Of a stretch of DNA of 64,000 nucleotides, positions 1 through 64,000 are shown piece after piece. Source of the stretch: a virus. Taxonomy: Duplodnaviria > Heunggongvirae > Uroviricota > Caudoviricetes. Made by a program: the position numbers and the translations under genes. The stretch lies in the IMG/VR virus record IMGVR_UViG_2660238580_000002; one strand, given 5' to 3'. Numbering within the stretch: position 1 is the first letter of the stretch; each line of letters begins with the position of its first letter. The notes beneath the pieces are model-generated. The model had not been told where the DNA came from. It worked only from the letters and a program-made list of their open reading frames with translations, and did no database searches.

Positions 1-1284
1 TTACAGACTTCTGGAAGGTTGCGCAGCTCTTACAACACGCGGTTGATCTTCCGCAGCGTCTTCCAGCGCACTTAAATCACGGTCTTTCACCTCTGGTATT
101 TTCAGCGCAGAGATTAAACCAATCACTGAATATGCCATGATCATAATGGCGATCGGATACCAGGATTCCGTCATGGTGCAGAAAATACCCGCCAGGATAG
201 GACCAAAACCGGAAGCGATAAGACCACCAATTTCTTTAGAAATAGCCATCCGGGTAAAGCGGTTTTTACAGCCGAACATTTCTGCCATGGTAATGTTTTC
301 CAGAGCAAATAATCCCAGCACCGCACAGTTATGAATCACAATCAGTGCAACCATAATGGTGCTCGGGGCATAGCTTTTATCTACAATGATAGAAAGCATT
401 GGCCATGCCAGCACAATCGCGGAGGTATTCATAATAATATACGGGATCCGGCGACCAATTTTATCGGATAACCAACCAAGGAACGGAATGGTCATAAAGC
501 CGAGAATCGAACTGATCATCAATGCATCTGTTGGAATTGCTTTGTTAAACAATAACGTCTGCACTAAATAGCCTGCAAGGAAAGTCTGAATTAACCCGGA
601 GTTACCCGCCTGACCAAAACGCAGCCCTGTTGCCAGCCAGAAGGATTTGCTCTGGAACATGCTACCAGCAGGTGCAGGTTTTGCTGTCGGTTGGTTACTG
701 TCGTTAACCTTCTCAAAGACCGGGCTTTCTTTCAGATTCATACGCAACCAGATAGCAAAGACCATCACGACAACGCTCGCCAGGAACGGTATACGCCATC
801 CCCACGCCAGCAGTTCCTCTTTACTGAGAATGAAGAACATAAAGGCCCAGATTGCCGTTGCGCTCAAGGTTCCGCAGTTAGTTCCCATAGCCACAAATGA
901 GGAGATAATTCCGCGCTTACCTTTTGGCGCATATTCCGCCAGCATCGTACCGGCACCGGAAATTTCCGCACCTGCACCCAACCCCTGAATAATACGCAAC
1001 GTCACCAGCAAGATGGGTGCAAAAACACCAATCTGTGCATAGGTCGGTAACACACCAATTAAGGTGGTACAGATCCCCATCATGGTGATGGTAATAAAGA
1101 GCACTTTTTTACGCCCTATTCTGTCGCCCATTTTGCCGAAAATAAATGCTCCGACAATACGCGCCACATAACCTGCACCGTAGGTTCCCATTGCCAGAAT
1201 TAACGCCATTGCCGTTGATGATTCAGGAAAAAATATTTCATGAAACACTAACGCTGCGCCGAGCGAATATAACTGGAAATCCAT
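1..1284 (-). CDS. ydfJ: MFS-type transporter (metabolite:H+ symporter family)
   Basis: 427-aa ORF with multiple hydrophobic helices and MFS motif GKMGDRIGRKK; stop codon at bases 1-3; symbol from recollection of K-12 Qin flank. Confidence 0.8.
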   Translation of the reverse strand: MDFQLYSLGAALVFHEIFFPESSTAMALILAMGTYGAGYVARIVGAFIFGKMGDRIGRKKVLFITITMMGICTTLIGVLPTYAQIGVFAPILLVTLRIIQGLGAGAEISGAGTMLAEYAPKGKRGIISSFVAMGTNCGTLSATAIWAFMFFILSKEELLAWGWRIPFLASVVVMVFAIWLRMNLKESPVFEKVNDSNQPTAKPAPAGSMFQSKSFWLATGLRFGQAGNSGLIQTFLAGYLVQTLLFNKAIPTDALMISSILGFMTIPFLGWLSDKIGRRIPYIIMNTSAIVLAWPMLSIIVDKSYAPSTIMVALIVIHNCAVLGLFALENITMAEMFGCKNRFTRMAISKEIGGLIASGFGPILAGIFCTMTESWYPIAIMIMAYSVIGLISALKIPEVKDRDLSALEDAAEDQPRVVRAAQPSRSL

Positions 1285-1345
1285 AATTCACAGGTGTTTT
1301 TTCCCATCCTGTGGTTTCCTTGGCGTTTTCGGTAATGACTCCAAC

Positions 1346-1849
1346 TTATTGATAGTGTTTTATGTTCAGATAATGCCCGATGACTTTGTCATGCAGCTCC
1401 ACCGATTTTGAGAACGACAGCGACTTCCGTCCCAGCCGTGCCAGGTGCTGCCTCAGATTTAGGTTATGCCGCTCAATTCGCTGCGTATATCGCTTGCTGA
1501 TTACGTGCAGCTTTCCCTTCAGGCGGGATTCATACAGCGGCCAGCCATCCGTCATCCATATCACCACGTCAAAGGGTGACAGCAGGCTCATAAGACGCCC
1601 CAGCGTCGCCATAGTGCGTTCACCGAATACGTGCGCAACAACCGTCTTCCGGAGACTGTCATACGCGTAAAACAGCCAGCGCTGGCGCGATTTAGCCCCG
1701 ACATAGCCCCACTGTTCGTCCATTTCCGCGCAGACGATGACGTCACTGCCCGGCTGTATGCGCGAGGTTACCGACTGCGGCCTGAGTTTTTTAAGTGACG
1801 TAAAATCGTGTTGAGGCCAACGCCCATAATGCGGGCTGTTGCCCGGCAT
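1346..1849 (-). CDS. insB: IS1 transposase InsB (expressed as InsAB by frameshift)
   Basis: 167-aa ORF matching IS1 InsB from recollection. Confidence 0.9.
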
Positions 1850-2043
1850 CCAACGCCATTCATGGCCATATCAATGATTTTCTGGTGCGTACCGGGTTGA
1901 GAAGCGGTGTAAGTGAACTGCAGTTGCCATGTTTTACGGCAGTGAGAGCAGAGATAGCGCTGATGTCCGGCGGTGCTTTTGCCGTTACGCACCACCCCGT
2001 CAGTAGCTGAACAGGAGGGACAGCTGATAGAAACAGAAGCCAC
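1768..2043 (-). CDS. insA: IS1 InsA transposition regulator
   Basis: 91-aa ORF with zinc-finger CPSC...CSHC, IS1 InsA. Confidence 0.9.
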
Positions 2044-2846
2044 TGGAGCACCTCAAAAACACCATCATACACTAAATCAGTAAGTTGGCAGCATCACCGC
2101 GTTTTCTAGGTTTTTTCAGATAGTTGCATTTTTTAAAAAGCATCCTAAGTTCGATCTCAGTGTCTATCTGGGGCCTATTTATGTCCCATATATGCCCCAA
2201 AAAAAACTCCCCAACAGATAAGTAGTTTTTTCATGGATTTATGCGTAAAATCAAGAACGGCTGGAAATCATTCAATACTCACACTATCGAAAAATTTACC
2301 AGCCAACCGCAGCACGTTCTTGCATAAGGCGTGTCTGCGGTTTTTCAACTATTCAGATACATCACTCCCATCACATTCATTCCTCCGCATCAAAGGCATA
2401 TAGGCTATATCACCTTGATATTTTTATTTTTCAGATAAAAACTGTTATCTATGTATACTTTTAAACCCAATCCGTGTAGAGTCTCTGCATAAGATAGTTT
2501 GCAGTTGCCGCTTCAGCTTGCGCCATAAACCGCCTGATTTTTGCTGCCACCTGTTAGCATTCCTGTATACCTGAAACGACAATGTTTATCTACGAACTTT
2601 AAGAACACCCAAGATAAAAATTGTCAACTATATCATATATAACACATTACTAATTCGAGGCTATATGAACAGCATACTGATAATCACATCTCTCCTTATC
2701 ATATTCAGCATTTTTAGTCATGCCCTAATAAAATTAGGGATTGGCATATCCAATAACCCAGACAAAACCGATGTATAAGTCAACATATCCTGAATCAGAC
2801 ATACAATATCGCAATGAAAATCAATAATATTTTAAGGAATATCTTC

Positions 2847-3080
2847 ATGAAATCAAAAGACACCCTAAAGTGGTTCCCTGCGCAGCTTCCTGAAGTAAGA
2901 ATTATCCTAGGGGATGCTGTAGTGGAAGTAGCAAAACAGGGAAGACCTATCAATACCAGAACATTGCTTGATTACATTGAAGGAAACATAAAGAAAAAAT
3001 CATGGCTGGATAACAAAGAATTATTACAAACAGCGATATCAGTTCTTAAAGACAACCAAAATTTAAATGGTAAAATGTAA
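2847..3080 (+). CDS. ydfK: YdfK/YnaE-family small prophage protein
   Basis: ORF internal Met MKSKDTLKWFPAQLPEVRIILGD...; matches K-12 YdfK from recollection. Confidence 0.65.
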   Translation: MKSKDTLKWFPAQLPEVRIILGDAVVEVAKQGRPINTRTLLDYIEGNIKKKSWLDNKELLQTAISVLKDNQNLNGKM

Positions 3081-3396
3081 TATAATAAACTTACTTTTTT
3101 ATCATTTTTCCACTTTAACAACATTTTGCTCCACTTTTCCACGACCAAACAACTTGAAATCTGGTTAAAATAACACGTAACACTATTCTTCTTCCTTGAG
3201 TCCGCCCGGAACTCGAAAAACAAACCGAGTTAAAGCCATTTTTCACAAAATCGATTTTGGGTCTCACCAAAATTACGGGGTTGCATACGCATTCGTTTAT
3301 TTTCGAACGTGTACATACAAATATGCACAAAAATAATCAAAATTATTTTCTGAGATGCATTATGATATGAACACCAATTTCGTATAGAGTCTCACT

Positions 3397-3987
3397 ATGT
3401 CTCGAATTTTTGCTTACTGTCGGATATCAACGCTGGATCAGACCACCGAAAATCAACGCCGGGAAATCGAAAGTGCAGGTTTTAAAATCAAACCTCAGCA
3501 AATAATCGAAGAACACATTAGCGGCTCAGCAGCAACCAGTGAGCGTCCTGGTTTTAACCGGTTGCTTGCTCGCCTGAAATGTGGTGATCAATTGATTGTG
3601 ACAAAACTGGATCGCCTTGGTTGTAATGCAATGGATATCAGGAAAACAGTGGAACAACTGACCGAAACAGGTATCAGAGTGCATTGCTTAGCATTGGGGG
3701 GCATTGACCTGACCAGTCCAACAGGAAAAATGATGATGCAAGTAATTTCAGCAGTCGCTGAATTTGAACGAGACCTTTTACTTGAACGCACTCATTCCGG
3801 GATAGTAAGAGCCCGGGGCGCAGGGAAACGTTTTGGTCGACCACCTGTGTTAAATGAAGAACAGAAACAGGTGGTATTCGAACGAATTAAGTCAGGTGTA
3901 AGTATAAGTGCCATTGCCCGGGAATTCAAAACCTCGCGGCAAACCATTTTAAGAGCCAAAGCAAAACTTCAGACACCTGACATATAA
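3397..3987 (+). CDS. pinQ: Pin/Gin/Hin-type serine recombinase (DNA invertase)
   Basis: 196 aa; N-terminal catalytic region YCRISTLDQ (serine recombinase) and C-terminal HTH. Confidence 0.9.
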
Positions 3988-4084
3988 AAAATAATCTCGG
4001 TGTGAGATGCTTTACGTCTTCCAAGCCACCTTCCTTGCCGTAAATGGAAAGATACATCTAATTATAGAATTTATATGTTTTACC

Positions 4085-4660
4085 CTACGGCAGTGCTGGC
4101 CATTCAATATCCTGTGCAGTTGACGTATCAACACGGTTCAGCAATACCCGATACTTTTTCCATGCTTCCAGCAACGAGATTTCTTCCTCCGTTGCAATTT
4201 CCAGATCTGCAGCATCCTGAAGCGGCGCAATATGCTCACTGGCTACCTGCATCAGGCTGTTTTTTGTTTCTTCCGCCTCCCGGATCCGGAACAGTTTTTC
4301 TGCTTCCGTATCCTTCACCCAGGCTGTGCCGTTCCACTTCTGATATTCCCCTCCCGGCGATAACCAGGTAACATTTTCCGGTAACGGACCGAGTTCAGAA
4401 ATAAATAACGCGTCGCCGGAAGCCACGTCATAAACCGTTTTACCCCGATGATCTTCAACGAGATGCCACGATGCCTCATCACTGTTGAAAACAGCCACGA
4501 AGCCTGCCGGAATATCTGGCGGTGCAATATCGATACTGTTTGCTGGCAGACCTGTATGAGGCGGAATATATGCGTCACCTTCACCAATAAATTCATTAGT
4601 TCCGGCCAGCAGATTATAAATTTTTATGGTCCGTGGTTGTTCACTCATTCTGAATGCCAT
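4085..4660 (-). CDS. tfa: tail fiber assembly protein Tfa
   Basis: 191 aa starting [24 protein letters not shown], lambda Tfa-like. Confidence 0.9.
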
Positions 4661-7600
4661 TATGCAAGCCTCACAATATAGTTAAATGCGATGTTTTTGA
4701 CGGTGTTTTCCGCGTTACCAGCAGCGTTAACGGTGATGGTATGTCCATGTGAACCAATCGCAACGGAGTGCGTATGAGCACCAATACCGACAGTATGTGC
4801 GTGTGCACCTGCGCTTGCAGCAGTACCCGATACAGAGTGCGTATGAGCGCCTGCAGAAGAAGTGTTAACACTGTATTTAGAGTAATCAGGTGATCCACTT
4901 CCCGGAGCACCACTGGAACCACCTGAAACAAATGTCATCGAATGGGTATGTGCACCGGCTGAAGCAGCCGTACCGCTAACACTATGGGTATGCGCACCAG
5001 TGTTATTCGTGGATTTAGTGCCGTAATCAAACGACGATGTGGTTTTCGTCCCCAAATCCGTACTGGATACGCTGGCGCTGTGGGTGTGTGATTTAATGCC
5101 GTCCTGTTCCTGAGACAATACGGCTCGATCACTGGCGGGCTTGCCCTTAATCGTCCAGCCACGCATATCAGGGATCACGCCTGACGGATAAGCGGCTGCA
5201 AGTTTCGGGTAAGCAGATTTGTCAAAAGTCTGCCCCTGCATCAGGGCATAACCAGACGGAACGGTATCTGATGGCCACGGGATTGGTGCACCGACTGGAT
5301 AAAACTCTGCAGGAGGATGAGCCGAGGTGTAAAGCTGCGCCCACGGCGACCAGTTTGCGTCGGTCGTATCCCGTCGTGAACGAATAAATGCCGGAGCATG
5401 AGCACCGCTTGTACCACTCCAGCCGATGAGTAACTCACCTTCGCCAACGGCTGTCATCCCTTTCAGGTGAATGATATTTCCATACGCTGTTGGATATCCG
5501 TTGTTATACACCTCGTATAACTCAAGACCTGTTGCCCCCTGCGTATTGTCTGTCAGCGCGGTTACCCGACCTTTTGAAGACAGATTAACTGATGATACTG
5601 CTGTTCCACCTGACGGTAACGCCCCGATCTCTGATGCCGTTGGCTTATTTCTGGAGTTATAGTCCCTTCGCCAGCCAGGTGAATAATCTGTTCCGTGATT
5701 AATATAGGTAAACTGGGCGTTAGTTGTTCCACCACCAGTGGAGGTGGTCGGTGTGGTAATGCGGATCGTCATCGCTGACTTTATCCCCATTACTTCAATG
5801 ACAGCTCCGGCGAGATGAATATTACCGCAGCCAGTATCAGTAATGATTTTATTATTGCCATAAGACCAGGAACCCTTGCACATCCAGTATGGATGGTTAA
5901 ATGCTCCCTGAGAATCCAGCCACTCGATAAACTGTGCAGTCGTCCAGTTTCCTGTTGTTGTGCTTACTGACCCACCGAAGGCACGGCAGGCACCAATATT
6001 TTTCGTAAAGGTGTCTTTGCCAGGGATATCCGCACCGTTCTGATCTTTCTGCAGACGTTTCTCAGCATTGTCATTGGCTGCTTTTACTGCCTTTGGCGTT
6101 GCCGCCAGCGTTTCAGACGTGCTGTTGGTCGCGCTGCTTAGCTGGATTATCCCTTTCTGTGCTGTCGTTGCATCCTGTGCGGTGTATTTCCCGTTAGCCA
6201 GGTCATACGCGGCCTTAACGGCTTTTGGCGTTGCCGCCAGTGACTCGGAAGTGCTGTTGGTCGCACTGCTGAGCTGTACTATCCCCTTTTTCGTCGTGCT
6301 CGCATCCTCAAGCGCCACGGCGGATGCAATATCCTCTGCCCGTTTTGCCGCTGTCTCAGCGCGCGTTGCTGCAGATTCCGCCGTACTTTTGCTCTGAGCT
6401 GCTGCCGTCGCACTGCCAGCTGCCTCTGTCGCCTTCGTGGATGCCGTCGTGGCGCTACCCTTCGCTGCTGACGCCTGTCTGGTCGCCTCATCTTTTGAAG
6501 CAGACGCAGATGATGCCGATGACGACGCCGAACTGGCTGACGATGCGGCAGCCGTTTTTGAGGATTCTGCGCTGGTTTCCGACGCTTTCGCGTTCGTTTC
6601 GGATGTCTTCGCTGCGGAAGCAGACCTCGCTGCTGCGCTGGCCTGTTCAGTGGCTTCGCCAGCCTTCGTTGTGGCTGTTGAAGCAGACGATGCGGCGCTT
6701 TCTGCCGATTTTCCGGCGGCGGTGGCACTGGCTGAGGCCTGCCCGGCACTTGTTGACGCTGCACTGGCAGACGACGCAGCCGCTGTTTTTGAGCCTGCCG
6801 CAGCCGAGGCGCTCTGTCCCGCTGCCGTTTCAGAAGACCTGGCGTTCGTCTCTGACGTTTTTGCCGCCTTCGCGGAATTTCCTGCCGCTGTTGCCGAGGA
6901 AGCTGCGCTACTGGCGCTCGAGGATGCGTTCGTTTCTGATGATTTTGCCGCCTCTTTTGAAGCCGCCGCATCCCGGGCTGAGGTGGCAGCTTCTGACGCT
7001 TTCGTAGTCGCGGTGGATGCAGAAGTGGCTGCTGATTGTTGTGACGCTGCAGCATTCGTTTCTGACGTTTTCGCGGCACTGGCACTGGTAGCTGCCGCGC
7101 TTTTTGAGGACTCTGCAGCGGCAGCACTTTTTGATGCTTCAGTGGCCTTTGTTGATGCCGTTCCTGCGCTGGAAGTCGCTGACTGAGCCGACGACGCGGC
7201 CTGTCCGGCTGACGTGCTGGCTGCGCGTGCTGAGCCTGCAGCATCAGTCGCATGGGTTGCCGCCTCACGGGCTGATGTGCTGGCATCACTGGCTGACTTC
7301 TTCGCGGCTGCCGTGTTCTGTGCCACCACGGACGCGTTACGCGCCACCTCTTCCACCATCAGCTCAAAACGGCGCAGTGCCTCCGGACGGGCATCATCCT
7401 CCGTCATGGCACCGAGAAAATCATTCAGCGTACCGGGTCGGGAATCTTCATACACTGTGATGGTCCCGGCATGTGACGGCGGGAATCCTTCCACCAACAG
7501 AATAACGCTGTACTGACCGTACTCAACGTCCATACTGTAACGCCCGGCTTCATCCGGATTTTCAGATGCCAGCGTGTTCACCACCACCGTGGTACTGTTA

Positions 7601-7683
7601 CGTTTTGCTTTCAGCTGGATTGTGCAGTTCTGTACCGGTTTTCCTGTGCCGTCTTTCAGTACACCTGAAATTTTTACTGCCAT
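4660..7683 (-). CDS. stf: side tail fiber protein Stf
   Basis: ~1007 aa from [18 protein letters not shown] (lambda Stf N-terminus); long Ala/Ser/Thr-rich central region; C-terminal GAHTHS repeats. Confidence 0.9.
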
Positions 7684-7690
7684 ATTCACC

Positions 7691-7720
7691 CCACAAAAAA
7701 GCCCGCCTGAACCGGCGGGC
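7691..7720 (-). terminator. rho-independent terminator-like hairpin downstream of lom
   Basis: GCCCGCC-TGAACC-GGCGGGC stem-loop followed on minus strand by T-run. Confidence 0.5.
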
Positions 7721-7747
7721 TGTCATAACACTGTGTTACCTGGCTAA

Positions 7748-8347
7748 TCAGAATTTATAACCAACACCCACGATGAACCCGTCAGTGCGCCAGTCACCAC
7801 TGCCGGAGCCTTCATAAGCGACATCAATGGCCACGGATTCGGTCGGGTTAAACTGCACGCCAGCTCCCCACGCCAGAGACGTGTTGCTGTGGCGACCGTC
7901 ATCACTTCCGGTCAGCACGTCGTGCGTTTTCCCCTTGTTGTCAGTTACGCGGAGATAATCCCCGGAGAAAGTCGACACACGGCTGTAAGCCATACCCGCC
8001 ATCGCATACGCGCTGAACCATTCATTCACGCGCACAGACGGCCCCGCCATCACGCTGAACCAGCGGTTACGCACGGAATCTTCATGCCAGCGGGTATCGC
8101 TGTAACGGGTAAGCTGGCGATTCTTGTCTCCTGCATAGCTGAATGACGTCACCAGCCCCAGTGTGTCCGTAAACTCATAACGGTATTTCACGTTAATCCC
8201 GTTCAGATCATCGCTGCCGGGAACGTTCGTCGAGGCATGAAGATACCCCGCGCTCAGCGTGGACTGATGTTCAGACGCCCATGCAGGCGCACCGGATACG
8301 GCCAGACAAATGGCTGCGGACAAAATGGCGGCATAAAGTTTACGCAT
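7748..8347 (-). CDS. lom: Lom/Ail-family outer membrane protein
   Basis: 199 aa with signal peptide [24 protein letters not shown]; lambda Lom-like. Confidence 0.9.
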
Positions 8348-8371
8348 AATTACCTCTCGCTTTTCTGCAAT

Positions 8372-8395
8372 AAAAAAGGCGTCATTTCTGACGCC
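8372..8395 (-). terminator. rho-independent terminator-like hairpin downstream of J
   Basis: GGCGTCA-TTTC-TGACGCC hairpin followed on minus strand by T-run. Confidence 0.5.
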
Positions 8396-8413
8396 CGTTC
8401 TGGGTTATAAAAT

Positions 8414-11815
<3,402 letters not shown>

Positions 11816-11872
11816 TCACGCTCCATAAATGACAAAACCGCCCGCAGGCGGTTTCACATAAAACATTTTGCA

Positions 11873-12544
11873 TCAGCGACCAATCACCACAACCTGACCA
11901 CCGTCCCCTTCGTCTGCCGTGCTGATCTCCTGAGAAACCACGCGTGACCCCACGCGCATTTCCCCGTACAGAACAGGCAGAACATTGCCCTGGGCAACCA
12001 TGTTATCCAGTGAGGAGAAATAGGTGTTCTGCTTACCGTTATCCGTTGTCTGTGTACGGGGAGTTCTGGCTTTCGGTGCCAGCATCTGCGCCACACCACC
12101 GAACACCATACTGGCACCGAGAGAAAACAGGATGCCGGTCATACCACCGGCCCCAATGGCTGCCCCCCATGCTGCAAGGGTGGCTCCGGCGGTAAAGAAT
12201 GATCCGGCAATGGCGGCAGCCCCCAGGACAATCTGGATTACGCCACCTGACTTGGCCCCGGCGACTCTGGGAACAATATGAATCACAGCGCCATCAGGCA
12301 GAGTCTCATGTAACTGCGCCGTTAACCCGGACGTGCTGACGTCCCGCCCGGCAATCCGTACCTGATACCAGCCGTCGCTCAGTTTCTGACGAAACGCCGG
12401 GAGCTGTGTGGCCAGTGCCCGGATGGCTTCAGCCCCCGTTTTCACACGAAGGTCGATGCGGCGACCAAATCGTTGTAAATCCCCGTAAAGGCAGATGCGC
12501 GCCATGCCCGGTGACGCCAGAGGGAGTGTGTGCGTCGCTGCCAT
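11873..12544 (-). CDS. I: tail assembly protein I
   Basis: 223 aa; 672 nt equals lambda I; position between K and J. Confidence 0.85.
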   Translation of the reverse strand: MAATHTLPLASPGMARICLYGDLQRFGRRIDLRVKTGAEAIRALATQLPAFRQKLSDGWYQVRIAGRDVSTSGLTAQLHETLPDGAVIHIVPRVAGAKSGGVIQIVLGAAAIAGSFFTAGATLAAWGAAIGAGGMTGILFSLGASMVFGGVAQMLAPKARTPRTQTTDNGKQNTYFSSLDNMVAQGNVLPVLYGEMRVGSRVVSQEISTADEGDGGQVVVIGR

Positions 12545-13185
12545 TTGTCGGTGTACCTCTCTCGTTTGCTCAGTTGTTCAGGAATATGGTGCAGCAGCTC
12601 GCCGTCGCCGCAGTAAATTGCGGCGTGATTCGGCACCGATGAACCAAAACAGCACAGCAGCACATCGCCCGGCTGTGCCGCTGACAACGGCACCTGATAC
12701 AGCCCCGTCGCCTCCAGATTATCCAGATAGAGATTCTGGCCGTTACGCCACCAGTCATCCTCACGATGAAAGTCCGGCATCTCAATCCCCGCCAGATGAT
12801 AAGCATCCCGGAACAGTGTGTAACAGTCCGTCACACCGTGCTCAAAGCGCCGCCCGGTGAGATGCGGCACACAGCGGAACTTATGAATCGTCCCCCGGCA
12901 GACCAGCCACCACGGCAAATCACTCTGCACCTGCAGCCGCCGGTCGGCCTCACTCAGCCAGGGCAGACCACCGGGGTGGCTGTGGACCAGCGCCACAATC
13001 TCACCCTGCATTTCTGCCTGCAGCCAGTCTTCCGGCGACATACGGAAATACGCCTCCGGCTCACCGGAGATATTCACGCAGGGGAAATATCTTTCCCCCT
13101 CCGGCGTGCTTACCACGAAGCCGCACGACTCCGCTGGCGCACATCGCCGGGCGTGCGCCAGAATCGCTGATTCTGTCTGTGTCAT
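12442..13185 (-). CDS. K: tail assembly protein K (MPN/JAB plus NlpC/P60-like)
   Basis: 247-aa ORF; HSHP motif; classical lambda K (199 aa) would start at internal Met near 13041. Confidence 0.85.
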   Translation of the reverse strand: MTQTESAILAHARRCAPAESCGFVVSTPEGERYFPCVNISGEPEAYFRMSPEDWLQAEMQGEIVALVHSHPGGLPWLSEADRRLQVQSDLPWWLVCRGTIHKFRCVPHLTGRRFEHGVTDCYTLFRDAYHLAGIEMPDFHREDDWWRNGQNLYLDNLEATGLYQVPLSAAQPGDVLLCCFGSSVPNHAAIYCGDGELLHHIPEQLSKRERYTDKWQRRTHSLWRHRAWRASAFTGIYNDLVAASTFV

Positions 13186-13190
13186 GGGAT

Positions 13191-13889
13191 TTACTGCGAA
13201 AGTTTGTTAATGGAAAGGAAGCCGCCAAAGTTGCCGACGTTATTGCGGAACTTACAACCGCTCAGGCATTTGCTGCATTTATCCTTCGTGATATCGGACG
13301 TTGGCTGGTCATATTCATCCGCGACAGCCGGACCGCTATAACCGCACTCGTCACCGCGATAGGTCCAGGTGCAGGTGTTGGCCAGCATGATACGTCCCGG
13401 AAAAACAGCGCCATCCGTTTCCGTCGGCGTGGACAGTACAAAGGAGGCACTCACCGCGCTCAGTTCGCTGCACTGCTCAATGCGCCAGCGGCTGATCACC
13501 TCCTGCTCCGGATCGGCGTAACTGTTTCCGTTGACGAAGTTCACCGCATCCAGAAAACGGGCGTAAACCTTACGCCGGACCACCGTTCCGCCGACCAGAC
13601 TCTGCATATCTTCCGCCATCCCGGTGACCATACCGTACAGGTTAGAAACCGTCAGCGTGGGGCGCGTACTGGTGCCTTTGCCATTCAGTTCAAAACCGCT
13701 CCCCTGAATGGGATACGGCTGATACTGTCGCCCCTGCCAGGTGACCGGCTCACCTTTTTCGTTCTGCTCATTACAGAAAAAATAACGTTCTCCACCGACC
13801 TCTGTCAGGTCGATTTCCCAGAGCACCACGCTGGCCGACTGCTCCGCACGGGTGCATTCATTCAGTGTTTCCTGCCGGATATCCTGCAT
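13191..13889 (-). CDS. L: minor tail protein L
   Basis: 232 aa; 699 nt equals lambda L. Confidence 0.88.
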   Translation of the reverse strand: MQDIRQETLNECTRAEQSASVVLWEIDLTEVGGERYFFCNEQNEKGEPVTWQGRQYQPYPIQGSGFELNGKGTSTRPTLTVSNLYGMVTGMAEDMQSLVGGTVVRRKVYARFLDAVNFVNGNSYADPEQEVISRWRIEQCSELSAVSASFVLSTPTETDGAVFPGRIMLANTCTWTYRGDECGYSGPAVADEYDQPTSDITKDKCSKCLSGCKFRNNVGNFGGFLSINKLSQ

Positions 13890-14218
13890 CAGTTCACCAC
13901 CTGTTCAAACTCTGCGCTGAACTCAACACGCAGCATACTGACCCGCGACGACCATTTTGCGCAGGTCACCTTTATCTGCCGCCACTCATAAGGCGGCGTC
14001 CACAGAAAGGATTTCCAGCCCCCGTGCTCTTCCAGAAACGACTCCAGTACCGTGGCCTCCTCACGGGGGACAGAAAGCGTCACGCTGTACGTTTTCAGGT
14101 TGGCATTCAGCCCGGCAGGCGCTCGCTGAGAATAGCCATCACCAAAGCGCACCTTTCTTACAGAAGGGATCGAAGCCACATCCATACCGGGTTTCACTTT
14201 CCAGCGGAAGGTCTTCAT
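13889..14218 (-). CDS. M: minor tail protein M
   Basis: 109 aa; 330 nt equals lambda M. Confidence 0.88.
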   Translation of the reverse strand: MKTFRWKVKPGMDVASIPSVRKVRFGDGYSQRAPAGLNANLKTYSVTLSVPREEATVLESFLEEHGGWKSFLWTPPYEWRQIKVTCAKWSSRVSMLRVEFSAEFEQVVN

Positions 14219-16776
14219 CGTCCACCTCCGGAGAACAGGCCACCATCACGCATCTGTGTCTGAATTTCATCACGGGCACCCTTGCGGGCCATGTCATACA
14301 CCGCCTTCAGAGCAGCCGGACCTATCTGCCCGTTCGTGCCGTCGTTGTTAATCACCACATGGTTATTCTGCTCAAACGTCCCGGACGCCTGCGACCGGCT
14401 GTCTGCCATGCTGCCCGGTGTACCGACATAACCGCCGGTGGCATAGCCGCGCATCAGCCGGTAAAGATTCCCCACGCCAATCCGGCTGGTTGCCTCCTTC
14501 GTGAAGACAAACTCACCACGGTGAACAATCCCCGCTGGCTCATATTTGCCGCCGGTTCCCGTAAATCCTCCGGTTGCAAAATGGAATTTCGCCGCAGCGG
14601 CCTGAATGGCTGTACCGCCTGACGCGGATGCGCCGCCACCAACAGCCCCGCCAATGGCGCTGCCGATACTCCCGACAATCCCCACCATTGCCTGCTTAAG
14701 CAGAATTTCTGTCATCATGGACAGCACGGAACGGGTGAAGCTGCGCCAGTTCTGCTCACTGCCGGTCAGCATCGCCGCCATATTCTGTGCAATACCATCA
14801 AAGGTCTGCGTGGCTGCACTTTTTACCTGCGACATACTGTCCGTGGCGCTCTCTTCCCACTCACTCCAGCCGGACTTCAGGCCTGCCATCCAGTTCCCGC
14901 GAAGCTGGTCTTCAGCCGCCCAGGTCTTTTTCTGCTCTGACATGACGTTATTCAGCGCCAGCGGATTATCGCCATACTGTTCCTTCAGGCGCTGTTCCGT
15001 GGCTTCCCGTTCTGCCTGCCGGTCAGTCAGCCCCCGGCTTTTCGCATCAATGGCGGCCCGTTTTGCCCGTTGCTGCTGTGCGAATTTATCCGCCTGCTGC
15101 GCCAGCGCGTTCAGGCGCTCCTGATACGTAACCTTGTCGCCAAGTGCAGCCAGCTGGCGTTTGTACTCCAGCGTCTCATCTTTATGCGCCAGCAGGGATT
15201 TCTCCTGTGCAGACAGCTGGCGACGTTGCGCCGCCTCCTCCAGTACCGCGAACTGACTCTCCGCCTTCCACAAATCCCGGCGCTGCTGGCTGATTTTCTC
15301 ATTTGCTCCGGCATGCTTCTCCAGCGTCCGGAGTTCTGCCTGAAGCGTCAGCAGGGCAGCATGAGCACTGTCTTCCTGACGATCGCCCGCAGACACCTTC
15401 ACGCCGGACTGTTTCGGCTTTTTCAGCGTCGCTTCATAATCCTTTTTCGCCGCCGCCATCAGCGTGTTGTAATCCGCCTGCAGGATTTTCCCGTCTTTCA
15501 GTGCCTTGTTCAGTTCTTCCTGACGGGCGGTATATTTCTCCAGCGGCGTCTGCAGCCGTTCGTAAGCCTTCTGCGCCTCTTCGGTATATTTCAGCCGTGA
15601 CGCTTCGGTATCGCTCTGCTGCTGCGCATTTTTGTCCTGTTGAGTCTGCTGCTCAGCCTTCTTTCGGGCGGCTTCAAGCGCAAGACGGGCCTTTTCACGA
15701 TCATCCCAGTAACGCGCCCGCGCTTCATCGTTAACAAAATAATCATCCTTGCGCAGATTCCAGATGTCGTCTGCTTTCTTAAACGCAGCCTCTGCCTTAA
15801 TCAGCATCTCCTGCGCGGTATCAGGACGACCAATATCCAGCACCGCATCCCACATGGATTTGAATGCCCGTGCTGTCCTGTCTGCCCAGGTCTCCAGCGT
15901 GCCCATGTTCTCTTTCAGGCGGCGGGTCTGGTCATCAAACCCTTTCGTTGCGGCCTCGTTCGCCGCCTGCAATGCCCCGGCTTCATCGCCGGAACGCTGC
16001 AACTGAGCAACATACGCAATCTGCTCCGCCGTCACGTTATGGAACTGGCGTGCCATCGCCGTCAGCCCCGACGTCGGGTCTGTGGTCAGCTTCCCGAAGG
16101 CTTCAGCGACCTTGTCCACCTCCACGCCGGATGCAGAGGAGAAACGCGCCACACTCTGGCTGATGGACGCAATCTGAGCCTCACCGCTTACCCCCGCCTT
16201 AACCAGTGCGCTGAGTGACTCGCTGGTCTGGTTAAACGTCAGCCCTGCCGCCTGCCCGGCTCTGGACAGGGCCAGAATACGATCTGCCGTCAGTCCCGCC
16301 TGATTGCCGGAAAGGACCAGCGTTTTGTTGAAATCGGACAGGGTTGAGTTGCCCTGATACCAGGCATACGCCAGCGCACCGGTCGCCACCGCCAGCGAGG
16401 TGGCCCCCACCATCGGCAGGGTGATCGCACCGGCAAGCCCCCTGAACATGGGGATCATCCCGCCGAAGGAGTCCTTAACCTGACCACCCTGTTGCAGCAG
16501 GATCAGCCACGGACTTTGCCCGCCTGCAAGCTGCGTGGCCACGTCGGTGAACTGTGCAGGCAGCATACGCATGGCGGCTTTATACTGCCCGACGGAAATC
16601 CCCGCTTTCTGTGCAGCCAGCGCCTGTCGGCTCAGCGACTGTTCAACGACTGCCGCTGTTTTTTTCGCATCAGTTTCCGTACCGGAAAAATGACGCCTGA
16701 CTCTGGCCATCTGCTCGTCAAATCTGGCCGCATCCAGACTTAAATCAACGACCAGATCGCCTACCGGTTCAGCCAT
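14215..16776 (-). CDS. H: tail tape measure protein H
   Basis: 853 aa; 2562 nt equals lambda H; coiled-coil-rich. Confidence 0.9.
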   Translation of the reverse strand: MAEPVGDLVVDLSLDAARFDEQMARVRRHFSGTETDAKKTAAVVEQSLSRQALAAQKAGISVGQYKAAMRMLPAQFTDVATQLAGGQSPWLILLQQGGQVKDSFGGMIPMFRGLAGAITLPMVGATSLAVATGALAYAWYQGNSTLSDFNKTLVLSGNQAGLTADRILALSRAGQAAGLTFNQTSESLSALVKAGVSGEAQIASISQSVARFSSASGVEVDKVAEAFGKLTTDPTSGLTAMARQFHNVTAEQIAYVAQLQRSGDEAGALQAANEAATKGFDDQTRRLKENMGTLETWADRTARAFKSMWDAVLDIGRPDTAQEMLIKAEAAFKKADDIWNLRKDDYFVNDEARARYWDDREKARLALEAARKKAEQQTQQDKNAQQQSDTEASRLKYTEEAQKAYERLQTPLEKYTARQEELNKALKDGKILQADYNTLMAAAKKDYEATLKKPKQSGVKVSAGDRQEDSAHAALLTLQAELRTLEKHAGANEKISQQRRDLWKAESQFAVLEEAAQRRQLSAQEKSLLAHKDETLEYKRQLAALGDKVTYQERLNALAQQADKFAQQQRAKRAAIDAKSRGLTDRQAEREATEQRLKEQYGDNPLALNNVMSEQKKTWAAEDQLRGNWMAGLKSGWSEWEESATDSMSQVKSAATQTFDGIAQNMAAMLTGSEQNWRSFTRSVLSMMTEILLKQAMVGIVGSIGSAIGGAVGGGASASGGTAIQAAAAKFHFATGGFTGTGGKYEPAGIVHRGEFVFTKEATSRIGVGNLYRLMRGYATGGYVGTPGSMADSRSQASGTFEQNNHVVINNDGTNGQIGPAALKAVYDMARKGARDEIQTQMRDGGLFSGGGR

Positions 16777-17203
16777 ACCGGACTCCTCCTGCGATCCCTT
16801 CTGATACTGTCATCAGCATTACGTCATCCTCCGTCATGTCCGCCACATCCGGGGAAGCGGGGATAACTTCATTCCCGTCCGGGCCAAAACGAACGCCTCC
16901 GGCAAGCCCTGCCGCTTTCTGCATCAGCACATCATCTTCAGGCTCTTCGTCAGCCTCGCGCCGGTTCAGCAGACTGAAATCCAGCGGATGCATATCCGGA
17001 TCGCTGAAAAACAGGCTGAGCACGGTGTACGTCAGCCCGGAAAAGTGCATATCCAGCAGAACATCATGAAAATAATGGGTACTGTAAAAGCGGTGCCAGT
17101 CGGCATACTCCGTGGATGACATCCCGGCAAGCATGGCACGCCAGTCGGGTCGCCCCATCTCGCGCGCCAGTTTCAGGGCAAAACTCAGCTCACCGTCGAA
17201 CAC
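16769..17203 (-). CDS. T: tail assembly chaperone T frame (made as G-T fusion by -1 frameshift)
   Basis: 435-nt ORF overlapping 3' end of G in the -1 frame, as in lambda. Confidence 0.85.
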   Translation of the reverse strand: MFDGELSFALKLAREMGRPDWRAMLAGMSSTEYADWHRFYSTHYFHDVLLDMHFSGLTYTVLSLFFSDPDMHPLDFSLLNRREADEEPEDDVLMQKAAGLAGGVRFGPDGNEVIPASPDVADMTEDDVMLMTVSEGIAGGVRYG

Positions 17204-17607
17204 TTTCCCGCAGAAACAGGCTCTGCAGGCCCGGCGTCCTCTGCCTGTTCAGGGGCATCATTCACCACAAACTCATACATACCAGACAGCCGGTACACCA
17301 CGTTTTCAGCATGAGAAATTGCCTCCGTGGGCCAGGTGGTAAGCACTTCCTGCTCAATCTGTTTAACGGCTTCATTCATGGACGGCATCTGCGTCTTCTG
17401 CGGATGGTTATGCCACAGGGACATCGCCACCAGAAACGCGCCGGTTCTGATGGCGTCTTCCACAGTAAACTTCCGGTTGCTGTCTGACTCCGCCTGTTCT
17501 GCCTGCCGTTTCATCAGGGCGAGATGCTCAATGCGCTGCAGGGCTGACAGTTCAGAAAGCGTGACGGTCACACCGTTATGTTCAAATGATTCGGTTTTCA
17601 GGAACAT
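17185..17607 (-). CDS. G: tail assembly chaperone G
   Basis: 140 aa MFLKTESFEHNGVTVTLSELSALQRIEHL, lambda G. Confidence 0.9.
   Translation of the reverse strand: MFLKTESFEHNGVTVTLSELSALQRIEHLALMKRQAEQAESDSNRKFTVEDAIRTGAFLVAMSLWHNHPQKTQMPSMNEAVKQIEQEVLTTWPTEAISHAENVVYRLSGMYEFVVNDAPEQAEDAGPAEPVSAGKCSTVS
17203..17209 (-). other. programmed -1 ribosomal frameshift slippery site GGGAAAG (G to G-T)
   Basis: Heptamer G GGA AAG read on minus strand 6 codons before G stop, at the G/T overlap. Confidence 0.8.
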
Positions 17608-17622
17608 CGCTGACTCTCCGGA

Positions 17623-18363
17623 TTAACTGGCGGTGACGGTAATTTCTGCAACCGCAGCAAACTCACCATTACCGGATACAACCGGAATGTTGACCTTGCC
17701 TGCAGCAACGCCGTTCACGGTGATGGTCATACCACTGACCGACACGGTGGCTTTTGTTTTATCCGCAGACACCGCACGAAAGCTCTTGTCGGTTACGCCC
17801 TCCGGCTGGAAGGCCACGGTCAGCGTGGTGCTCTGCCCTTTCACCACCGAGGTGCTGGCAGGCGTCACGGTCATGCCGGTTGCCGCTGTTACCGTGCTGC
17901 GATCTTCTGCCATCGACGGACGTCCCACATTGGTGACTTTCACCGTGCGGGTGATCACTTCCTTCGCCGTCACCGCCTTACCGATACTGCTGACCCAGCC
18001 ACGGAACACATCGACCGTGCCGTTCGGGAAGCGGATTTTATAGGCACGGGTATCGCCTTCATTAAACCACGCCAGCAGCGCCTGCTGCCCCTGCTCTCCG
18101 GGCATCCACGCCAGCGTGAAGCTGGTATCTCCGGCAGATTTCTGCCCCTGCCCGGTCGCAGTCCAGTCTGCATCTTCATCATCGAGATAGCTGTCGTCAT
18201 AGGACTCAGCGGTCAGTTCGCCGGGCGTCAGGTCTTTAACTTTTGCCAGACGCGACCAGTCAACGTCTGAAAGCGGATTCGCATAAGGGTCACCGCTCCC
18301 CTTATAAACCCACAGGGTGGTCCCGGCACCTTTCACCGGCATTGTAGGATTTGGTACAGGCAT
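17623..18363 (-). CDS. V: major tail protein V
   Basis: Starts [22 protein letters not shown]; 741 nt equals lambda V; C-terminal Ig-like region. Confidence 0.92.
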
Positions 18364-18370
18364 AGCGTCC

Positions 18371-18766
18371 TCACATTTCATAGGTAATGACATAAGTCAG
18401 ATCGGCTGAACTCCACAGGCCCGCATCATCGTCGCGCCGGTAGTCATAGCCGCTGGCCACCATACTGGTGATCAAATCTGACAGTGCCGGGATATCGCTC
18501 ATCACCGGATAAATCCGGGACTCCATCCACGCATCCAGCTCTGAATCCGGCACCTGAGCAGGCAGGAAAACTTCGATATGCAGCTCCGCCTGCCAGGTAT
18601 CGCTGTCCAGCTCTTCGCCCGTGTATTCAGCGCCGGTGAGATAAACGGCAACTGCCGGAAAATCCGCCTCATCAAAAACAGCGGGGCGACCATCAAAAAA
18701 CGTCGCCCCGGTGTCATGCTTCTCCAGTGCATCCAGTACGGCTGCACGGAGTTCAGTATGTTTCAT
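18371..18766 (-). CDS. U: tail terminator protein U
   Basis: 131 aa; 396 nt equals lambda U. Confidence 0.9.
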
Positions 18767-19341
18767 CGCTTTATTACCATCCTCAGTTGATGCTGCAGCG
18801 CATAGCCCAGCTCTTTCGGAAGACGTTCACGCCGTATCCGCTCAATATTTTGTTTAAACGCCGTGGTCAGCGGCACCGCCATCGGGATTTTCACCACATC
18901 AATGGGGTAACGGTTTTTCCCGGCCACACGCTGCATGACATGCCACCGGCCATTTTTCAGTTGCTGAATAAACGCGCCGGGAATACGACGGTTACCCACC
19001 ACAAGCACGCTGCCGCCACCTTTCAGGGATGAACGCTGCCCCTTTTTACGACGCCTGCGGCGCGAAAGGACAACCCGCGCATTACCCAGCTTGATTACGG
19101 GCAAATCCCCCCGGTTAACTTTGATTCTGGCCTGCGGATTTTTGACCGTGGCCCTTTTCAGCCTGGCCCTTTCCTTTACCAGTTTCCGGCGTACCTTTGT
19201 CTCACGGGCAACTTGTGACGCCGACTGCGATATCGCGGATGAAGCAACGCGGTTAATGGCCATTGCGGCGGCACCAGGCACCGCCGTTTTGCTGATACGG
19301 CTGAGGTTTTCAACGGCCTGCTCAAGACCTTTTATGGCCAT
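18763..19341 (-). CDS. Z: tail completion protein Z
   Basis: 192 aa; 579 nt equals lambda Z. Confidence 0.9.
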   Translation of the reverse strand: MAIKGLEQAVENLSRISKTAVPGAAAMAINRVASSAISQSASQVARETKVRRKLVKERARLKRATVKNPQARIKVNRGDLPVIKLGNARVVLSRRRRRKKGQRSSLKGGGSVLVVGNRRIPGAFIQQLKNGRWHVMQRVAGKNRYPIDVVKIPMAVPLTTAFKQNIERIRRERLPKELGYALQHQLRMVIKR

Positions 19342-19352
19342 ACATCCCCCTT

Positions 19353-19706
19353 TCAGCGGCGACGGTTAACGGCAGGCGGTACGCCCCGTCCAAGCCAGAG
19401 ATGACAACTTCCGCCATCATCCGGCGAAACCCGATCTACCCAGAAATTTTCCTCACCGATGGTCAGCGTGTCTCCACGCCGCAGCTGCCGCACCTCATCA
19501 GTCCGGACAAACAGGGACGGGCTGGAGCCTTCAACGCGCACGCCCTGTCCGGCATAGCTGATATTTTCAGGGTCATCAAAAACACCACGTATCACCGCAC
19601 CTGACTGCTCACCGGATGTCATGGTGGCTGACGTTCCCATGTACCCGCGTATCGTTTCATCGGCGCGGGCAATGGCAGCATCGAACAGGTTATCGAAATC
19701 AGCCAC
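19353..19706 (-). CDS. FII: head-tail joining protein FII
   Basis: 117 aa MADFDNLFDAAIARADETIRGYMGT, lambda FII. Confidence 0.9.
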   Translation of the reverse strand: MADFDNLFDAAIARADETIRGYMGTSATMTSGEQSGAVIRGVFDDPENISYAGQGVRVEGSSPSLFVRTDEVRQLRRGDTLTIGEENFWVDRVSPDDGGSCHLWLGRGVPPAVNRRR

Positions 19707-19717
19707 AGCGCCTCCCG

Positions 19718-20116
19718 TTATTGCATTCTGGCCAGGCCGCGCTCTGTCATTTCGGCTGCCACACCGGCAGAGACACGAAACGCCGTTCCCGGCAGCACAA
19801 ATGCCACAGGTTCATCCCGCGTGGCGTGAAGTGCATCAGTATGCAGCTTCACCAGTGCCACGACCGTGACCAGTTCAGACGTATCCAGAATCACGGTATC
19901 CGGCTGCGCTGATCCCACCTCATTTTCATGTCCGGTCAGCACATTTTCCCGGCTGAGAGGGGTGTCCTGACCGGCAGTTTCATCCGTGTCATCAAGCTCC
20001 TCTTCCAGCTCTGCCACACGGAGCGCCAGTTCTTCTTTCGTCCCCGTCAGGCTGACATCACGGTTCAGTTGTTCACCCAGCGAGCGGAGACGGGCAATCA
20101 GTTCATCTTTCGTCAT
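19718..20116 (-). CDS. FI: DNA packaging / head maturation protein FI
   Basis: Internal Met MTKDELIARLRSLGEQL; 399 nt equals lambda FI. Confidence 0.88.
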   Translation of the reverse strand: MTKDELIARLRSLGEQLNRDVSLTGTKEELALRVAELEEELDDTDETAGQDTPLSRENVLTGHENEVGSAQPDTVILDTSELVTVVALVKLHTDALHATRDEPVAFVLPGTAFRVSAGVAAEMTERGLARMQ

Positions 20117-20157
20117 GGACTCCTCCACAGAGAAACAATGGCCCCGAAGGGCCATGA

Positions 20158-20946
20158 TTACGCCAGTTGTACGGACACGAACGCATCAGGGTCAGCCAGC
20201 AGCATCAGCGGTGCTGACTGAATCATGGTGAACTCACGCGCCGGATCGCCGGTGGTCACCCAGTTTTTCGGGTAACGGGCAGAGGCGTTAATGCCTTCGC
20301 GCTGTGCGTCCGCATCCTGAATGCAGCCATAGGTGCGCAGACCGCGTGCCTGAGTGTTCCCCAGCACCATCGTGTTGTCCGGCAGGAAGTTCTTTTTGAC
20401 GCCGTTTTCCACGTACTGTCCGGAATACACGACGATGGCCACATCGCCATACATCCCCTTATAGGACACCGCTTTGCCCAGGTCTTTCACCGCTGTCTCC
20501 AGCTCGGAATTAGAGCCACGACGGGTATCCAGCTTCTCCTTGACGGCTTTGAAGGAACGGAACAGCGCCCAGCCTTTCGGATCGAACACGATGATATTCA
20601 CCACACCGCTGGCGTTCAGCGCGTAGGCTTCGATATCGTCGGTCGGGTCATACGTGGACTTGTCACGCTTGCTCCACTCCGTGCCGCCGGACTGCGTGAT
20701 GTTATTCTCCTCACTGCGGCCCATATCCACCTCAACCGGATCGAAGGCTTCACCGGTCATGGTGTATTTGCCCTTAAGCACGGCAGAAACTGCCTGCATC
20801 TCTTCGACCTGAGCAATGGCCAGCTCTTCGTCACGCATGTTCTGCATGATGATGCGACGGCGGCGGTAAGCCGGGTCCGCCAGATTCTGCGGATCTTCAT
20901 CCGGCAGGCGACGCAGGGTCATCTGCGGATTCACTTCATGCTTCGG
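20158..20946 (-). pseudogene. E: major capsid protein E, 3' fragment (codons ~82-341) cut off from its 5' part by island insertion
   Basis: Reads PKHEVNPQMTLRRLPDEDPQ...PDAFVSVQLA with no start codon; in-frame stop immediately upstream of PKH. Confidence 0.92.
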
Positions 20947-20948
20947 CT
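20939..20948. repeat. 10-bp direct repeat TGCTTCGGCT (island junction, putative att core)
   Basis: Identical 10-mer at 33376-33385; lies in E codons Lys-Pro-Lys-His. Confidence 0.8.
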
Positions 20949-21082
20949 ACATGAGTCAAATATGAAAGGATGTGAATGATTTGATTACGTTTTAGCTATA
21001 GAATTGAAATGGAAAATCCTTGAATGCAATACAACGTGCAATACATGGATGAAAACCATCACTCATTTAACAAGAGGAATCT

Positions 21083-21988
21083 ATGCGCTCACCCAACAGA
21101 ATGCATGAACGCTCAACATTTTATAAGTATATGTCGTTGAATACCGCGAAGATTGTTCTTGATTCATGCAGCCTTAGATGGAGTTCTCCGGTCCTATTTA
21201 ATGACCCTTTTGATGTTCCAAGAGAAGTTATGCCTGGTATTAACGAAATTAATATTGGCAAAGCTTTAGCCCGCAAGTTAATAGCGGAGTTGATTACCCC
21301 CAGAGAAGACATACAAAATTTAAACCCTAGAATTAGAACAATGCTAAGTGATTTCCAAAAGTCATTTCCTTTAGGCATACCCGCAGGATTAATTGAAAGA
21401 TTTCAAGAAATGGTAAACATTCCACCAGTTGGGATTGGCGCTCCTGCGGCAATACAAGAAATGAAAGATGTCTGGCGAGGAATGCTTAATAACAGAAGGA
21501 TTTTGTGTTTATCTGAGAGCCCTATAATCACTCCTATGTGGAATCACTATGCCGATAAATATAAAGGTATAGTTATCGAATTTGATTGTGTAGACTTTCT
21601 GGATAGCGCTTGGTTAATAGCCAAACCTATGAAATACACAGATAAAATGCCTCTAACTCACACTGCTGAAGGGATGGCCGAGTTGCTTTTCATGCCAGAC
21701 AATAAGTCAATTGAATATATCAATAATGAGATAATATTCATAAAAACAGAAGAATGGGCATATGAAAGAGAGTGGAGAATTTCAACCTACGCTAGGCCAA
21801 ATAGCACTGGTCAATATAGCGACTTAAAATTTCACCCTTTTGAGTTAAAATCTGTAATACTTGGTCCTCTTTTTGATGCCAGCGAGTTCGATGAAGTCGC
21901 ATCACTAGTTAAGATGTATCCAAGAGCGAAATTATTTAAAAGTTCATTTGGGAACGACAGAAAAATATCCATAGTACCACTACCTTAA
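21083..21988 (+). CDS. DUF2971-family protein
   Basis: 301 aa; N-terminal FYKYMSLNTAKIVLDSCSLRWSSPVLFNDPFD signature; GAGGA RBS upstream. Confidence 0.65.
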   Translation: MRSPNRMHERSTFYKYMSLNTAKIVLDSCSLRWSSPVLFNDPFDVPREVMPGINEINIGKALARKLIAELITPREDIQNLNPRIRTMLSDFQKSFPLGIPAGLIERFQEMVNIPPVGIGAPAAIQEMKDVWRGMLNNRRILCLSESPIITPMWNHYADKYKGIVIEFDCVDFLDSAWLIAKPMKYTDKMPLTHTAEGMAELLFMPDNKSIEYINNEIIFIKTEEWAYEREWRISTYARPNSTGQYSDLKFHPFELKSVILGPLFDASEFDEVASLVKMYPRAKLFKSSFGNDRKISIVPLP

Positions 21989-22094
21989 AAGGTCAAATGC
22001 TTTTGACAAATAAAATCTATCGCCAGTTTTACTGGCGACTTTTAAGCAACAAAGAACCACCTAAGCACTCTTCCTACCTATGGTTTCATTTGTT

Positions 22095-22646
22095 TTAACT
22101 TCGCTGATTATCCTTGATATACCTTTCAGCCATATCTGGAATGTTATCTGAGATCTGGTAAGCTCGAATAAATGCTTTACTGACCTCCATCTTAATGAAG
22201 TCCTGATACCGTTTTTCCATGCCAGGAAACTGTCGACAGATCGCAAGTGGAAGACTATCAATGATTGCTCCAACTTCCCCAGTTAATTTCGACAAGGCAT
22301 AAGTCGCAAATGCAGTGTCAATTACCTCACCTGTTTCGCTGGCATTCTTCAGTTCCTGTGCGTCGGCCTGCGCACGCGTAAGTCGATGGCGTTCGTACTC
22401 AATAGTCCCTGGCTGGAGATCTGCCTCGCTGGCCTGGCGCAGTTCTTCAACCTCCCGGCGCAGCTTTTCGTTCTCAATTTCAGCATCCCTTTCGGCATAC
22501 CATTTTATGACGGCGGCAGAGTCATAAAGCACCTCATTACCCTTGTCACCGCCTCGCAGAACGGGCATTCCCTGCTCCTGCTAGTTCTGAATGGTACGGA
22601 TACTCGCACCGAAAATGTCAGCCAGCTGCTTTTTGTTGGCTTCCAT
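22095..22646 (-). pseudogene. terminase small subunit Nu1-like gene with in-frame amber codon at codon 22
   Basis: MEANKKQLADIFGASIRTIQN-TAG-QEQGMPVL...; first ~100 aa near-identical to prophage Nu1, C-terminal ~80 aa divergent; TAG at 22581-22583 where helper has TGG. Confidence 0.8.
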
Positions 22647-22699
22647 TGTTCATTCCACGGACAAAACCAGAGAAAGGAAACGACAGAGGCCAAAAAGCC

Positions 22700-22860
22700 T
22701 GTTTTTAGCACCTGTCGTTTCCTTTCTTTTTAGGGGATGTTTTTAATAAAAACATTAAGTTACGGCGAAGAAGAACGGAAACGCCTTAAACAGGAAAATT
22801 TTCACAAATAGCGAAAACCCGCGCGCCTGACGCCCCGTAGCCTGTCAGATCGCCGGAAAG
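22700..22860 (-). other. island cos-like region (cosB-like, variant cosN 22824-22835, partial cosQ-side)
   Basis: Aligns base-by-base with prophage cos (39600-39790); 5 of 12 cosN positions differ (GGGCGTCAGGCG vs GGGCGGCGACCT). Confidence 0.7.
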
Positions 22861-22891
22861 GACCCGCCAGCCAGAGCGGGCCCTAATTTCA

Positions 22892-23275
22892 TCAACCAAT
22901 CAGCTTATAGCGACCATCCCGTGCATTGCGGCGTACACGCTCAATCTTGAGGCATAGCGCCGCATCTGGCTTTTTTGGGACAGGTACGCGGCAATATTCA
23001 GAAGCGCGAGGAATATTATTTATCCAGTCGATCACTTCACTTAAATACCAGGCCTTACGCCCTTCCGTAACCTGCACACGCTCCGGGAACTCTCCACTAG
23101 CCTCAAGGTTTAGCAGTGTACGCCGACTCAGGGTTGTAATTTCCATCACCTGATTCATATCAACAAGGCGCTCGCTTAAACACATTTTGTCAGCGATAGC
23201 TTTTAATTCCTCTACAGCTGGATTCGGGTACATCATTTCGGCAATTGGCTTAAGGTCATTGTAATCATTCTGCAT
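22892..23275 (-). CDS. AlpA/excisionase-family HTH protein
   Basis: 127-aa ORF; C-terminal half ITTLSRRTLLNLEASGEFPERVQVTEGRKAWYLSEVIDWI resembles AlpA-type HTH; true start may be internal. Confidence 0.5.
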   Translation of the reverse strand: MQNDYNDLKPIAEMMYPNPAVEELKAIADKMCLSERLVDMNQVMEITTLSRRTLLNLEASGEFPERVQVTEGRKAWYLSEVIDWINNIPRASEYCRVPVPKKPDAALCLKIERVRRNARDGRYKLIG

Positions 23276-23286
23276 TGTATCCCCCT

Positions 23287-23628
23287 TTACACACGAGCCA
23301 GCGGCTGAACAGAAATACCTGAGCCAACAAACGCTGCAATCTTTACTGACAGTTCTTTTACAGACTCAGGCCAGTTCAGAGCATCAACATTTAAGACACC
23401 TGTCTTATAGACCTGAGCCCGTGTTTTTTTCGCGGTGTCGATTTGTACAGCGGAAACATAAACCGCTTTACCTACGCTCGAACCATCCCATACCACCAGT
23501 GCACCTGTTGCATCTTCCTGCATCAGTGGCGTAAATGCAGGAATTACCCCTTTATTAGCTGAAAATATCCCCAGCGTAGTCACCAGTGCTTCAGTGCCAG
23601 CCATGAGTTCAGTGTAATGAGTAGCCAT
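23287..23628 (-). CDS. head decoration protein D homolog (island-encoded)
   Basis: 113 aa; shares PA-TPLM...VAWDG/VVWDG...YK-G...WPE...AF-G with lambda gpD. Confidence 0.6.
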   Translation of the reverse strand: MATHYTELMAGTEALVTTLGIFSANKGVIPAFTPLMQEDATGALVVWDGSSVGKAVYVSAVQIDTAKKTRAQVYKTGVLNVDALNWPESVKELSVKIAAFVGSGISVQPLARV

Positions 23629-23637
23629 TGCTCCCCC

Positions 23638-24678
23638 TTAGCCAATGCGAACGGTAACAAAACGATTGATGCGGGCCGGTATTGGCTGTGGTGCTGAATG
23701 TGTCTGCACATATTCAATAGCCGGATCACCAGGTACAATATAGTTTTTCGGTGCAAGTTCGGCTTTAGTCAGCCCCATTCGGATTAGCTCCGGATCCTGA
23801 ATACCGCCATAGGCGACAATCCCCTGAAGAGCCGTATTGCCAAGCACCATCAAATCAGGATCAAGGAAATGTTTTTCTGTTCCGTCCTCGTCGGTATAAC
23901 GCCCGCTGTAAACAACAATCGCAACATCGCCCATATACCCTTTAAAACTCACCGAATCACCAAGGTCTTTAAGGGCCGTTTCCAGTTCGGAATTAGAACC
24001 ACGACGGGTATCCAAAGCCTCTTTTATCGCTCTGAATGAACGGTATTTCTTCCATACATTACCACCCATAATGATGATATTAGTGACGCCCTCACTAAAT
24101 TCTGCGTAGCTCTCAATATCATCATTTGGATCAAAAGTTTCTTTATCCTTACTTGACCACTCAGTACCGCCAGACTGAGTGATGATATTTTGTGGTTTTA
24201 TATTCCAGTCCAGCTCATAACGTTCAATACCATCGCCCTCAATGATATTTTTCCCCGTTGTGATTGCCTGAACAGCAAGCCATTCAATACGTGCACGAAT
24301 AGCTTTAGCTTGATTTACAATCGCCTGTTTAACTTTAATATTACGCGCCCCAAAAGCATTGTATTGCTCAGGTGATACACCAGCAGGGCGCACAGCTAAC
24401 TTATTTGGATCAATGCTGCTTTTCGGCTTCATATAGCCTGGACGAATTGTTTTTGATTCGTACCCTTCGTCACGTGAAACTTTACTACCCACCATAGGAG
24501 AACAAAACGCTGCAATTGGGATATTTGGATCGTCGATTGTATCAAGAATAATATCGCGCGATTCAAACATTACCGAGCGAGTAAAAAACAAACTGGTAAA
24601 CAACGCATTTAGTTGTTTTTGTACATCTACAGCATTAACCACCTGTACAAGCTGGGTAGGCGAATATAAATCAACCAT
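23638..24678 (-). CDS. major capsid protein E homolog (island-encoded, diverged)
   Basis: 347 aa from MVDLYSPTQL (AAAGAGGA RBS); C-terminus ITQSGGTEWS...DTRRGSNSELETA...GDVAIVVYSG aligns with lambda gpE. Confidence 0.8.
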   Translation of the reverse strand: MVDLYSPTQLVQVVNAVDVQKQLNALFTSLFFTRSVMFESRDIILDTIDDPNIPIAAFCSPMVGSKVSRDEGYESKTIRPGYMKPKSSIDPNKLAVRPAGVSPEQYNAFGARNIKVKQAIVNQAKAIRARIEWLAVQAITTGKNIIEGDGIERYELDWNIKPQNIITQSGGTEWSSKDKETFDPNDDIESYAEFSEGVTNIIIMGGNVWKKYRSFRAIKEALDTRRGSNSELETALKDLGDSVSFKGYMGDVAIVVYSGRYTDEDGTEKHFLDPDLMVLGNTALQGIVAYGGIQDPELIRMGLTKAELAPKNYIVPGDPAIEYVQTHSAPQPIPARINRFVTVRIG

Positions 24679-24963
24679 ACACATCCTCTTTGCATTCATT
24701 AAAAATAATTGTGGATATATGCTATCACCAATATTTGTCATGCGAATACATGCAACCGAGTGCAATGTTGTATAAAGTTTTGGGATGACAACTTCAGCGC
24801 GGATAATTAGTGTTAATATATTCACTCCCTTTGGTCGGGATTTATGTAGCATGCCGGAAAATTTATTTTTTCCGGCCTTTTTTATTGGCAATATTTAAAA
24901 CGGAATATCATCTCCCCATTGCTCATTATCTCCCACTGGTGGATGGCTTCCTTGCTGATCTGC

Positions 24964-25344
24964 CTATTGTTTTGCTCTGTTCAGTGCGTCAGTAGCCTGA
25001 CCCTGTTGACCTTTTTTGCCGCCCGGTCGCACCGTTCGCGCACTGATTACGCTGTCTGCGATAACCTGCCAGCCCTGCCGCGTTTCACCGTTCTGTCCAG
25101 TCCACTGGCTCACCTGCATGTTACCCGCCACGCTCAGGAGTTCGCCTTTGTGATGCTTTGCCAGCGCATCGGCTTGTCTGCCAAACGCCAGCACAGATAA
25201 CCACATCGTCGCCGTTCCGTCATCTGCCTGGCTGCATGGCAAAGATACCGCCATCCGTGCCAGTGTCATGGGTGTTCCCTTGCTGGTATGTTTTACCTGT
25301 GGGTCGTCCACCAGCCGCCCGTAAGCTGCTATTTGCGCCGTCAT
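24964..25344 (-). CDS. single-stranded DNA-binding protein (OB-fold, SSB-like)
   Basis: 126 aa with SSB-like pattern GRLVDDPQV...WLSVLAFGRQAD...KGELLSVAGNMQVSQW. Confidence 0.6.
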   Translation of the reverse strand: MTAQIAAYGRLVDDPQVKHTSKGTPMTLARMAVSLPCSQADDGTATMWLSVLAFGRQADALAKHHKGELLSVAGNMQVSQWTGQNGETRQGWQVIADSVISARTVRPGGKKGQQGQATDALNRAKQ

Positions 25345-25355
25345 GCTGCCTGCTC

Positions 25356-25598
25356 TCAGGACTTAATATTGATGGTTGTCACTTCCTCCGCTTCGGCAAT
25401 CTCCCGTTCGGTCAGCGTGGCAAAGTTTGCAGCCGCCGTTGTCATGAATGCGCTTATCAGTTCGGGATGTGCTTTCGCGTATCCTTCCCCGGCGTTGCGG
25501 TCTATTGCCTTAATCGCCACCCTTAGCCAGTGTTCAGCCATATCAAGGGCGCGGTAATGTGGCTTTATATGTTTGTTCAGTTTTCCTGATGTGTGCAT
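25356..25598 (-). CDS. hypothetical protein
   Basis: 80-aa ORF immediately downstream of iteron region. Confidence 0.4.
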   Translation of the reverse strand: MHTSGKLNKHIKPHYRALDMAEHWLRVAIKAIDRNAGEGYAKAHPELISAFMTTAAANFATLTEREIAEAEEVTTINIKS

Positions 25599-25643
25599 TT
25601 TTATTTTTACCCCCTCGTTTAAAAAGTTTTTTGTGCACCACCA

Positions 25644-25876
25644 CCTTGTCTACCTTGTCTACCTGATTAGTTATCAGGCCAGTAATGGCGCGGGTTTCAG
25701 AGAGGTAGACAGCCCCAAATAGCTGTCTACCTCATCTCTACCCGTCTCCTTACCTGTCTACAAAAATGGGTAGATAAGGTAGATAACAGGTAGACAGTGA
25801 AAAATAGTTATCTACCTGCATTAATACATTGAAATAAAAGTATTTTATTTCAGTCAGGTAGACAAGGTAGATAACC
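25644..25876. repeat. iteron cluster (GGTAGACA/GGTAGATA and complement TGTCTACC), putative island replication origin
   Basis: More than 10 copies of an 8-11 bp motif in both orientations, AT-rich, directly upstream of primase gene. Confidence 0.75.
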
Positions 25877-25887
25877 ATTGCCATTTT

Positions 25888-27639
25888 TTATAAAAACGCA
25901 TCGCAATCATCAGTAGTCGTTGCGTTGGTCTGAGTGACTCCCTTAACTTTTCGCGTAATATATTCATATCCGTAAACTTTCGCCGCTGACCTCATAGCCT
26001 TTCCGAACTCATTCACGCTCAAACATTTCCCCTTTCCTGTATATGCCATGAAGGCCATATAGACACGGTAAAGGCTGTTTCTGGTCGTGTACTTCACGGT
26101 GTCACCACCACCGCCCATCATTAGCCCACGAGCTTCCTCCAGAAACTCCAGCGCCGCGCAAAGCTCAACAACCGGATCCGTTTGCTGCTTTATTGCCAGA
26201 GCTTCATCACCGTCACGCTGTTCCAGTAATAAAGCCCGTGCCTTTTCAGGGTCAGCAAAATTAGCCAGCAAGCGGCGGATAATTACGGGGATTTCTGCCG
26301 CTATCTTTTCCGGTAATTCCTTGTCTTTTTCGTCCTCCCTTACAATGTTGTCGAACCGGAAAATCACCCGACGGCGTGACACACCTCCGGCCCGTTCGGT
26401 AAAGATCATCGGGTCGTTATTGGTTGCCAGTACCACCGCCCTTATTATCGTCGTGAATCGCTTCTCATATTTCGGGTTAATTTCAACGGGATCGCCTCCC
26501 GTGATTTTCTTGATGCCCGTGCCTTCCCCCGTATATTTCGGCTGATCGGCAAGGACGATAAGACGACTCCCGACAACCTGCGCGCGCCCTCCTGCATCAT
26601 CGAGTGATGTCATCTCTGCGCTTACGGTGTTCTGTTTGCCAGCAAGCAGGGTGGCAATATGAGTAAATGTGCTCTTTCCGCTTCCCCCGTCTCCGGTGGC
26701 CTCAATGAACATCTGCCAGTCGTAGCGGTTCGCCATAATCATGTATAACGCGGCACATATACGCATCATCTTGCGCGGGTCTTTTCCTGCAGCATGTTCA
26801 AGCCATTTATGGAAATTTGGCGCATTATCGCGGATGTTTTCCCCTGCTACTGGTGGCGTGTACTCAATACCATTGTGCGTGGTGCTCCAGTGCTCCGGCG
26901 AGTGCGGAGAAAATTCCCCCGTTTTCAGATTAAGCACACCATTAGTGAACGGTAGCAAATCACCGGACGGCTCCCCCATGGGGGCGGCAATAACTTTTAA
27001 CGCTTCCACGGCGTTATTGATTACGCGCTTGCTGAACGTGGCCCTGTGCTCTGAATAGATCGCCACCATTTCGCGGCTCAGCTCCATTGTGCTGACCGGA
27101 CACCATACCCCGCCGCGCCATACGTGGACGATTTCACTTTCTGCATGAACACAAACACCATCAAAGCGATCGGCAAGTAGTTGTGCCCGCTCACTGTCTG
27201 CCATCTGTGAAAGTTGCGCCTTTTGCTTCGTCGGAAGATTAAGCACCAGGCTTTCCCCACGCTCGCATTCCTCTTTGAGTCGCGGCAACTGGTCGGATAA
27301 ATCCACTGGGCTGGTGTCAGTAATCCCCGCGTATTCGTGTACGGTCTTCACTCCAGCCACAGCCAGTAACGTAACAATCTGCGTCATGCTGTGCTCTGTG
27401 ATATGTCCTGCGCGGTAAACACGCACACACTGACGATCTTCATCAATGATCCGGTAATCGGTGATGTTTTTCAGTTGCTCATCAGCCAACACGACAGGCG
27501 GCACATCGTCGGCGGCAATATGTTTACCCGCCCATTCCTGCCACTCTTTCGCATGGCTCCACGCATCACTACCTGCAAAGATGATTACCTCTGTCAGTCT
27601 GTCGCGTGGCTGTTTTTTTAAGTTCGGTGCCAGTTTCAT
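25888..27639 (-). CDS. P4-family primase/helicase (Pri-Rep-like replication protein)
   Basis: 583 aa; Walker A GDGGSGKST in C-terminal NTPase domain; adjacent to iterons. Confidence 0.75.
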   Translation of the reverse strand: MKLAPNLKKQPRDRLTEVIIFAGSDAWSHAKEWQEWAGKHIAADDVPPVVLADEQLKNITDYRIIDEDRQCVRVYRAGHITEHSMTQIVTLLAVAGVKTVHEYAGITDTSPVDLSDQLPRLKEECERGESLVLNLPTKQKAQLSQMADSERAQLLADRFDGVCVHAESEIVHVWRGGVWCPVSTMELSREMVAIYSEHRATFSKRVINNAVEALKVIAAPMGEPSGDLLPFTNGVLNLKTGEFSPHSPEHWSTTHNGIEYTPPVAGENIRDNAPNFHKWLEHAAGKDPRKMMRICAALYMIMANRYDWQMFIEATGDGGSGKSTFTHIATLLAGKQNTVSAEMTSLDDAGGRAQVVGSRLIVLADQPKYTGEGTGIKKITGGDPVEINPKYEKRFTTIIRAVVLATNNDPMIFTERAGGVSRRRVIFRFDNIVREDEKDKELPEKIAAEIPVIIRRLLANFADPEKARALLLEQRDGDEALAIKQQTDPVVELCAALEFLEEARGLMMGGGGDTVKYTTRNSLYRVYMAFMAYTGKGKCLSVNEFGKAMRSAAKVYGYEYITRKVKGVTQTNATTTDDCDAFL

Positions 27640-27935
27640 TTTTTGCCCCTGAATGCGTTAATCATGCTTTTCATTTTCTGGATGTTTCCCCGCGCTTTTT
27701 CCCTGCTGATGGGCTTACTGCGGGGTGCGGCATATACCAGGGAAAAATCACGCCGGAACTGATAAACAGGCATCACGCAGTCATAGCTATACCCCTCACG
27801 ACGGTAAGTGATGCGCCGTTCTGCCACGCCTTTAATCGTTACCGTGCCGCCGTATTTATCGCGGTAAATATCGCCGTTCATAAATTCAGGCCGAGCGGGG
27901 CCGCTGGCAATAAAGCCAGAATTTTTCATTTCCAT
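27636..27935 (-). CDS. hypothetical protein
   Basis: 99-aa ORF, stop overlaps primase start. Confidence 0.4.
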   Translation of the reverse strand: MEMKNSGFIASGPARPEFMNGDIYRDKYGGTVTIKGVAERRITYRREGYSYDCVMPVYQFRRDFSLVYAAPRSKPISREKARGNIQKMKSMINAFRGKK

Positions 27936-27952
27936 ATTATTTATTCCTCGAC

Positions 27953-28174
27953 TTAACTCGACTTATTTGATAGCAGGGCACTATTTATTGCGTCATTGAG
28001 TTTTTCTGCTGCTTCATCAATAAGTGACAACAGGCCATAAGCAATATTTGCATCTTCATTGTCATTTATGCAATCAAGCCACATATTTAATATTGCTTTT
28101 GCTGAATTATTTAAAGTTAATGAACTTTCTGCACATGCTAACAATTTAAAAAAGACTTCCCGTTCTGTATTCAT
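27953..28174 (-). CDS. hypothetical protein
   Basis: 73-aa ORF in island early region. Confidence 0.35.
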   Translation of the reverse strand: MNTEREVFFKLLACAESSLTLNNSAKAILNMWLDCINDNEDANIAYGLLSLIDEAAEKLNDAINSALLSNKSS

Positions 28175-28366
28175 TTAATCCCCCACCAGCTTACTTTCTT
28201 CCTCAATCAAAAAACTAGCGACACTTCCCGAAAGACGCGCCAGTAGGCTCGCCAGTGCGGATATATCAGCATCTGTAATTTTGTTCGGGTATACCTCAAG
28301 AAGGCGGCAAATAATTTCTGTCTGGTGCGCACGTTCAGCGGCTTCGTGTAATGTGATTTCCTGCAT
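28175..28366 (-). CDS. hypothetical protein
   Basis: 63-aa ORF in island early region. Confidence 0.35.
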   Translation of the reverse strand: MQEITLHEAAERAHQTEIICRLLEVYPNKITDADISALASLLARLSGSVASFLIEEESKLVGD

Positions 28367-28600
28367 TAATGCACCTCTTTTAATTCATACACTGCTGAAA
28401 TAATGACTTGTGATAAGCCATATTCTGATGATTCGCTTCTCACCGCAGCAATAGCCGTCTGAACATTAACAGCCTTCACGTTCTGAGCGATACCAATTGT
28501 GTGGCCTAGTGGGTTAACCGCACGAGCAAATACACGGAAGGTTTTAAGCACGGCATACTGAACCGCCCCGGGTTTCCTGGAGAGTGTTTTATCTGTGAAC

Positions 28601-29491
28601 TCAGGCTGCCAGATCATCGTTTCCGATGGAAGCATAATAAGCTTTTTCTGCTTCTGCCGGAGGAGTATGGCCCAGCCTTTCCAGCAATCGTCGATTGTTA
28701 TACCAGTCCACCCACGTGAGTGTGGCCAGTTCCACTTCTGCACGGTTTTTCCAGCTCTTACGGTGTATTACCTCCGCTTTGTAAAGACCATTGATGCTCT
28801 CCGCCATCGCGTTGTCATACGAGTCGCCTGTACTTCCTGTTGATGCCAGTAATCCGGCTTCCTTAAGCCGCTGTGTGTAGGCCAGCGATACATACTGAGA
28901 ACCTTTATCACTGTGATGGACCGTGCCGGACGGTCGACGGGCCCATAACGCCTGCTCCAGTGCATCCAGCACGAATGTCGTTTCCATGGACGATGAGACC
29001 CGCCACCCCACGATGTATCCGGCAAACACATCAATGATGAACGCCACATAGACGAAGCCCCGCCATGTGCTGACGTAAGTAAAATCAGCCACCCACAGCT
29101 GGTCAGGTCGTTCTGCCACGAACTGACGGTTTACGCGGTCGCCTGCGGCAACGGCTTTCCGGCTGATGGTCGTACGGACCTTTTTACCCCGGAGAACACC
29201 GGCAAGTCCCATAACCGCCATGAGACGTGCCACAGTGCATCTGGCCACTCTGATACCTTCCCGTAACAACTGACGCCAGACTTTACGCACACCGTATACC
29301 TTGTGATTTTCATCGTATACGCGCTGTATCTCTTTCTTCAGCCAGTCATCGCGCTGCGCACGGGCACTGCGTTTATCCGGATGATGTCGCTGTTGCTGAC
29401 AGTGGTAATACGTTGACGGGGCAATATGCAGTTCGCTGCATAGCGGTCCGACCCCGTACTGCTCACGCAGCTTATCCAGCAGTGGCATCAT
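28601..29491 (-). CDS. IS629 transposase OrfB (DDE integrase core)
   Basis: 296 aa, identical to copy at 61767-62657. Confidence 0.9.
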
Positions 29492-29814
29492 TTTTTCCAG
29501 AGGCGGTCGAACTCCGCCTTCGCAAAATAAGCGGAAGCCTGGCGAAGGATATCGTTACTGCGGCGCAGTTCACGATTTTCACGTTCCAGCTCTTTCAGAC
29601 GCTGACGTTCAGCGGTGGTGAGCCCTCCATCACCGCCCCCGGTATCCCGCTCATGCTGGCGAACCCAGACACGCAGAGTCTCCGGCGTACAGCCAATCTT
29701 TGGAGCAATGGAACAAATTGTCGCCCATTGTGAGTCATATTCGCTCTGACTTTCCAGAACCATACGGACTGCCCGTTGACGGACTTCGGGGGAAAAACGA
29801 GTATTTTTAGTCAT
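29488..29814 (-). CDS. IS629 transposase OrfA (HTH)
   Basis: 108 aa [30 protein letters not shown]. Confidence 0.9.
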
Positions 29815-29868
29815 CCTGTTTACCTCTTTCTCAGGAAGTTTAGTCTCCAGGATTCCCGGGGCGGTTCA

Positions 29869-30060
29869 TACCTCCTGACGAATACGGGCGGCAAATATCA
29901 TCACGCAGCCAGTTGGGGATTGTTGGCGGGCTTCCTGTTCGCTGGCGGCCTCGATGTGTATTACGCGTGGTTGTGCGGTGCTCAGGGCGATAAAACGCCA
30001 GATGTATTTATTCAGGTTGTGCGGGTCCCGCCCTTGCGGGTGTGTGGTATGATTTCTCAT
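29869..30060 (-). CDS. Icd-like cell division inhibitor family protein, 3' end truncated by IS629
   Basis: YIWRFIALSTAQPRVIHIEAASEQEARQQS...IFAARI resembles Icd-like small proteins; reading past the IS predicts loss of only 3 codons. Confidence 0.45.
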
Positions 30061-30198
30061 AGCTATCTCGATACTGTTGCTATCGTTGGTGGTTAGAAGC
30101 CCGTTGGTGTTCCTAGCGCCTTCGGGCTTTGCTTTTTTAAGTGCCTCCGTGTTAAGGTGGTCACCTAACAGTAAAAAGGCTAATTCAATAGGTGGTCA

Positions 30199-30391
30199 CT
30201 TGTCAACAATCAAACGCGATAAAAGTCCTAAGGGTGATGGGCAATCTCCACAATTCAGAATGCGAATTTCTCCAGAGCTAAAAGAGCAATTCGACAAAGA
30301 AGCGCAGAGCGACGGCATAAGCCTAGCCAACTGGCTTAAAGAATTAGGGCGCAAAGAGCTGCTACGGCGCGGTATTGAACCAAAAGGATAA
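30199..30391 (+). CDS. ribbon-helix-helix (Arc/CopG-like) DNA-binding protein
   Basis: C-terminal ISPELKEQFDKEAQSDGISLANWLKELGRKELL RHH pattern; start uncertain (TTG at 30199 with AGGTGG SD, or ATG at 30260). Confidence 0.5.
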
Positions 30392-30418
30392 GAGTAATTG
30401 AAGTCAAGGAGCTAACAC

Positions 30419-30775
30419 ATGAAATACGAATTCTTCGCAACAAGTAGCAGTAGTTTGGATGTATACATAGTCACTGTATCAAACGATTCTAGCTCGCTAA
30501 TCATGACTTGCAATTGTCCAGCAGGAAGTAAAGGTATTCTATGTAGACACCGTAAAGCTTTAATTACCGGAAAAATCCGTGGTATATTCACTCCCCCAAG
30601 AAGGAATAATCCCGAAAAGTTACAAGAAGCTATAAATTTAATAACCACATATGGCATAGATAAAACATTAAAGTTGTACACTGATGAGTTAGAACGAGCA
30701 GAACAGACTTGGATAAGTGTTCGCGATAATTTGAGAGCAATGATAAACGCTCTTGTTGAACCACCTAAATATTGA
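30419..30775 (+). CDS. small SWIM-type zinc-finger protein
   Basis: 118 aa with CNCPAGSKGILCRH (CxC...CxH); AAGGAG RBS upstream. Confidence 0.5.
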   Translation: MKYEFFATSSSSLDVYIVTVSNDSSSLIMTCNCPAGSKGILCRHRKALITGKIRGIFTPPRRNNPEKLQEAINLITTYGIDKTLKLYTDELERAEQTWISVRDNLRAMINALVEPPKY

Positions 30776-30906
30776 ACTGTTCACATTGCCTATCAGTCGA
30801 CAACCTCGTATTCTGATTAAGGCTAACTATATACTCACATTGGCGACCAATTCTGGTCGCCTTTATCCACCATTTTTATAACATCATAGATTAAAAGTGT
30901 TAATCC

Positions 30907-31737
30907 TTACCCCCTGAATGGAATTGATGAGGATTTAATTTCCACTGAACTAAATCCTTTTGAATCCAAGAACATTTTTATACCAGCCTCAATGAAATCA
31001 TAATCGTTTGTCGGGCCAATAGTAATACTTTTAATTGGTAACTTCCTATGATCTTTATTACCAATGATGATATAAGGGATGACACCATTATTATTTATTC
31101 TGAATTGCACATCTGGTATTAGTATGCGCGGAGTAAATACCAATCTAAATTCATTTTCTTCGATAAAACTAGGATGTTTAAAAAATGGGATGTATTTAGA
31201 TATAAATTGATACGTAGAGGCCATTGTTACAAAATGATCATTCTTTTCTTTAATATTAATACCATTACAAGAAAAAAACGCCCCCAACTCCTTACTCATC
31301 TTAGTAACATCGTTATTATTTGAATATATAACATCATGTGCAACACAATTTAAATAAATATTTTGAGAAAAGCTCACAAGTTCATCCGCATCAAACTCAA
31401 TGCAAACACCCTGTTTATTTCCGTAACCTCTCCACTGACTTAACTTATCGTTTTCCTTACAAAAAGAGATGCTATAAACATGTTTATCAATCCCTTTTTC
31501 TTTTTGTAACCTCCCTTTCTCATACATGTCAAGAGACTTGAGCAAAATAGTTTTCTTATCTTTTGGAATGATATTGTCATCAACTATTTTAATTGTATTT
31601 CGAAAGCATTCACATCCATGGTTAGACTCCTCTTTATCATTTAAGAAATATATGTTTGTAGCCCATAAAGAATTAGAGTCTAATATACCTTTCAAACCAA
31701 AAAGATCTGTATAATGAAATATAGCCACAATGCCCAC
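30907..31737 (-). CDS. DUF2971-like protein
   Basis: 276 aa; N-terminal IFHYTDLFGLKGILDSNSLWATNIYFLNDKEE resembles DUF2971 signature. Confidence 0.5.
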   Translation of the reverse strand: MGIVAIFHYTDLFGLKGILDSNSLWATNIYFLNDKEESNHGCECFRNTIKIVDDNIIPKDKKTILLKSLDMYEKGRLQKEKGIDKHVYSISFCKENDKLSQWRGYGNKQGVCIEFDADELVSFSQNIYLNCVAHDVIYSNNNDVTKMSKELGAFFSCNGINIKEKNDHFVTMASTYQFISKYIPFFKHPSFIEENEFRLVFTPRILIPDVQFRINNNGVIPYIIIGNKDHRKLPIKSITIGPTNDYDFIEAGIKMFLDSKGFSSVEIKSSSIPFRG

Positions 31738-31744
31738 CTAATAG

Positions 31745-31975
31745 TTAAGTTGTTTCCCACTCACCTCGAATCCATGCCTGCACTTCTGAAAGACGATATG
31801 CAACAGCAGTGGAACCAATCTTGATCCGCTTAGGAAATTTTCCTTCCTTCTCCAGCTTCCAGCGTGTGCTGTTCGCAAGAGTGGTTAGCTCCCGACATTC
31901 TTTCTCACGGATCATTCGGTCAATGTTAGGAATGTACTCCAGACCCTTTTTATCAACAATTGCCATTTTTTTCAT
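31745..31975 (-). CDS. alpA: AlpA-family transcriptional regulator
   Basis: 76 aa; TTLANSTRWKLEKEGKFPKRIKIGSTAVAYRLSEVQAWI AlpA-type HTH; immediately downstream of int. Confidence 0.75.
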   Translation of the reverse strand: MKKMAIVDKKGLEYIPNIDRMIREKECRELTTLANSTRWKLEKEGKFPKRIKIGSTAVAYRLSEVQAWIRGEWETT

Positions 31976-31976
31976 G

Positions 31977-33212
31977 TTAACCAGCCTTTTGTTTGAGGAT
32001 TGTCACTTTTGAATCAGCACCTGCGATGCTATTGAGATATGTAGTCCAGAGTTCCAGAGCATCCAGTTTTTTAGCCATAAACTTACTCCGGTTGTAAACA
32101 CCTGCCACGCCAGGTAGCGCATGGCCTAACAGTTGTTCTACTACATAAAATTCAACACCGAGATCACTTAGATGAGTAGATAGCGTTCTTCTAAGGTCGT
32201 GTAGTGACCATTGTTTTTCATGGCCCAAACGTTTACCGATTTTCCCCCCAATCTTGCTTACGCTTTCTCTAATTCGCAGACTTCCCAGCACATAACCAGT
32301 ATGTTTTGTCTCTTCGTGAACATCCGTTACCCACTGTCGTAGAATTTCAGGTACTGGTCTGACGATTTCAACACCGGTTTTTGAGTGTTCTTTTGGTACA
32401 GTCCAAACCCAACTTTCTAGATCCCATTCGCTCCATTCTGATAATCGGGCTTCACTCATTCGACATCCAAATACTGTACAAAGCACAAACATTTTTCGCG
32501 TGTATTCAGACATTAGTTTTAAATCAGGCTCGACAAAAATTGCCTTCCAGAGCTGGCCCAGTTCGGCTTCATCCAGAACCCGATCCCGCTTACCTGCAAT
32601 CTGCCCCACATCACTCATGCGCAAATCCTTTAAAGCATCACACGTCGCGTACTGGCGTACCCGACAAAAACGAAGAGCTAATTTAGTGTCAGAAAAAACA
32701 TACGCCGCCATAACTGGTGCATTACGTTTAATTCGGTCAAAACAGTCCAGCCATTCATATAGGTGAGTGTCATTTACGGGCAAATGACCGATATAGGGAA
32801 AGATATGCTTTCGAAATCTGCCAAGCGTTACAGCATGAGTTTTACGACGCACCTTACAGTAATTTTCATACCAGTAATTTAGTGCATCCTCCACTGTGAC
32901 CGGCTTTAAGCGTTCTTCAGCCTGAATCTTAATCTGGATACGCGGATCACGTTTGTCAGCCAACCAACCACGGCACTCGTCGCGCTTTTCTCTTGCCTGT
33001 TTGAGTGACATATCAGGATATTTACCCAACGTTAGCCAGACCGGAGCAGCCCGGCCACCTGCTAACCTGTAGAAGAAAACAAAGCTCACAGCCCCCTTAG
33101 TACTCACACGAATAGAAAGCCCCTTTCCATCAGCAATGGTGATCTGCTTTTCTCTGGGTTTCCCCAGATATCCTTTAAGCGCTTTGTCGCTCAGTTTGTT
33201 CTCGCCAGCCAT
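31977..33212 (-). CDS. int: P4-type tyrosine integrase
   Basis: Start MAGENKL; DUF4102-like arm domain; catalytic residues R (CRMSEARL), HDLRRT, Y (VAGVYNRS); adjacent to junction repeat. Confidence 0.9.
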   Translation of the reverse strand: MAGENKLSDKALKGYLGKPREKQITIADGKGLSIRVSTKGAVSFVFFYRLAGGRAAPVWLTLGKYPDMSLKQAREKRDECRGWLADKRDPRIQIKIQAEERLKPVTVEDALNYWYENYCKVRRKTHAVTLGRFRKHIFPYIGHLPVNDTHLYEWLDCFDRIKRNAPVMAAYVFSDTKLALRFCRVRQYATCDALKDLRMSDVGQIAGKRDRVLDEAELGQLWKAIFVEPDLKLMSEYTRKMFVLCTVFGCRMSEARLSEWSEWDLESWVWTVPKEHSKTGVEIVRPVPEILRQWVTDVHEETKHTGYVLGSLRIRESVSKIGGKIGKRLGHEKQWSLHDLRRTLSTHLSDLGVEFYVVEQLLGHALPGVAGVYNRSKFMAKKLDALELWTTYLNSIAGADSKVTILKQKAG

Positions 33213-33344
33213 TTTTAGCCCCAAAAAGCAATACAAGCTGCAATACAGAGATGATTGCAACACACAGATAACGAGGAAAATCCAGTGAAAGCGCCAGATA
33301 ATCTTATTCTTTATTATCAAAGAATTAAGTGTAAAAACCAGCAA

Positions 33345-33620
33345 CTACACGAAAGCCTCAGAAAGCCATGCTAAGTGCTTCGGCTTGACATATCCCGGCG
33401 TAAATTCAGAGGTGGAGCCGCCACGGGAACGGATAACCTCACCGGAAACAATCGGCGAAACGTACAGCGCCATGTTTACCAGTCCCGGAATTTGTGAGAG
33501 ATAGACTTTCTCCGTGGTGAAGGGATAGCTCTCACGGAAAAAGAGACACAGAAACAGCGGATCAAACTTAAATTTCTGCTCATTTGCCGCCAGCAGTTGG
33601 GCGGTTGTGTACATCGACAT
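33345..33620 (-). pseudogene. E: major capsid protein E, 5' fragment (codons 1-~83) fused to 9 island-derived codons
   Basis: MSMYTTAQLLAANEQKFKFDPLFL...EFTPGYVKPKH then LAWLSEAFV-stop from island sequence. Confidence 0.92.
33376..33385. repeat. 10-bp direct repeat TGCTTCGGCT (island junction, putative att core)
   Basis: Identical to 20939-20948; overlaps E codons Lys-Pro-Lys-His of the 5' fragment. Confidence 0.8.
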
Positions 33621-33675
33621 AAAAAAATCCCGTAAAAAAAGCCGCACAGGCGGCCTTTAGTGATGAAGGGTAAAG

Positions 33676-34008
33676 TTAAACGATGCTGATTGCCGTTCCG
33701 GCAAACGCGGTCCGTTTTTTCGTCTCGTCGCTGGCAGCCTCCGGCCAGAGCACATCCTCATAACGGAACGTGCCGGACTTGTAGAACGTCAGCGTGGTGC
33801 TGGTCTGGTCAGCAGCAACCGCAAGAATGCCAACGGCAGCACCGTCGGTGGTGCCATCCCACGCAACCAGCTTACGGCTGGAGGTGTCCAGCATCAGCGG
33901 GGTCATTGCAGGCGCTTTCGCACTCAATCCGCCGGGCGCGGTTGCGGTATAAGCCGGGTCACTGTTGCCCAGCGGCTGGTAATGGGTAAAGGTTTCTTTG
34001 CTCGTCAT
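33676..34008 (-). CDS. D: head decoration protein D
   Basis: [12 protein letters not shown]...; 333 nt equals lambda D. Confidence 0.92.
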
Positions 34009-34017
34009 AAACATCCC

Positions 34018-34623
34018 TTACACTGGTGTGTTCAGCAAATCGTTAACGGCATCAGATGCCGGGTTACCTGCAGCCAGCGGTGCCGGTGCCCCCTGCATCA
34101 GACGATCCAGCGCAGTGTCACTGCGCGCCTGTGCACTCTGTGGTGCTGCGGCCAGAATGCGGCGGGCCGTTTCCACGGTCATACCGGGGGTTTCTGCCAG
34201 CACGCGTGCCTGTTCTTCGCGTCCGTGAGCCTCCTCACAGTTGAGGATCCCCATAATGCGGCTGTTTTCTGCCGCAACCGCTGCGGTGATCTGCGCGTTC
34301 ACGTCCGGCTGCGCCGCGCTGGCGTTTTCGCCCTCCGTCGCTGGCACCACGTCAGTAACGTCAGCCTGCGAAGCAGTGGCTGAAACAGTTGTTGATTGAG
34401 TCTCTTTGGTCATTCGCCCTCCTGAGAGACGGGATTTACGTGCATCCAGTGCATCACGCATGACGGTGATCGCATCGGTGCTGTTAACAAGTTCATCAGC
34501 CAGTCCGGCATCAATGGCCTCCTGACCGCTGTACACTGCAGCCTCGGTATCCAGCACAGCCTGCACGGACAGGCCGGTATATGCCGACACCTTCTGCGCA
34601 AACATCTGGCGGGTTGCGTCCAT
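34018..34623 (-). CDS. Nu3: scaffolding protein Nu3 (in-frame internal start within C)
   Basis: Internal Met MDATRQMFAQ gives 201 aa, matching lambda Nu3 arrangement. Confidence 0.7.
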   Translation of the reverse strand: MDATRQMFAQKVSAYTGLSVQAVLDTEAAVYSGQEAIDAGLADELVNSTDAITVMRDALDARKSRLSGGRMTKETQSTTVSATASQADVTDVVPATEGENASAAQPDVNAQITAAVAAENSRIMGILNCEEAHGREEQARVLAETPGMTVETARRILAAAPQSAQARSDTALDRLMQGAPAPLAAGNPASDAVNDLLNTPV

Positions 34624-35317
34624 CCGGGACTGCAGTGTCTCCCGGACGTCATCCGGAAGATGGCTGTAGGGGTTGCCATCCACCTTATGGCTGCCGCTGT
34701 AAATCAGAGTGATTTCCACACCCTGTTTCTCCAGCGCAGCACCGTAATTACTGTGAGCCATCATGACGCCGATGGAGCCTGTCCGGGCGGTCTGCGTGAC
34801 CAGACGCCGGGAGGCGGCACTGGCAAGCAGCTGACCTGCACTGCAGTTCATGTCGTTGGCCAGCGCCCATACCGGTTTTATGTCACGCACACGGGCGATG
34901 ATGTCAGCGCAGTCAAATGCCCCCGCCACCATCCCTCCGGGCGTGTCCATATCGAGCAGAATGCCGTCCACCATCGGATCGCTGGCAGCCTGTTGCAGAC
35001 GGGCGATAATGCCGTTGTAACCGGTCATCCCCGAATACGGCTGCAGCGCCCGCGTCCGGCTGACCAGCGTGCCGGACACCGGCAGCACGGCGATGCCGTT
35101 CATGACCTGATAACTGCGGGCCTGTCGTGGTCCGTCATCATCAACGGATAACGCCAGCGCCGCGGGTGCCTCTCCGGCAGTCAGGCTGTCGCCGGACACC
35201 GCATCCGTCAGGCGGCTGATCCCAAGCTGGCCTGCAAGCGCACAAAAGAAAACCCGCGCATAGGCGGGTTCAAGCATCAGCGGCTCATTAAAAGCCATGC
35301 TGGCAATATGCGGGAGA

Positions 35318-35337
<20 letters not shown>
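34018..35337 (-). CDS. C: capsid assembly protease C
   Basis: 1320 nt equals lambda C; GTG start inferred (VTAELRNLPHIASMAFNEPL); 20-nt overlap with B as in lambda. Confidence 0.85.
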
Positions 35338-37119
<1,782 letters not shown>

Positions 37120-37123
<4 letters not shown>

Positions 37124-39045
37124 TCATCCTCTCCGGATAAGGCACGGGCGTAATCTGCCAGTGTTTTCTTGTTGGTTGCTGCACCATCCTCTTCCTGCAG
37201 GCTCGCCAGCAGTGCACTGAGATCCAGCTGCCAGCGGGAAATACTGATGCGCAGCGCCGCCAGCGCATAAACGAAGCAGTCGAGTGCCTCATTGCGTCGC
37301 TTTTTGCTGTCCCACAGTATTTTTTTCCTGCCATCCACCCATTTTTCGACCTGCTCTTCAGCAGTCAGCTGCTGCGCTTCGGTCAGATCAAAAATATCCG
37401 GGTTATTCGGGAAGTGAACGGCACCGGGAAGCGGTTCATCCCCTTCCGGCGTCAGTGTGAAGCGGTTATAAATCTGCTCTTTCGCGGTATCCGTACCGAT
37501 TTCGGTAAGGTAAACCCCGTTTTTGTTTCGCTTACGTGGCATGCTGGCCACCGGCTTTCCGTAGACGGATGCCCCTTTAATGGGGATCACCCGGAACAGC
37601 CCATGTTTTTTCGAGCGTTCATACACAATGGTCGGGTCAATCCCGCCAGTATCCCAGCAGATACGGGATACCGACATTTCTGCACCATTCCGGCGGGTAT
37701 AGGTTTTATTGATGGCCTCATCCACACGCAGCAGCGTCTGTTCATCGTCGTGGCGACCCATAATAATCTGCCGGTCAATCAGCCAGCTTTCCTCACCCGG
37801 CCCCCATCCCCATACGCGCATTTCGTAGCGGTCCAGCTGGGAGTCGATACCGGCGGTCAGGTAAGCCACACGGTCAGGAACGGGCGCTGAATAATGCTCT
37901 TTCCGCTCCGCCATCACCTCAGCATCCGGACGTTCGCCGATTTTCGCTTCCCATGTCTCACCGAGCGTGGTGTTCACGAAGGTTTTACGTTTTCCCGTAT
38001 CCCCTTTCGTCTTCATCCAGTCTTTGACAATCTGCACCCAGGTGGTGAACGGGCTGTACGCCGTCCAGATGTGAAAGGTCACACTGTCCGGCGGCTCAAT
38101 CTCTTCACCGGATGACGAAAACCAGAGAATGCCATCACGGGTCCAGATCCCGGTCTTTTCGCAGATATAACGGGCATCAGTAAAGTCCAGCTCCTGCTGG
38201 CGGATGACGCAGGCATTATGCTCGCAGAGATAAAACACGCTGGAGGGGTCATCCGGCGTCCATTTGAGGCCAAACGGCGTCTCTTTGTCGCCAAATTTAA
38301 GATACTGCTCCTCCCCGCAGTGCGGGCAGGCAACATGAAAACGCATAAAATGCAGGGATTCACTGGCTGCACGCTCAATCTGGCAGGTGCCTCTCACTTT
38401 GGGCGTGGAGCCACGGATGGACTTTGGCCAGACCGAGCCTTCAATACGTTTGTCGCCAAGGAACGTCGGAGAGCCTTCCTGTTCAATATCCTCATCAAAG
38501 GCAGCAAGTTCATCATAACCCGCCACATCCACCGACTTTTCACGGTAGTTTTTTGCCGCTTTACCGCCCAGGCACCAGAAGCCACGACCATTGGAAAAAC
38601 GCTTCATAGTGAGCGTGTTATCCCGGTGCTTTTTGCCATACCACGGAGCCAGCGCCAGCAGCGACGGAATATCGCGGATGGTCGGCTCAACGTGGGTTTT
38701 CATAAAGTTCTCGGCATCACCATCCGTCGGCAACCAGATAAGGGTGTTGCGCTGCTTATGCTCTATAAAGTAGGCATAAACACCCAGCAGCATTTTGGAA
38801 TAACCGACACGGGCAGACTTCACCACATTCACCTCACGGATGTAGTCGCTGCCCATCGCATTCATGATGGCCCGCTGAAAGGGCAGTGTTTCCCAGCGCC
38901 CTTCCTGGTATGCGGATTCTTTCGGGAGATAGTAATTAGCATCCGCCCATTCAACGGCGGTCTGTGGCTCCGGCCTGAACAGTGAGCGAAGCCCGGCGCG
39001 GACAAAATGCCGCAGCCTGTTAACCTGACTGTTCGATATATTCAC
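37120..39045 (-). CDS. A: terminase large subunit A
   Basis: 641 aa; 1926 nt equals lambda A. Confidence 0.93.
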
Positions 39046-39565
39046 TCAGCAACCCCGGTATCAGTTCATCCAGCGCGGCTGCTTTGTTCATGGCTTTGAT
39101 GATATCCCGTTTCAGGAAATCAACATGTCGGTTTTCCAGTTCCGGAAAACGCCGCTGCACCGACAGGGGGATCCCGTCGAGAATACTGGCAATTTCACCT
39201 GCGATCCGCGACAGCACGAAAGTACAGAATGCGGTTTCCACCACTTCAGCGGAGTCTCTGGCATTTTTCAGCTCCTGTGCGTCGGCCTGCGCACGCGTAA
39301 GTCGATGGCGTTCGTACTCAATAGTCCCTGGCTGGAGATCTGTCTCGCTGGCCTGCCGCAGTTCTTCAACTTCCCGGCGCAGCTTTTCGTTCTCAATTTC
39401 AGCATCCCTTTCGGCATACCATCTTATAACGGCGGCAGAGTCATAAAGCACCTCATTACCCTTGCCACCGCCTCGCAGAACGGGCATTCCCTGTTCCTGC
39501 CAGTTCTGAATGGTACGGATACTCGCACCGAAAATGTCAGCCAGCTGCTTTTTGTTGACTTCCAT
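39020..39565 (-). CDS. Nu1: terminase small subunit Nu1
   Basis: 181 aa MEVNKKQLADIFGASIRTIQNWQEQGMPVLRGGGKGNEV; 546 nt equals lambda Nu1. Confidence 0.93.
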   Translation of the reverse strand: MEVNKKQLADIFGASIRTIQNWQEQGMPVLRGGGKGNEVLYDSAAVIRWYAERDAEIENEKLRREVEELRQASETDLQPGTIEYERHRLTRAQADAQELKNARDSAEVVETAFCTFVLSRIAGEIASILDGIPLSVQRRFPELENRHVDFLKRDIIKAMNKAAALDELIPGLLSEYIEQSG

Positions 39566-39599
39566 TGTTCATTCCACGGCCAAAAACAGAGAAAGGAAA

Positions 39600-39790
39600 C
39601 GACAGAGGCCCAAAAGCTCGTTTTCAGCACCTGTCGTTTCCTTTCTTTTCAGGGGGTATTTTAAATAAAAACATTAAGTTACGACGAAGAAGAACGGAAA
39701 TGCCTTAAACCGGAAAATTTTCATAAATAGCGAAAACCCGCGAGGTCGCCGCCCCGTAACCTGTCGGATCACCGGAAAGGACCCGTAAAG
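39600..39790 (-). other. prophage cos site (cosB, cosN at 39743-39754, cosQ)
   Basis: Contains AGGTCGCCGCCC (reverse complement of lambda cohesive end GGGCGGCGACCT) followed by CGTAACCTGTCGGATCACCGGAAAGGACCCGT. Confidence 0.85.
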
Positions 39791-39953
39791 TGATAATGAT
39801 TATCATCTACATATCACAACGTGCGTGGAGGCCATCAAACCACGTCAAATAATCAATTATGACGCAGGTATCGTATTAATTGATCTGCATCAACTTAACG
39901 TAAAAACAACTTCAGACAATACAAATCAGCGACACTGAATACGGGGCAACCTC

Positions 39954-40187
39954 ATGTCAACGAAGAACAGAACCCGCAGAACAACAACCCGCAACATCCG
40001 CTTTCCTAACCAAATGATTGAACAAATTAACATCGCTCTTGAGCAAAAAGGGTCCGGGAATTTCTCAGCCTGGGTCATTGAAGCCTGCCGCCGGAGACTG
40101 TGCTCAGAAAAAAGAGTTTCTTCTGAAGCAAACAAAGAAAAGAGTGACATTACTGAATTGCTCAGAAAACAGGTCAGACCAGATTGA
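39954..40187 (+). CDS. small RHH-like prophage protein
   Basis: 77 aa with NIRFPNQMIEQINIALEQKGSGNFSAWVIEACRRRL; position just past cos, divergent from head genes. Confidence 0.5.
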   Translation: MSTKNRTRRTTTRNIRFPNQMIEQINIALEQKGSGNFSAWVIEACRRRLCSEKRVSSEANKEKSDITELLRKQVRPD

Positions 40188-40229
40188 AGCAATTTAGATA
40201 ATCGTGCAGACTACGCCCCCTCATATCAC

Positions 40230-40655
40230 ATGGAAGGTTTATCTATGGATCAGGTAGTCATTTTTAAACAAATATTTGATAAAGTTCGAAACGATTTAAA
40301 CTATCAATGGTTTTATTCTGAGCTAAAACGTCACAATGTCTCACATTACATTTACTATTTAGCCACAGAGAATGTTCATATTGTATTAAAAAATGATAAT
40401 ACAGTGTTATTAAAGGGCCTAAAAAACATTGTGTCTGTCAAATTTTCAAAGGATAGGCATCTTATAGAAACGACCTCTAATAAGCTGAAATCCAGAGAGA
40501 TCACATTTCAGGAATACAGAAGAAACCTTGCTAAAGCAGGAGTTTTTCGGTGGGTTACAAATATCCACGAACAAAAAAGATATTACTATACCTTTGATAA
40601 TTCATTACTATTTACTGAAAGCATCCAGAAAACTACACAGATCTTACCACGCTAA
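40230..40655 (+). CDS. ydfO: DUF1398-family prophage protein
   Basis: 141-aa ORF; position and size match K-12 ydfO from recollection. Confidence 0.55.
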
Positions 40656-40806
40656 ACCATAACGTCCGGCTTCTCTCACTCCTGAGCCGGACTGCATTGG
40701 TTTAATAAAAACCATCAACAATTGTGATTTAGATATTCGGAACCATTCAAATATAACAAAACCCCGTAAAAACGAGGTTTATGGATAAATTTTATTATTG
40801 AATACA

Positions 40807-40982
40807 TCAGATTAAATTAATCTTGACATCATAGCTTTCAAGACCCGTCATTTTTTCCCGTGCGGTAAACTGAATACTGGTAACTTCTTTCCCGGTCTTT
40901 TTCTTAAGTTCAATAATTTTTTTGTTATATATTCAGAAATATCTGCTTCTGCTTTTGTTTTTAAGTTTTCAATATTCATCAT
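40807..40982 (-). pseudogene. gnsB: gnsB/gnsA-family gene with frameshift in an A7 run
   Basis: N-frame MMNIENLKTKAEADISEYITKK then early stop; +1 frame continues IIELKKKTGKEVTSIQFTAREKMTGLESYDVKINLI; one extra A would give an intact 58-aa ORF. Confidence 0.6.
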
Positions 40983-41150
40983 TTCCTCTTTTAGTCTGTT
41001 ATGACTTTCCAGTTACACAGTAAGTCGATTATATGGTGCAAACGTGTAAAAGATAAGATGAAACATCGCAATAATCAACATACGATAGTCTAAATTTTAC
41101 ACAAACAGACAAAGAGAATTTTCCTGAATTATCAATGCAATAGCATCAAA

Positions 41151-41381
41151 TCAACTCAAGAGCCTTATTGCTGCTTCCAGAATTTCTTCTGAAGTAACAT
41201 GTCGATCCGCGGCTACATAAATGACTTTATGATCTCCGGTCAGAGATGGAAACCCTGCGGCCATTACAGTAAGGTGTGTTTTTTCGCCATTTGGATATTC
41301 ACGCATGATGGTGTTAACTCCAGTCATCGCTGGCACTACCACTGCTGGTTCAGAGTTAAAAAAAACTATGATTTTTTTCAT
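41151..41381 (-). CDS. hypothetical small prophage protein
   Basis: ORF from internal Met MKKIIVFFNSEPAVVVPAMTGVN. Confidence 0.4.
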   Translation of the reverse strand: MKKIIVFFNSEPAVVVPAMTGVNTIMREYPNGEKTHLTVMAAGFPSLTGDHKVIYVAADRHVTSEEILEAAIRLLS

Positions 41382-41652
41382 GATGTTACCGTAGTATGTG
41401 AGTATCCATCGAATAGACACCAAGCAAAAAAGCTCCCGAAGGAGCCTTCATTTTCACTTTTTTAAATCCAACGACAGACGGCTGGCATTTAAGTATTGTG
41501 AAATATTATCAAATGTAATCATCATTGATTTACAAAAGATACATTTTGCCCCGAAAGGATTCATGTCAGAAACATCAAAAGATGATGTTCTATACTGGGA
41601 ACCATGACAACACGGGCATCTAAAGTGAATATGGTTTGTAATATTGTCTACC

Positions 41653-41865
41653 TCAAAGCGCCACTACATGAACAGCGGCAGGACCTTTAGGTCCGTTCTC
41701 AATACCAAATTCAACTTCCTGATTCTCAGTTAATGTTTTGAAATCGTTGCTCTGAATTGCTGAGAAATGGACAAACACATCTTTGCTGCCATCTTTCGGC
41801 GTGATGAAACCAAAACCTTTTTCAGGGTTAAACCATTTCACTAAACCAGTCATTTTGTTAGACAT
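41653..41865 (-). CDS. cspI: cold shock protein (CspA family)
   Basis: 70 aa [38 protein letters not shown], cold-shock domain. Confidence 0.85.
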
Positions 41866-42227
41866 AATTATTACCTTTTGAAGAAATTAGCCCTTGGGCA
41901 GAATGGTCCGAAAAAAAATATCAGAGAGAAAAACCAACAAGGAAATCTCAAGAGGTACAAATAATAAAATTATAACAATGACTGCTTCAGATAAATTTGT
42001 AACAAACCAGAACACCATTAACGCATGATTAACCACCCATAGCAAGGATTACTTTTGTAAAGAAAAACACAGCAATGAAAGAATAGCTTTATTTATTAAT
42101 AAAACGTGTCATTCTGATTAAGACCTTTTATCTTACCCTTAAGATTTCAGGAATTTTGGCTCATGGAAGAGTCCTTTTTATTTAAATTTTACATTCCGCG
42201 ATGTAAATGTTCCGATTTAATATTACC

Positions 42228-43251
<1,024 letters not shown>

Positions 43252-43255
<4 letters not shown>

Positions 43256-43563
43256 AGATATTTATGATGAGGACGCTCGTGCTTATTGGCAGGATTTTCA
43301 ATCTTAAAGGAGTACTGATGCTGCAGATAAGACTCAACTTTTTCTGACAATTTTTCTGCTACTTCCAGGAAGACTTGCCGGACGCTCCTTCTGGCTGCTG
43401 CCTCATAAAACTCCAGCGCAGCTCCTTCAACACGGTCCATGGCGACATCCAGGTCAAAAATTTCACCGTCAAAGCGTTCTTTGTCCTGTAAGGCTACAGT
43501 TACCGTAACTTTATTCTCAAAATTACGGACTCCTTTCACAACCAGTTCATAGTCTTGAGTCAT
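43252..43563 (-). CDS. ydfR: prophage protein YdfR-like
   Basis: 103-aa ORF between holin and endolysin, as in Qin. Confidence 0.6.
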
Positions 43564-43567
43564 TGGA

Positions 43568-43783
43568 TTACTCTCCTCTCGCAGCCTTACGCCTGTCTTC
43601 TTTAATCTTGAAATAAAGATTTGTCAGATACGTCAGCAGGCCAAAAACCAGGCTACCCAGCACACCGATTGCAGCCCACTGTGACGGAGTTACTTTATCG
43701 AGTAACTGCAATGCCCAGAAACCAGCATTACCCGCCGATGTGCCATAGGCAACACCTGTTGTTAACTTATCCATTGATTTCAT
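43568..43783 (-). CDS. essQ: pinholin (phage 21 S-type class II holin)
   Basis: 71 aa [26 protein letters not shown]...; dual-start MKSM, two TM segments. Confidence 0.85.
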
Positions 43784-44002
43784 ATCCTCACCCCGATGTA
43801 CACGGATGGTGCAATATGTTTGAAAAGATCGGAGTCTACGGGGTAGTTTTGACAGCACACGTTGTTCTCAACGGCGCTAAAAAAACATACACATTAAAAA
43901 TGTGGGTAATTATTTTGAAAGAAAGTCATATATAAAATAATAATACGAGAAATGTTTTCATATTTAGTGTACTGTATACGGCCATTTATACAGGAAAAGC
44001 CT

Positions 44003-44173
44003 ATGTCAGAACGTAAAAACTCAAAATCACGCCGTAATTATCTCGTTAAATGTTCCTGCCCAAACTGCACCCAAGAGTCAGAACACAGTTTTTCAAGAGT
44101 ACAAAAAGGTGCCCTTTTGATCTGCCCTCATTGCAACAAAGTATTCCAGACAAATCTTAAAGCTGTAGCCTGA
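44003..44173 (+). CDS. small zinc-ribbon protein
   Basis: CSCPNC...CPHCNK motif pair; followed by hairpin terminator. Confidence 0.4.
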   Translation: MSERKNSKSRRNYLVKCSCPNCTQESEHSFSRVQKGALLICPHCNKVFQTNLKAVA

Positions 44174-44233
44174 TTGATTTTATTAGTAACAAGTATTTTT
44201 TATATTTTAATAATATATTTAAAGCAGATAATA

Positions 44234-44254
44234 AAAAACCCGCCTGAGCGGGTT
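44234..44254. terminator. terminator-like hairpin
   Basis: AAAACCCGCCTGAGCGGGTTT stem-loop with flanking A/T runs. Confidence 0.45.
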
Positions 44255-44536
44255 TGAGATTGTGGTGCTTTTTGTGGGAGTCATCCACTTACGCACTTTG
44301 TTTTGCCATGCCAGCAGTTAGCTTCTGCTGTAAAACTATTCATGCAGCAAACCTGCACTTCACCACAATGGTTAGCATACTTTTCCTGATTAATATTTTG
44401 CCAAATATGCTAGCCATTGTTTCATGTATTGGACCTCCTTACTTTTTATTAAAGAGATCCAATATTCACTACTCTGTCCGTATCTCTACTCAGGCATCAG
44501 CCTTCTTCGTTATCGTATACAGACGAGCGATGAATT

Positions 44537-44752
44537 TTAATCAGTAATGATGACATTTGCTGCTGCAGGACCTTTAGCACCACTCTCTATAGAGAAGGTA
44601 ACCTTTTGACCTTCAAATAAGGTTCGATAATTATCATTCTGAATCGCAGAAAAATGCACAAACACATCTTTACTACCATCAACAGGAGAAATAAAGCCGA
44701 AACCTTTATCAGCGTTAAACCATTTTACTAAACCAGTCATTTTATTTGACAT
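44537..44752 (-). CDS. cspB: cold shock protein (CspA family)
   Basis: 71 aa [34 protein letters not shown]. Confidence 0.85.
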
Positions 44753-45052
44753 TCTACATTCCTTAACTTGAGCCTTTCGGCATAAATGGTTTGCATAACA
44801 GAAACGACTTCGTACTTAATTGGAGAGACTCAAAGAAGGAATAAGTGAATAACACCTGAAATGAGAACTGCTTTAGTAAACTACTTCGTATATCGTCTGT
44901 TCTTCAAACCGACGCAATCATTAACGCATAGTTGAACATATGAAGCAATGTTTATTTTAGACATCCAGCCATCTTCAACCCCATCAAAAAACTATAGCTT
45001 TCTTCAGGAACGTGTGTATAGTGCGCCAAGTTATCAGTATTAAGGAATTTTT

Positions 45053-45265
45053 TTGTCCCGTAAAATGACAGGAATTGTCAAAACCTTTGACGGCAAAAGC
45101 GGCAAGGGTCTTATCACCCCATCCGATGGTCGTATCGATGTCCAGCTTCATGTTTCAGCGCTCAATCTCCGCGATGCAGAAGAAATTACCACCGGATTAC
45201 GCGTGGAATTTTGCCGGATAAATGGTCTGCGTGGCCCTTCAGCTGCCAATGTTTACCTTTCATGA
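45053..45265 (+). CDS. cspF: cold shock-like protein (CspF/CspH type)
   Basis: 70 aa [33 protein letters not shown]. Confidence 0.8.
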
Positions 45266-45557
45266 GCTATATTAAAGCTTTAATTTCAGGCCCCATCGGA
45301 TCACACATGGAGAGTTTTTATGAATAACCCCGTCTGTCTTGATGACTGGTTGATTGGCTTTAAAAGCTTATGCTGTACTTTGGCCGTAATAGCTCTGCTA
45401 ATAATATAATAAGCAGACTCATTGTGTTTAGGGACATTGTACTGGAAGAAAACATTTTAAACATCAGGCAAATAACCAAGTCACCAGCTAAATAATAAGT
45501 TAACAGACATGAGTCCCGGGATGAGATTCAACATTACCATTGCCCCATTTAAAGCAC

Positions 45558-45580
45558 AAAACCCGCTCATCAGCGGGTTT
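45558..45580. terminator. hairpin terminator downstream of Q (candidate late terminator tR')
   Basis: AAACCCGCTCATCAGCGGGTTT stem-loop about 110 nt downstream of Q stop. Confidence 0.45.
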
Positions 45581-45686
45581 TCTACTTTTTCTTAACGTCG
45601 GGTATACAAAGCCCATCGTTGAAAAAATTTTATCCATATTTTTTGAAAAATGCAAACATCATGTCGCCATCTTCAGCAAAAATCAT

Positions 45687-46469
45687 TTATCTCGTCACCT
45701 TCCTCAATTGCGCTTCCGCGTATGCTTCTTCCTGCCAGCACTTTGTTACCAGTTTACCAATGACGTCCGCATACCCCTTATACCACTGATAATCGGTCAG
45801 GTCTGGTACCAGCTTCTGGACATGACGTCGTGCCAGCGTGGTCGGTAAACGACTAAACCGGTTTCCATTACAACGCCCACAAATCTTATATACCGGTACG
45901 CCATGAAACCGGGTTCTTTTTTCATCCAGAACAATCCCTTTACCCTTACACCCTCTGCACGCTGTGCTGGCTTCGCCCTTACCATGGCAATGCTGACATA
46001 GTTCCTTCACCCATTCTTCCTTGATTACAGATTCCCCGCGTCTGTAGTGTTTCACCACTTCGCGCAATACATTATAAAATCCCGTACCTGAACAATGCTC
46101 ACCGCGAGCCTTACTTGCCGCAGACCTGGAGTAATCAGCAAAGGCAAAACTCACGAGGTAAGGAATAATCTGTAACCGGATTTCTTCACTCAATTTGTTC
46201 AATGTCGGGTTATCCAGTGCCATCGCGTAATTTAGCAGGCCTTCAATCGCAAACTGAGGGTCCTGAACACCAACTTTTGCCAGAAATAAGGCCAACCCAA
46301 GTGGTGCTTTCGACTGCACCATCCCCTGCGCTGCCATTACATCCGTAATTGTTAAACAACCGGTGCCTGTCGCTGGAGCGTCATCGCTCAATTTTGGAGA
46401 TTTTGGGGAGTAATATTTTGGTAAGGCTTCAAGGTTCATGCTCGTTCTCCACTTACGCCAGTACGCCAA
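45687..46469 (-). CDS. quuQ: late-gene antiterminator Q (phage 21/82-type)
   Basis: 260 aa with Cys-rich zinc motif CQHCHGKGEASTACRGCKGKG; located upstream of lysis cassette. Confidence 0.8.
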   Translation of the reverse strand: MAYWRKWRTSMNLEALPKYYSPKSPKLSDDAPATGTGCLTITDVMAAQGMVQSKAPLGLALFLAKVGVQDPQFAIEGLLNYAMALDNPTLNKLSEEIRLQIIPYLVSFAFADYSRSAASKARGEHCSGTGFYNVLREVVKHYRRGESVIKEEWVKELCQHCHGKGEASTACRGCKGKGIVLDEKRTRFHGVPVYKICGRCNGNRFSRLPTTLARRHVQKLVPDLTDYQWYKGYADVIGKLVTKCWQEEAYAEAQLRKVTR

Positions 46470-47541
46470 TTGCCAGCGCGCGATCGATAAAACGAAATAT
46501 CAGCTCCAGTTGGGAGCCATACTTATCTTCAAATGCCACTGTATCCGTATGCAGCTCGTTGTGATGCTTTCTGCACAAAGGCAACACAAAGAGATCATGT
46601 GCTTTTGTTCCCATTCCGCCCTGCCCGTGACCAATCAGATGATGCGGATCGTCGGCTGGCATACCGCAGCAAGCACACGGCTGTGTCTTAACCCAACGTG
46701 TGTATTTCTCCTTAACCCAGCGGCGACGTTTAGGCAGCTTCATGAAAGATTCCGGAGACTCTGGATCAACGGTGATGCTTACCACCGTCTTTTCCTGTGG
46801 TGATTTTTGTTGCTGGTGGGCGTAAGGCAACGGTGCAAGATTTTTTGTGCGTTGTTTCAATATGCTGGTGGCGGTCTGCTCTCCCGGTACGATGTCGCTT
46901 TCGCGGTACACCGAGCAGATTTTTTCCGCTGGTAATCCCAGCGAACGACGCGATACAGCCTCAGGTAGTGCATCCACCACCTGATTGCAGACCGCCCACC
47001 AGGATAATTCAGCCAAAGATAATTCCCGCTCCTGCGTACCGCTTATTGCGTGACGGATGACGTCAATCACCCATGCTGTCAGATTTTGTTGAGCAAGCAG
47101 CTCCAGTGATTCCGATGTCTGGTCACGCAGTTGGTTGTCGCAGTGCCAGCACAACACCATTGCGCCGGTACCATAACGGTGAATGACTGTTTCAGTGTGA
47201 TGGTAATCGCCATTAGGCCACTGGCAGGATGTAACATGACGTAATAGCCAGTCGGACAATGCGCCAACGCCGCCAGCAGCACGAATCACCCGTTCGTTAC
47301 TAAAAAACGGCAGCAATGTTTTGTCTTCCGCCAGCGGCTGGCGAACGGCAGGAACGACTCCGGATGGCAGATTACGCATGCTTTTTGGTTCCGGTTCCAC
47401 CAGCACTCGAGGATTATGAAATATCTGTATGGATTCACGGCCCGGCTTAAGGACCACCAGCCCAAGCTCAGGCACCAGAACAGGTCTAAGTAATACCCGC
47501 ACGTTACCTCCAGATCCGTTGCTGGAAAGTGCGGGACGCAC
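46453..47541 (-). CDS. ydfU: DUF968/HNH-motif prophage protein
   Basis: 362-aa ORF; C-terminal CACCGMPADDPHHLIGHG...CRKHHNELH HNH-like motif. Confidence 0.6.
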   Translation of the reverse strand: MRPALSSNGSGGNVRVLLRPVLVPELGLVVLKPGRESIQIFHNPRVLVEPEPKSMRNLPSGVVPAVRQPLAEDKTLLPFFSNERVIRAAGGVGALSDWLLRHVTSCQWPNGDYHHTETVIHRYGTGAMVLCWHCDNQLRDQTSESLELLAQQNLTAWVIDVIRHAISGTQERELSLAELSWWAVCNQVVDALPEAVSRRSLGLPAEKICSVYRESDIVPGEQTATSILKQRTKNLAPLPYAHQQQKSPQEKTVVSITVDPESPESFMKLPKRRRWVKEKYTRWVKTQPCACCGMPADDPHHLIGHGQGGMGTKAHDLFVLPLCRKHHNELHTDTVAFEDKYGSQLELIFRFIDRALAIGVLA

Positions 47542-47782
47542 GTGGTGGGCGTTCGGAATAAGGCAGCCTGACAGAGATTATCCAGTGCCGATAGTCGAGA
47601 CTGAGAGCTTTCTTAACCTCGAACCCGCGCCTGCGGTAAGAATGAATCAGCCATTCGGCCTGTTCTGCAGTGCATGGAGGGTGCTGGAACCATTCAGACT
47701 TGAATGCGTGAGAATACCGCCCGTGCGTGCAGGCAAGAACGGGCGAATTATCAGAATTGTAATATTTTGCGTTGCGTGCCAT
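47504..47782 (-). CDS. hypothetical protein
   Basis: 92-aa ORF upstream of ydfU; overlaps its predicted start. Confidence 0.3.
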   Translation of the reverse strand: MARNAKYYNSDNSPVLACTHGRYSHAFKSEWFQHPPCTAEQAEWLIHSYRRRGFEVKKALSLDYRHWIISVRLPYSERPPRASRTFQQRIWR

Positions 47783-47848
47783 CGGTTTTCTCCGGTGGCA
47801 CGGTGTTACTCAGCGGGAGTTCAGCCCCGCGCAAGATTGTAGATGAGT

Positions 47849-48100
47849 TTATTCTCCTGAAAAAGCAGAAAAGCCAGCTTTTATTCCGATCTCTTTCAAT
47901 GCCTGTAATGAAGTGACAAACTCACCTTCGCGCAAGATAAATCCGTCCGTGACCCGAGCATCCACAAAATTAATTAACGCAGCCCCATTCTTTCGCAAAC
48001 ACATAATGCGGTAATGACTAACAAGATTTCCATTTTCAACGCACACAGCATAGAGGCCATCTTCACAAAAAATTTTACGCAGTTCTTCGATGTTCATCAT
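47849..48100 (-). CDS. rem: prophage protein Rem
   Basis: 83 aa MMNIEELRKIFCEDGLYAVCVENGNL; matches K-12 Rem from recollection. Confidence 0.7.
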   Translation of the reverse strand: MMNIEELRKIFCEDGLYAVCVENGNLVSHYRIMCLRKNGAALINFVDARVTDGFILREGEFVTSLQALKEIGIKAGFSAFSGE

Positions 48101-48230
48101 CAGAATCCTTCCGGATAATTAGCTCTCCCCTTTAAGGGACCATCCCTCTTATCCCTGCGCGCTACTTAAGTATTTTTGATTCTATTCCGGCACCGTCCAG
48201 AACTTCAAACGCGTTGAAAATAAAAACAAA

Positions 48231-48248
48231 AACCCGCCGAAGCGGGTT
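48231..48248 (-). terminator. rho-independent terminator-like hairpin downstream of hokD
   Basis: AACCCGCCGAAGCGGGTT hairpin followed on minus strand by T-rich run. Confidence 0.5.
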
Positions 48249-48316
48249 AAGTGCGGGTGCGTTGAGGATGCCTGCCACATCAGAGGTGGCGAGGGATTTC
48301 TCCCCCGCCGGGTCTC

Positions 48317-48472
48317 TTACTCCTCAGGTTCGTAAGCTGTGAAGACAGCGACCTCCGTCTGGCCGGTTCGGATTCGTACCTCGCAGAGGTCTTTCCTCGT
48401 TACCAGTGCCGTCACTATGACGGTTAAACAGATGACGATCAGGGCGATTAACATCGCCTTTTGCTGCTTCAT
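48317..48472 (-). CDS. hokD: Hok-family type I toxin (RelF)
   Basis: Hand-translated 51 aa MKQQKAMLIALIVICLTVIVTALVTRKDLCEVRIRTGQTEVAVFTAYEPEE; below ORF-track size cutoff. Confidence 0.9.
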   Translation of the reverse strand: MKQQKAMLIALIVICLTVIVTALVTRKDLCEVRIRTGQTEVAVFTAYEPEE

Positions 48473-48543
48473 AGCCTGCTTCTCCTGTCAACGCAAAGCA
48501 GAAGTGTCACCTTCGGTGCGAAACAGAGATGTCATGCTTTGGT

Positions 48544-48831
48544 TCAGAGAATGCGTTTGACCGCCTCGCTATATACTTCCGAGCGTTCTCTTTTCCCAAC
48601 AGAAATCACGAAAACGACAACTTTCTCGTCTATAACCTGGTATACAAGGCGATAGCCTGAAGACCGGAGCTTAATCTTGTAACAATCAGGCATACCACGG
48701 AGCTTGTTTGCTTCAATCCGGGGTGACTCAAGTACTTCAACCAGCTTCTTTTTCAACTGTTCACGTACCGTCGAGCCCAGCTTTCGCCATTCCTTTAGTG
48801 CCCGCTCGTCAAAATCCAGAAAATACGCCAT
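48544..48831 (-). CDS. relE: RelE mRNA interferase toxin
   Basis: 95 aa MAYFLDFDERALKEWRKLGSTVREQLKKKL. Confidence 0.92.
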   Translation of the reverse strand: MAYFLDFDERALKEWRKLGSTVREQLKKKLVEVLESPRIEANKLRGMPDCYKIKLRSSGYRLVYQVIDEKVVVFVISVGKRERSEVYSEAVKRIL

Positions 48832-49070
48832 CAGAGTTCATCCAGCGTCACACGTACTGGCTTAGGATTACGAAGCCGTTCTTTCACTATCTCCACAAGT
48901 TCAGCATCTTCATCACTCAGGAGTGTCTGTTTGAACGGCAAGCGTTCATTGTCAGCGATATACTCGAGCATGAGACGAAGCGCTTCAGAAGGAGTTACAC
49001 CCATTTTTTCAAGCGCGGCGTAAGAACGCGCTTTAAGTTCATCGTCAATACGCAGGTTAATGCTACCCAT
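48831..49070 (-). CDS. relB: RelB antitoxin
   Basis: 79 aa MGSINLRIDDELKARSYAALEKMGVTPSEALR; overlaps relE start. Confidence 0.92.
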   Translation of the reverse strand: MGSINLRIDDELKARSYAALEKMGVTPSEALRLMLEYIADNERLPFKQTLLSDEDAELVEIVKERLRNPKPVRVTLDEL

Positions 49071-49081
49071 GTCTTACACCT

Positions 49082-49110
49082 CTTGTAATTACAAATGTCA
49101 TTACAAGTAT
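49082..49110 (-). promoter_or_regulatory. relBE operator (relO-like TTGTAAT/ATTACAA inverted repeats)
   Basis: CTTGTAATTACAAATGTCATTACAAGTA directly upstream of relB start. Confidence 0.6.
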
Positions 49111-49400
49111 CGCACTACAACATGCTTAGGGCAAGTCACGAAGGAAGTCAGAAAGTAGTCGTAAGAACGGTGATCACTGTCCGCTTTGTGCCAGGAGCAG
49201 CCATTGCTAAGTCCATCCTGTATTGTGCAGGTCAGCTCGTTTTTAAAGAGTCCGGCCATCATCTTACTGGTACAGACACCATATACTTTGTGACGGTCAG
49301 GCTACATATGCACAACTCAACTTATTCATCTATTTTTTGCTTTAGCATGTCAGTGTTGCTTTCTCGTCGGCGGGTGAGCGGTGACCTGACCTGTCGATAA
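49095..49400 (+). CDS. hypothetical protein (position of ydfV)
   Basis: 101-aa ORF between relB and flxA; composition not strongly protein-like. Confidence 0.3.
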   Translation: MSLQVSHYNMLRASHEGSQKVVVRTVITVRFVPGAAIAKSILYCAGQLVFKESGHHLTGTDTIYFVTVRLHMHNSTYSSIFCFSMSVLLSRRRVSGDLTCR

Positions 49401-49552
49401 AGGAACGTAACACGTTTTATGCAACACCCGCATGCGGCAGAAAATTATTGCCGAACGTTTACCCCTGTCAACAAGCTTTACTTTCTGAGGCGCGCCAGCC
49501 CGCGAGGAAAACAATCTGAACATCAAACAATTAATGACACAAGAAATACGAT

Positions 49553-49578
49553 TAAAGATTTTTTTGTGCATGCCGATA
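49553..49578 (+). promoter_or_regulatory. sigma28 (FliA)-type promoter upstream of flxA
   Basis: TAAA-N15-GCCGATA, about 25 nt upstream of flxA start. Confidence 0.65.
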
Positions 49579-49602
49579 GTGCTTTTTTAAAAGGAGAAAT
49601 CT

Positions 49603-49935
49603 ATGTCTGTCACAATTCAGGGAAATACCTCAACCGTTATTTCAAACAACTCCGCCCCGGAAGGAACATCAGAAATAGCCAAAATCACAAGACAAATTCA
49701 GGTGCTGACTGAAAAGCTTGGGAAAATCTCATCGGAAGAGGGGATGACGACACAGCAGAAAAAAGAAATGGCTGCATTGGTACAGAAGCAAATTGAAAGC
49801 CTCTGGGCTCAACTGGAGCAGTTGTTAAGGCAGCAGGCAGAGAAAAAGAATGAAGACGCGACAGTTCAGCCTGATAAAAAAGAAGAGAAAAAAGACGATA
49901 CAAATACCGCTGGCACCATTGATATTTACGTCTAA
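49603..49935 (+). CDS. flxA: FlxA (FliA-regulated protein)
   Basis: 110 aa MSVTIQGNTSTVISNNSAPEGTSEIAKITRQIQVLTEKL. Confidence 0.85.
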   Translation: MSVTIQGNTSTVISNNSAPEGTSEIAKITRQIQVLTEKLGKISSEEGMTTQQKKEMAALVQKQIESLWAQLEQLLRQQAEKKNEDATVQPDKKEEKKDDTNTAGTIDIYV

Positions 49936-50371
49936 GTGACAGCCGTATTGTGGCCCTCATCGGGCCACTTTTCGCCATCAGCCTTTTCTTTAAAGACATA
50001 TTATCTTTGTATCATTTCTGATAGTTAACATTACAAGATATAAGTAATGGACGCACTCCCAATTAGTCTATTTAAATCGCCACGAGTTTAACTGACAACC
50101 CATGATCAATTATGAATTGCAACTATTTCTGTAGTCACTTTTGTGGGGACAGTCCACAAAACTGCCAACTTCCGCTTCTTGCTCTTAGCGGACATTAGCA
50201 TAGGCTATTTACCATAACGCCTCATTACGCGCACCGCCCAGACTGACTCAGCGCGTTTCTGGCATATCCCCGGTAAAACAAGTAACAAACCACCCGAAAA
50301 TGAACACCAGAAACGCGACTTAAGAATCTACCCTATGAATGGATATGCACTCAACCGAATCGATCTTGGTT

Positions 50372-51685
50372 TCAATCTTTTTTATCGGGATCAGGCTTCT
50401 TTTTAGGTAACTTCGGGGGCTTAACTTGCTGATGACTTTGCGTTCGGCGCGTAAGCCAGGGATGGTCAGCTTTAGGTTTAACATAGTATTTTGAGCGTAA
50501 ATCAATACGGGCATTATCCACTCGTTCATGGACACTCTTTTCATCATCCAGTGGTATAGGCTCCGGGCCATCAACATACTTTTCCCAGCCCAGCGCTTTC
50601 CCGTCATACAGAACGTTAATTTCACCGTCAAAGTTCTCGCATACAGTAACAACCGAATGCCTAAGTCGATATCCCCGGCCCTCACTGCGTACCTGAAACG
50701 CACTGCTTTTGTACTGGAAAGTGAGATTTTTAGACAGAACGCGCTTCGCCTGTAGGCTGAAGATATAACCCAGTTCCTCTTCAGAATGGTGCACATCAAG
50801 ATGAGCATTATCAGTAGTACGAGGCGACGTAGCGAACCGGTTGTTATAGGCTTCAATAAAGGTCGGCAACCATGCATTTGCTGTTTCAATATCACTGATA
50901 TTCTGAAGCCGCATTTCTTTGACCAGCCTGTCCTGTAGTGTCTGATTGGCGCGCTCTACCCGCCCTTTTGCCTGCGGGCTGTTGGCATGGATTGGCTCGA
51001 TGCCCAGTGTCTTTATCGCACGAGTGAACTGGGTCAGCTCACCTTCCCGCTCTGGGTTATTTACCCTGAATATACTGTGTCTATCAGAGTAGAGAGCGAG
51101 CGGTACGCCATGATCATTAAGGTAACCCCGGAGGGTTTCCATGTAAGCCCGGGTTGTTTCAGCAGGCACAAAACGCAACGCCATCAACGCACTGGTGGCA
51201 TCATCAATGAAAACGATCAGTGTACATCTGGGGCCTCGATTTTCAAACCAGTCATGAGGTGAGCCATCAATCTGGATCAGTTCACCGTAAGATGGTCGTC
51301 GCATGCGGCGTTGATATATACGGGCAATTTTACGACGGCGTTCACGCCATAACCCCTCTTCTATCATCCACTTTCTGAGGGTTTCAACGGATAAAGATAA
51401 ACCGTGTATCTCGCGCAATTTTTCGCACGCAAACGTAGGTCCAAAATCAGCGTAACGGCCTTTGAGGAGTGAAATTACTGTTGCTCTGAATTCAGTAGAA
51501 AAGGAATTATTAGGACGCTTTCCACGTCGGTGGGAAACCAGACCAGAAGGCCCTTCATTTCTATACCGTTGCACCAGACGTTTAACCTGCCGAATAGAAA
51601 TGCCAATGCGTGCCGCAGCTTGTTCCTGAATAATCTGAAGTCGGTGGAGTTCCTTATGACTCATCGTAACAGTCTCTTTGATCAT
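50372..51685 (-). CDS. DDE transposase (N-terminal HTH, rve integrase-core domain), IS family unassigned
   Basis: 437 aa; element ends could not be defined from sequence. Confidence 0.7.
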   Translation of the reverse strand: MIKETVTMSHKELHRLQIIQEQAAARIGISIRQVKRLVQRYRNEGPSGLVSHRRGKRPNNSFSTEFRATVISLLKGRYADFGPTFACEKLREIHGLSLSVETLRKWMIEEGLWRERRRKIARIYQRRMRRPSYGELIQIDGSPHDWFENRGPRCTLIVFIDDATSALMALRFVPAETTRAYMETLRGYLNDHGVPLALYSDRHSIFRVNNPEREGELTQFTRAIKTLGIEPIHANSPQAKGRVERANQTLQDRLVKEMRLQNISDIETANAWLPTFIEAYNNRFATSPRTTDNAHLDVHHSEEELGYIFSLQAKRVLSKNLTFQYKSSAFQVRSEGRGYRLRHSVVTVCENFDGEINVLYDGKALGWEKYVDGPEPIPLDDEKSVHERVDNARIDLRSKYYVKPKADHPWLTRRTQSHQQVKPPKLPKKKPDPDKKD

Positions 51686-53238
51686 GAAAAATCCCCCAGA
51701 GAATTGTCTGGGGACATTTTAGAATGGTTCAAAGGGGACATTACAGCTTGGTGTTAACAATAGCCTGCTTCTCCGTGCCTTTCGGCACGTAAGAGGCTAA
51801 CCTACATGTGTCTAGCATGAAATTGGCCTCAGATTAATGTTAAGCGTCTTGCAGGACGCGTAATGTTAACTGGGGCTTTTCTCTATCTGCCGTTGGTGTC
51901 CATGCCCGAGGCAGATAGCCTCAAGCACCCGCAGTCATTCTACTTAACTAAGATTTCCCCGCAAACCGTTTTTGTCCAGCACAGTAAATATCCAACTAAA
52001 CCAATGGAGTTCGCTGTATTTACCGCCAGTATTCAATGCACATGACCGCCATGAACACCCCTAAAAAAAGGGCATTTATATATCCAAATATTAATATCAA
52101 AACATCAACTTTTTCCATATACCTTGCTGTGAAGATGATGGGCATACATGATGCGAACAACCAGAACGCAACAAACAAAAACTGCAATGCGTTTTTCATT
52201 ATTCCTCCTACAATCAATGTGCAATTACATTTAAACACACCTCAATTTGGCCGGACATATAAATATCTAAACCAGAAAAAATCACTTACATAGCGTTACA
52301 AACTCTTTAGTCTAAAGGTTCATCGTAAAACATTCCCCATACTTATCAGTCCGTTCCGCGCCAGGTAGCTCATTGCCTTATCTGGCAACCTGTAATCAGG
52401 TTTCCGCTTTTTCAGTTGGCTGGTCGTTTAACCGACATAGTTAATCCATTAATCTAGTTGCCGGATGTTGGTGGATTTTCGCGTTTTAGTTGTTCATAAA
52501 AGTGCACAGCTTTAACCAGTTCTTCTGATGTAACTGGGACTGGTGAGGCAGTGAATAAGGCCTGAATTTGATAGTTCGGCCTGTCGTTACAATCCTCTTT
52601 TTTCGGTACATATTTCCAGTCACCAGACCACTACTTCCCCTGAAAGTCCGTAACGCCTTTTTTCACGTAGCGATATCGCCATGCCACTGGTTTTGCTTGC
52701 CCCGCCGTTTCATGCCCTTCCTGATAATTAATCTCGCTCATTCATCGCCCCACTCATCACAATATGCTTCGACCGGAGTTTTTCCCGCTTCATAGTCATC
52801 ACGCTAGGATTCGACATCAGCAGCACTTCCACCGCGTAACTCACCATAGTCCATTAATAGTTCATCCCGCTCTTCAAAACTGATGTTATATTTAGCTGAA
52901 CAAAAATCAGCCACTTTGTTCTTCCTCATCGTCTTTTATTTCGTGGTATGAGTAATTGCAGTAGTTAAAGAAAATTTCTTATGCTCCGTCATGAATTTCC
53001 GTAAGCGTAAACTGACCGCCGTATGTAGCCATCAGACGAGAATTGGTAACTTAGACGCCCATCTGATATAGACGGACATCTAAGTATGGAATTACAGGAC
53101 TGGCGAAAAGAACCTCGTAAAAACTATTCGAATGAATTCAAACTTCGTAGACTGGCCCCCTGAATCTCCAGACAACCAATATCACTTAAATAAGTGATAG
53201 TCTTAATACTAGTTTTTAGACTAGTCATTGGAGAGCAG

Positions 53239-53604
53239 ATGATTGATGTCTTAGGACCGGAGAAACGCAGACGGCGTACTACACAGGAAAAGATCGCTAT
53301 TGTTCAGCAGAGTTTTGAACCGGGAATGACGGTCTCCCTTGTTGCCCGGCAACACGGTGTGGCAGCCAGCCAGTTATTTCTCTGGCGCAAGCAATACCAG
53401 GAGGGAAGTCTTACTGCTGTGGCCGCAGGAGAGCAGGTCGTTCCTGCCTCTGAACTTGCTGCTGCCATGAAGCAGATTAAAGAACTCCAGCGCCTGCTCG
53501 GCAAAAAAACGATGGAAAATGAACTCCTTAAAGAAGCCGTTGAATACGGGCGTGCAAAAAAGTGGATAGCGCACGCGCCCTTATTGCCCGGGGATGGGGA
53601 GTAA
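53239..53604 (+). CDS. insC: IS2 InsC (OrfA)
   Basis: [30 protein letters not shown]. Confidence 0.9.
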
Positions 53605-54467
53605 GCTTAGTCAGCCGTTGTCTCCGGGTGTCGCGTGCGCAGTTGCACGTAATTCTCAGACGAACCGATGACTGGAAAGATGGTCGCCGCAGCCGTCACT
53701 CAGATGATACGGATGTGCTTCTCCGTATACACCATGTTATCGGAGAGCTGCCCACGTATGGTTATCGTCGGGTATGGGCGCTGCTTCGCAGACAGGCCGA
53801 ACTTGATGGTATGCCTGCGATCAATGCCAAACGTGTTTACCGGATCATGCGACAGAATGCGCTGTTGCTTGAGCGAAAAACCGCTGTACCGCCATCGAAA
53901 CGGGCACATACTGGCAAAGTGGCCGTGAAAGAAAGCAATCAACGATGGTGCTCTGACGGGTTCGAGTTCCGCTGTGATAACGGAGAAAAACTGCGAGTCA
54001 CGTTCGCGCTGGACTGCTGTGACCGTGAGGCACTGCACTGGGCAGTCACTACGGGCGGCTTCGACAGTGAAACAGTACAGGACGTCATGCTGGGAGCGGT
54101 GGAACGCCGCTTCGGCAACGAGCTTCCGGCGTCTCCAGTAGAGTGGCTGACGGATAATGGTTCATGCTACCGGGCTAATGAAACACGGCAGTTTGCCCGG
54201 ATGTTGGGGCTTGAACCGAAGAACACGGCGGTGCGGAGTCCGGAGAGTAACGGCATAGCAGAGAGCTTCGTGAAAACGATAAAGCGTGACTACATCAGTA
54301 TCATGCCTAAACCAGACGGGTTAACGGCAGCAAAGAACCTTGCAGAGGCGTTCGAGCATTATAACGAATGGCATCCGCATAGTGCACTGGGTTATCGCTC
54401 GCCACGGGAATATCTGCGGCAGCAGGCCAGTAATGGGTTAAGTGATAACAGGTGTCTGGAAATATAG
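53562..54467 (+). CDS. insD: IS2 InsD transposase (OrfB)
   Basis: 301 aa with DDE integrase core; overlaps insC. Confidence 0.9.
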
Positions 54468-54843
54468 GGGCAAATCCACTTCGTATGGTGGAACTGGCAT
54501 CACAACCTGGAGCTTGTGTTGCACAGATTGCACGTGAAAATGGCGTCAATGATAATGTTATTTTCAAATGGCTCAGGCTCTGGCAGAACGAAGGGCGTGT
54601 TTCGCGGCGTCTTCCGGTAACGACCTCTTCTGACACTGGCGTTGAATTATTACCTGTAGAAATAACGCCGGATGAGCAGAAAGAACCTGTGGCGGCCATT
54701 GCGCCGTCTTTATCCACTTCCACTCAGACCAGAGTCAGTGCCAGTTCCTGCAAGGTGGAATTCCGTCACGGTAACATGACGCTGGAAAATCCATCGCCAG
54801 AGCTGCTCACAGTGTTGATCCGTGAACTGACCGGGAGGGGAAG

Positions 54844-55194
54844 ATGATCTCACTCCCATCAGGTACCCGTATCTGGCTCGTTGCCGGCGTTACCGATATG
54901 CGTAAATCCTTCAACGGACTGGGAGAACAGGTACAACATGTGCTGAATGATAATCCCTTCTCCGGTCACCTGTTTATCTTCCGTGGCCGACGGGGTGACA
55001 CCGTCAAAATTCTTTGGGCTGATGCTGATGGTCTGTGCCTGTTCACCAAACGCCTGGAGGAAGGCCAGTTTATCTGGCCTGCGGTACGTGACGGCAAGGT
55101 ATCCATTACCCGCTCGCAACTGGCAATGCTCCTCGATAAGCTGGACTGGCGTCAGCCAAAAACATCCAGCCGTAACTCACTGACAATGTTGTAA
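54844..55194 (+). CDS. IS66-family orf2 (TnpB)
   Basis: 116 aa MISLPSGTRIWLVAGVTDMRKSFNGL. Confidence 0.85.
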   Translation: MISLPSGTRIWLVAGVTDMRKSFNGLGEQVQHVLNDNPFSGHLFIFRGRRGDTVKILWADADGLCLFTKRLEEGQFIWPAVRDGKVSITRSQLAMLLDKLDWRQPKTSSRNSLTML

Positions 55195-55224
55195 AAAACT
55201 CCTGACCGCATTATAAAAACGGTC

Positions 55225-56838
55225 ATGAGTCAGAAATACCTCATTCGCATCGCAGAGCTGGAAAGGTTGCTCTCTGAGCAGGCTGAAGCCCTCCGTCAGA
55301 AAGACCAGCAACTGAGTCTGGTTGAAGAGACGGAAGCCTTCCTGCGCTCTGCACTGACACGTGTCGAAGAAAAGATCGAAGAAGATGAACGGGAAATAGA
55401 ACATCTGCGGGCTCAGATAGAAAAACTGCGCCGGATGCTGTTCGGTACCCGTTCTGAAAAACTGCGTCGTGAAGTTGAACTGGCTGAGGCTCTGCTGAAA
55501 CAACGTGAACAGGACAGCGATCGTTACAGTGGGCGGGAAGACGATCCTCAGGTTCCCCGCCAGTTGCGACAGTCGCGCCATCGTCGTCCGTTACCGGCAC
55601 ACCTTCCCCGTGAAATACACCGCCTGGAGCCAGAAGAAAGCTGTTGCCCGGAGTGTGGCGGTGAGCTGGATTATCTGGGGGAAGTCAGCGCTGAACAGCT
55701 GGAACTGGTGAGCAGTGCCCTGAAAGTGATCCGCACAGAACGGGTAAAAAAAGCCTGTACAAAATGTGACTGTATTGTTGAAGCACCGGCGCCGTCCCGC
55801 CCGGTAGAGCGTGGTATCGCGGGCCCCGGATTACTTGCCCGCGTGTTAACGGGAAAATACTGCGAACATCTGCCACTGTATCGTCAGAGTGAAATCTTTG
55901 CCCGCCAGGGTGTCGAACTGAGCCGGGCCTTACTCTCCAACTGGGTTGACGCGTGCTGCCAGTTAATGACACCGGTGAATGATGCCCTGTACCGTTATGT
56001 AATGAACACCCGCAAGGTTCACACTGATGACACACCGGTAAAGGTACTGGCACCGGGTCAGAAAAAGGCGAAAACAGGGCGTATCTGGACGTATGTCCGG
56101 GATGATCGCAATGTGGGTTCGTCATCTCCTCCAGCGGTCTGGTTCGCGTACTCGCCGAACCGGCAGGGGAAACACCCGGAGCAACACCTCCGCCCCTTCC
56201 GGGGTATCCTGCAGGCGGATGCGTTCACAGGTTACGACAGGTTGTTCAGTGCAGAACGTGAAGGTGGTGCACTGACAGAAGTTGCGTGCTGGGCCCATGC
56301 CCGGCGAAAAATCCACGATGTATACATCAGCAGCAAAAGTGCGACGGCAGAAGAAGCCCTGAAGCGAATCAGTGAACTGTACGCCATCGAGGATGAAATA
56401 CGGGGATTACCGGAGTCAGAGCGTCTTGCCGTCAGGCAGCAGCGAAGCAAAGTGTTACTGACGTCGCTGCATGAATGGATGGTGGAGAAGAATGGTACGC
56501 TGTCGAAAAAATCCAGACTGGGCGAAGCGTTCAGCTATGTACTGAATCAGTGGGATGCCCTCTGTTATTACAGTGATGACGGTCTGGCGGAGGCGGATAA
56601 TAATGCTGCGGAAAGAGCGCTTCGTGCAGTCTGTCTCGGAAAGAAAAACTTTATGTTCTTTGGCAGCGATCACGGCGGCGAGCGTGGAGCACTGTTGTAC
56701 GGGCTGATCGGCACCTGCCGTCTGAACGGTATCGATCCGGAAGCGTATCTGCGCCATATCCTGAGCGTACTGCCGGAATGGCCTTCCAACCGAGTTGATG
56801 AACTCCTGCCATGGAACGTAGTACTCACCAATAAATAA
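55225..56838 (+). CDS. IS66-family transposase (orf3, TnpC)
   Basis: 537 aa with N-terminal coiled coil, Cys motif CPECGG...CTKCDC, DDE domain. Confidence 0.88.
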   Translation: MSQKYLIRIAELERLLSEQAEALRQKDQQLSLVEETEAFLRSALTRVEEKIEEDEREIEHLRAQIEKLRRMLFGTRSEKLRREVELAEALLKQREQDSDRYSGREDDPQVPRQLRQSRHRRPLPAHLPREIHRLEPEESCCPECGGELDYLGEVSAEQLELVSSALKVIRTERVKKACTKCDCIVEAPAPSRPVERGIAGPGLLARVLTGKYCEHLPLYRQSEIFARQGVELSRALLSNWVDACCQLMTPVNDALYRYVMNTRKVHTDDTPVKVLAPGQKKAKTGRIWTYVRDDRNVGSSSPPAVWFAYSPNRQGKHPEQHLRPFRGILQADAFTGYDRLFSAEREGGALTEVACWAHARRKIHDVYISSKSATAEEALKRISELYAIEDEIRGLPESERLAVRQQRSKVLLTSLHEWMVEKNGTLSKKSRLGEAFSYVLNQWDALCYYSDDGLAEADNNAAERALRAVCLGKKNFMFFGSDHGGERGALLYGLIGTCRLNGIDPEAYLRHILSVLPEWPSNRVDELLPWNVVLTNK

Positions 56839-57227
56839 GCGTCAATACGGTGCTCCGTTGACGCTTACGAATTTCCTCAGGTGTTGCGTCATCGTCCACT
56901 TCGAATACATCCTCAAAATCTCCACCAGCTATTCCCGTTTCAATAATAATTTTGAACTTTCGCATTTCACTACCGCCCTTTCGGGCGGCCTCCTGATGTT
57001 CTGAGGGTGCAGAAATCCATCCGGTTAAGGATTAAATTTTATTTACAGAACTGAATTTAATTATTCAGATATACGTATCTGTAGCCTTACGAATCTACTC
57101 ACTGGATGCCTCTTTCATAAAAATAATCCAGTGGGTTTTATCGTTTTTTCCCTGTTCGTTGACAGATAACAGGTTTTCTGTCTGTCAGTGCCAGAATCTG
57201 GCTTACCGGTATTTGCGTTTCATTCCA

Positions 57228-57584
57228 TTAAAAAATCAGAACGCCGTGCGGCCTCAACACCCGAAAGGCTTCTTTAAATCTCTGTCGCGAATCATCACGC
57301 CAGGCATCTTTATTCAGCCGTCCATATTTCTTTCCCATCCAGGCGTTATCACCAACACTCTCAAGATGCGGAGGGTCTAATACAACCATCGAAAAAGATG
57401 CGTCTGCAAATGATAATGCACGAAAATCTGCGATAATGTCAGGGCTGATAATCAAGCGTCTCCCATTGCGTAATGTGTATCCTTCTTTTCTGATATCGCT
57501 GAATATCGCCCGTTCGTCAGACTTATCGAACCAGAACATGCGGCTGCCACAGCACATATCAAGAATGGTTGCCGGTGCACTCAC
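57228..57584 (-). CDS. putative SAM-dependent DNA methyltransferase fragment
   Basis: 118 aa with ILDMCCGS (motif I-like) and VLDPPH (DPPY-like); too short for a complete MTase. Confidence 0.35.
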   Translation of the reverse strand: MSAPATILDMCCGSRMFWFDKSDERAIFSDIRKEGYTLRNGRRLIISPDIIADFRALSFADASFSMVVLDPPHLESVGDNAWMGKKYGRLNKDAWRDDSRQRFKEAFRVLRPHGVLIF

Positions 57585-58003
57585 TGCGCCACGTCCTGAA
57601 AATTACCCTGATAGAAAGCCAGTATGCGCTGCATAACTTCGCTCTTCCGGCACTCGCGACAGATTATGTTTAGGCGACTGTCGTAGCGACGTATTTCTCC
57701 GTCAGGTGATGACCAGATAAGGTCCGGATCAACCACAGCAGGTTTCTTCACCTTTGCCCTCGAGAGTTTTTTGCGGGCGTTTTGCCAGTCCTTACGCGCC
57801 TGTTCAGAGGGGAATAACCCGTAGCCGGAGTTGTATACATCGCCACTGGCTACCAGCTCTCTGGCAAGAACGCTCATCAGATATCTAGTCGCACCTGTTT
57901 TAGCTTCCAGTTGCCGTAACGTCTCACGGCCGCTCTGGCGCACGAGTTCCACCACCTGCCATTTAATTTTTTCCCGCTCTTCTTGTGTAAAAACTTTTGC
58001 CAC
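57581..58003 (-). CDS. hypothetical prophage protein
   Basis: 140-aa ORF in early-left region. Confidence 0.4.
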   Translation of the reverse strand: MAKVFTQEEREKIKWQVVELVRQSGRETLRQLEAKTGATRYLMSVLARELVASGDVYNSGYGLFPSEQARKDWQNARKKLSRAKVKKPAVVDPDLIWSSPDGEIRRYDSRLNIICRECRKSEVMQRILAFYQGNFQDVAQ

Positions 58004-58043
58004 AAGTCCCCCTTAAAATTACCTCATGACCTGAAATCAACAC

Positions 58044-59063
58044 TTATCCTCTGAAACCAGGCGGAATTTCTGTATCCGGTTCAGAAATATGATTAACACA
58101 ACGCTGTACAGGTGAACGTCCCAGGCGGATGACCAGTTCGTCCCATTTTTCGCGGAGCTTTGACGGGCTCATGATGTTTTTTACCCAGAATGGATCTCGC
58201 TGAACCCGACCAAACATTTCGCAAATTTGTCTGTGGCTTCTGCCATCCAGCATCCGCATTGTGCGCACGTCATTGGCCCAGGCAGTCCAGTTAGGCTCTT
58301 TTGGTCGCATGATCTCGCCATCATCACTGGCTGCCTGTTCGTAGAGACCCACGATCCGCCCCCAGATCCACTGCGCACACGCCAAATCCTCCCTGCTACC
58401 CCACTGGCGTTTTTTCGCACTAAACACAACCGCGTCGGAGTTCCGGGTTAAAAAATCCTGTTCAGTCGTCTGCGGGTCCGGTTGCGAAGCTTCCGGACGA
58501 AAAGTGTTTTTATTCTCTGTAGTAATCTCTGTTGTATTCTCTGTAAGATCATCAGGCCATTTTGACCCGATGACATTGGGTCGTTTTGAACCAATGGAGC
58601 GTTTCATTTTGACCTCTTCCATCGTGTCATTTTGACCTGATGGAGCGGCGCATTTTGAACCGATGGATTCGCTCAATTTGCCACCATCTAAAAGCTCGCT
58701 CCCATAGTTGATCGTGTAGAAATTGGTCATATCGCGCTTTGATTTATTGAGCTTTTCACAACGCAAAAGCCCCAGCGTTTTCAGACTTGCAAACGCGCGC
58801 TTTAACGTTGACTCTGACCAGAATGGGAACTGTTCCAGCCATTGTTCCGTTGTGTTATAAATCCAGCGAACACCATCACATTCCATGCCGGAGTTGGTAT
58901 CTCTCAACCAGTAGTGCAGTTGTTGCAAAACAATGGCTTCGTTTAAGCCAATTTTCATTGCCAGCTGCGTGTTTATAACCAGTGGGCGTTCAGCAAAAAG
59001 AAGGCTCATAATTCCATCCAGCTTTTTGTTGGTATTGCTGTCGATACGCAAGTTTGAAAGCAA
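58044..59063 (-). CDS. putative phage replication protein (O-like / YdaU-like position)
   Basis: 339 aa downstream of dicC and YdaT-like gene; SIGSK linker repeats; assignment by position only; start likely internal. Confidence 0.35.
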   Translation of the reverse strand: MLSNLRIDSNTNKKLDGIMSLLFAERPLVINTQLAMKIGLNEAIVLQQLHYWLRDTNSGMECDGVRWIYNTTEQWLEQFPFWSESTLKRAFASLKTLGLLRCEKLNKSKRDMTNFYTINYGSELLDGGKLSESIGSKCAAPSGQNDTMEEVKMKRSIGSKRPNVIGSKWPDDLTENTTEITTENKNTFRPEASQPDPQTTEQDFLTRNSDAVVFSAKKRQWGSREDLACAQWIWGRIVGLYEQAASDDGEIMRPKEPNWTAWANDVRTMRMLDGRSHRQICEMFGRVQRDPFWVKNIMSPSKLREKWDELVIRLGRSPVQRCVNHISEPDTEIPPGFRG

Positions 59064-59511
59064 TTGCTTTTTCTATAAGTTCGTCAGTTTCACGATCCAC
59101 TACGGCAGGATCAGCAAAAAGCAGTCCGGACTCCACCACATCGCCATATTCTTTGTTTAACCCGGCGATCATGCACGTGATGCTTTTTCCGTCAGTAATT
59201 TCACGATACAACCTGAAATCATTAATCCGGATAGCCTCCATAATTGCAGGCACTAGCGCCGTGAACTTTTCACGCTTATCCCTGGTGTCGATAGCCTTCC
59301 AGCGTTCAAATATCTTCACTCGATTAACGCCAAGCGCTCGCTGATCAATCGCGCCACCTTCATATGTGACACGCTGAACATCGATGTTCGGGCGCTCTTT
59401 CAAAGCCCAGAATGCTTCAGTGATTAATATCGTCGCCTGCTCCTGTGTCATTCCTGGTCGACATATCCAGGCATCCAGAGCCTCACGAGCCTGTTCAGGA
59501 GTGATTTTCAT
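58990..59511 (-). CDS. YdaT-like prophage regulatory protein
   Basis: 173 aa immediately downstream of cro-like dicC. Confidence 0.4.
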   Translation of the reverse strand: MKITPEQAREALDAWICRPGMTQEQATILITEAFWALKERPNIDVQRVTYEGGAIDQRALGVNRVKIFERWKAIDTRDKREKFTALVPAIMEAIRINDFRLYREITDGKSITCMIAGLNKEYGDVVESGLLFADPAVVDRETDELIEKAIAFKLAYRQQYQQKAGWNYEPSFC

Positions 59512-59725
59512 TGTTCAACCGCCCCGCCCGCTTCGTCTTACGATATTCATCATAAACTTTGGGATCATACTGAAGCTCCCCGCCAGATGCCTCCTGTAGA
59601 CGCATCGCGCGACCTTCGGGAACTAAATCCCCTTTCCAGCTATAAAGCGAAGCCAAACGAATACCTGCTGCTTGTGCAAGTTTTGTTTTTGAACCGAAAT
59701 ACAAAAGAGCGTCAGTTTTAAGCAT
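59495..59725 (-). CDS. dicC: Cro-like HTH regulator DicC
   Basis: 76 aa MLKTDALLYFGSKTKLAQAAGIRLASLYSWKGD; divergent from dicA. Confidence 0.85.
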   Translation of the reverse strand: MLKTDALLYFGSKTKLAQAAGIRLASLYSWKGDLVPEGRAMRLQEASGGELQYDPKVYDEYRKTKRAGRLNNENHS

Positions 59726-59808
59726 TTAAAACACCTTTATTGTTAGTCATAACTAACAAGATAGATGTTAACAAAAACATAGTCAATACGATTTAGCATT
59801 AGCTAACT

Positions 59809-60216
59809 ATGGAAACAAAAAATTTAACTATCGGCGAACGCATCAGGTATCGTCGGAAAAACCTCAAACACACCCAAAGGTCTCTTGCTAAAGCCCTGAA
59901 AATCTCCCATGTGTCTGTATCACAATGGGAACGGGGTGATAGTGAACCTACAGGGAAGAACCTTTTTGCCCTCAGCAAAGTATTGCAATGCTCACCAACA
60001 TGGATTCTATTTGGCGATGAAGACAAGCAACCAACACCACCTGTTGAGAAGCCAGTTGCCTTATCCCCCAAAGAACTAGAGCTCCTTGAGCTGTTTAATG
60101 CACTGCCAGAATCAGAACAGGATACCCAGCTCGCCGAAATGCGAGCTCGAGTAAAAAACTTCAATAAACTCTTTGAAGAATTACTAAAAGCCCGTCAGCG
60201 GACAAATAAAAGATAA
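59809..60216 (+). CDS. dicA: repressor DicA (XRE-family HTH)
   Basis: 135 aa METKNLTIGERIRYRRKNLKHTQRSLAKALKISHVSVSQWERG. Confidence 0.9.
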   Translation: METKNLTIGERIRYRRKNLKHTQRSLAKALKISHVSVSQWERGDSEPTGKNLFALSKVLQCSPTWILFGDEDKQPTPPVEKPVALSPKELELLELFNALPESEQDTQLAEMRARVKNFNKLFEELLKARQRTNKR

Positions 60217-60382
60217 CATCATCAATGAGTTATCTTTTACCACATCAATTATGTTAGCTATAGCATACAAAATCACTTGACCGATATGTTAGTCATGGCT
60301 AATCTTGTTTGCATCAACACACCGCACGGTGTTCTCAGCAAACAGTTCCGCTACCCCAGCGTTAAGGGGAAATGAGGTCAGC

Positions 60383-60538
60383 ATGGATACTATCGATCTT
60401 GGCAACAACGAATCTCTGGTGTACGGCGTGTTTCCAAACCAGGACGGCACGTTCACCGCAATGACGTATACCAAAAGCAAAACGTTTAAAACCGAAAATG
60501 GTGCCCGTCGCTGGCTGGAAAGAAACTCAGGTGAGTGA
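60383..60538 (+). CDS. ydfA: small protein YdfA
   Basis: 51 aa MDTIDLGNNESLVYGVFPNQDGTFTAMTYTKSKTFKTENGARRWLERNSGE. Confidence 0.7.
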   Translation: MDTIDLGNNESLVYGVFPNQDGTFTAMTYTKSKTFKTENGARRWLERNSGE

Positions 60539-60539
60539 T

Positions 60540-60668
60540 ATGGATTTCGACACAATCATGGAAAAGGCTTACGAAGAATACTTCGAAGGCCTTGCCGAAG
60601 GCGAAGAAGCTCTCAGCTTCAGTGAGTTTAAACAGGCGCTTTCCAGTTCGGCAAAATCTAACGGCTGA
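60540..60668 (+). CDS. ydfB: small protein YdfB
   Basis: 42 aa MDFDTIMEKAYEEYFEGLAEGEEALSFSEFKQALSSSAKSNG; below ORF-track cutoff. Confidence 0.65.
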   Translation: MDFDTIMEKAYEEYFEGLAEGEEALSFSEFKQALSSSAKSNG

Positions 60669-60697
60669 TAAGCGAAACAGCACCGCGAGGAATCAGT

Positions 60698-60916
60698 ATG
60701 CAGAAACGAGAACCCGTCATCATCGCGCCAGACTATACCGATGATGAACTTTATGAGTGGATGCGCCAGAAAATTAATGCAGCGCAGGATCTGAAATGGG
60801 CTAATGAAGCCAGGGCTAAGCAGGCTGAAAATCTGTCCGCTCTGGAGCAGGATATCACCAATCTGGAAAAAGCAGCGGCATTAAGCATTGCCAGAATGAT
60901 TACATACCCGCGTTAG
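60698..60916 (+). CDS. ydfC: small protein YdfC
   Basis: 72 aa MQKREPVIIAPDYTDDELYEWMRQKINAAQDLKW. Confidence 0.7.
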   Translation: MQKREPVIIAPDYTDDELYEWMRQKINAAQDLKWANEARAKQAENLSALEQDITNLEKAAALSIARMITYPR

Positions 60917-61256
60917 TAGCTAATCAACAAAGCTAAGGTTAGTAATTAAGGAGTTCTCCACGGGTGAGGTGGAGTGCGTGCGCCGGACACGGGTGCGCAT
61001 CCGGAACTGACAGTTTACTGAAAGGATATTTCCCTGAAAAGTCAGACCATAACGCGAAAGCGCACGGCGAGGTAGCTGGTTCATAGATAGCCTGTCGTTA
61101 AATTTTCGTCGACCGTGCGCTTCCGGTTGTGGCAACCCGCGAAATGGCGCGGCGGTAAGTATGGCGGGGTTATTCCTTCCCCGTTGAGGACACCGGGTTG
61201 TCAGGTTGACCATACGCTTAAGTGACAACCCCGCTGCAACGCCCTCTGTTATCAAT

Positions 61257-61314
61257 TTTCTGGTGACGTTTGGCGGTATCAGTTTTACTCCGTGACTGCT
61301 CTGCCGCCCTTTTT
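61257..61314 (+). ncRNA. dicF: DicF small RNA (ftsZ-targeting sRNA)
   Basis: TTTCTGGTGACGTTTGGCGGTATCAGTTTTACTCCGTGACTGCTCTGCCGCCCTTTTT matches DicF from recollection; ends in terminator. Confidence 0.8.
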
Positions 61315-61483
61315 AAAGTGAATTTTGTGATGTGGTGAATGCGGCTGAGCGCACGCGGAACAGTTAAAACCCAAAACAGTGTTATGGGTGGATTCTCTGT
61401 ATCCGGCGTTAATTGTTAACTGGTTAACGTCACCTGGAGGCACCAGGCACTGCATCACAAAATTCATTGTTGAGGACGCGATA

Positions 61484-61672
61484 ATGAAAACGTTATTACC
61501 AAACGTTAATACGTCTGAAGGTTGTTTTGAAATTGGTGTCACTATCAGTAACCCAGTATTTACTGAAGATGCCATTAACAAGAGAAAACAAGAACGGGAG
61601 CTATTAAATAAAATATGCATTGTTTCAATGCTGGCTCGTTTACGTCTGATGCCAAAAGGATGTGCACAATGA
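61484..61672 (+). CDS. dicB: cell division inhibitor DicB
   Basis: 62 aa MKTLLPNVNTSEGCFEIGVTISNPVFTEDAINKRKQERELLNKICIVSMLARLRLMPKGCAQ. Confidence 0.9.
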   Translation: MKTLLPNVNTSEGCFEIGVTISNPVFTEDAINKRKQERELLNKICIVSMLARLRLMPKGCAQ

Positions 61673-61766
61673 ATTCAGCATTTGTGCTTGTTCTGACAGT
61701 TTTTCTTGTTTCCGGAGAGCCAGTTGAACCGCCCCGGGTTTCCTGGAGAGTGTTTTATCTGTGAAC

Positions 61767-62657
61767 TCAGGCTGCCAGATCATCGTTTCCGATGGAAGCA
61801 TAATAAGCTTTTTCTGCTTCTGCCGGAGGAGTATGGCCCAGCCTTTCCAGCAATCGTCGATTGTTATACCAGTCCACCCACGTGAGTGTGGCCAGTTCCA
61901 CTTCTGCACGGTTTTTCCAGCTCTTACGGTGTATTACCTCCGCTTTGTAAAGACCATTGATGCTCTCCGCCATCGCGTTGTCATACGAGTCGCCTGTACT
62001 TCCTGTTGATGCCAGTAATCCGGCTTCCTTAAGCCGCTGTGTGTAGGCCAGCGATACATACTGAGAACCTTTATCACTGTGATGGACCGTGCCGGACGGT
62101 CGACGGGCCCATAACGCCTGCTCCAGTGCATCCAGCACGAATGTCGTTTCCATGGACGATGAGACCCGCCACCCCACGATGTATCCGGCAAACACATCAA
62201 TGATGAACGCCACATAGACGAAGCCCCGCCATGTGCTGACGTAAGTAAAATCAGCCACCCACAGCTGGTCAGGTCGTTCTGCCACGAACTGACGGTTTAC
62301 GCGGTCGCCTGCGGCAACGGCTTTCCGGCTGATGGTCGTACGGACCTTTTTACCCCGGAGAACACCGGCAAGTCCCATAACCGCCATGAGACGTGCCACA
62401 GTGCATCTGGCCACTCTGATACCTTCCCGTAACAACTGACGCCAGACTTTACGCACACCGTATACCTTGTGATTTTCATCGTATACGCGCTGTATCTCTT
62501 TCTTCAGCCAGTCATCGCGCTGCGCACGGGCACTGCGTTTATCCGGATGATGTCGCTGTTGCTGACAGTGGTAATACGTTGACGGGGCAATATGCAGTTC
62601 GCTGCATAGCGGTCCGACCCCGTACTGCTCACGCAGCTTATCCAGCAGTGGCATCAT
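61767..62657 (-). CDS. IS629 transposase OrfB
   Basis: 296 aa identical to copy 1. Confidence 0.9.
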
Positions 62658-62980
62658 TTTTTCCAGAGGCGGTCGAACTCCGCCTTCGCAAAATAAGCGG
62701 AAGCCTGGCGAAGGATATCGTTACTGCGGCGCAGTTCACGATTTTCACGTTCCAGCTCTTTCAGACGCTGACGTTCAGCGGTGGTGAGCCCTCCATCACC
62801 GCCCCCGGTATCCCGCTCATGCTGGCGAACCCAGACACGCAGAGTCTCCGGCGTACAGCCAATCTTTGGAGCAATGGAACAAATTGTCGCCCATTGTGAG
62901 TCATATTCGCTCTGACTTTCCAGAACCATACGGACTGCCCGTTGACGGACTTCGGGGGAAAAACGAGTATTTTTAGTCAT
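62654..62980 (-). CDS. IS629 transposase OrfA
   Basis: 108 aa identical to copy 1. Confidence 0.9.
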
Positions 62981-63265
62981 CCTGTTTACCTCTTTCTCAG
63001 GAAGTTTAGTCTCCAGGATTCCCGGGGCGGTTCAAGTTGATATTGCAGTCAGTGTTCACAGGACAATGCAGGAGTGTATGACTGCAGCAACCGAACAGAA
63101 AATTCCCGGTAACTGTTACCCGGTCGATAAAGTTATTCACCAGGATAATATCGAAATCCCGGCAGGTCTTTAAAACAGTTCCGTAATAAATATCCGGTTT
63201 CATTCTTATATGCCAGCAATGGCAGGGATTTGTTCATCCTTAAATCTGTCATGAGGTTAAAACAA

Positions 63266-64000
63266 ATGAGTAAAGTCTTTATTTGCGCCGCTATTCCTGA
63301 CGAACTGGCAACAAGGGAAGAAGGCGCTGTGGCTGTAGCCACAGCCATTGAAGCTGGCGACGAACGCCGTGCTCGAGCAAAATTTCACTGGCAATTCCTG
63401 GAACATTATCCGGCTGCTCAGGACTGCGCTTATAAATTTATTGTCTGCGAGGATAAACCTGGCATACCCCGCCCTGCCCTCGATTCATGGGATGCTGAAT
63501 ATATGCAGGAAAACCGCTGGGATGAGGAGTCTGCTTCTTTTGTCCCGGTTGAGACTGAATCCGATCCGATGAACGTCACTTTTGACAAGCTGGCCCCTGA
63601 AGTACAGAACGCTGTCATGGTTAAGTTCGACACATGTGAAAACATCACCGTTGATATGGTTATTAGCGCACAGGAATTGTTGCAGGAAGACATGGCAACA
63701 TTCGACGGACATATCGTTGAAGCGTTGATGAAAATGCCAGAAGTTAACGCCATGTATCCGGAGCTTAAGTTGCACGCCATTGGGTGGGTTAAGCATAAAT
63801 GTATTCCTGGTGCTAAATGGCCCGAAATTCAGGCAGAGATGCGCATCTGGAAAAAACGTCGCGAAGGTGAACGCAAGGAAACCGGAAAATACACGTCTGT
63901 TGTTGATCTCGCCCGCGCCAGAGCCAATCAACAGTACACTGAAAATTCAACAGGAAAAATCAGCCCGGTCATTGCTGCCATTCATCGCGAATACAAGCAG
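63266..64000 (+). CDS. ydfE: prophage protein, 5' part (runs off window end)
   Basis: Open frame from ATG at 63266 (MSKVFICAAIPDELATREEGAVAVA...) with no stop before 64000; symbol by position after dicB-ydfD. Confidence 0.5.
   Translation, partial: MSKVFICAAIPDELATREEGAVAVATAIEAGDERRARAKFHWQFLEHYPAAQDCAYKFIVCEDKPGIPRPALDSWDAEYMQENRWDEESASFVPVETESDPMNVTFDKLAPEVQNAVMVKFDTCENITVDMVISAQELLQEDMATFDGHIVEALMKMPEVNAMYPELKLHAIGWVKHKCIPGAKWPEIQAEMRIWKKRREGERKETGKYTSVVDLARARANQQYTENSTGKISPVIAAIHREYKQ

Follow-up and report, generated by a model that had tools for sequence, protein, structure and literature searches.

The 12,437-bp block that interrupts a lambdoid prophage's major capsid gene (E) in the 64,000-nt window (the whole stretch of viral DNA analysed here) is very probably (about 94%) a helper-embedded phage-inducible chromosomal island (HE-PICI; positions 20949–33385). 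It is assigned to the published group E:Phage_cap_E:80, for which 201 instances at this site have been reported (Tommasini, Mageeney & Williams 2023; PMC10111431). In this arrangement, the satellite makes a hostage of its helper's capsid gene, and the helper replicates and transcribes the satellite in cis. The first-pass annotation of the sequence had proposed that a satellite uses a site in the prophage gene E and restores the gene upon precise excision, and this reading is supported. The same annotation knew of no description of such an arrangement, but it was published in 2023 as an HE-PICI at this exact site (PMC10111431), having been discovered, named, catalogued and tested for excision in 2022–2023. 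The element is already known, and the copy analysed here is one more, partly decayed, example of a published HE-PICI. What this window adds is an instance within a full-length Qin-like prophage at ydfJ, with an exact empty-site comparator and with signs of decay.

Capsid gene E split at a 10-bp repeat

On either side of the block is the same 10-bp sequence, a perfect direct repeat that reads TGCTTCGGCT (on the gene strand, AGCCGAAGCA) and corresponds to the 10-bp identity block of the attachment site. One copy, the int-proximal attL core, is at 33376–33385, and the second, the attR core, is at 20939–20948 (both assigned to the minus strand); the repeat spans codons 79–82 of E (K-P-K-H). The 5′ fragment of the helper E (codons 1–82; 33376–33620) and the 3′ fragment (20158–20948) are both on the minus strand. 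When the block is removed, minus-strand positions 33620..33386 and 20948..20158 join to form a whole lambda-type E of exactly 1026 nt, the total that the first-pass annotation had given for the two parts. The rebuilt gene encodes an uninterrupted protein of 341 aa, which matches Pfam Phage_cap_E from end to end (E = 3.8e-72). Because the island brings no replacement sequence for E at its attP, the gene is left split, and the frame of the 5′ fragment continues into the island as far as a stop at 33345. The 5′ fragment is annotated in LST200A as a partial major capsid protein; for such loci we recommend the label of an HE-PICI within a split E gene, in place of two capsid pseudogenes and an unrelated island.

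The sequences around the cores were compared with the published attP criterion of the group (PMC10111431), under which a doubled tgTGTATTGCantgTGTATTGCa motif stands on each side of the centre, at 81 ± 2 bp on the upstream side and at 132 ± 2 bp on the downstream side. Judged by that motif and spacing, two doubled TGTATTGC motifs on the minus strand are candidate arm-type sites, one on the int side (33228–33247) and one on the attR side (21026–21045). When attP is rebuilt, the attR-side pair lies upstream and ends ∼81 bp short of the centre; the int-side pair lies downstream and starts ∼132 bp from the centre. The supplement of the paper gives the identity block agccgaagca (AGCCGAAGCA) 85 times, and the attL flank differs very little from the alignments printed there. 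The type element, Eco567.11capE (E. coli NRG857c), excises precisely after mitomycin C treatment, giving attB and attP and restoring E (PMC10111431). It occupies the same codon of E and has a 10-bp identity block, a matching attL flank and the same doubled TGTATTGC motifs. Its block reads aacccaagca in place of the agccgaagca found here, and both versions are catalogued.

Island genes and related satellites

The Integration, Replication and Late zones are all evident in the island; genes are on the minus strand unless stated otherwise, and identities marked 11capE refer to Eco567.11capE. The tyrosine integrase (31977–33212; 411 aa; Arm-DNA-bind_3 and Phage_integrase domains) starts 164 bp inside the junction, close to the 160 bp first estimated, and its identity of 99.5% over 411 aa to the NRG857c protein would place it in the 11capE clade. 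Next to it is AlpA, an excisionase/regulator (31745–31975; 100% to the 11capE protein over 73 aa). The second zone, which is variable, consists of a DUF2971 protein (30907–31728) and a SWIM zinc-finger protein (30419–30775, plus strand), and of an Icd-like gene (29869–30060) that, by comparison, has lost its last few codons to an insertion sequence (IS). The published group has four zones in the order Integration, Bro, Replication and Late; domain and RNA searches of the second zone here gave neither a Bro-N match nor a C4 or isrK RNA. Three small ORFs and a DUF4222 gene (27636–28551; from ORFs and annotation) lead into the gene of a primase/helicase-type replication protein with D5_N, DUF5906 and Pox_D5 domain matches (25888–27639), and a candidate origin, where AGGTAGAYA occurs at least 10 times, counting both orientations, lies directly downstream (25640–25880).

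Beyond the origin are an SSB gene (24895–25344), in which comparison revealed a nonsense codon at position 127, and genes for the island's own major capsid protein, E′ (23638–24678; 346 aa), and head decoration protein, D′ (23287–23628; 113 aa), both identified by domain matches. E′ shares 42% identity with the helper E and 99.4% with its 11capE counterpart, and D′ shares 99.1% with the corresponding 11capE protein. A second AlpA-family HTH protein (22892–23275; 127 aa; 100% to the 11capE copy) adjoins the cos region (22690–22870), the cosB-like part of which is ∼94% identical to that of the helper. The 12-nt cosN core of the island, GGGCGTCAGGCG (22824–22835), differs at 5 positions from the lambda-type core of the helper, GGGCGGCGACCT (39743–39754, minus strand). 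Comparison with the helper nu1 identified a Nu1-like small-terminase pseudogene (22095–22646; TGG>TAG at codon 22), with a 5′ part ∼94% identical to the helper gene and a diverged 3′ part. The cargo gene adjoining attR (21083–21988, plus strand) encodes a DUF2971 protein with a match to PDC-S31, a candidate defence family in PADLOC. The int, alpA and primase genes are co-oriented with E and the helper late operon, and without the IS the island is 11.1 kb long. The domain searches of its ORFs revealed none of the genes for a portal, a protease, a large terminase or a tail, and the alpA gene, P4-family primase, iteron origin and cos-like site listed in the first-pass annotation were all recovered. 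The homologues of E and D, the Nu1-like gene, a 1310-bp IS3-family insertion and the nonsense mutation in SSB had been overlooked there.

Eco567.11capE also shares the island-type cosN core and the orientation relative to the helper late genes. The two elements differ in further respects. The primase/DUF4222 modules are only 44–48% identical (primase, 48%), so the replication module is a different one; the cargo is DUF2971 (PDC-S31-like) with a Nu1-like pseudogene here and HEPN with DUF262 in the type element; the helper is at rspB/ydfJ (Qin) here and at icd in NRG857c; and the present copy additionally has the IS3-family insertion and the SSB nonsense codon.

The island has the features by which Gram-negative PICIs are recognised: it falls within the range of about 10–15 kb, includes int, alpA, a primase gene with ori and a packaging site, and lacks genes for lysis and tails. 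It resembles EcCICFT073 and other Gram-negative cos PICIs in its gene order (int-alpA-variable zone-primase/ori-late), in its size of ∼11 kb, and in the cos-dependent use of a lambdoid helper (Fillol-Salom et al. 2018, 2019; PMC6092414, PMC6739421). In contrast, EcCICFT073 is integrated at a chromosomal site and influences its helper exclusively in trans. It has a phage-like cosN and a different cosB, with Rpp redirecting TerS, whereas the present island has a helper-like cosB and a differing cosN core. The two islands share a capsid homologue, in that E′ matches PDB 3bqw (E = 1.5e-121), which is described as a putative prophage capsid protein and which we take to be from E. coli CFT073. No Rpp homologue was found by sequence comparison; in PDB, the 127-aa HTH protein beside cos matched an AlpA-family structure only, and no Rpp entry. 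With satellite P4, the island shares a broad integrase clade (according to PMC10111431), an AlpA-family regulator, a D5-type primase-helicase and packaging through the helper cos system. However, P4 has a P2-like helper and a tRNA-gene site, in contrast to the lambdoid helper and prophage-gene site seen here, and none of the island ORFs searched in Pfam and PHROGs matched Sid, Psu, Delta or Epsilon. The cf-PICIs likewise encode a major capsid protein, but they have a full set of head and packaging functions (portal, protease, connectors, TerS and TerL), whereas only E′, D′ and a broken Nu1′ are present here. The skin element in sigK of B. subtilis and the comK prophage of Listeria also split a gene that precise excision restores at a set moment; here, the owner of the split gene is a second mobile element, the helper phage, and it is presumably the satellite, not the cell, that benefits from the timing.

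As the sequence shows, Int recombined attP with the 10-bp core at codons 79–82 of E. Upon induction of the helper, the whole composite would excise and replicate, according to the published model for the type element, which we infer to apply here. Late in the cycle, Int and AlpA would excise the island at the core, restoring E, and the free island would replicate with its own primase and iteron origin before the helper terminase packaged it through the island cos site. The E and D homologues of the island may add to those of the helper in head assembly or replace them. The first-pass claim that helper capsid production is disabled during integration is too simple, because the island has E and D homologues of its own. 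The authors of the published study suggested that the island capsid copy may stand in for the interrupted gene, and they were unable to recover virions even of Eco567.11capE (PMC10111431). There is a slight chance that the E′/D′ pair, the helper-like cosB and the differing 12-nt cohesive end constitute an uncharacterised packaging and assembly strategy. If this were true, heads would be built from the satellite E′/D′ on the helper portal and protease while the helper E is split, and satellite DNA with non-lambda cohesive ends would be the preferred substrate, which goes beyond the "backup copy" remark of the 2023 paper.

Helper prophage and damage to the island

The island resides in a Qin-like lambdoid prophage of full length, located at ydfJ (rspB/ydfJ, the Qin site). 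Upstream of E, the annotated head and packaging genes of this helper (nu1, A, W, B, C and D; 33676–39565, minus strand) are intact and co-oriented with the island, and, with the exception of E, every head and tail gene of the prophage is full length. The early region contains IS66 and ISNCY elements, and more IS copies occur elsewhere in the window. The IS66 and ISNCY elements are common to three strains, which implies long vertical residence. The first-pass annotation had proposed searching for the same prophage with an uninterrupted E, and it occurs in strain CFSAN061762, where its chromosomal position is the same, the neighbouring proteins are identical and the 1026-nt E is unbroken. This empty site lends indirect support to precise excision of the island. 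Because this IS-bearing prophage has a whole E, the island entered or left the prophage after those IS elements arrived.

Nothing observed speaks against the identification as an HE-PICI. The island itself has been damaged. A 1310-bp IS3-family element (28559–29868, minus strand), recognised by its ALIL frameshift pseudoknot and by comparison, is bordered by a 3-bp target duplication (TAC) and lies 5–7 nt upstream of the next island gene, the first of the replication operon; it is missing from the sister islands in LST200A, WP7-S17-ESBL-04 and ES10. The nonsense codon in SSB drops the C-terminal tail (…DDIPF), whereas SSB is intact in ES10 and NRG857c. In WP7-S17-ESBL-04, the sister island has an IS1 within its primase gene, which suggests that the island lineage is decaying. 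These IS insertions and nonsense codons fit the authors' idea of "abandoned" HE-PICIs. The IS elements of the helper early region, the 5 differences between the cosN cores of island and helper and the failure to obtain virions of the type element also speak against function at present.

A tentative reading of this damage, to which we give appreciable but less than even weight, is that the block is an inert relic, a former HE-PICI in a cryptic Qin-like prophage that no longer excises, replicates or transfers, so that the split E is dead. The IS in the early operon of the island, the SSB nonsense codon and the amber codon of the Nu1-like gene are consistent with this, as are the independent IS1 in the sister primase gene, the shared IS elements of the helper early region and the report that many HE-PICI helpers look truncated (PMC10111431). 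However, this copy retains an intact Int (411 aa) and AlpA, and its two 10-bp cores and two doubled arm-type motifs are undamaged; E alone among the head and tail genes of the helper is not full length; and the island entered or left the prophage after the IS elements had reached it. With Int, AlpA and the two att sites undamaged, excision of the HE-PICI is plausible, but autonomous replication of the island and induction of the helper are doubtful. Given the inactivating lesions in both the island copy and the helper, present mobility of the element is uncertain.

Distribution of the junctions in E. coli genomes

Of 5426 complete E. coli genomes, 3097 contain the rebuilt 600-bp attB without interruption, and three of these match it at 100% identity. 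The int-side junction is present in 170 of the complete genomes, and the other junction in 32. The split gene is thus not a product of chance. The same island is found in an icd-integrated prophage (NRG857c) and in a rspB/ydfJ prophage (here, LST200A). A one-off, off-target insertion by a PICI that normally uses a chromosomal site is highly unlikely. Such events are recorded for HE-PICI integrases, and the integrase of the tRNA-Phe group is nearly identical to the cap_E integrase (PMC10111431), but the same codon of E is occupied in the 170 complete genomes and in the 201 catalogued instances, and the identity block and att arms are conserved. It is more improbable still that the block is a conserved part of the phage type, either a moron or a module. 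The lambda-like late genes (E′, D′ and Nu1′) and the ∼94% identity of the cos region to that of the helper would agree with that view, but the block has its own int, alpA, primase and origin and resides in a different prophage in NRG857c, and the empty site in CFSAN061762 rules it out. An assembly or chimera artefact, equally improbable, is ruled out by the recurrence of both junctions in independent closed genomes with a clean 10-bp repeat, and excision has been validated by experiment for the type element (PMC10111431).

The split capsid gene and the empty site

The 10-bp direct repeat TGCTTCGGCT occurs at 20939–20948 and again at 33376–33385, and the distance enclosed by the two copies, hereafter the block or island, is 12,437 bp. 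When the minus-strand segments 33620..33386 and 20948..20158 were joined, the lambda-type capsid gene E was rebuilt at exactly 1026 nt. Its product, an uninterrupted protein of 341 aa, gave a full-length match to Pfam Phage_cap_E (E = 3.8e-72), and the repeat spans codons 79–82 (K-P-K-H) of the rebuilt gene. As present in the window, the 5′ fragment of E runs on into the island and reaches a stop at 33345. The first-pass annotation had given the coordinates, the repeat, and the length arithmetic of the split gene, all of which were correct. The island is surrounded by a full-length lambdoid prophage (the helper), which is located between rspB and ydfJ and related to the cryptic prophage Qin of K-12; the gene names annotated in the helper include nohA, ydfO, cspI, rzpQ, relBE, dicA, and dicB. 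Apart from E, the lambda-like genes for its head and tail are all intact. The window stops within the helper exonuclease gene, and the helper int and xis lie beyond 64000.

The same annotation had proposed looking in other genomes for this prophage with an uninterrupted E, and such a case was found in strain CFSAN061762. In this strain, the lambdoid prophage is the same and occupies the same site in the chromosome, next to ydfJ; its major capsid gene is uninterrupted at 1026 nt, and the proteins encoded nearby are identical, with shared RefSeq protein IDs for D, protease, portal, and FI. The rebuilt 600-bp attB matched the CFSAN061762 sequence at 100%, and an intact attB was present in 3097 of 5426 complete E. 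coli genomes. In the same set of genomes, the int-to-E junction was detected in 170 and the other junction in 32; the second number is smaller because the cargo at that end varies. The cargo slot adjoining attR holds a DUF2971 gene in the window and HEPN and DUF262 genes in E. coli NRG857c (locus L002, 11037–12753), and in 37 of 53 related IMG/VR contigs the Nu1-like start after cos was not found, most of them having other sequence or cargo there. The prophage around the island is integrated at icd in NRG857c (PMC10111431), and lies between rspB and ydfJ in both the window and strain LST200A. Because an empty site exists, the target is common, and the junctions recur in different prophages, these genome comparisons show that the block is a mobile element in its own right. 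The same three observations rule out both an assembly artefact and a conserved module of the phage.

Correspondence with a published helper-embedded PICI

The arrangement has already been described (Tommasini, Mageeney and Williams, NAR Genomics and Bioinformatics 2023; bioRxiv 2022; PMC10111431), and the name “helper-embedded PICI” (HE-PICI) was coined for it. In that study, Eco567.11capE (hereafter 11capE), an 11-kb island of E. coli NRG857c with its own capsid gene, is integrated in and disrupts a lambda-type capsid gene E of a prophage, with a 10-bp identity block at its junctions (PMC10111431). Mitomycin C induction followed by qPCR and deep sequencing showed that the composite excises and replicates, and that the island then excises precisely and E is restored (PMC10111431). 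The first-pass annotation knew of no earlier description of the arrangement. Its novelty does not hold up: the published work already covers the arrangement at this exact site, with the identity block and the behavior on excision; an island within the capsid gene is therefore already known.

The type element was taken from NC_017634, and its proteins were compared with those of the island in the window. The integrase (Int, 99.5% identity), AlpA (100%), the island’s own capsid protein E′ (99.4%), its decoration protein D′ (99.1%), and a second AlpA-like protein (100%) were nearly or completely identical, and the primase and the DUF4222 protein showed 48% and 44% identity, respectively; therefore, the replication module differs from that of 11capE. 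The gene-strand identity block AGCCGAAGCA is listed 85 times in the supplementary table of PMC10111431, and the attL flank in the window is almost identical to the one printed in that supplement. According to PMC10111431, TGTATTGC occurs in doubled form at a set spacing from the attP center. The rebuilt attP conforms to this spacing: upstream of the core center, a doubled motif ends at a distance of ∼81 bp, and downstream, the other begins at ∼132 bp. Judged from sequence, all the defining features of HE-PICIs that can be tested in this way are present, the “Bro zone” label set aside: for this, neither a Bro-N domain nor a C4/isrK RNA was found in the second zone of the island, which corresponds to that position. 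The reading of the block as a satellite within a capsid gene is thus supported by its junctions, its gene content, the empty site, and the match to 11capE.

Gene content and the cos region

With the exception of two plus-strand genes, encoding a SWIM zinc-finger protein and a DUF2971 protein (21083–21988), the listed island genes run in the same minus-strand direction as E and the late operon of the helper. The tyrosine integrase gene (31977–33212; Arm-DNA-bind_3 and Phage_integrase domains) starts 164 bp inside the junction and is followed by alpA (31745–31975) and a variable zone containing genes for a DUF2971 protein and the SWIM protein and an Icd-like gene. Three small ORFs and the DUF4222 gene precede the primase gene (25888–27639; D5_N/DUF5906/Pox_D5) in the direction of transcription. 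A cluster of iterons (25640–25880), made up of 10 or more AGGTAGAYA units in both orientations, is followed by a small ORF, the SSB gene (24895–25344), E′ (23638–24678), whose product belongs to the lambda E family of major capsid proteins and shares 42% identity with helper E, D′ (23287–23628), which encodes a lambda D-type head decoration protein, and the gene for the second AlpA-family protein (22892–23275). The cos region lies between this gene and a gene resembling that of the small terminase, Nu1′ (22095–22646). The DUF2971 protein encoded at 21083–21988 matches the PADLOC candidate defence family PDC-S31 (E = 2e-32), and a second, weaker DUF2971 gene is located at 30907–31728. No portal, protease, large terminase, tail, or lysis genes were present in the block. 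The gene list in the first-pass annotation was right as far as it went, with E′, D′, and Nu1′ missing from it.

The E′ protein matched PDB 3bqw (“putative prophage capsid protein”) with E = 1.5e-121, and the lambda E structures far more weakly (∼1e-77), so that a solved structure of this satellite-type capsid protein already exists. The immunity RNAs C4 and isrK, which some PICIs carry, were not detected in a scan with Rfam, whose only match was the ALIL frameshift pseudoknot of an IS element, and a scan for promoters and terminators gave counts no higher than those in shuffled controls. The 127-aa HTH protein beside cos was considered as a homologue of Rpp and rejected; in sequence it matched no Rpp structure, its only match being to an AlpA-family protein.

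Over 531 bp covering cos and the 5′ part of Nu1′, the island is ∼94% identical to the helper, which fits the capture of helper late DNA proposed for HE-PICIs (PMC10111431). The cosB of the island is helper-like, whereas that of EcCICFT073 is divergent. The 12-nt cosN core is GGGCGTCAGGCG in the island (22824–22835) and the lambda-type GGGCGGCGACCT in the helper (39743–39754), a difference at 5 positions, and the 11capE island of NRG857c has the same variant as the island in the window. An exact-match scan of IMG/VR detected the variant in 53 contigs, most of which are satellites with an alpA-like/D′/E′ neighborhood. A satellite-specific cosN was nevertheless rejected: GGGCGTCAGGCG also adjoins a 99%-identical helper-type Nu1 in three contigs, in one of which (L008) gpA and the portal are likewise 99% identical, so the variant is not exclusive to satellites.

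Nu1′ has a TGG-to-TAG change at codon 22, in the recognition helix of the HTH (amber codon within 22575–22592), which is common to the window and the sister islands of LST200A, WP7-S17-ESBL-04 (WP7), and ES10. The idea that a conserved amber codon yields an N-truncated, dominant-negative TerS was rejected when the seven IMG/VR contigs that combine an island-type cosN with a complete gene were compared: codon 22 was an intact TGG (183 aa) in four and TAG in three. The amber codon is thus an ordinary polymorphism of a pseudogene at a position of variable cargo, with no conserved design.

Lesions in this copy

Compared with the 99.7–99.9% identical islands of LST200A and WP7, the island in the window has an extra IS3-family element of 1310 bp (28559–29868), with a TAC target duplication and the ALIL pseudoknot. 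Many plasmids carry copies with 100% identity to it, and from its TGAACCGCCCCGGG ends we take it to be IS629-like. No best-matching island has this IS at the same position, and among the complete E. coli genomes searched, none covers more than 89% of the island query. The insertion costs the Icd-like gene its last codons. Because it lies 5–7 nt upstream of the first small ORF in the operon leading to the primase, a polar effect on the replication genes is likely. SSB is truncated by a nonsense codon at position 127 and lacks its acidic C-terminal tail; this lesion is common to the window, LST200A, and WP7, and absent from ES10 and NRG857c. In WP7 (locus L005, 5450–7977), an IS1 lies inside the primase gene, an independent inactivating event in the same lineage. 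These lesions could suggest that the copy in the window is a stranded relic, a reading against which stand the intact Int, AlpA, both cores, and both arm-type motifs; we consider it possible, at appreciably less than even odds. Excision of this copy is plausible; its autonomous replication is doubtful, as is induction of the helper.

IS elements were also found in the helper. Its early region contains IS66 and ISNCY elements that are common to the window and CFSAN061762. Three further insertions are absent from LST200A: an IS1-sized insertion of 768 bp near ydfJ (1331–2098), a 1328-bp insertion inside tnpA of the resident IS66 (53150–54477), whose ends we presume to be IS2-like, and a second copy of the 1310-bp IS3-family element in the helper gene ydfD (∼61728–63037), the island copy being absent from that strain as well. 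The source strain appears to be unusually rich in IS elements.

Follow-up and report, generated by a model that had tools for sequence, protein, structure and literature searches.

What does a gene for a 301-aa protein do at the very edge of a phage satellite, next to a capsid gene that the satellite has split? The gene lies in a window of 64,000 nucleotides (the whole stretch of viral DNA analysed here, numbered from its first letter), and an earlier note had described it as a DUF2971-family gene in a cargo position, with anti-phage or anti-helper activity as candidate roles. [quoted passage not shown] Integration in lambda-type gene E, int, AlpA, a primase and E-like and D-like genes of its own are all shared with 11capE, and the att core TGCTTCGGCT corresponds to the 10-bp block of identity described for that island (PMC10111431). 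The features that frame the gene are as follows.

20158..20946, minus strand: 3' fragment of the helper major capsid gene E, split by the satellite (translation; labelled 'major capsid protein, missing N-terminus' in RefSeq at the identical locus)
20939..20948, no strand: att core TGCTTCGGCT marking the island end nearest to DUF2971, within the KPKH codons of gene E (10-bp exact direct repeat)
21083..21988, plus strand: DUF2971 / PDC-S31 ORF of 301 aa, its product predicted to fold like an ART (ATG-to-stop ORF)
22095..22646, minus strand: Nu1-like small-terminase gene, a pseudogene here with W22 changed to TAG (translation; RefSeq 'internal stop')
30419..30775, plus strand: small SWIM-finger ORF
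33376..33385, no strand: att core TGCTTCGGCT on the integrase side of the island (exact repeat of 20939..20948)

Fragments of E are found on both island flanks and the island core is co-oriented with the helper late genes, all other recognisable core genes (int, primase, capsid, decoration, AlpA and Nu1-like) being on the minus strand. The DUF2971 gene thus has the edge position that had been described, abutting the E 3' fragment, and its orientation is opposite to that of the packaging genes, as it converges on the Nu1-like gene. The Nu1-like protein is near-identical to helper Nu1 over its N-terminal ~100 aa and divergent over its C-terminal ~80 aa, and intact 183-aa copies are carried by two related loci (L007 and L010). 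This satellite copy is decaying, with stop codons in the Nu1-like and ssb genes and an IS3-family insertion.

The DUF2971 ORF itself, found exactly at the positions given in the earlier note, is an intact, real gene under purifying selection. Compared with an 88%-identical Enterobacter orthologue, dN/dS is 0.14 (dS 0.43) overall and 0.18 in the first 50 codons, values that indicate a real, selected gene and a correct long start. RefSeq/PGAP annotation starts the gene at M50 (21230; 252 aa), which is 49 codons short and removes the conserved N-terminal motif; we reject this start on the basis of the dN/dS over codons 1–50, the conserved N-terminus (homologues are conserved from residue 1 onward) and a Shine–Dalgarno-like sequence in front of the longer ORF. 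Cloning of the 252-aa version would probably yield an inactive protein, as the N-terminal motif is missing from it. The GC content of the gene is 37.7%, compared with 57.8% in the E fragment. A promoter scan upstream of the ORF returned no convincing sigma-70 site, and by eye only a weak TAGAAT (20999–21004) with a poor -35 was seen. A hairpin separates the gene from its convergent neighbour; it is terminator-like on the minus strand and is followed by only 4 T on the plus strand.

21072..21078, plus strand: AAGAGGA, Shine–Dalgarno-like, 4 nt 5' of the ATG at 21083 (sequence reading; favours the 301-aa start)
22019..22039, no strand: GC-rich hairpin ATCGCCAGT-TTT-ACTGGCGAC in the gap where the DUF2971 and Nu1-like genes converge (sequence)

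Family membership is well supported, as the check proposed in the earlier note gave a Pfam DUF2971 (PF11185) match with an E-value of 1e-9 and 40 bits against a gathering cut-off of 22 bits, covering residues 152–233 and all positions (1–89) of the 89-position model, which is also matched by all 58 aligned homologues. The FYKY...LFNDPFD motif that had been called the N-terminal signature of DUF2971 is present (F13-Y14-K15-Y16 and L38-F39-N40-D41-P42-F43-D44) and family-wide, being invariant or nearly so across the 58 homologues and across a set of 126 sequences (the query plus 125 cluster-50% representatives), but it falls outside the Pfam model, so the label is only loosely right. Four of the five PADLOC PDC-S31 HMMs match at E ≤ 1e-10, the best being PDLC04990 (E 2e-32, residues 9–289), followed by PDLC04994, 04991 and 04992, and the protein also matches phrog_1762 (E 1e-68). 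The family is large, with 5,926 cluster-50% representatives retrieved by phmmer at E ≤ 1e-3 and 119 at E ≤ 1e-30. A search of NCBIfam gave no match, Pfam searches at E ≤ 10 with all 58 homologues gave no ART family besides DUF2971, and a PDB-chain sequence search with the 58-sequence profile gave only spurious helical-repeat matches (E ≥ 0.9). The island also holds a second DUF2971 gene, a member of a sister clade. The conserved segments of the protein are listed below.

21119..21130, plus strand: codons F13-Y14-K15-Y16, putative ART motif I strand (hhalign, conservation, predicted strand 12–17)
21194..21214, plus strand: codons L38–D44 (LFNDPFD), conserved loop after strand 2 (conservation, hhalign)
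21539..21550, plus strand: codons W153-N-H-Y156, start of the Pfam DUF2971 match, with Y156 as putative motif II (conservation, Pfam)
21764..21772, plus strand: codons E228-R229-E230, ExE, putative ART motif III with the catalytic Glu (conservation, secondary structure)

Profile–profile alignment of this clade with the second DUF2971 clade (hhalign) was significant (Prob 96.9%, E 1.8e-10), with significance reached only profile against profile (E 0.21 for the profile against a single paralogue sequence), and it aligned the N-terminal motif of this clade with the HY(T/D)...ND motif of the second one. In this alignment K15 and Y16 correspond to H7 and Y8, N40/D41 to the invariant N32/D33, Y156 to Y104 and E228-x-E230 to E193-x-E195 of the sister clade. 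W153, Y156 and E230 are conserved in 126 of 126 sequences and E228 in 123 of 126, and the ExE motif stands at the beginning of a predicted strand (230–236). K15, a Lys in all 117 ungapped clade sequences, stands where the H-Y-(T/D) signature of the sister clade has a near-invariant His.

An AlphaFold2 model of the protein has a pLDDT of 94.5 and a pTM of 0.86. The modelled fold resembles the toxins DarT, TreX, TreTu and Scabin, and the core is predicted to be an ADP-ribosyltransferase (ART) fold, with large helical insertions at residues ~55–137 and ~195–228; Foldseek searches against the PDB and against BFVD viral structures gave nothing significant. Published bioinformatics places DUF2971 in the H-Y-E clade of ARTs near DarT and AbiGi, reports poor conservation of the motif I His within DUF2971, and describes the invariant Tyr and the ExE as hallmarks of transferase-competent ARTs (PMC12522546). 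Following that work, we infer that Y156 and E228-x-E230 are motifs II and III, which would give the protein both the Tyr and the Glu of the ART superfamily. Motif I differs: the His or Arg that H-Y-E ARTs have on strand 1 is a Lys throughout the clade, and NAD+ chemistry could therefore be altered or abolished. Members of the sister clade have sub-threshold Pfam matches to Tox-ART-HYD1 (17/48) and AbiGi (4/48, best E 4.8e-6). As AbiGi is described by Pfam as an antitoxin, an ART-like Abi protein need not be the part that kills. The earlier statement that the function is unknown can be narrowed to an ART-like predicted fold (PMC12522546).

The position of the gene provides a second line of evidence. 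In a comparison with 13 related loci, similarity between islands that share this backbone breaks off exactly over a short module at the end of the island.

20983..22660, no strand: polymorphic cargo module of ~1.7 kb, here Nu1-like plus DUF2971 (BLAST break-points)

The cargo position proposed in the earlier note is borne out by what fills this slot in sister islands, namely an AbiJ/Abi_C protein, a GmrSD_N + HEPN pair matching NsnA/PD-T4-2, or unrelated genes, including several alleles encoding proteins without known domain (311, 339 and 438 aa). The backbone was found in 403 of 5426 complete E. coli genomes, in which the slot alleles sampled were counted 33, 31, 20 and 12 times. The DUF2971 allele accounts for 33 of the ~403 backbone-bearing genomes (~8%), indicating that the gene is dispensable for the satellite, and a core satellite function was rejected on this basis. 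In both E. coli and Enterobacter it is always accompanied by a full-length Nu1-like gene, and an Enterobacter HE-PICI carries the 88%-identical orthologue at the corresponding place. In the published description of HE-PICIs (PMC10111431) four zones are distinguished and defence cargo is not a topic; the documentation of a polymorphic slot lying between cos and att comes from the present analysis. PICIs as such are known carriers of immune systems (PMC11364771). Fillol-Salom et al. (Cell, 2022) reportedly described such immune cargo.

The genomic contexts of homologues are mixed. Neighbours of homologues at 55–75% identity include genes for HEPN_AbiV, YjhX, CbtA, HipA and integrases, which favours a defence role, and homologues at 43–75% identity also occur outside satellites. 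Some distant homologues stand among housekeeping genes, which counts against a defence reading. None of the seven contexts compared revealed a conserved partner gene, and no ORF lies between the att site and the DUF2971 gene or between the latter and the Nu1-like gene. An Rfam scan near the gene gave no significant match and none near the gathering score, and a tandem-repeat scan for a ToxI-like array found none; together these two results give no sign of an RNA antitoxin. The gene is carried by commensal, environmental and animal E. coli.

Among known systems, DarT of DarTG is an ssDNA thymidine ADP-ribosyltransferase. The DUF2971 gene differs in having no DarG macrodomain partner, and its product in having large helical insertions, a Lys instead of His in motif I and an ExE motif; the protein and its 58 homologues have no Pfam match to DarT (DUF4433) at E ≤ 10, and membership of DarTG was rejected for want of both the partner and a sequence-level match. 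Tpt1/KptA, an RNA 2'-phosphotransferase, serves in housekeeping or repair, binds RNA through a separate lobe and is not known to act in defence; its identity to the DUF2971 protein is only 14%, with no sequence-level match. AbiG is a lactococcal abortive-infection system, to which (as to Tox-ART-HYD1) the likeness consists of the weak matches from the sister DUF2971 clade only, via its N-terminal H-Y-(T/D). In the present protein motif I is K-Y-M, there is no AbiGii partner, and neither the protein nor its 58 homologues match AbiGi in Pfam, so that assignment to AbiG (AbiGi + AbiGii) failed. PDC-S31 corresponds to the present gene through direct HMM matches and a single-gene architecture. PADLOC PDC systems are candidates from genomic association, not validated, and a literature search found no papers mentioning PDC-S31. 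Experimental precedent comes from Aristaios, a 316-aa lactococcal DUF2971 protein encoded on Lactococcus plasmid pUCCL641 that acts as a single-gene, Abi-type antiphage system (PMC11381338). Aristaios resembles the present protein in being a single DUF2971 protein of ~300 aa with an ART-like predicted fold, the link between them being the shared Pfam family alone, and differs in belonging to another phylum and in being carried by a plasmid rather than a satellite. Sequence similarity between the two is probably low, as a tblastn search of plasmids gave, among the matches listed, only Gram-negative ones at ≤30% identity and none from Lactococcus.

Most likely, then, the DUF2971 gene is an ordinary representative of an already known class of phage-defence candidates that consist of one gene each. 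The specific form of this reading that we put at somewhat better than even is defence cargo of an HE-PICI, consisting of a stand-alone ART-fold protein of ~300 aa that is NAD+-dependent and probably abortive in its antiphage action; for this protein, NAD+ use, target, trigger, abortive outcome and antiphage phenotype are what we infer. Among the alternatives, a factor for the satellite's own life cycle or against the helper, modifying helper or satellite DNA or helper proteins such as the capsid or terminase to favour satellite packaging or reduce helper yield, is one that we regard as improbable. It would fit the location of the gene beside the packaging module (cos and the Nu1-like, E-like and D-like genes), its constant association with a full-length Nu1-like gene and the frequency of interference with helpers among satellites (PMC10111431). 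However, the rarity of the allele among backbone-bearing genomes, the homologues outside satellites, the generic defence genes in the same slot of sister islands and the antisense orientation of the gene to late transcription all argue against it, as does the intact state of the gene in a window where its Nu1-like partner is a pseudogene. An anti-helper role is less likely than defence against other phages. Action as a secreted virulence effector that ADP-ribosylates host-cell targets, as has been suggested for certain DUF2971 proteins of Legionella, is very improbable given the lack of any secretion-related neighbour, the presence of the gene in commensal, environmental and animal E. coli and its location in a phage-satellite slot shared with Abi and restriction-like genes.

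Two further alternatives concern what the protein does to the cell or to its substrate. The predicted resemblance to DarT, TreX, TreTu and Scabin, and the location of homologues beside the TA toxins YjhX, CbtA and HipA, would suit a toxin, an addiction module or a general stress toxin that stabilises the island or arrests growth with no specific antiphage role, but every kind of antitoxin candidate considered is absent (adjacent ORF, macrodomain, Rfam match, tandem repeat, conserved neighbour), an unopposed constitutive toxin would not stay intact at a dN/dS of 0.14, and Aristaios was tolerated on a high-copy vector (PMC11381338), leaving such a role only a slim chance. The other alternative is that the ART fold carries different chemistry, such as Tpt1/KptA-like 2'-phosphate transfer or another NAD+-dependent modification of RNA ends, or, given the His-to-Lys change in motif I, serves as an inactive sensor or scaffold. 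We consider this unlikely, as the invariant Tyr and ExE typify transferase-competent ARTs (PMC12522546) and such strict conservation would not be expected of a dead enzyme. An activity like that of Tpt1 would depend on NAD+ all the same and would fit a defence role, making this alternative a matter of chemistry more than of biology.

If the gene is defence cargo, its expression in the lysogen would be driven by signals of its own, antisense to the late operon of satellite and helper, and the protein would stay inactive until infection by an unrelated phage. On infection, NAD+ would be spent to ADP-ribosylate a target, most plausibly a nucleic acid (as for DarT and Tpt1) and otherwise an essential protein, and this modification would bring replication of the phage to a halt, with the infected cell probably sacrificed in the process (abortive infection). 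A more far-reaching proposal, which we hold to be fairly unlikely, is that the K-Y-ExE DUF2971 clade is a distinct NAD+-dependent, nucleic-acid-modifying enzyme, differing from DarT in target or chemistry, that is possibly wired in cis in satellites and possibly has a Nu1-like partner. Because the gene is antisense to the antiterminated late transcript of the helper, helper induction may silence it by transcriptional interference and so spare the helper, while foreign phages may still face an active defence. The protein may also act with the co-inherited chimeric Nu1-like protein.

This comparison shows that the region from cos to the att site of HE-PICIs is a cargo slot with highly polymorphic content. 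Several of its alleles have no known domain, which makes it a cheap place to seek new defence genes. If the defence reading is true, the gene would be a Gram-negative, satellite-borne addition to Aristaios, the sole validated DUF2971 defence system, and would offer a tractable E. coli model for DUF2971/PDC-S31 in which to ask what an antitoxin-less ART-like protein modifies and what triggers it.

The gene at the island edge was confirmed: it runs from ATG to stop as a 301-aa open reading frame on the + strand and carries the motifs quoted for it in an earlier note, F13-Y14-K15-Y16 and L38-F39-N40-D41-P42-F43-D44.

21072–21078, +, Shine–Dalgarno-like AAGAGGA, ending 4 nt before the ATG (read from the sequence)
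21083–21988, +, DUF2971 gene (the target), 301 aa

In RefSeq/PGAP, the identical gene of strain LST200A is started at M50 (21230; 252 aa), as it is by other gene callers. This start is almost certainly wrong, because it loses the most conserved block, comprising the N-terminal strand and the NDPFD loop; conservation in an alignment of 58 relatives begins at residue 1 (MRSPNRxH..F[FY]KY..LRWSSPxLFNDPFDVPRE), and homology, the Shine–Dalgarno sequence and dN/dS favour the 301-aa form. Comparison with the 88%-identical orthologue of Enterobacter sichuanensis gave a dN/dS of 0.14 for the whole gene (dS 0.43) and 0.18 for codons 1–50, showing that the gene is under purifying selection. Its GC content is 37.7%, against 57.8% in the adjoining fragment of the capsid gene E. 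A promoter scan found no clear promoter upstream, a repeat scan no tandem repeats nearby, and no ORF separates the target from the att site or from the Nu1-like gene; an Rfam scan around the gene returned no significant match, with only far-sub-threshold miRNA-family matches ~700 bp off.

By profile matching, the protein is a member of both Pfam DUF2971 and the PADLOC ‘phage defence candidate’ family PDC-S31 (best model E 2e-32, residues 9–289). The DUF2971 assignment of the earlier note held when the Pfam check was run (PF11185, 40 bits, E 1e-9; cut-off 22 bits); the N-terminal motif named there as the family signature is conserved throughout the family but lies outside the 89-position Pfam model, which falls on residues 152–233 and not on the N-terminus. 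In PHROGs the protein belongs to phrog_1762, of unknown function (E 1e-68), while an NCBIfam search gave no match. We found 479 relatives among 5.8 billion proteins, nearly all of 295–305 aa, and an exhaustive phmmer search retrieved 5,926 cluster-50% representatives at E≤1e-3, with 119 at E≤1e-30.

An AlphaFold2 model built from the 58-sequence alignment (mean pLDDT 94.5, pTM 0.86) shows a predicted ART-like fold, with strand 12–17, a helix, strand 30–34 and a large helical insertion (~55–137), followed by strands 138–144 and 163–168, a second helical insertion (~195–228), strand 230–236 and a C-terminal alpha/beta part. The closest folds are Tpt1 (top match) and DarT, with further matches to the Rhs ART toxins TreX and TreTu, SopF, KptA, Scabin, CARDS toxin, ArtA and PARP15. 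Aligning the profile of the target clade with that of its sister clade, the relatives of the island's second DUF2971 gene, paired 234 columns (hhalign, Prob 96.9%, E 1.8e-10); conservation was counted over the query and 125 near-full-length cluster-50% representatives (126 sequences).

Target residues, their sister-clade counterparts and their conservation
K15, sister H7: 117/117 ungapped
Y16, sister Y8: 114/117 ungapped
R32: 122/126
N40-D41, sister N32-D33: D41 126/126
W153, sister W101: 126/126
Y156, sister Y104: 126/126
K221, sister K186: 126/126
E228-x-E230, sister E193-x-E195: E228 123/126, E230 126/126
R232, sister R197: 126/126

Below the Pfam threshold, the sister clade matches Tox-ART-HYD1 (17/48, via an N-terminal H-Y-T/D motif) and AbiGi (4/48, best E 4.8e-6). 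A bioinformatic survey assigned DUF2971 to the ART H-Y-E clade near DarT, AbiGi and Tox-ART-HYD1; in the family as surveyed there, the His of motif I is poorly conserved, the motif II Tyr is strict, motif III reads ExE and the helical inserts are large (PMC12522546). The hhalign pairing and the sister-clade matches agree with this placement, and the residue counts put the target in a stable clade where Lys replaces the motif I His and the Tyr and both Glu are kept.

The surrounding island is a known element: it corresponds to the published helper-embedded PICI (HE-PICI) of 11capE type, which enters gene E of a lambdoid helper at a 10-bp identity block and encodes a capsid homologue of its own (PMC10111431). 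Both junctions (att cores, 20939–20948 and 33376–33385) carry the sequence TGCTTCGGCT as a 10-bp direct repeat, and the ~12.4-kb element that they bound (20939–33385) is inserted at the KPKH codons of the lambda-type major capsid gene E of its helper prophage. The element contains int, an HTH gene, the second DUF2971 gene, a SWIM-finger gene, Icd-like, DUF4222 and D5_N/DUF5906 primase genes, ssb, E-like capsid, D-like decoration, AlpA, the cos region and the Nu1-like gene.

~33345–33647, gene E 5' fragment, next to the integrase
31977–33344, tyrosine integrase (int)
29488–29814, −, IS3-family orfA
28601–29491, −, IS3-family orfB
23638–24891, −, satellite's own E-like gene
23287–23628, −, satellite's own D-like gene

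The second DUF2971 gene (30907–31737, −), near the integrase end, shares 21% identity with the target across the core (Pfam E 9.7e-12) and has the canonical F-H-Y-T-D motif I, the Tox-ART-HYD1 and AbiGi matches in its clade being weak; many sister islands have it (its cluster counts 398 sequences) and some lack it, and with it this one satellite has two ART-like genes. Beside it, a SWIM zinc-finger ORF (30419–30775) lies on the + strand of an otherwise minus-strand satellite.

The island is 99.98% identical to that of LST200A except for an IS3-family insertion (~28559–29866, with the primase-side genes on one side and the SWIM-finger gene on the other), which the LST200A island lacks. Together with a stop in the Nu1-like gene (22095–22646, −; W22 to TAG) and an internal stop in ssb (~24964–25413, −), annotated by RefSeq in the identical LST200A copy, this insertion suggests that the satellite copy is decaying while the DUF2971 ORF remains intact. 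The Nu1-like protein is chimeric, with residues 1–~100 nearly identical to helper Nu1 (39020–39565, −) and an unrelated C-terminal ~80 aa. A palindromic stretch just upstream of its start (22665–22732), the expected place of cos or cosB, lies within a segment ~95% identical to helper cos-nu1 (helper copies L002:18839–19369 and L003:18951–19481), and Rfam gave only spurious sub-threshold miRNA-family matches there.

PICIs have reportedly been described as immune-system carriers by Fillol-Salom et al. in 2022. Comparison of the window with 13 loci sharing an AlpA and decoration backbone located a polymorphic cargo slot: homology extends down to about 22661–22718 and returns at ~20982, within the island at ~35 bp from the att core, and the exchanged 1.7-kb segment holds, in the window, the Nu1-like gene and DUF2971. 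The cargo position proposed in the earlier note is thus borne out, sister islands swapping this segment, in some cases for AbiJ-like or NsnA/PD-T4-2-like genes.

Slot alleles in the compared loci, among others
L002: Abi_C/AbiJ-like protein
L004: GmrSD_N + HEPN pair, matching NsnA and PD-T4-2_A/B
L003, L005: 438-aa AF_1680 protein (L005:5369–6685)
Alleles without known domain: 339-aa and 311-aa proteins
A further allele: 228-aa protein + DUF3892 protein

The backbone was found in 403 of 5426 complete E. coli genomes, and counts for four of the alleles were 33 genomes for DUF2971, 31 for DUF262 (GmrSD_N) + HEPN, 20 for the 311-aa protein and 12 for the 438-aa AF_1680 protein. All 33 DUF2971 copies are chromosomal and at least 99% identical, 32 in the same context. 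With so many alleles at one site, the slot has a defence-hotspot pattern; most of its recognised defence genes, and DUF2971 too, are oriented against island late transcription. The slot proteins of L008, L006, L005, L013 and L009 (311 aa, 339 aa, 438 aa, a 141 + 164 aa pair, and 228 aa + DUF3892, respectively) have no PADLOC match and little or no Pfam annotation, and are candidate uncharacterised defence genes. Slot coordinates are L008:5810–6745, L006:5369–6388, L005:5369–6685, L013:5810–6744 and L009:5648–6814. The Nu1-like gene is part of the variable module and goes with DUF2971 in both E. coli and Enterobacter; in the other alleles cos is retained and the Nu1-like gene body is missing. 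A passage of PMC11364771 presents PICIs as carrying immune systems, and the HE-PICI paper does not discuss the slot cargo (PMC10111431).

In an Enterobacter HE-PICI (L014), the 88%-identical orthologue occupies the same position and is again accompanied by a Nu1-like gene. Elsewhere, a 55%-identical homologue near proBA has HEPN_AbiV, the toxin YjhX and an integrase as neighbours, a 62%-identical one in the same chromosomal region is flanked by the toxin CbtA and part of an integrase, a 75%-identical one adjoins HipA_C, a 46%-identical one is near an Ogr/Delta gene, and a 43%-identical Opitutaceae homologue sits amid metabolic genes. Plasmid and phage homologues are distant (≤30% identity among the matches listed), and no neighbour gene is conserved in seven genomic contexts of the target and its homologues.

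The target is thus a stand-alone gene in a defence-type cargo slot, its product keeps conserved residues that are candidates for catalysis, and we lean slightly towards reading it as a defence protein that acts by NAD+-dependent ADP-ribosylation and aborts infection. A defence role as such is fairly probable, and the ADP-ribosylation chemistry is an evenly balanced proposition. The protein would be expressed in the lysogen, inactive until a foreign phage infects, and would then ADP-ribosylate its substrate using NAD+, aborting the infection. Our preferred guess for that substrate is nucleic acid, since nucleic acids are what the closest folds, Tpt1 and DarT, act on, and many basic residues are conserved, R32, K221 and R232 clade-wide; the two helical insertions might serve auto-inhibition or sensing. 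Its working is predicted to be most like that of DarT and of Aristaios, a 316-aa lactococcal DUF2971 protein forming a single-gene system that stops phages after DNA injection with an abortive-infection phenotype, and whose ART fold was inferred by its authors (PMC11381338). Membership of DarTG or AbiG was rejected, the target having no partner gene and no sequence-level match to either.

Several points count against a defensive ART: the Lys in motif I could change the chemistry, AbiGi is described in Pfam as an antitoxin, housekeeping genes surround some of the distant homologues, and no clear promoter was found. The Lys substitution, with Tpt1 as top fold match, leaves some room for an ART scaffold with different or absent chemistry, which we consider rather unlikely. 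An anti-helper or packaging role is improbable, because only ~8% of islands contain the target and its family has members outside satellites; equally improbable is a plain toxin or addiction module, for which there is no antitoxin candidate, and a secreted effector, finding no support in gene context, is very improbable indeed.

The modest new points are the definition of the Lys-for-His clade, the corrected start codon and the polymorphic defence slot recorded here for capE HE-PICIs. It is unlikely, but conceivable, that the clade has a distinct NAD+-dependent activity on nucleic acid combined with an antisense placement that silences the target on helper induction; lying antisense in the helper's antiterminated late operon, the gene may be shut off upon induction, and the helper would thereby be spared.

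Follow-up and report, generated by a model that had tools for sequence, protein, structure and literature searches.

A satellite island within a lambdoid prophage capsid gene carries a helper-type cos region and a chimeric small terminase gene with an in-frame amber codon

Introduction

Helper-embedded PICIs (HE-PICIs) integrate into late genes of prophages, in the same orientation as those genes and with a short identity block at each flank (Tommasini, Mageeney and Williams 2023, PMC10111431). Their genes are arranged in zones, which are, in order, integration (tyrosine integrase and HTH/AlpA), Bro/dynamic, replication (primase and SSB), and late (capsid and others). Their integrases form a single clade that targets prophage late genes, and 201 such elements have been reported in gene E (PMC10111431). 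One element, 11capE, shares a 258-bp, 90%-identical segment with its helper at the position of lambda cos and was stated to be without terS. Virions of the 11capE helper could not be detected in the original study (PMC10111431).

The cohesive-end site that such islands share with lambda-like phages is known to vary. Base pairs 7 to 12 of cosN differ naturally in N15, phiD326, and Gifsy-1, and changes at these positions had no measurable effect on cleavage by lambda TerL (Feiss et al. 2015, PMC4669245). The conserved part of cosN is the CG pairs that flank the nicks, and its left half is regarded as constrained. A 2-nt mismatch between ends caused an about fourfold loss of yield (PMC4669245).

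Here we describe an island in a 64,000-nucleotide stretch of viral DNA (IMG/VR record IMGVR_UViG_2660238580_000002), which we refer to as the window. A first-pass annotation of the window had drawn attention to a cos region and a Nu1-like gene that resemble those of the adjoining prophage. We propose, with a probability of roughly 0.7, that this segment is the packaging module of a HE-PICI, with a helper-type cos that would be used by the helper terminase and a terS gene that is probably dispensable and decaying.

Results

The island extends over 20949..33385 on the minus strand and is a HE-PICI of the 11capE type, as judged from Pfam matches, PGAP annotation of the copy in strain LST200A, mapping of the split capsid gene, and the published class. 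It is 12,437 bp long, with a 1,310-bp IS counted in, and this 12.4-kb insert interrupts the lambda-E-like major capsid gene of a lambdoid prophage. The intact E gene of a related phage maps to window positions 33620-33376 (codons 1 to 82) and 20946-20158 (the remainder). The attL core, AGCCGAAGCA (33376..33385, minus strand), lies within the N-terminal fragment of helper gene E (33376-33620) and matches the 10-bp identity block of 11capE. The attR core, also AGCCGAAGCA (20939..20948, minus strand), is at the start of the C-terminal fragment (20158-20946). Joining the two E fragments across one 10-bp core gave an open 341-aa protein that is identical to an intact lambda-like E at 335 of 341 residues. 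The insertion in late gene E, its co-orientation with that gene, and the short identity block on both sides are the features described for HE-PICIs whose target is E:Phage_cap_E. The first-pass annotation had missed that the island sits in its helper's own capsid gene and that it belongs to a class already in the literature (PMC10111431).

The gene content points the same way. On the minus strand, the order is int, HTH, DUF2971, Icd-like, primase, SSB (broken), E-like capsid, D-like decoration, AlpA-like, cos, and terS (broken), and the second DUF2971 gene of the island is on the plus strand. Pfam matches were to Phage_integrase and Arm-DNA-bind_3, a D5_N/DUF5906 primase, SSB, Phage_cap_E, HDPD, and Phage_AlpA. 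Annotated copies of the island have the same gene order, and Pfam content and the order in those copies together reproduce the four-zone arrangement of HE-PICIs. The IS is an IS3-family insertion of 1,310 bp (28559..29868, minus strand) in the early region. It is missing from the island of E. coli LST200A, which is otherwise 99.98% identical to that of the window. The window copy has a broken SSB gene as well as the IS. We assign the island to the published 11capE class of HE-PICIs; its integrase was compared for domain content and for target site, which is identical.

The prophage that surrounds the island has a complete set of terminase genes (37120..39565, minus strand), consisting of Nu1 (39020-39565; 181 aa) and gpA/TerL (37120-39045; 641 aa). 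Its cosB is at 39566-39742, and its cosN is the lambda allele, GGGCGGCGACCT (39743..39754, minus strand). The first-pass annotation had described a base-by-base match between the island and the 5' part of the prophage Nu1 gene together with cos, and our alignment bears this out. Window positions 22309-22866 align with 39228-39785 without a gap, and 514 of 558 positions are identical (92.1%). The aligned stretch takes in Nu1 codons 1 to ~110, cosB, and cosN, and it continues for 31 bp on the cosQ side. That last cosQ-side segment (22836..22866, minus strand) is where helper homology ends, and the sequence is island specific from 22867.

The island cosB (22647..22823, minus strand) is of the lambda type, as judged from the ungapped helper alignment, an inverted repeat, and its spacing. 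Its R3 is AGGCGTTTCCGTTCTT, at 22771-22786, which we take to match the R3 sequence of lambda. In lambda, R3 is at bp 50-65 (PMC9026076). The R2 and R1 sequences of the island are the inverted arms within 22671-22727 (inverted repeat I1), and the distance from cosN to the ATG is 189 nt in both island and helper. The island has, then, the lambda-type layout of cosQ, cosN, and cosB (R3, I1, R2, R1), an IHF region included, at lambda spacing, with the CG pairs kept. Polymorphisms in cosB and the 5' half of Nu1 are common to islands and helpers, which indicates ongoing or repeated exchange between them in the cos region.

The Nu1-like gene of the island (22095..22646, minus strand) is a pseudogene in the window, and its intact allele encodes 183 aa. 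The intact protein matched Pfam family PF07471 at an E value of 6e-84 over profile positions 1-162 of 164, so it belongs to the Nu1 family. Residues 1-98 are identical to lambda TerS (chain 6hn7_B) at 97 of 98 positions. The last ~80 aa are strongly diverged, as the first-pass annotation had observed, with about 40% identity to the helper Nu1. One explanation for such divergence is erosion of a copy of the helper gene, but a search with the C-terminal 93 aa does not support it. This search returned proteins annotated as "terminase small subunit" from Citrobacter and Klebsiella at 70-73% identity. The Citrobacter homologue is encoded in a chromosomal PICI, where its gene directly follows the capsid, decoration, and AlpA genes and a cos whose cosB is private. 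The 3' half of the island terS is 71% identical to the gene for that TerS in DNA and 73% in protein, whereas the Citrobacter protein has a different N terminus, MAKSCKIGVTAFDKWGV...

A four-way protein alignment located the boundary between the two parts. All four proteins share AQADAQELKNA at the place (22309-22340) where the identity with helper DNA drops sharply, and the mosaic junction (22309..22340, minus strand) is directly after this conserved motif, with helper-like sequence on the right (5' part) and satellite-type sequence on the left (3' part). We read residues 1 to ~105 as lambda Nu1 (DNA binding and dimerisation) and residues ~106-183 as the C-terminal domain of a satellite-type TerS. 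By the domain map of lambda (PMC9026076), the satellite-type half would contain the TerL-binding domain. The C terminus belongs to a separate satellite-type TerS lineage, and therefore the gene is a recombinant rather than a worn copy of the helper gene.

In the window, the reading frame that starts at the ATG at 22646 encounters TAG at 22581-22583 (codon 22), where the helper has TGG (Trp22), so there is no full-length open reading frame. The first-pass annotation had reported this codon and had named Met27 as the next start, and both points hold. The ATG of Met27 is at 22566-22568, and the open reading frame from it (22095-22568; 157 aa) runs to the natural stop. We surveyed 5,426 complete E. 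coli genomes with the 3' part of terS (22095-22330) as the query. This satellite-specific part was present in 32 of the 5,426, always at 99.6% identity or more, a level at which dN/dS is not measurable for the satellite-type half. Over 22520-22680, 2 genomes were identical to the window and 15 more were identical to the allele of 382634_2f, which has the same TAG and differs from the window at codon 34 only. The TAG is present in 17 of the 32 cassette genomes (53%), and terS is intact in the other 15.

The same TAG was found in at least eight independent assemblies (among them L001, L130, L143, L144, L153, L212, and H2). In LST200A, 382634_2f, and 99RCEF, PGAP treats the gene as a pseudogene and labels it "internal stop", and the 183-aa frame is open in EC21Z-147, 95-3322, and ECA64. 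Islands with the TAG are located in at least three helper prophages: one at the Qin locus, one that carries cif, and one that is DLP12-like with iss. Because the stop is in 17 of 32 genomes and in at least three helpers, we consider it real, heritable, and fairly old. A sequencing error, which the first-pass annotation had named as a danger to its own proposal, is excluded by the independent assemblies and the 17 complete genomes. More broadly, an error of sequencing or assembly at the TAG, or its suppression so that full-length TerS is made, has almost no chance of being the right explanation. TAG is one base away from TGG, and we found nothing else in favor of this idea. No tRNA gene that might encode an amber suppressor was found within the window, and strong amber suppressors are not expected in natural isolates.

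A heritable stop might still allow a shorter product. A nonsense allele at 53% in diverse strains could mean that a truncated protein is useful, and the sequence AGGAG, created by a synonymous change, is 6 nt upstream of the Met27 codon. A TerS made from Met27 to residue 183 would lack the helix-turn-helix, and it might poison the helper terminase by binding TerL or by co-oligomerising with Nu1. The 157-aa frame open to the natural stop and the presence of the TAG allele in 17 of 32 genomes are compatible with this. However, we rejected AGGAG as a restart signal designed together with the TAG, because the AGGAG variant is also in intact alleles (L145, L146, L148, and L202) and so predates the stop. 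In addition, TAG alleles have acquired extra nonsynonymous changes (the window allele has G34D, and F140L and E144G are in others) and no synonymous change in the same part, which fits relaxed constraint, although the numbers are small. Expression of the short protein is hypothetical, and we judge this explanation to be very unlikely.

Sister islands place the chimeric gene in a wider context. Between AlpA and a point 29 bp past cosN, a stretch that includes cosQ and cosN, the window island is 99.4% identical to sister island L134, and beyond that point the two are unrelated until the helper E fragment. The cosQ side is likewise 99.4% identical among sister islands, whatever the sequence to the right of cosN. 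To the right of cosN, then, the islands carry a swappable cassette. In many E. coli sister islands, the same place is occupied by a gene for a 180-aa TerS relative (MKLHLMNKKNMAKSC...; MKLHLMNKKNMAKSCRVSATAFDKWGV...) next to a non-lambda cosB. This 180-aa protein had no match in the PDB at an E value of 1 or less. We found no DNA homology between its gene and the 3' half of the window terS, and homology between the islands stops 29 bp past cosN. The kinship of the window terS to the E. coli satellite TerS shows at the protein level only, and its likeness in DNA is with the Citrobacter gene. A satellite TerS of private specificity, for which both the DNA-binding domain and the recognition site are distinct from those of the helper, is a property of these sister islands and not of the window island.

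We then sorted 97 IMG/VR islands that have the satellite-type left flank by their right-hand cassettes. A private cosB with a satellite TerS was present in 52, and 3 had a non-lambda cosB and no terS. A lambda-type cosB without terS was found in 33, of which 5 keep a Nu1 stub of ~13 codons. Another 8 had a lambda-type cosB with the chimeric terS, 3 of them with the TAG, and 1 had a lambda-type cosB on a contig too short for classing. Thus, 33 of the 42 islands with a lambda-type cosB have no terS. Loss of terS is usual with a helper-type cosB, as expected if the helper Nu1 serves that cosB directly.

These data also bear on whether the chimeric TerS, where intact, works to redirect packaging. 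Such a protein would bind the shared cosB through its lambda DNA-binding domain, recruit the helper TerL through its satellite C terminus, and compete with Nu1, and the window copy would have lost this function. The open 183-aa frame in 15 of 32 genomes shows that the gene is not obviously useless. Its satellite-type C-terminal domain is conserved across PICIs of E. coli, Citrobacter, and Klebsiella, and a satellite TerS is a known strategy in SaPIs. However, a helper-type DNA-binding domain acting on a helper-type cosB would have no basis to distinguish the DNA of the island from that of the helper. Moreover, terS is missing from most islands that have a lambda-type cosB, and the spread of the TAG allele is no poorer than that of the intact allele. 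We therefore think that a redirection device is unlikely. We infer that terS is dispensable in the window lineage and decaying on its way to complete loss, because the helper Nu1 would already recognise the island cosB. The first-pass annotation had weighed a packaging-interference or redirection device against a simple decaying copy. For the gene, decay is the part that survives, given the pseudogene annotation, the broken SSB gene, the IS, and the loss of terS in sister islands. A special device at cosN does not survive.

The island cosN (22824..22835, minus strand) was located by the alignment and by the conserved CG dinucleotides that flank both nick positions, and its predicted 12-nt cohesive end is GGGCGTCAGGCG. 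In the lambda orientation, with slashes at the nicks, the island reads ...CTACG/GGGCGTCAGGCG/CGCGGGTTTTCGC... and the prophage reads ...TTACG/GGGCGGCGACCT/CGCGGGTTTTCGC... The island keeps the nick contexts ACG/GGG...GCG/CGC. Its 12-mer differs from that of the helper at positions 6, 8, 9, 10, and 12. The first-pass annotation had counted these five differences correctly but had assigned all of them to one half-site, and position 6 is in the left half.

To place these differences among others in the region, we compared 10 unique island sequences with 49 unique phage-type sequences of the lambda allele, column by column. Of 546 aligned columns, 129 were polymorphic. Columns in which the two groups share no base were confined to the five cosN positions and six at the mosaic end of the gene. 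Because the five cosN positions are among so few such columns, the cluster is not ordinary scatter. All 10 unique islands with the chimeric terS have GGGCGTCAGGCG, and all seven helpers of composites (six fetched genomes and the window) have GGGCGGCGACCT.

One interpretation was that the island cosN is a mutated helper copy private to the island. We rejected this because the same 12-mer is at the cos of four phage-type contigs (L124, L129, L137, and L142), which have a phage right arm upstream and Nu1 and gpA downstream. Their gpA is 98.7-100% identical to that of the window helper, either with differences at 8 of 641 residues, as in L137, or with identity over the part available. There is also a third cosN allele, GGGCGGAAGGCG, in lambda-like and 21-like phage backgrounds, and one phage with it has a gpA that differs from that of the window helper at 2 of 641 residues. 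Among these proteins, we found no co-variation of TerL with the cosN allele, as none of the gpA differences (2-8 of 641 residues) is specific to an allele. Therefore, an "altered" cosN that calls for a special device, as proposed in the first-pass annotation, is not needed to explain a 12-mer that lambda-like phages use with nearly the TerL of the helper. A literature search for the GGGCGTCAGGCG and GGGCGGCGACCT 12-mers returned unrelated papers only. Since both CG pairs are kept, changes of this kind are tolerated in published work, and phages with GGGCGTCAGGCG exist, we regard the island cosN as a working natural minority allele that lambda-type TerL would accept. Position 6 (G to T) is a point against this reading, because it is in the half that is considered constrained.

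The cosN allele is not distributed at random with respect to cosB. Among the 97 IMG/VR islands, those with a lambda-type cosB had GGGCGTCAGGCG in 42 of 42 cases and the lambda cosN allele in 0 of 42, whereas islands with a non-lambda cosB had the lambda cosN allele in 40 of 55. The association gave a Fisher p value of 5e-15, or 5e-7 on unique 230-bp haplotypes, with the qualification that the islands are related. No island combines a lambda cosB with a lambda cosN. This may reflect ancestry together with a barrier to conversion, or a complete second copy of the helper cos within the genome of that helper may be selected against.

The second of these would mean that private cohesive ends are selected, such that islands that copy the helper cosB keep another cosN and never carry a complete cos duplicate. 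GGGCGTCAGGCG ends are predicted to match island ends only, so a molecule with one end from an island cos and the other from a helper cos could not circularise. This is compatible with use of the island cos by the helper terminase. It would account for the split between the two cosB types, for the seven of seven composites in which the lambda allele is that of the helper and the other is that of the island, and for the exchange with helpers of polymorphisms on both flanks of cosN but not of cosN itself. The fourfold cost of even a 2-nt end mismatch (PMC4669245) also speaks for it. On the other hand, the islands are related, and one recombination event in a common ancestor may account for the association. 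Gene-conversion tracts would be stopped by five mismatches within 12 bp, which is a neutral barrier, and cosN is just 31 bp from the end of homology. Furthermore, phages with GGGCGTCAGGCG exist, and the cos of an island embedded in one of them would not differ from that of its helper. The fitness mechanism is hypothetical, and we consider selected private ends to be unlikely.

A more general form of this idea is also unlikely. It states that selection acts on embedded satellites that copy the helper cosB to retain a 12-nt cutting site unlike that of the helper, so that ends are incompatible and two fully equivalent cos sites never coexist, whereas a satellite that has its own TerS and a private cosB would not need a different cosN. 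A weaker variant of it is that the HTH-less TerS of the amber allele interferes with the helper terminase.

Discussion

The reading that we prefer is a HE-PICI packaging module in which the helper terminase would act on the island's helper-type cos while terS decays. It starts from the position and borders of the island, the helper-type cos, the chimeric terS broken by the TAG, and a helper with complete Nu1 and gpA. The steps of the proposed mechanism are modeled on the behavior of 11capE and EcCICFT073. After induction, the island would excise and thereby restore gene E, and it would replicate from its own primase and origin. Helper Nu1 and IHF would then bind the island cosB, and helper gpA would nick the island cosN. 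Multimers of about four 11.1-kb units would fill phage-sized heads. Four such units amount to 44.5 kb, and four units with the IS amount to 49.7 kb. The larger figure is still within the packaging range of lambda.

Our analysis adds detail to a published class and opens no new one. Some HE-PICIs in the capsid gene carry a terS recombined from the helper Nu1 and a satellite TerS, and this chimeric gene is repeatedly lost once the satellite has the helper cosB. Lambda-like phages, like their satellites, vary in cohesive-end sequence, and TerL is nearly identical throughout. The association between cosB type and cosN allele is the sole lead here that might repay experiments. If the missing combination reflects selection, it would give new insight into how a satellite embedded in its helper escapes being cut along with it.

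The closest described system is the HE-PICI Eco567.11capE of E. coli NRG857c (PMC10111431). It occupies the same site in E, is roughly 11 kb long, and shares the 10-bp att core and the late-gene co-orientation. Its gene order is the same (int, HTH, replication, its own E-like and D-like genes, and AlpA), and its cos segment is about 90% identical to that of its helper. However, Eco567.11capE was described without terS, whereas the sub-lineage of the window keeps a chimeric Nu1-family terS, which is broken in the window. The window copy also differs in having the IS and a broken SSB gene. The paper on Eco567.11capE is silent on the cosN allele.

Natural variation of cosN in N15, phiD326, and Gifsy-1 resembles that of the island in that the flanking CG pairs are conserved, and lambda TerL is indifferent to such changes. 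However, those phages have two or three changes, and the island has five, with position 6 included. The chimeric gene has a parallel in the lambda-21 hybrid TerS (chimeric Nu1/gp1), which, as cited in PMC9026076, likewise has N- and C-terminal halves from two lineages joined in a conserved middle. In the island, the two lineages are those of a helper phage and of a satellite, and the product is not known to be functional.

EcCICFT073 and its Rpp protein (Fillol-Salom et al. 2018, 2019; PMC6092414, PMC6739421) represent another Gram-negative PICI with capsid, decoration, and AlpA genes. Its cos is likewise just upstream of a TerS-related gene, and it depends on the lambda-type terminase of a helper. 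However, the logic is opposite. Rpp islands keep a helper-like cosQ and cosN and have a private cosB that is read by an Rpp-TerS heterodimer, whereas the window island keeps cosB and differs in cosN. Rpp is 144-153 aa long and works with a cosB that lacks the phage R sequences, whereas the window gene is a 183-aa Nu1 homologue beside a lambda-type cosB. We considered Rpp-type redirection for the window gene and rejected it, as RppC (chain 6hlk_A) matched at an E value of 0.04 over 49 residues of the DNA-binding domain.

The TerS proteins of SaPIs, which are pac-type staphylococcal islands, are also satellite small terminases that use the helper TerL. A private specificity of the SaPI kind does not apply to the window TerS, because its DNA-binding domain and cosB are both those of the helper. 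With the specificity domain of the helper, it would not redirect packaging by site recognition. It is the sister islands, with their 180-aa satellite TerS and private cosB, that look like a cos-type counterpart of the SaPI scheme.

Association of cosB type with cosN allele

We compared islands from two ranges of IMG/VR loci (L147-L226 and L123-L142), chosen by the flank CTGGCTGGCGGGTCCTTTCC, for their terminase-binding site (cosB) and their 12-nt cohesive-end site (cosN). All 42 islands with a lambda-type cosB in this set had GGGCGTCAGGCG, the cosN allele of the window's island, and none (0/42) had GGGCGGCGACCT, the lambda allele that the window's helper prophage carries. The lambda allele was found in 40 of the 55 islands with a non-lambda cosB, and 52 of these 55 had a satellite small terminase (TerS). 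The cosN allele and the cosB type are strongly associated among the islands. Either ancestry or selection could be the source of this association, and the data fit both.

Phages have further cohesive-end alleles. A third allele, GGGCGGAAGGCG, was present in lambda-like and phage-21-like prophages (IMG/VR phage contigs L023, L075, and L005), one of which encodes a large terminase (TerL) with only 2 differences from that of the window over 641 residues. Other, less common alleles (GGGCGGCAGACG, GGGCGGCTGACG, GGGCGGCGACCG, and GGGCGACGACCT) were each seen a single time.

Probable exchange between the cosB/Nu1 repeats

Five IMG/VR loci (L159 and four similar ones) have a lambda-type cosB and no terS, yet an ORF occupies the start position of Nu1, the small terminase gene. 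Its product begins MEVNKDQLADI and diverges thereafter, so that the ORF resembles the remnant of a Nu1-type gene that has been deleted. We also compared window positions 22340-22820 with 39260-39740, together with L002 and L143-L146. Across cosB and the first ~100 Nu1 codons, islands and helper prophages had polymorphic sites in common, in a patchwork pattern. These regions are direct repeats ~16-17 kb apart within the composite of island and helper, and the patchwork suggests repeated gene conversion between them.

Other island genes and repeated sequences

The island interrupts the helper's capsid gene E and brings its own lambda-E-like capsid and D-like decoration genes (23287-24891, minus strand). 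The E-like protein is 346 aa as annotated, and the open frame reaches a TTG start that would make it 417 aa. A DUF2971 gene lies at each end of the island, one after terS on the opposite strand (21083-21988, plus) and the other at 30907-31737 (minus). The two genes encode different proteins and may serve as cargo or in defence.

A 1,310-bp IS3-family element (orfA, 108 aa; orfB, 296 aa) occurs twice, at 28559-29868 and 61725-63034, with 100% identity between the copies. One copy is inserted in the early region of the island, close to the Icd-like gene. Separately, the large tail-fibre ORF (4660-7689) contains two 107-nt direct repeats (6070-6308) that are 77% identical and 132 nt apart.

The SSB gene (24895-25344, minus strand) is the second broken gene of the island: its reading frame of 149 codons ends early, at a stop after codon 126. 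PGAP labels the island SSB gene of E. coli strain LST200A "internal stop," and the LST200A island lacks the IS3-family copy but is otherwise identical to that of the window.

Follow-up and report, generated by a model that had tools for sequence, protein, structure and literature searches.

Gram-negative PICIs are usually described with one AlpA master regulator, which is encoded beside int. In the satellite P4, the psu-delta-sid late operon contains, besides genes for capsid-related proteins, the gene of its own transcriptional regulator, Delta, a zinc-finger activator of the Ogr family that binds an inverted repeat at about -55; the operon is a functional analogy to the one described below, and Delta has no homology to the regulator-like protein encoded there. 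The AlpA of EcCICFT073 is an activator (PMC6092414) that acts on its own promoter, and the int-alpA spacer upstream of it contains seven ACAAC direct repeats with a 10-bp period, a precedent for such arrays inside PICIs. A second AlpA-family gene, alpA_1, was reported at the end opposite int in EcCIMP1, a PICI without capsid or terminase genes that has a P22-like helper; alpA_1 lies on the opposite strand and is dispensable for excision and transfer (PMC11773190). The Rpp proteins (RppA, RppB and RppC; PDB 6HLK and 6HN7; PMC6739421) are small satellite wHTH proteins encoded beside cos, with an N-terminal wHTH and a C-terminal TerS-binding region. Phage 186 Apl, lambda Xis, Streptomyces BldC and ICEMlSymR7A RdfS are single-domain wHTH proteins of 55-90 aa. 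They oligomerise head-to-tail on direct repeats with a spacing of one helical turn, and often regulate transcription as well (Apl, PMC7498355; BldC, PMC5859096; RdfS, PMC11963761). Three of the four, Apl, Xis and RdfS, are recombination directionality factors (RDFs) and are linked to integrase and att sites.

The gene described here, referred to as gene X, belongs to a widespread satellite lineage that has a second, architecturally distinct AlpA paralog joined to its capsid genes, plus a conserved candidate operator. X is satellite-encoded like the AlpA of EcCICFT073 and has the Pfam family and the predicted winged-HTH fold in common with it. However, it is only 24-35% identical to canonical AlpAs, is longer (127 vs 62-76 aa) by added N- and C-terminal helices, lies in the capsid operon at the far end of the island and not beside int, and is accompanied by TTRYAY repeats instead of ACAAC repeats. 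Like alpA_1 of EcCIMP1, X is an additional AlpA-family gene located away from int, at the other end of the PICI; unlike alpA_1, it is co-oriented, lies in a capE-HDPD operon and is widespread. X and Rpp, both small wHTH proteins encoded beside cos, fall in the same MerR/excisionase/TerS-like fold superfamily, but show no detectable sequence similarity, and the wHTH of X is central and its gene lies upstream of cosQ, whereas rpp genes lie downstream of cosN. The wHTH fold is also common to X and to Apl, Xis, BldC and RdfS, and the mode of binding of these proteins matches the architecture of the array upstream of capE; unlike them, X carries extra helices and goes with an operon of structural genes, and its binding to the array is predicted.

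The island and its late cassette

The window (the whole 64-kb stretch of DNA analysed) includes a lambda-like helper prophage, the capsid gene E of which is split at codon ~84 by the island that carries X (Table 1). The island agrees with the description of HE-PICIs of the capE site (Tommasini et al. 2023): it lies inside a helper late gene and is co-oriented with it, has a 10-bp att identity block in E, encodes its own capsid homolog and follows the gene order int - alpA - primase - late zone. The earlier note had read a 127-aa ORF between a cos-like site and the capsid-homolog genes, separate from the alpA next to int, and each of these points holds. An ATG-initiated ORF of this length is present exactly at the position listed, the decoration and capsid genes lie on one side of it, a complete cos site (cosQ, a 12-nt cohesive end and cosB) adjoins on the other, and the canonical alpA overlaps the end of int. 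The Shine-Dalgarno sequence of X overlaps the TAA at which the upstream decoration-protein gene ends, an arrangement that indicates co-transcription and a close linkage in translation. On the cos side, cosB and codons 1-100 of terS are 95% identical to those of the helper.

Table 1. Coordinates of the island, its late cassette and related helper features in the window
Feature	Position	Strand	Remarks
Helper gene E, two parts	20158-20934; 33345-33647		separated by the island
Whole helper-embedded PICI	20939..33385	-	10-bp att core at both ends
att core AGCCGAAGCA, two copies	20939-20948; 33376-33385		inside helper capsid gene E
Doubled arm motif TGTATTGC	21025-21047; ~33235-33265
Satellite terS	22095..22646	-	Nu1-like, 183 codons; amber at codon 22 (22581-22583)
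Satellite cosB	22647..22823	-	lambda/helper type (R3-I1-R2-R1 region)
Satellite cosN cohesive-end 12-mer GGGCGTCAGGCG	22824..22835	-
cosQ GGGTCCT	22859-22865
Hairpin GGGCCCGC..GCGGGTCC	22860..22883	-	directly after X stop codon; 3' arm overlaps cosQ
Gene X	22892..23275	-	127-aa AlpA-family wHTH ORF; ATG start; last gene of satellite late operon
Shine-Dalgarno of X, AAGGGGGA	23280..23287	-	read from sequence
Satellite head-decoration homolog	23287..23628	-	lambda gpD, Pfam HDPD
Satellite major-capsid homolog (capE)	23638..24678	-	lambda gpE, Pfam Phage_cap_E; 346 aa from RefSeq ATG
Extended -10 element TGATAGCAT	24719..24727	-	proposed late promoter PcapE
Direct-repeat array	24740..24775	-	10-bp period; proposed operator for X
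Array unit TTATAC	24770-24775	-
Array unit TTGCAC	24760-24765	-
Array unit TTGCAT	24750-24755	-
Array unit TCGCAT	24740-24745	-	degenerate
GC-rich hairpin	24853..24876		in the interval from SSB gene to promoter
Canonical satellite alpA	31745..31975	-	76 aa; overlaps end of int
int	31977-33212
Helper cohesive-end 12-mer GGGCGGCGACCT	39743-39754

The order of the cassette is conserved: hairpin, phased repeats, promoter, capsid-E, decoration-D, X and cosQ/cosN. The GC-rich hairpin, which is found at the same place with another sequence in seven aligned relatives, marks its upstream edge. The cassette rides on different backbones. A Kluyvera island (L013) and the locus L096 have another integrase and an HTH_17 regulator, and a Superficieibacter island (L014) combines a different integrase with an AAA_25 helicase; a second AlpA-type ORF was neither detected in the available sequence of L013 and L014 nor called in L096. 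The gene in the same slot of EcCICFT073, c1501 (137 aa), was considered as a homolog of X and rejected, as the two show no similarity; c1501 belongs to PHROG 1999 and weakly matches the C-terminal part of a head maturation protease.

Conservation, family and predicted fold of X

X is a real gene, not a chance ORF, and purifying selection on it is strong. Its homologs across the Enterobacteriaceae number at least 98 and have a conserved length. The dN/dS within E. coli is 0.07-0.08; between genera the synonymous sites are saturated, and dN in the HTH region is only 0.04-0.08. Of 5426 complete E. coli genomes, 377 have the X block, which also occurs in nine or more further enterobacterial genera, and a scan of genome contigs returned only 4 loci. 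Phage-borne relatives are ~31-40% identical and this similarity is confined to the HTH, so that X is satellite-specific. Searches of NCBIfam and PADLOC gave no match for X.

X is an AlpA/excisionase-type putative DNA-binding protein. Residues 36-85 match Pfam Phage_AlpA PF05930 (E=7.6e-9, 35.8 bits, cut-off 21), and the protein also matches PHROG 2790, 'excisionase and transcriptional regulator' (E=1e-49). The best PDB sequence match is the AlpA-family protein 8C3T (E=2e-9 with the single sequence, E=3.7e-13 with the family profile). A first structure prediction from an alignment of 26 close homologs gave an unusable model (pLDDT 51); a second one, from an alignment that also included canonical AlpAs, reached pLDDT 77. 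In the AF2 model obtained, the block-mean pLDDT is above 90 for residues 41-80 and 85 for residues 81-90. The predicted wHTH consists of helices 40-47 and 51-60, strands 67-70 and 73-77 and helix 78-86; two further helices lie on its N-terminal side (residues 8-30) and a single basic helix on its C-terminal side (residues 105-119). The best PDB matches in Foldseek were the GIsul2 excisionase 8C3T (rmsd 0.9 A over 51 residues, 43% identity), then BldC, RdfS and Pukovnik Xis; the excisionases matched were 8C3T, 8DGL and 4J2N. The predicted structure agrees with the wHTH of the AlpA family as well as with that of RDFs of the Xis/Apl/RdfS type. The usual picture of an AlpA-family member as a small single-domain protein beside an integrase gene does not apply to X, which is placed after the capsid genes at ~8.5 kb from int.

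The AlpA/excisionase-like HTH proposed in the earlier note is thus confirmed by Pfam and by the closest PDB entry; structure prediction, which the note had suggested as a check, gave a winged HTH, and the homology searches placed X in Phage_AlpA, not in the unrelated family that would have spoken against the proposal. One detail requires correction: the HTH was located in the C-terminal half, and since helices flank it on both sides, it lies mid-protein at residues ~37-86. X is best regarded as a satellite-specific paralog within the AlpA/excisionase winged-helix family, in an uncharacterised subfamily of a known family. The P. aeruginosa AlpA is 21Q-like with DNA contacts at residues 128-142 (PMC9371919); its Q-like fold comprises eight helices with the HTH at the C-terminus, and its N-terminal ring enters the RNA exit channel. 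A mode of action like that of this antiterminator was considered for X and rejected; only the name is in common, and neither sequence nor fold searches with X retrieved the Q-like protein.

The repeat array upstream of the capsid genes

In X-bearing loci, three to four TTRYAY repeats with 10-bp spacing are located 21-22 nt upstream of a conserved TGnTAnnAT before capE. In the window, TGATAGCAT lies 22 nt downstream of the third repeat TTGCAT and ~40 nt upstream of the capE ATG, and the degenerate fourth repeat TCGCAT falls inside this 22-nt spacer. The -10 element and the start site of PcapE, the latter expected ~7 nt beyond TAGCAT and close to 24712, were assigned from conservation, and a consensus promoter scan missed the promoter because it has no -35. 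The TTRYAY triple array occurs once in the window, against 0.06 occurrences expected.

Visual inspection revealed the array in all 89 X-bearing loci for which the capE upstream region was available (29 distinct sequences), and a stricter pattern search found it in 88 of 92 X-bearing loci. It is kept in relatives in which X identity is as low as 52%, and the repeats are constant across X loci while their flanks are variable. The array is absent from 80 of 80 EcCICFT073-type capE islands without X; EcCICFT073 has an ordinary -35/-10 promoter where X islands have the array. The array is inherited together with X, in a contrast between essentially one diverse X-bearing lineage and one X-lacking lineage, so that the independent contrasts are few. 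Arrays made up solely of TTATAC accompany the 'DME' variants of X in Buttiauxella and Scandinavium; a clean co-variation of the X recognition helix with the repeat sequence could not be shown, as L096 mixes both repeat types.

Several other explanations of the array were considered. An identity of the TTGCAC repeats with the replication iterons was rejected: the iterons are GGTAGAYA repeats that immediately follow pri, and an island with another replicase still has the array. The canonical AlpA and the primase are unlikely to bind the array because the cassette occurs on different backbones (L013, L014, L096), including islands without a detected canonical AlpA. TerS and Rpp are also unlikely binders, since they vary or are absent whereas the array is constant.

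Possible roles of X

Tentatively, the best explanation is that X serves as a dedicated regulator of the satellite late operon, which binds the TTRYAY array at PcapE with activation or repression as the presumed outcome. X monomers would bind the three to four direct repeats head-to-tail and cooperatively; the centres of the repeats would lie near -41, -51, -61 (and -71) in the capsid-operon promoter, the conserved extended -10 of which would act with no -35. Bound in this way, X may set the level or timing of satellite capsid-gene transcription, and may also control its own expression (autoregulation) and the read-through into cos/terS. The extra N- and C-terminal helices could supply oligomerisation or RNA-polymerase contacts. 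The earlier note had suggested packaging redirection or late-gene control as roles; the latter receives circumstantial support from the phased array at the capsid-operon promoter, which is inherited with X, and from the fold relatives, which bind such arrays. If X does control PcapE, it would give direct access to the question of when and why satellites make capsid-like proteins of their own, and the late cassette would be an exchangeable, self-regulated unit. A point against the proposal is that an activator encoded in its own target operon needs first-round expression from elsewhere.

The other suggested role would make X a packaging accessory, Rpp-like or gpFI-like, that binds the satellite DNA end (hairpin/cosQ) or the terminase small subunit and steers the helper terminase to the satellite cos. 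This is quite unlikely, although the X stop codon is 29 nt from cosQ in E. coli islands and 40-56 nt from it in Buttiauxella, Kosakonia, Superficieibacter and Kluyvera, the wHTH fold is common to X and the DNA-binding domains of lambda-type TerS (7LWR, 7LXS and 7LW0 in Foldseek), 6HN7 chain B, the lambda TerS fragment crystallised in complex with RppC, was a weak Foldseek match at rank 40, and the C-terminal helix of X could serve as a protein-contact element. X has no sequence similarity to RppA, RppC or Nu1: BLASTP against RppA yielded no alignment, 6HLK was retrieved by neither phmmer nor the profile search of X against PDB, and X has no Phage_Nu1 (PF07471) match, the Nu1 homolog being the neighbouring terS. 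X was rejected as an Rpp on account of these searches and of its different gene position and domain order; Rpp and TerS recognise cosB and are encoded downstream of cosN, and X has neither the Rpp architecture (N-terminal TerS-like wHTH, C-terminal dimerisation/TerS-binding region) nor the terS position. X coexists with island TerS or with Rpp-like genes. In Pluralibacter, X-bearing islands have true Rpp-like genes on the downstream side of cos; two of them were found there, and a 131-aa gene sits between X and cos. Moreover, 100% identical X is encoded beside island-type cosB with its own TerS, beside lambda-type cosB with lambda-type TerS, and at loci without a detected downstream terS homolog, and identical X proteins occur with four cohesive-end variants. 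The cosQ sequence is identical in EcCICFT073, which is without X; outside E. coli the sequence of the X-cosQ interval is not conserved whereas the HTH of X is, and the cos region contains no TTRYAY array. With no sequence relation to Rpp or TerS, a gene position upstream of cosQ and no co-variation with cosB or terS, X does not appear to redirect DNA packaging, and the tempting notion of a new kind of packaging redirector was removed as unsupported.

The closest solved structure and the annotation of PHROG 2790 would also suit an RDF or integrase regulator, in which case late-expressed X would act at attP/attL-attR, for example at the doubled TGTATTGC motif, or on int, and time excision from the helper capsid gene. 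Excision and regulation go together in Apl and Cox-type proteins (PMC7498355), and HE-PICI attP arms carry a doubled TGTATTGCa motif (PMC10111431), which is present near both ends of this island and has TTGCA in common with the capE repeats. This role is nevertheless improbable: the island already encodes a canonical alpA that overlaps int, some islands with X (L013, L014, L096) have unrelated integrases while the doubled arm motif is reported for the helper-embedded integrase clade only, the arm motif has a 12-bp period and a core unlike that of the 10-bp TTRYAY array, X lies at least 2 kb from either att site, and the second, positionally unrelated AlpA copy of EcCIMP1 is dispensable for excision (PMC11773190). 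It is unlikely, too, that X acts in trans on helper promoters or host genes, by interference or transactivation as P4 Delta and PLE CapR do, and that another factor, e.g. a helper CII-like protein, binds the capE repeats. TTGC-N6-TTGC is the consensus recognition repeat of lambda CII, so that the array could be the target of a helper factor. Regulators aimed at helper late genes are common in satellites (PMC10111431, CapR discussion). However, outside the island the window contains no TTRYAY triple array and a single two-repeat match, inside an IS66-family element, and the helper late and lysis regions contain no match to the array. CII sites flank -35, but the last TTGC of the array is located near -43; conservation in the repeats extends over six positions, beyond TTGC, and the Buttiauxella and Scandinavium arrays (TTATAC) are without any TTGC. 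Helpers differ among the islands (lambda-like; P2-like tails), whereas the array is conserved.

The proposed late-operon regulator could, in a very improbable extension, have a second set of sites. Late-expressed X may oligomerise on TTGCA-containing phased repeats both at PcapE and at the doubled TGTATTGC attP-arm motifs, which would couple late expression to the timing of satellite excision from helper gene E and, given the place of X at the DNA end, possibly to cos use. A dual function of this kind would identify the binder of the HE-PICI arm motif and would represent a cis-acting timing device between satellite and helper.

Gene order of the island and identity of X

The island belongs to the helper-embedded PICIs that Tommasini, Mageeney and Williams described (PMC10111431). 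It splits capsid gene E of its helper, the surrounding lambda-like prophage, at about codon 84 (5' part 33345-33647, 3' part 20158-20934), is co-oriented with that gene at 20939-33385, and carries the 10-bp att core AGCCGAAGCA at both junctions (20939-20948 and 33376-33385). The gene order (see table) confirms the earlier note in that the AlpA-type protein under study, here called X, is encoded between the island cos site and the capsid-homolog genes and is distinct from the canonical alpA beside int.

Features of the island, in order along the minus strand from int to DUF2971
Feature	Position	Strand	Remark
int	31977-33212	-	
canonical alpA	31745-31975	-	overlaps int
accessory genes and IS3-family insertion			after canonical alpA, before primase
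D5-type primase (pri)	25888-27639	-	
GGTAGAYA iterons	25640-25880		directly after pri
80-aa ORF			between iterons and SSB remnant
SSB remnant	24895-25344	-	126-aa ORF left
repeats TTATAC, TTGCAC, TTGCAT, degenerate TCGCAT	24740-24775		
-10 element TGATAGCAT	24719-24727		
capsid-E homolog (capE)	23638-24678	-	
decoration-D homolog	23287-23628	-	
X	22892-23275	-	between decoration-D homolog and cos
cos site, complete			after X, before terS
cosQ GGGTCCT	22859-22865		
cohesive-end 12-mer	22824-22835		
cosB			lambda-type, following cohesive end
Nu1-like terS	22095-22646	-	amber codon
DUF2971 gene	21083-21988	+	island end, opposite strand

The position and size first assigned to the ORF are exact (ATG start, 127 aa), and its RBS, AAGGGGGA, shares bases with the stop codon that ends the gene before it. 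Homology searches place X in the AlpA family and not in an unrelated one: Pfam Phage_AlpA matches residues 36-85 at 35.8 bits (curated cut-off 21), and the sole significant PDB sequence match is the AlpA-family structure 8C3T (E=2e-9 with the single sequence, 3.7e-13 with the family profile). The AF2 model, built on an alignment including canonical AlpAs, has a pLDDT of 77 overall and >90 at wHTH residues 41-80. The predicted wHTH (helices 40-47 and 51-60, strands 67-70 and 73-77, helix 78-86) is central, so the HTH stands and its placement in the C-terminal half was slightly off; N-terminal to it lie helices 8-15 and 19-30, and on its C-terminal side a proline-rich linker leads to a basic helix, 105-119. 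The best Foldseek match in the PDB is 8C3T, the GIsul2 excisionase, at 43% identity and an rmsd of 0.9 A, with further matches to BldC, RdfS, the DNA-binding domains of MerR-type and lambda-type TerS proteins, and Pukovnik Xis; in 40th place stands 6HN7 chain B, the piece of lambda TerS crystallised together with RppC. X thus belongs to the AlpA family by sequence and fold, and has neither its usual size nor its int-adjacent position.

At least 98 homologs of X, near-constant in length, were found in Escherichia, Citrobacter, Enterobacter, Klebsiella, Salmonella, Pluralibacter, Trabulsiella, Buttiauxella and Scandinavium, and more in Kosakonia, Kluyvera, Superficieibacter and Cedecea. The dN/dS within E. 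coli is 0.07-0.08; between genera synonymous sites are saturated and dN in the HTH region is 0.04-0.08. Near-constant length and low dN/dS clearly indicate a functional gene. Among 1.84 billion representatives clustered at 50% identity, proteins with the complete architecture form about three clusters, every other match being HTH-only, and in the phage collection X was likewise matched over the HTH only (~31-40% identity). The subfamily is accordingly a narrow one and seems confined to satellites. X adds to a known family an uncharacterised protein set apart by its architecture and genomic niche; a full-text literature search with its RefSeq accession found no mention of it. The available text on helper-embedded PICIs puts Phage_AlpA proteins in the integration zone and contains no discussion of a late-zone copy (PMC10111431). 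A second AlpA copy was reported once, in EcCIMP1, as unusual and without assigned function (PMC11773190); unlike X it is encoded on the other strand, and its island has no capsid genes. The P. aeruginosa AlpA antiterminator is a Q-like protein with only the name in common.

Candidate operator upstream of capE

Cross-genus alignment upstream of capE revealed one conserved block amid variable flanks. It consists of 3-4 direct repeats TT(A/G)(C/T)A(C/T) at exactly 10-bp spacing, followed after 21-22 nt by an extended -10 (TGnTAnnAT) that is conserved and lies ~40-50 nt upstream of where capE starts. The window has no -35 hexamer at the proper distance from its -10 element, and with this spacing the repeats would therefore centre near -41, -51 and -61, an arrangement commonly seen where a promoter depends on an activator. 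Visual inspection shows the array in 89 of 89 X-bearing loci with the upstream region available (29 distinct sequences) and in three further loci, L096 and L097 (X only 52% identical) and L098 (X of the Scandinavium type); a stricter pattern search recovered it in 88/92 X-bearing loci. It is absent from all 80 EcCICFT073-type capE islands without X, and EcCICFT073 has a conventional -35/-10 promoter at the same position. The 64-kb window contains a single triple repeat, where 0.06 would be expected, and a pattern of two repeats matches at one further place, within an IS66-family element. X now has a specific and testable candidate operator; the result is of use to PICI researchers and unsurprising in kind.

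The small proteins nearest to X in fold form head-to-tail oligomers on direct repeats that are spaced by one helical turn (PMC5859096, PMC11963761), and several combine excisionase activity with transcriptional regulation. BldC 'binds DNA direct repeats as cooperative multimers' (PMC5859096), and RdfS is a further example (PMC11963761). The AlpA of EcCICFT073 activates its own promoter (PMC6092414). The int-alpA spacer of that island (L004 24183-24250) contains seven ACAAC(G/A) repeats at exactly 10-bp spacing, a candidate AlpA or integrase-arm binding array; together with the capE array, phased direct repeats thus recur beside AlpA-type proteins in PICIs.

The likeliest reading, given slightly less than an even chance, is that the satellite's late cassette (promoter, capE, decoration-D, X and cosQ/cosN) carries in X its own regulator. 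X would bind the phased repeats cooperatively, upstream of the extended -10 promoter, and so govern how the capsid-E and decoration-D homologs and X itself are transcribed, as well as read-through into cos and terS; the additional helices of X would be used for oligomerisation or to contact RNA polymerase. The family, the fold, the selection on X, the order of the genes and an array inherited jointly with X are observed; binding to the array and the sign of the effect we infer. The late-gene control proposed in the earlier note is in this sense plausible.

X is the only DNA-binding protein constant in the cassette. The replication initiator is an unlikely binder of the array, since the iterons directly after pri are a different repeat and a Superficieibacter island whose replicase is an AAA_25 helicase still has the array. 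So is canonical AlpA, as the cassette also occurs in islands with unrelated integrases; the Kluyvera island L013 and locus L096 encode an HTH_17 regulator instead of a Phage_AlpA protein near int, and no AlpA-type ORF besides X was detected in the 9 kb upstream in the Superficieibacter locus. TerS or Rpp is unlikely because both vary or are missing. A helper factor could bind the array, TTGC-N6-TTGC being the lambda CII consensus; the repeats, however, lie ~14 bp further upstream of the conserved -10 than CII sites, have six conserved positions instead of four, and read TTATAC, without TTGC, in Buttiauxella and Scandinavium, where the helpers have P2-like tail genes. That X targets the helper or host while another factor occupies the array is an unlikely rival reading. 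A role as late excisionase or int regulator, possibly on the doubled TGTATTGC motif of the attP arms, is more doubtful still; this motif has a TTGCA core in common with the capE-promoter repeats, but its period is 12 bp versus 10 bp. The doubled motif, reported for attP arms of helper-embedded PICIs, is found here at 21025-21047 and about 33235-33265 (both minus strand), as far from the att core as expected.

The cos region and packaging

The island cos site is real. Between the right edge of the cohesive end and terS codon 100, cosB included, island and helper are identical at 454/479 positions (95%; window 22345-22835 vs 39264-39754), whereas the 12-nt cohesive ends differ (GGGCGTCAGGCG vs GGGCGGCGACCT) and the island DNA upstream of cosQ is unlike the helper's. 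Close relatives combine four cohesive-end variants with two cosB types in mosaic fashion, which suggests frequent helper-satellite recombination at cos. Island terS has an amber codon (TGG to TAG) at codon 22 (22581-22583), inside the HTH, shared by three of eight full-length relatives of its type and absent from five; its C-terminal half has only 59% DNA identity to helper Nu1.

The known packaging redirector of Gram-negative PICIs is Rpp, a TerS-derived protein of 144-153 aa with an N-terminal wHTH that binds helper TerS (PMC6739421). In EcCICFT073, rppA takes the terS position downstream of cos and an unrelated 137-aa protein fills the slot after the decoration gene. Sequence searches detected no similarity of X to RppA, that 137-aa protein, RppC in the PDB or Nu1, and X lacked every testable feature of Rpp and TerS proteins. 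In 80 close IMG/VR relatives and 12 more distant loci, X is followed either by an island-specific cosB (GGTGGTGGTTTTGTTGTT...) and its own TerS with a different wHTH, or by a lambda-type cosB with or without lambda-type terS; four cohesive-end 12-mers occur, and proteins 100% identical to the window's X accompany each cosB arrangement. In Pluralibacter, X is followed by a 131-aa Rpp-related gene, cosQ/cosN ~415 nt downstream and a 139-aa RppA homolog (70% identity). Judged from these combinations, X neither replaces nor co-varies with packaging-specificity determinants, and the packaging redirection suggested earlier is unsupported. The genes that always adjoin X are just those of the capsid-E and decoration-D homologs, at spacings of 10-12 nt. 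The DNA from X to cosQ is unconserved outside E. coli, though the HTH is nearly invariant. A packaging accessory role is improbable.

Two Rpp-related genes thus flank cos in Pluralibacter gergoviae (L008-L010), the 131-aa product, encoded upstream of cosQ, resembling the C-terminal part of RppA. The EcCICFT073 137-aa protein is c1501 (L004 32083-32496; PHROG 1999, function unannotated); it weakly matches the head maturation protease family over the C-terminal portion of that family (phrog_53, E=1e-8), and it may be a Nu3/scaffold-like protein.

Accessory and flanking elements

The helper head genes (D, C, B, W, A, Nu1, with cos) lie at 33.3-39.8 kb, and those from FI to the tail left of 20.2 kb. 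The region 25640-25880, dense in GGTAGAYA and TGTCTACC iterons with two 30-nt palindrome-containing repeats, is presumably the island replication origin. The SSB gene is annotated as a pseudogene with an internal stop in an identical RefSeq locus. A second DUF2971 gene lies at the other island end (30907-31737, minus strand); the DUF2971 genes at 21083-21988 and 30907-31737 match PADLOC candidate defence family PDC-S31 (E=2e-32 and 1e-5), a SWIM zinc-finger ORF (30419-30775, plus strand) weakly matches PDC-S62, and all three are probably accessory anti-phage cargo. An IS3-family element (28601-29814) with an ALIL frameshift pseudoknot (29417-29533) interrupts the island early region; a second, apparently identical copy is found at 61767-62980 near the window's right end, and an IS66-family element at about 54.4-56.8 kb.

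Follow-up and report, generated by a model that had tools for sequence, protein, structure and literature searches.

Why does a satellite island that carries no portal, protease or large terminase gene encode its own homologues of a major capsid protein and a decoration protein? The question is raised by a locus in a 64,000-nt virus record (IMGVR_UViG_2660238580_000002), the whole stretch of DNA that was analysed and that we refer to as the window. Here an island of 12.4 kb lies inside gene E of a lambda-type prophage. It is delimited by two copies of the att core AGCCGAAGCA, both on the minus strand: the copy on the integrase side (33376-33385) adjoins the end of the helper E 5' fragment (33386-33620) and the far copy (20939-20948) adjoins the start of the 3' fragment (20158-20938). 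Joining both fragments at the 10-bp core restored an intact reading frame of 341 aa with its junction at P80-K81 (codon 80), which bears out the proposal, made in an earlier sequence-only reading, that the island interrupts the helper E. The island belongs to the E:Phage_cap_E:80 type of helper-embedded PICIs, a kind already known (Tommasini et al. 2023, PMC10111431).

The minus strand carries both the core genes of the island and the late genes of the helper. The zones of the island follow each other in the order int-alpA; DUF2971, SWIM, Icd-like and small ORFs; DUF4222, primase and SSB; and a late zone made up of the E-like gene, the D-like gene, an HTH gene, cos and terS. The tyrosine integrase (411 aa) and adjacent AlpA (31745-33212; Pfam Arm-DNA-bind_3, Phage_integrase and Phage_AlpA) sit at the position expected for the E:Phage_cap_E:80 group. 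An IS3-family insertion (28601-29814, minus strand; Pfam HTH_Tnp_1 and rve) is missing in two other copies of the island (L002 and L003). The PICI primase/replication protein gene (25888-27639; Pfam D5_N and DUF5906) is followed by an SSB gene (24895-25344; Pfam SSB) with a premature stop, the ORF of which ends at 24964; RefSeq flags an internal stop in copy L001, and the gene is intact in L002.

The D-like gene is followed immediately by a second AlpA-like HTH protein gene (22892-23275, minus strand; Phage_AlpA, 7.6e-9; phrog_2790, 1e-49), and a similar gene occupies this position in L009, L012-L014 and L016. The cos region (22647-22860, minus strand) consists of a variant cosN core, GGGCGTCAGGCG, at about 22806-22840 and a lambda-like cosB. 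It aligns at about 95% with the cos/Nu1 region of the prophage except for the 12-nt cohesive-end core, where GGGCGTCAGGCG stands in place of GGGCGGCGACCT, and lambda-type phages match the block at 94-95%. The following Nu1-like small terminase gene (22095-22646, minus strand; Phage_Nu1, 3.8e-64) is a pseudogene, interrupted at codon 22 by an amber stop (22581-22583). The gene is chimeric, its N-terminal 104 aa being 95% identical to the prophage Nu1 and its C-terminal half 38%. Copy L003 (NZ_CP027461) retains terS intact and has a stop in its helper protease gene; copy L002 (NZ_CP039403), in which both primase and SSB are intact, has a terS interrupted by a stop. The prophage retains an intact decoration gene D of its own (33676-34014, minus strand; Pfam HDPD, 4.6e-21). 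Of 5426 complete E. coli genomes, 82 contain the 3.7-kb block that runs from terS across the capsid pair to SSB, and all three copies inspected lay within a prophage E gene.

The E-like gene (23638-24678, minus strand) is intact and preceded by the ribosome-binding site AAGAGGA, 7 nt before its ATG at 24678. It encodes a PICI-lineage major capsid protein homologue of 346 aa plus the stop codon, one residue fewer than the 347 aa given before. Comparison with the reconstructed E of the resident prophage showed 42% identity over the full length (BLASTP, E = 4e-87), and the protein matches Phage_cap_E (Pfam, 3e-42). It is 55% identical to c1499 of EcCICFT073, a capsid protein crystallised in 2008 (PDB 3BQW). 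An AlphaFold model (pTM 0.79) aligned with 3BQW at a TM score of 0.90 and with lambda gpE at 0.80-0.86. Sequence and predicted fold thus agree with the description of the protein as a diverged gpE homologue, and the structure prediction proposed as a check returned an HK97-fold match. The stretches ITQSGGTEWS, DTRRGSNSELETA and GDVAIVVYSG, cited as examples of the likeness to gpE, are all present; an alignment of ten sequences revealed them family-wide in E proteins of phages and most PICIs, so that they are not specific to the island. A three-way comparison in which the island protein looked closer to the helper E than to c1499 over residues of about 166-255 suggested a mosaic or gene conversion. 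The ten-sequence alignment ruled out an exchanged segment, since ITQ.G..WS, LDTRRGSNSELETALKDLG and GDVAIVVYSG are general to phage and PICI E proteins and the c1499 lineage alone has drifted there.

The D-like gene (23287-23628, minus strand) is likewise intact and encodes a PICI-lineage head decoration (cement) protein homologue of 113 aa. Its product shares 37% identity with the prophage D (E = 3e-17) and 54% with c1500 of EcCICFT073, and it matches HDPD (Pfam, 6.7e-15) and the SHP structure 1TD0 (6e-16). The predicted model (pTM 0.74) aligned with phage 21 SHP at TM scores of 0.82-0.89 and with gpD at 0.77-0.91. The relationship of this adjacent protein to gpD was therefore recognised correctly, and its predicted structure is of the gpD/SHP type. 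D-like proteins of the PICI clade have their own N-terminus (Y-x-E-L-x-A-G-T-E) and a C-terminal SVQPL tail.

The order of the two genes is E-like then D-like, the reverse of lambda, as had been noted before; the phage head modules fetched for comparison (L017 and L018) also run D then E. A full TerL-W-portal-protease/scaffold-D-E-FI module is present in the surrounding prophage and in these two phage relatives, not in the island. Between the two att cores (20939-20948 and 33376-33385), Pfam and PHROGs scans of the island ORFs identified no gene for a portal, a protease or a large terminase, in agreement with the sequence-only reading. The RefSeq annotation of L001, which carries a 100% identical 3.7-kb capsid-to-SSB block in an island of the same kind, also lists none of the three. 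The gene set of cf-PICIs (portal, protease, connectors, TerS, TerL and HNH) is absent among the island ORFs apart from the dead terS. A promoter and terminator scan around the pair detected nothing above shuffled controls.

Sequence comparisons indicate that the pair is a separate, old PICI lineage and not a diverged copy of helper genes, a point that the sequence-only reading had not recognised. Members of the PICI E-like lineage share 51-99% identity among themselves and about 42% with any phage E. In the ten-sequence alignment the island protein showed 54-85% identity to PICI E-like proteins and 38-46% to helper E proteins, while the three helper E proteins compared were 59-81% identical to each other. 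Recent capture of the pair from the resident helper was considered and rejected: all three helper E proteins are at about the same distance from the E-like protein (38-46% identity), and the E-like gene shows saturated synonymous sites when compared with distant PICI relatives. Genomic context follows the same division. Where context was fetched, relatives with at least 51% identity were all located in a PICI, in the order E then D and with neither portal nor protease, and relatives with about 42% identity belonged to complete phage head modules in the order D then E.

The E-then-D pair is kept across the islands examined, whether these are integrated in a prophage E, in a portal gene or at chromosomal sites. 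It is present in PICIs that leave E intact, such as EcCICFT073 (roxA/phoQ) and a Serratia island beside fis, and likewise in an Edwardsiella island in a portal gene (L015) and an E. coli island at a chromosomal site. The two genes always occur together. Clade-specific differences between PICIs and phages lie in the E-loop of the E-like protein and in the N-terminus of the D-like protein. In the lambda capsid structure, the E-loop of E and the N-terminus of D contact each other.

The pair is under strong purifying selection. For the E-like gene dN/dS was 0.09 (dN 0.099 and dS 1.06 against L012), and for the D-like gene it was 0.09-0.15 in unsaturated pairs. In each structural region the PICI clade is as strongly conserved as the phage clade, the E-loop included (0.60 versus 0.56). 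Nearly all catalogued close relatives are of full length, and intact full-length copies occur in Escherichia, Salmonella, Klebsiella, Citrobacter, Cedecea, Serratia, Edwardsiella and other genera. The island copy in the window is itself decaying, with damage in terS, SSB and one further region, but its E-like and D-like genes are both intact.

The best reading of these data is a late-zone capsid module, a matched pair of an HK97-fold shell protein and a trimeric cement. We tentatively propose, at somewhat less than even odds, that the pair is a working capsid and cement that assembles on the portal and scaffold of the helper. Since the island has the orientation of the late operon and lies in line with it, the two genes would be transcribed by read-through together with the helper late genes when a lambda-like helper is induced. 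The E-like protein, for which the island supplies neither scaffold nor portal nor protease, would then polymerise on helper parts, namely the portal (B) and the protease/scaffold (C/Nu3), and the D-like protein would cement the expanded lattice. The outcome would be full-size heads with about four island units each; four units of 12.4 kb, including the 1.2-kb IS, amount to about 45-50 kb, which is within the lambda packaging range. The pair would thereby supplement or partly replace the E/D shell of the helper and leave head size unchanged. With a good helper under laboratory conditions it would be redundant, and as long as the island splits the helper E, the E-like gene would be the sole intact shell gene of the composite. 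Deletion of c1499 or c1500 from EcCICFT073 changed neither island transfer nor lambda interference (Fillol-Salom et al., ISME J 2018, PMC6092414), which leaves a structural role unproven and redundant at best. An extended form of the proposal, which we regard as improbable, is that the pair builds a satellite-specific shell on the helper portal and scaffold, one that helper gpD cannot cement and into which helper E is not mixed. With the helper E split until late excision, the first procapsids would consist of satellite shell protein only, and together with the variant cosN this could provide private heads and a head start in packaging. If true, the satellite would take over the capsid by means of timing and replaced subunits, not by a change of size.

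Tommasini et al. (PMC10111431) put forward a role as 'backup intact copy', according to which the pair exists to supply shell protein because the island interrupts E, and the sequence-only reading had likewise suggested that the pair may substitute for the interrupted gene. [quoted passage not shown] However, the same pair is found where E is intact (L011, L006-8 and L009 at chromosomal sites, and L015 in a portal gene), so that backup is not the main reason for the pair; moreover, L015 carries no spare portal gene for the one it occupies. The lineage is old and not a recent capture from the helper, excision restores E exactly, and the composite of helper and island would, judged from the lambda size limit, be too long to be packaged unexcised. 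A dedicated backup is therefore unlikely. What stands of the suggestion is that the composite has no intact shell gene besides the E-like one, and supply for the split gene is a side benefit at most. A further reading, in which the pair is a decaying remnant of late genes once captured from a helper and now serves no function, is strongly disfavoured. The lack of a phenotype of the EcCICFT073 homologues (PMC6092414) and several pseudogenes in the island copy would fit a relic, but a dN/dS of about 0.09 at dS above 1, intact full-length copies across many genera and the conserved order and pairing of the genes argue against it.

Redirection of head size, also raised in the sequence-only reading, is unsupported and in our view quite improbable. 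It would have the E-like protein impose a smaller T number, either by itself or in mixture with helper E; the heads would then have room for one or two island units and shut out the helper genome, as SaPIbov5 Ccm brings about. In its favour, the satellite does encode an HK97-fold homologue of the helper's shell protein, and the strong selection on the gene shows some function. An 11-kb island, however, is about one quarter of the lambda genome and fits as multimers into full heads, and a cement is present. Cement of the gpD type is needed mainly by nearly full heads of lambda size. PmCI172, a Gram-negative PICI with a capsid homologue, makes small heads (PMC6092414), but these were never tied by test to the homologue, and the nearest studied relative, EcCICFT073 (55% and 54% identity for the two proteins), packages DNA of phage size only, by which size redirection was ruled out for that island (PMC6092414). 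Interference or defence, finally, would have the pair poison or compete with lambdoid capsid assembly, the E-like protein by co-assembling into defective shells or the D-like protein by competing with gpD, and would either lower helper yield or guard the cell from non-helper phages. Helper interference is common among PICIs, defence-type cargo (Abi_C, TIR and DUF2971) adjoins the pair in related islands, and the missing transfer phenotype of c1499 and c1500 fits other phages as the target. On the other hand, lambda plaques were not restored by deletion of either gene (PMC6092414), the effect of EcCICFT073 on lambda has been ascribed to Rpp (c1503) in the Rpp paper, and full-length conservation equal to that of phage capsid proteins, together with a co-inherited cement, exceeds the needs of a poison subunit. 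We consider this explanation distinctly unlikely.

The observation that prompted the question is correct, but both the type of island and its capsid/cement pair have been published, and the locus is no new kind of system. Added here are the separate PICI lineage, the conserved E-then-D pairing across integration sites and the strong purifying selection. Thousands of Gram-negative PICIs keep a matched capsid-plus-cement pair under strong selection with no phenotype found. Islands embedded in E are a natural place to seek such a phenotype because the helper shell gene is off until the island leaves. A search for later literature on what PICI capsid homologues do turned up no work other than the papers of 2018, 2019 and 2023.

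Among known systems, Eco567.11capE (PMC10111431) has the same site at codon 80 of a lambda-type E, the same 10-bp att identity block, the co-orientation with helper late genes and the layout of int-alpA, variable zone, primase/SSB and late zone. It also has its own E-family capsid gene, noted by Tommasini et al. 2023, and a cos region common to island and helper; the word 'decoration' is absent from the main text of that paper. Virion recovery from the 11capE/50icd pair failed (PMC10111431). By its published description, 11capE has no terS and 258 bp at 90% in common with its helper, whereas the island studied here has about 530 bp at about 95% and a Nu1-like gene (amber here, intact in L003), along with the IS3 insertion and the truncated SSB. 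EcCICFT073, whose genes c1499 and c1500 were described as well as deleted by Fillol-Salom et al. (PMC6092414), belongs to the same lineage, with its pair, E then D, placed between the replication genes and cos, and has no portal, protease or TerL. It differs in its chromosomal site at roxA/phoQ, as opposed to a site inside a prophage, and in having a canonical cosN and Rpp in place of a variant cosN and a Nu1-like gene. Its c1499 lineage has also diverged in the DTRRGSNSELE motif, which is otherwise family-wide.

Lambda gpE and gpD and the phage 21 SHP belong to the same Pfam families as the island proteins, with similar lengths, the HK97 fold for E and the gpD/SHP fold for D. Like gpE, the E-like protein has no delta domain, so that a separate scaffold would be needed. 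The island pair differs from these phage proteins in its identity of 42% and 37%, its reversed order, its position outside a portal/protease/scaffold operon, and its clade-specific E-loop, D N-terminus and D C-terminal tail. SaPIbov5 Ccm is likewise a satellite-borne homologue of the HK97-fold shell protein of a helper, but of another protein family and for another type of helper, and it has, to our knowledge, no cement partner. Ccm alters head size and shape, which the nearest tested relative of the island pair, in EcCICFT073, does not. The cf-PICIs such as EcCIEDL933 resemble the island in having their own shell protein, but carry a full head and packaging set (portal, protease, connectors, HNH, TerS and TerL), where the island has shell, cement and a dead terS only. 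Psu of P4 is a satellite's own capsid-stabilising decoration protein and is dispensable in the laboratory. It is unrelated in sequence and decorates shells of helper protein, whereas the D-like protein of the island comes with a matching shell protein.

Two adjacent genes on the minus strand of the island encode homologues of the lambda head proteins gpE and gpD. The E-like gene (24678-23638) has a good ribosome-binding site and encodes 346 aa, the D-like gene (23628-23287) encodes 113 aa. Our analysis confirmed the positions of both genes assigned by the sequence-only reading, as well as their order, E-like then D-like, the reverse of that in lambda. Alignment with prophage E showed 42% identity end to end (E = 4e-87) for the E-like protein, which contains the gpE motifs quoted in that reading and is indeed colinear with gpE yet diverged. 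The D-like protein proved to be a gpD homologue, with 37% identity to prophage D (E = 3e-17). Pfam assigned the pair to Phage_cap_E (3e-42) and HDPD (6.7e-15), respectively, and PHROGs assignments concurred. Sequence matches to solved structures and AlphaFold models bore out an HK97-fold capsid protein and a gpD-type decoration protein. The E-like sequence matched 3BQW (1.5e-121) and lambda gpE 7VI9 (2.6e-77), and its model gave TM scores of 0.90 to 3BQW and 0.80-0.86 to lambda gpE; the D-like sequence matched phage 21 SHP (6e-16) and gpD (1e-11), with model TM scores of 0.82-0.89 and 0.77-0.91.

The helper is a lambda-like prophage on the minus strand. Its late genes begin with Nu1 (39020-39565) and A (37120-39045); the portal gene lies at 35318-36919, the S49 protease/scaffold gene at about 34018-35337 and D at 33676-34014, and the tail genes beyond extend as far as J (8414-11812). 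Its major capsid gene E is in two pieces, the first 81 codons at 33620-33376 and the remainder at 20948-20158, separated by a 12.4-kb insert of lower G+C. The 10-bp sequence AGCCGAAGCA (minus strand) is present at both island junctions (33376-33385 and 20939-20948), and an uninterrupted 341-aa E results when the E pieces are joined there. The remaining island ORFs encode an integrase, AlpA, two DUF2971 proteins, a SWIM protein, an IS3 element, DUF4222, a D5_N primase, SSB, a second AlpA-like HTH protein, a Nu1-like protein and small unknown ORFs. As previously stated, no portal, protease or large terminase was found among the island ORFs by annotation and Pfam/PHROGs assignment.

A database search with the E-like protein revealed identities of 99% and 85% (both E. 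coli), 80% (Cedecea), 74% (Scandinavium, Serratia), 60% (Edwardsiella) and 51-58% (Salmonella, E. coli, Lelliottia), then falling to 46% or less. All fetched contexts of the upper group were phage satellite islands (PICIs) with E-like then D-like and without portal or protease. They lie at the E. coli roxA/phoQ site (L006-8, L011), adjoining fis in Serratia (L009), at another E. coli chromosomal site (L012), in the E gene of a prophage (L013, L014 and L016, the last in a contractile-tailed Cedecea prophage) and in an Edwardsiella prophage portal gene (L015). Both fetched contexts of the lower group (2/2) were complete head modules of phages, in which D precedes E as in lambda. PICI E-likes showed 38-46% identity to three different E proteins of helpers, whose identity to one another is 59-81%. 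The pair thus represents an old PICI lineage and not a recent copy of the resident helper genes. Its presence is independent of which gene the island interrupts.

Of these islands, L012 (2940-12777) lies beside ynfA/rspA with no prophage there, probably through off-target integration; L015 spans 1786-11394 within the portal gene, and the prophage hosting L016 (3363-13254) combines a lambda-type head with its contractile tail. Two database proteins, P0005 (463 aa, 85% identity to the island E-like) and P0079 (470 aa, 42%), carry Phage_cap_E and HDPD in E-then-D order in single ORFs; they may be genuine fusions, or else artefacts of read-through or frameshifting. An exchange of the E-like middle with helper E was suggested by a three-way comparison; it was dropped when a wider alignment identified the stretch as conserved family core and the c1499 lineage as the outlier.

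Selection data contradict the view that the pair is a non-functional relic. In unsaturated comparisons, dN/dS was 0.09-0.10 for E-like and 0.09-0.15 for D-like; E-like against L012 gave dN 0.099 and dS 1.06, and two c1499-type genes compared with each other gave dN 0.022 and dS 0.243. Close relatives of E-like in the database are nearly all full length, and both capsid genes are intact in the window island and in L001 despite damaged neighbours. Mean identity in the PICI clade equals that in the phage clade for every structural region of the model (E-loop 0.60 vs 0.56). The two genes are always adjacent and their divergence is roughly parallel. PICI D-likes share the N-terminus Y-x-E-L-x-A-G-T-E-x-L-V and a C-terminal SVQPL tail absent from lambda gpD, and PICI E-likes have their own E-loop sequence, AAFCSPMVGS.V.RD.GY. 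In lambda capsids, the E-loop and N-arm of gpE are the partners of the gpD N-terminus. The clade-specific changes in both partners thus suggest that D-like may be the cement for the E-like lattice.

On the most likely reading, if one somewhat short of probable, the pair is a working shell-plus-cement module. E-like and D-like would assemble on the helper portal and helper protease/scaffold, because the island has none and E-like is without a delta domain, and would form full-size heads holding about four island units (11.2 kb without and 12.4 kb with the IS). In embedded islands the pair is collinear with the helper late operon and would be read together with the late genes. Redirection to smaller heads, as put forward in the sequence-only reading, is weakened by data on EcCICFT073, the E. 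coli CFT073 PICI carrying c1499 (capsid) and c1500 (decoration), although its pair is of another subtype than the capE-type pair. All DNA packaged for EcCICFT073 was of phage size. Deletion of c1499 or c1500 did not relieve lambda interference and left transfer unchanged, and the authors found no phenotype for c1499 (PMC6092414); a review likewise gives normal-size capsids for EcCICFT073. Interference with other phages is not supported for lambda, and a later paper ascribed the lambda interference of EcCICFT073 to Rpp, which redirects the helper small terminase. Substitution for the interrupted E corresponds to the 'backup copy' idea of Tommasini et al., who called the redundancy not essential (PMC10111431). 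Excision of 11capE, the published prototype, was undetected until 2 h post induction, when the composite had already replicated (PMC10111431). Because 11capE excises late, the island E-like gene is the sole intact shell gene during part of the late phase. Such cover is plausible as a side benefit, but is not the reason the lineage exists, because the pair also occurs in islands that leave E intact. E-embedded islands are a good system for seeking the function of the pair.

The island cos (22806-22840, minus strand) has the 12-nt cohesive-end core GGGCGTCAGGCG, and the prophage cos (39725-39759) the canonical lambda core GGGCGGCGACCT; flanks and cosB are about 95% identical. Judged by these cores, island cohesive ends would not anneal to helper ends. 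The GGGCGTCAGGCG core is also present in L012 and in L001-L003, island copies inside prophage E genes of complete E. coli genomes; L013 has GGGCGGAAGGCG, and the chromosomal-site PICIs EcCICFT073, L006-8 and Serratia L009/10 keep the canonical core. The island Nu1-like small terminase gene (22095-22646, minus strand) is a chimera: cosB and codons 1-104 share 95% identity with the resident prophage Nu1, the C-terminal 78 residues only 38%. The gene is inactivated in this copy, codon 22 (22581-22583) having changed from TGG to the amber codon TAG, but L003 has an intact version. In E-embedded L013 and chromosomal L012 the Nu1 homologue is a different one, of PICI type.

The window copy is decaying and may no longer be mobile. 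SSB (24895-25344) is cut short by a premature stop, and the variable zone contains an IS3-family insertion (28601-29814); in L001, which is nearly identical, an IS1 also splits the primase (16623-17319). DUF2971 genes lie in the slot at the far end of the island, at 21083-21988 (plus strand), and near alpA, at 30907-31737 (minus strand). The same slot of related islands holds Abi_C (L012, 13180-13941), an AF_1680-family gene (L014, 12230-13546) or a TIR-domain gene (L016, 12106-13254), and with its varying cargo looks like a defence-gene hotspot. The second AlpA-like HTH protein (127 aa, 22892-23275, minus strand), encoded directly after D-like, may regulate late genes or excision; L009, L012-L014 and L016 have such a gene in the same position, EcCICFT073 does not.

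The sequence-only interpretation thus finds partial support, and it is not new. Earlier publications cover the element and the gene pair as well as both functional hypotheses, and a homologue has a published crystal structure. The EcCICFT073 island was found in the CFT073 genome, and the window pair shares 55% and 54% identity with c1499 and c1500, respectively, higher than with any phage protein; c1499 has exactly the sequence of PDB entry 3BQW, a 2008 release. 11capE (E. coli NRG857c) is a helper-embedded PICI that interrupts a lambda-type E gene at codon 80, has a 10-bp att identity block and 'bears its own capsid gene', again of the E family; Tommasini, Mageeney and Williams (2023, PMC10111431) mapped 201 such islands at the E codon-80 site and a further 290 at other sites in late genes. 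A 3.7-kb block (terS, HTH gene, D-like, E-like, SSB) was present at 80% or more coverage in 82 of 5426 complete E. coli genomes, and all three inspected copies sit inside a prophage E gene. The window island belongs to this published type: it shares with the 11capE group the insertion site, the length of the core, the orientation and the layout of its genes. Unlike the prototype 11capE, which is said to lack terS (PMC10111431), it has a Nu1-like gene.
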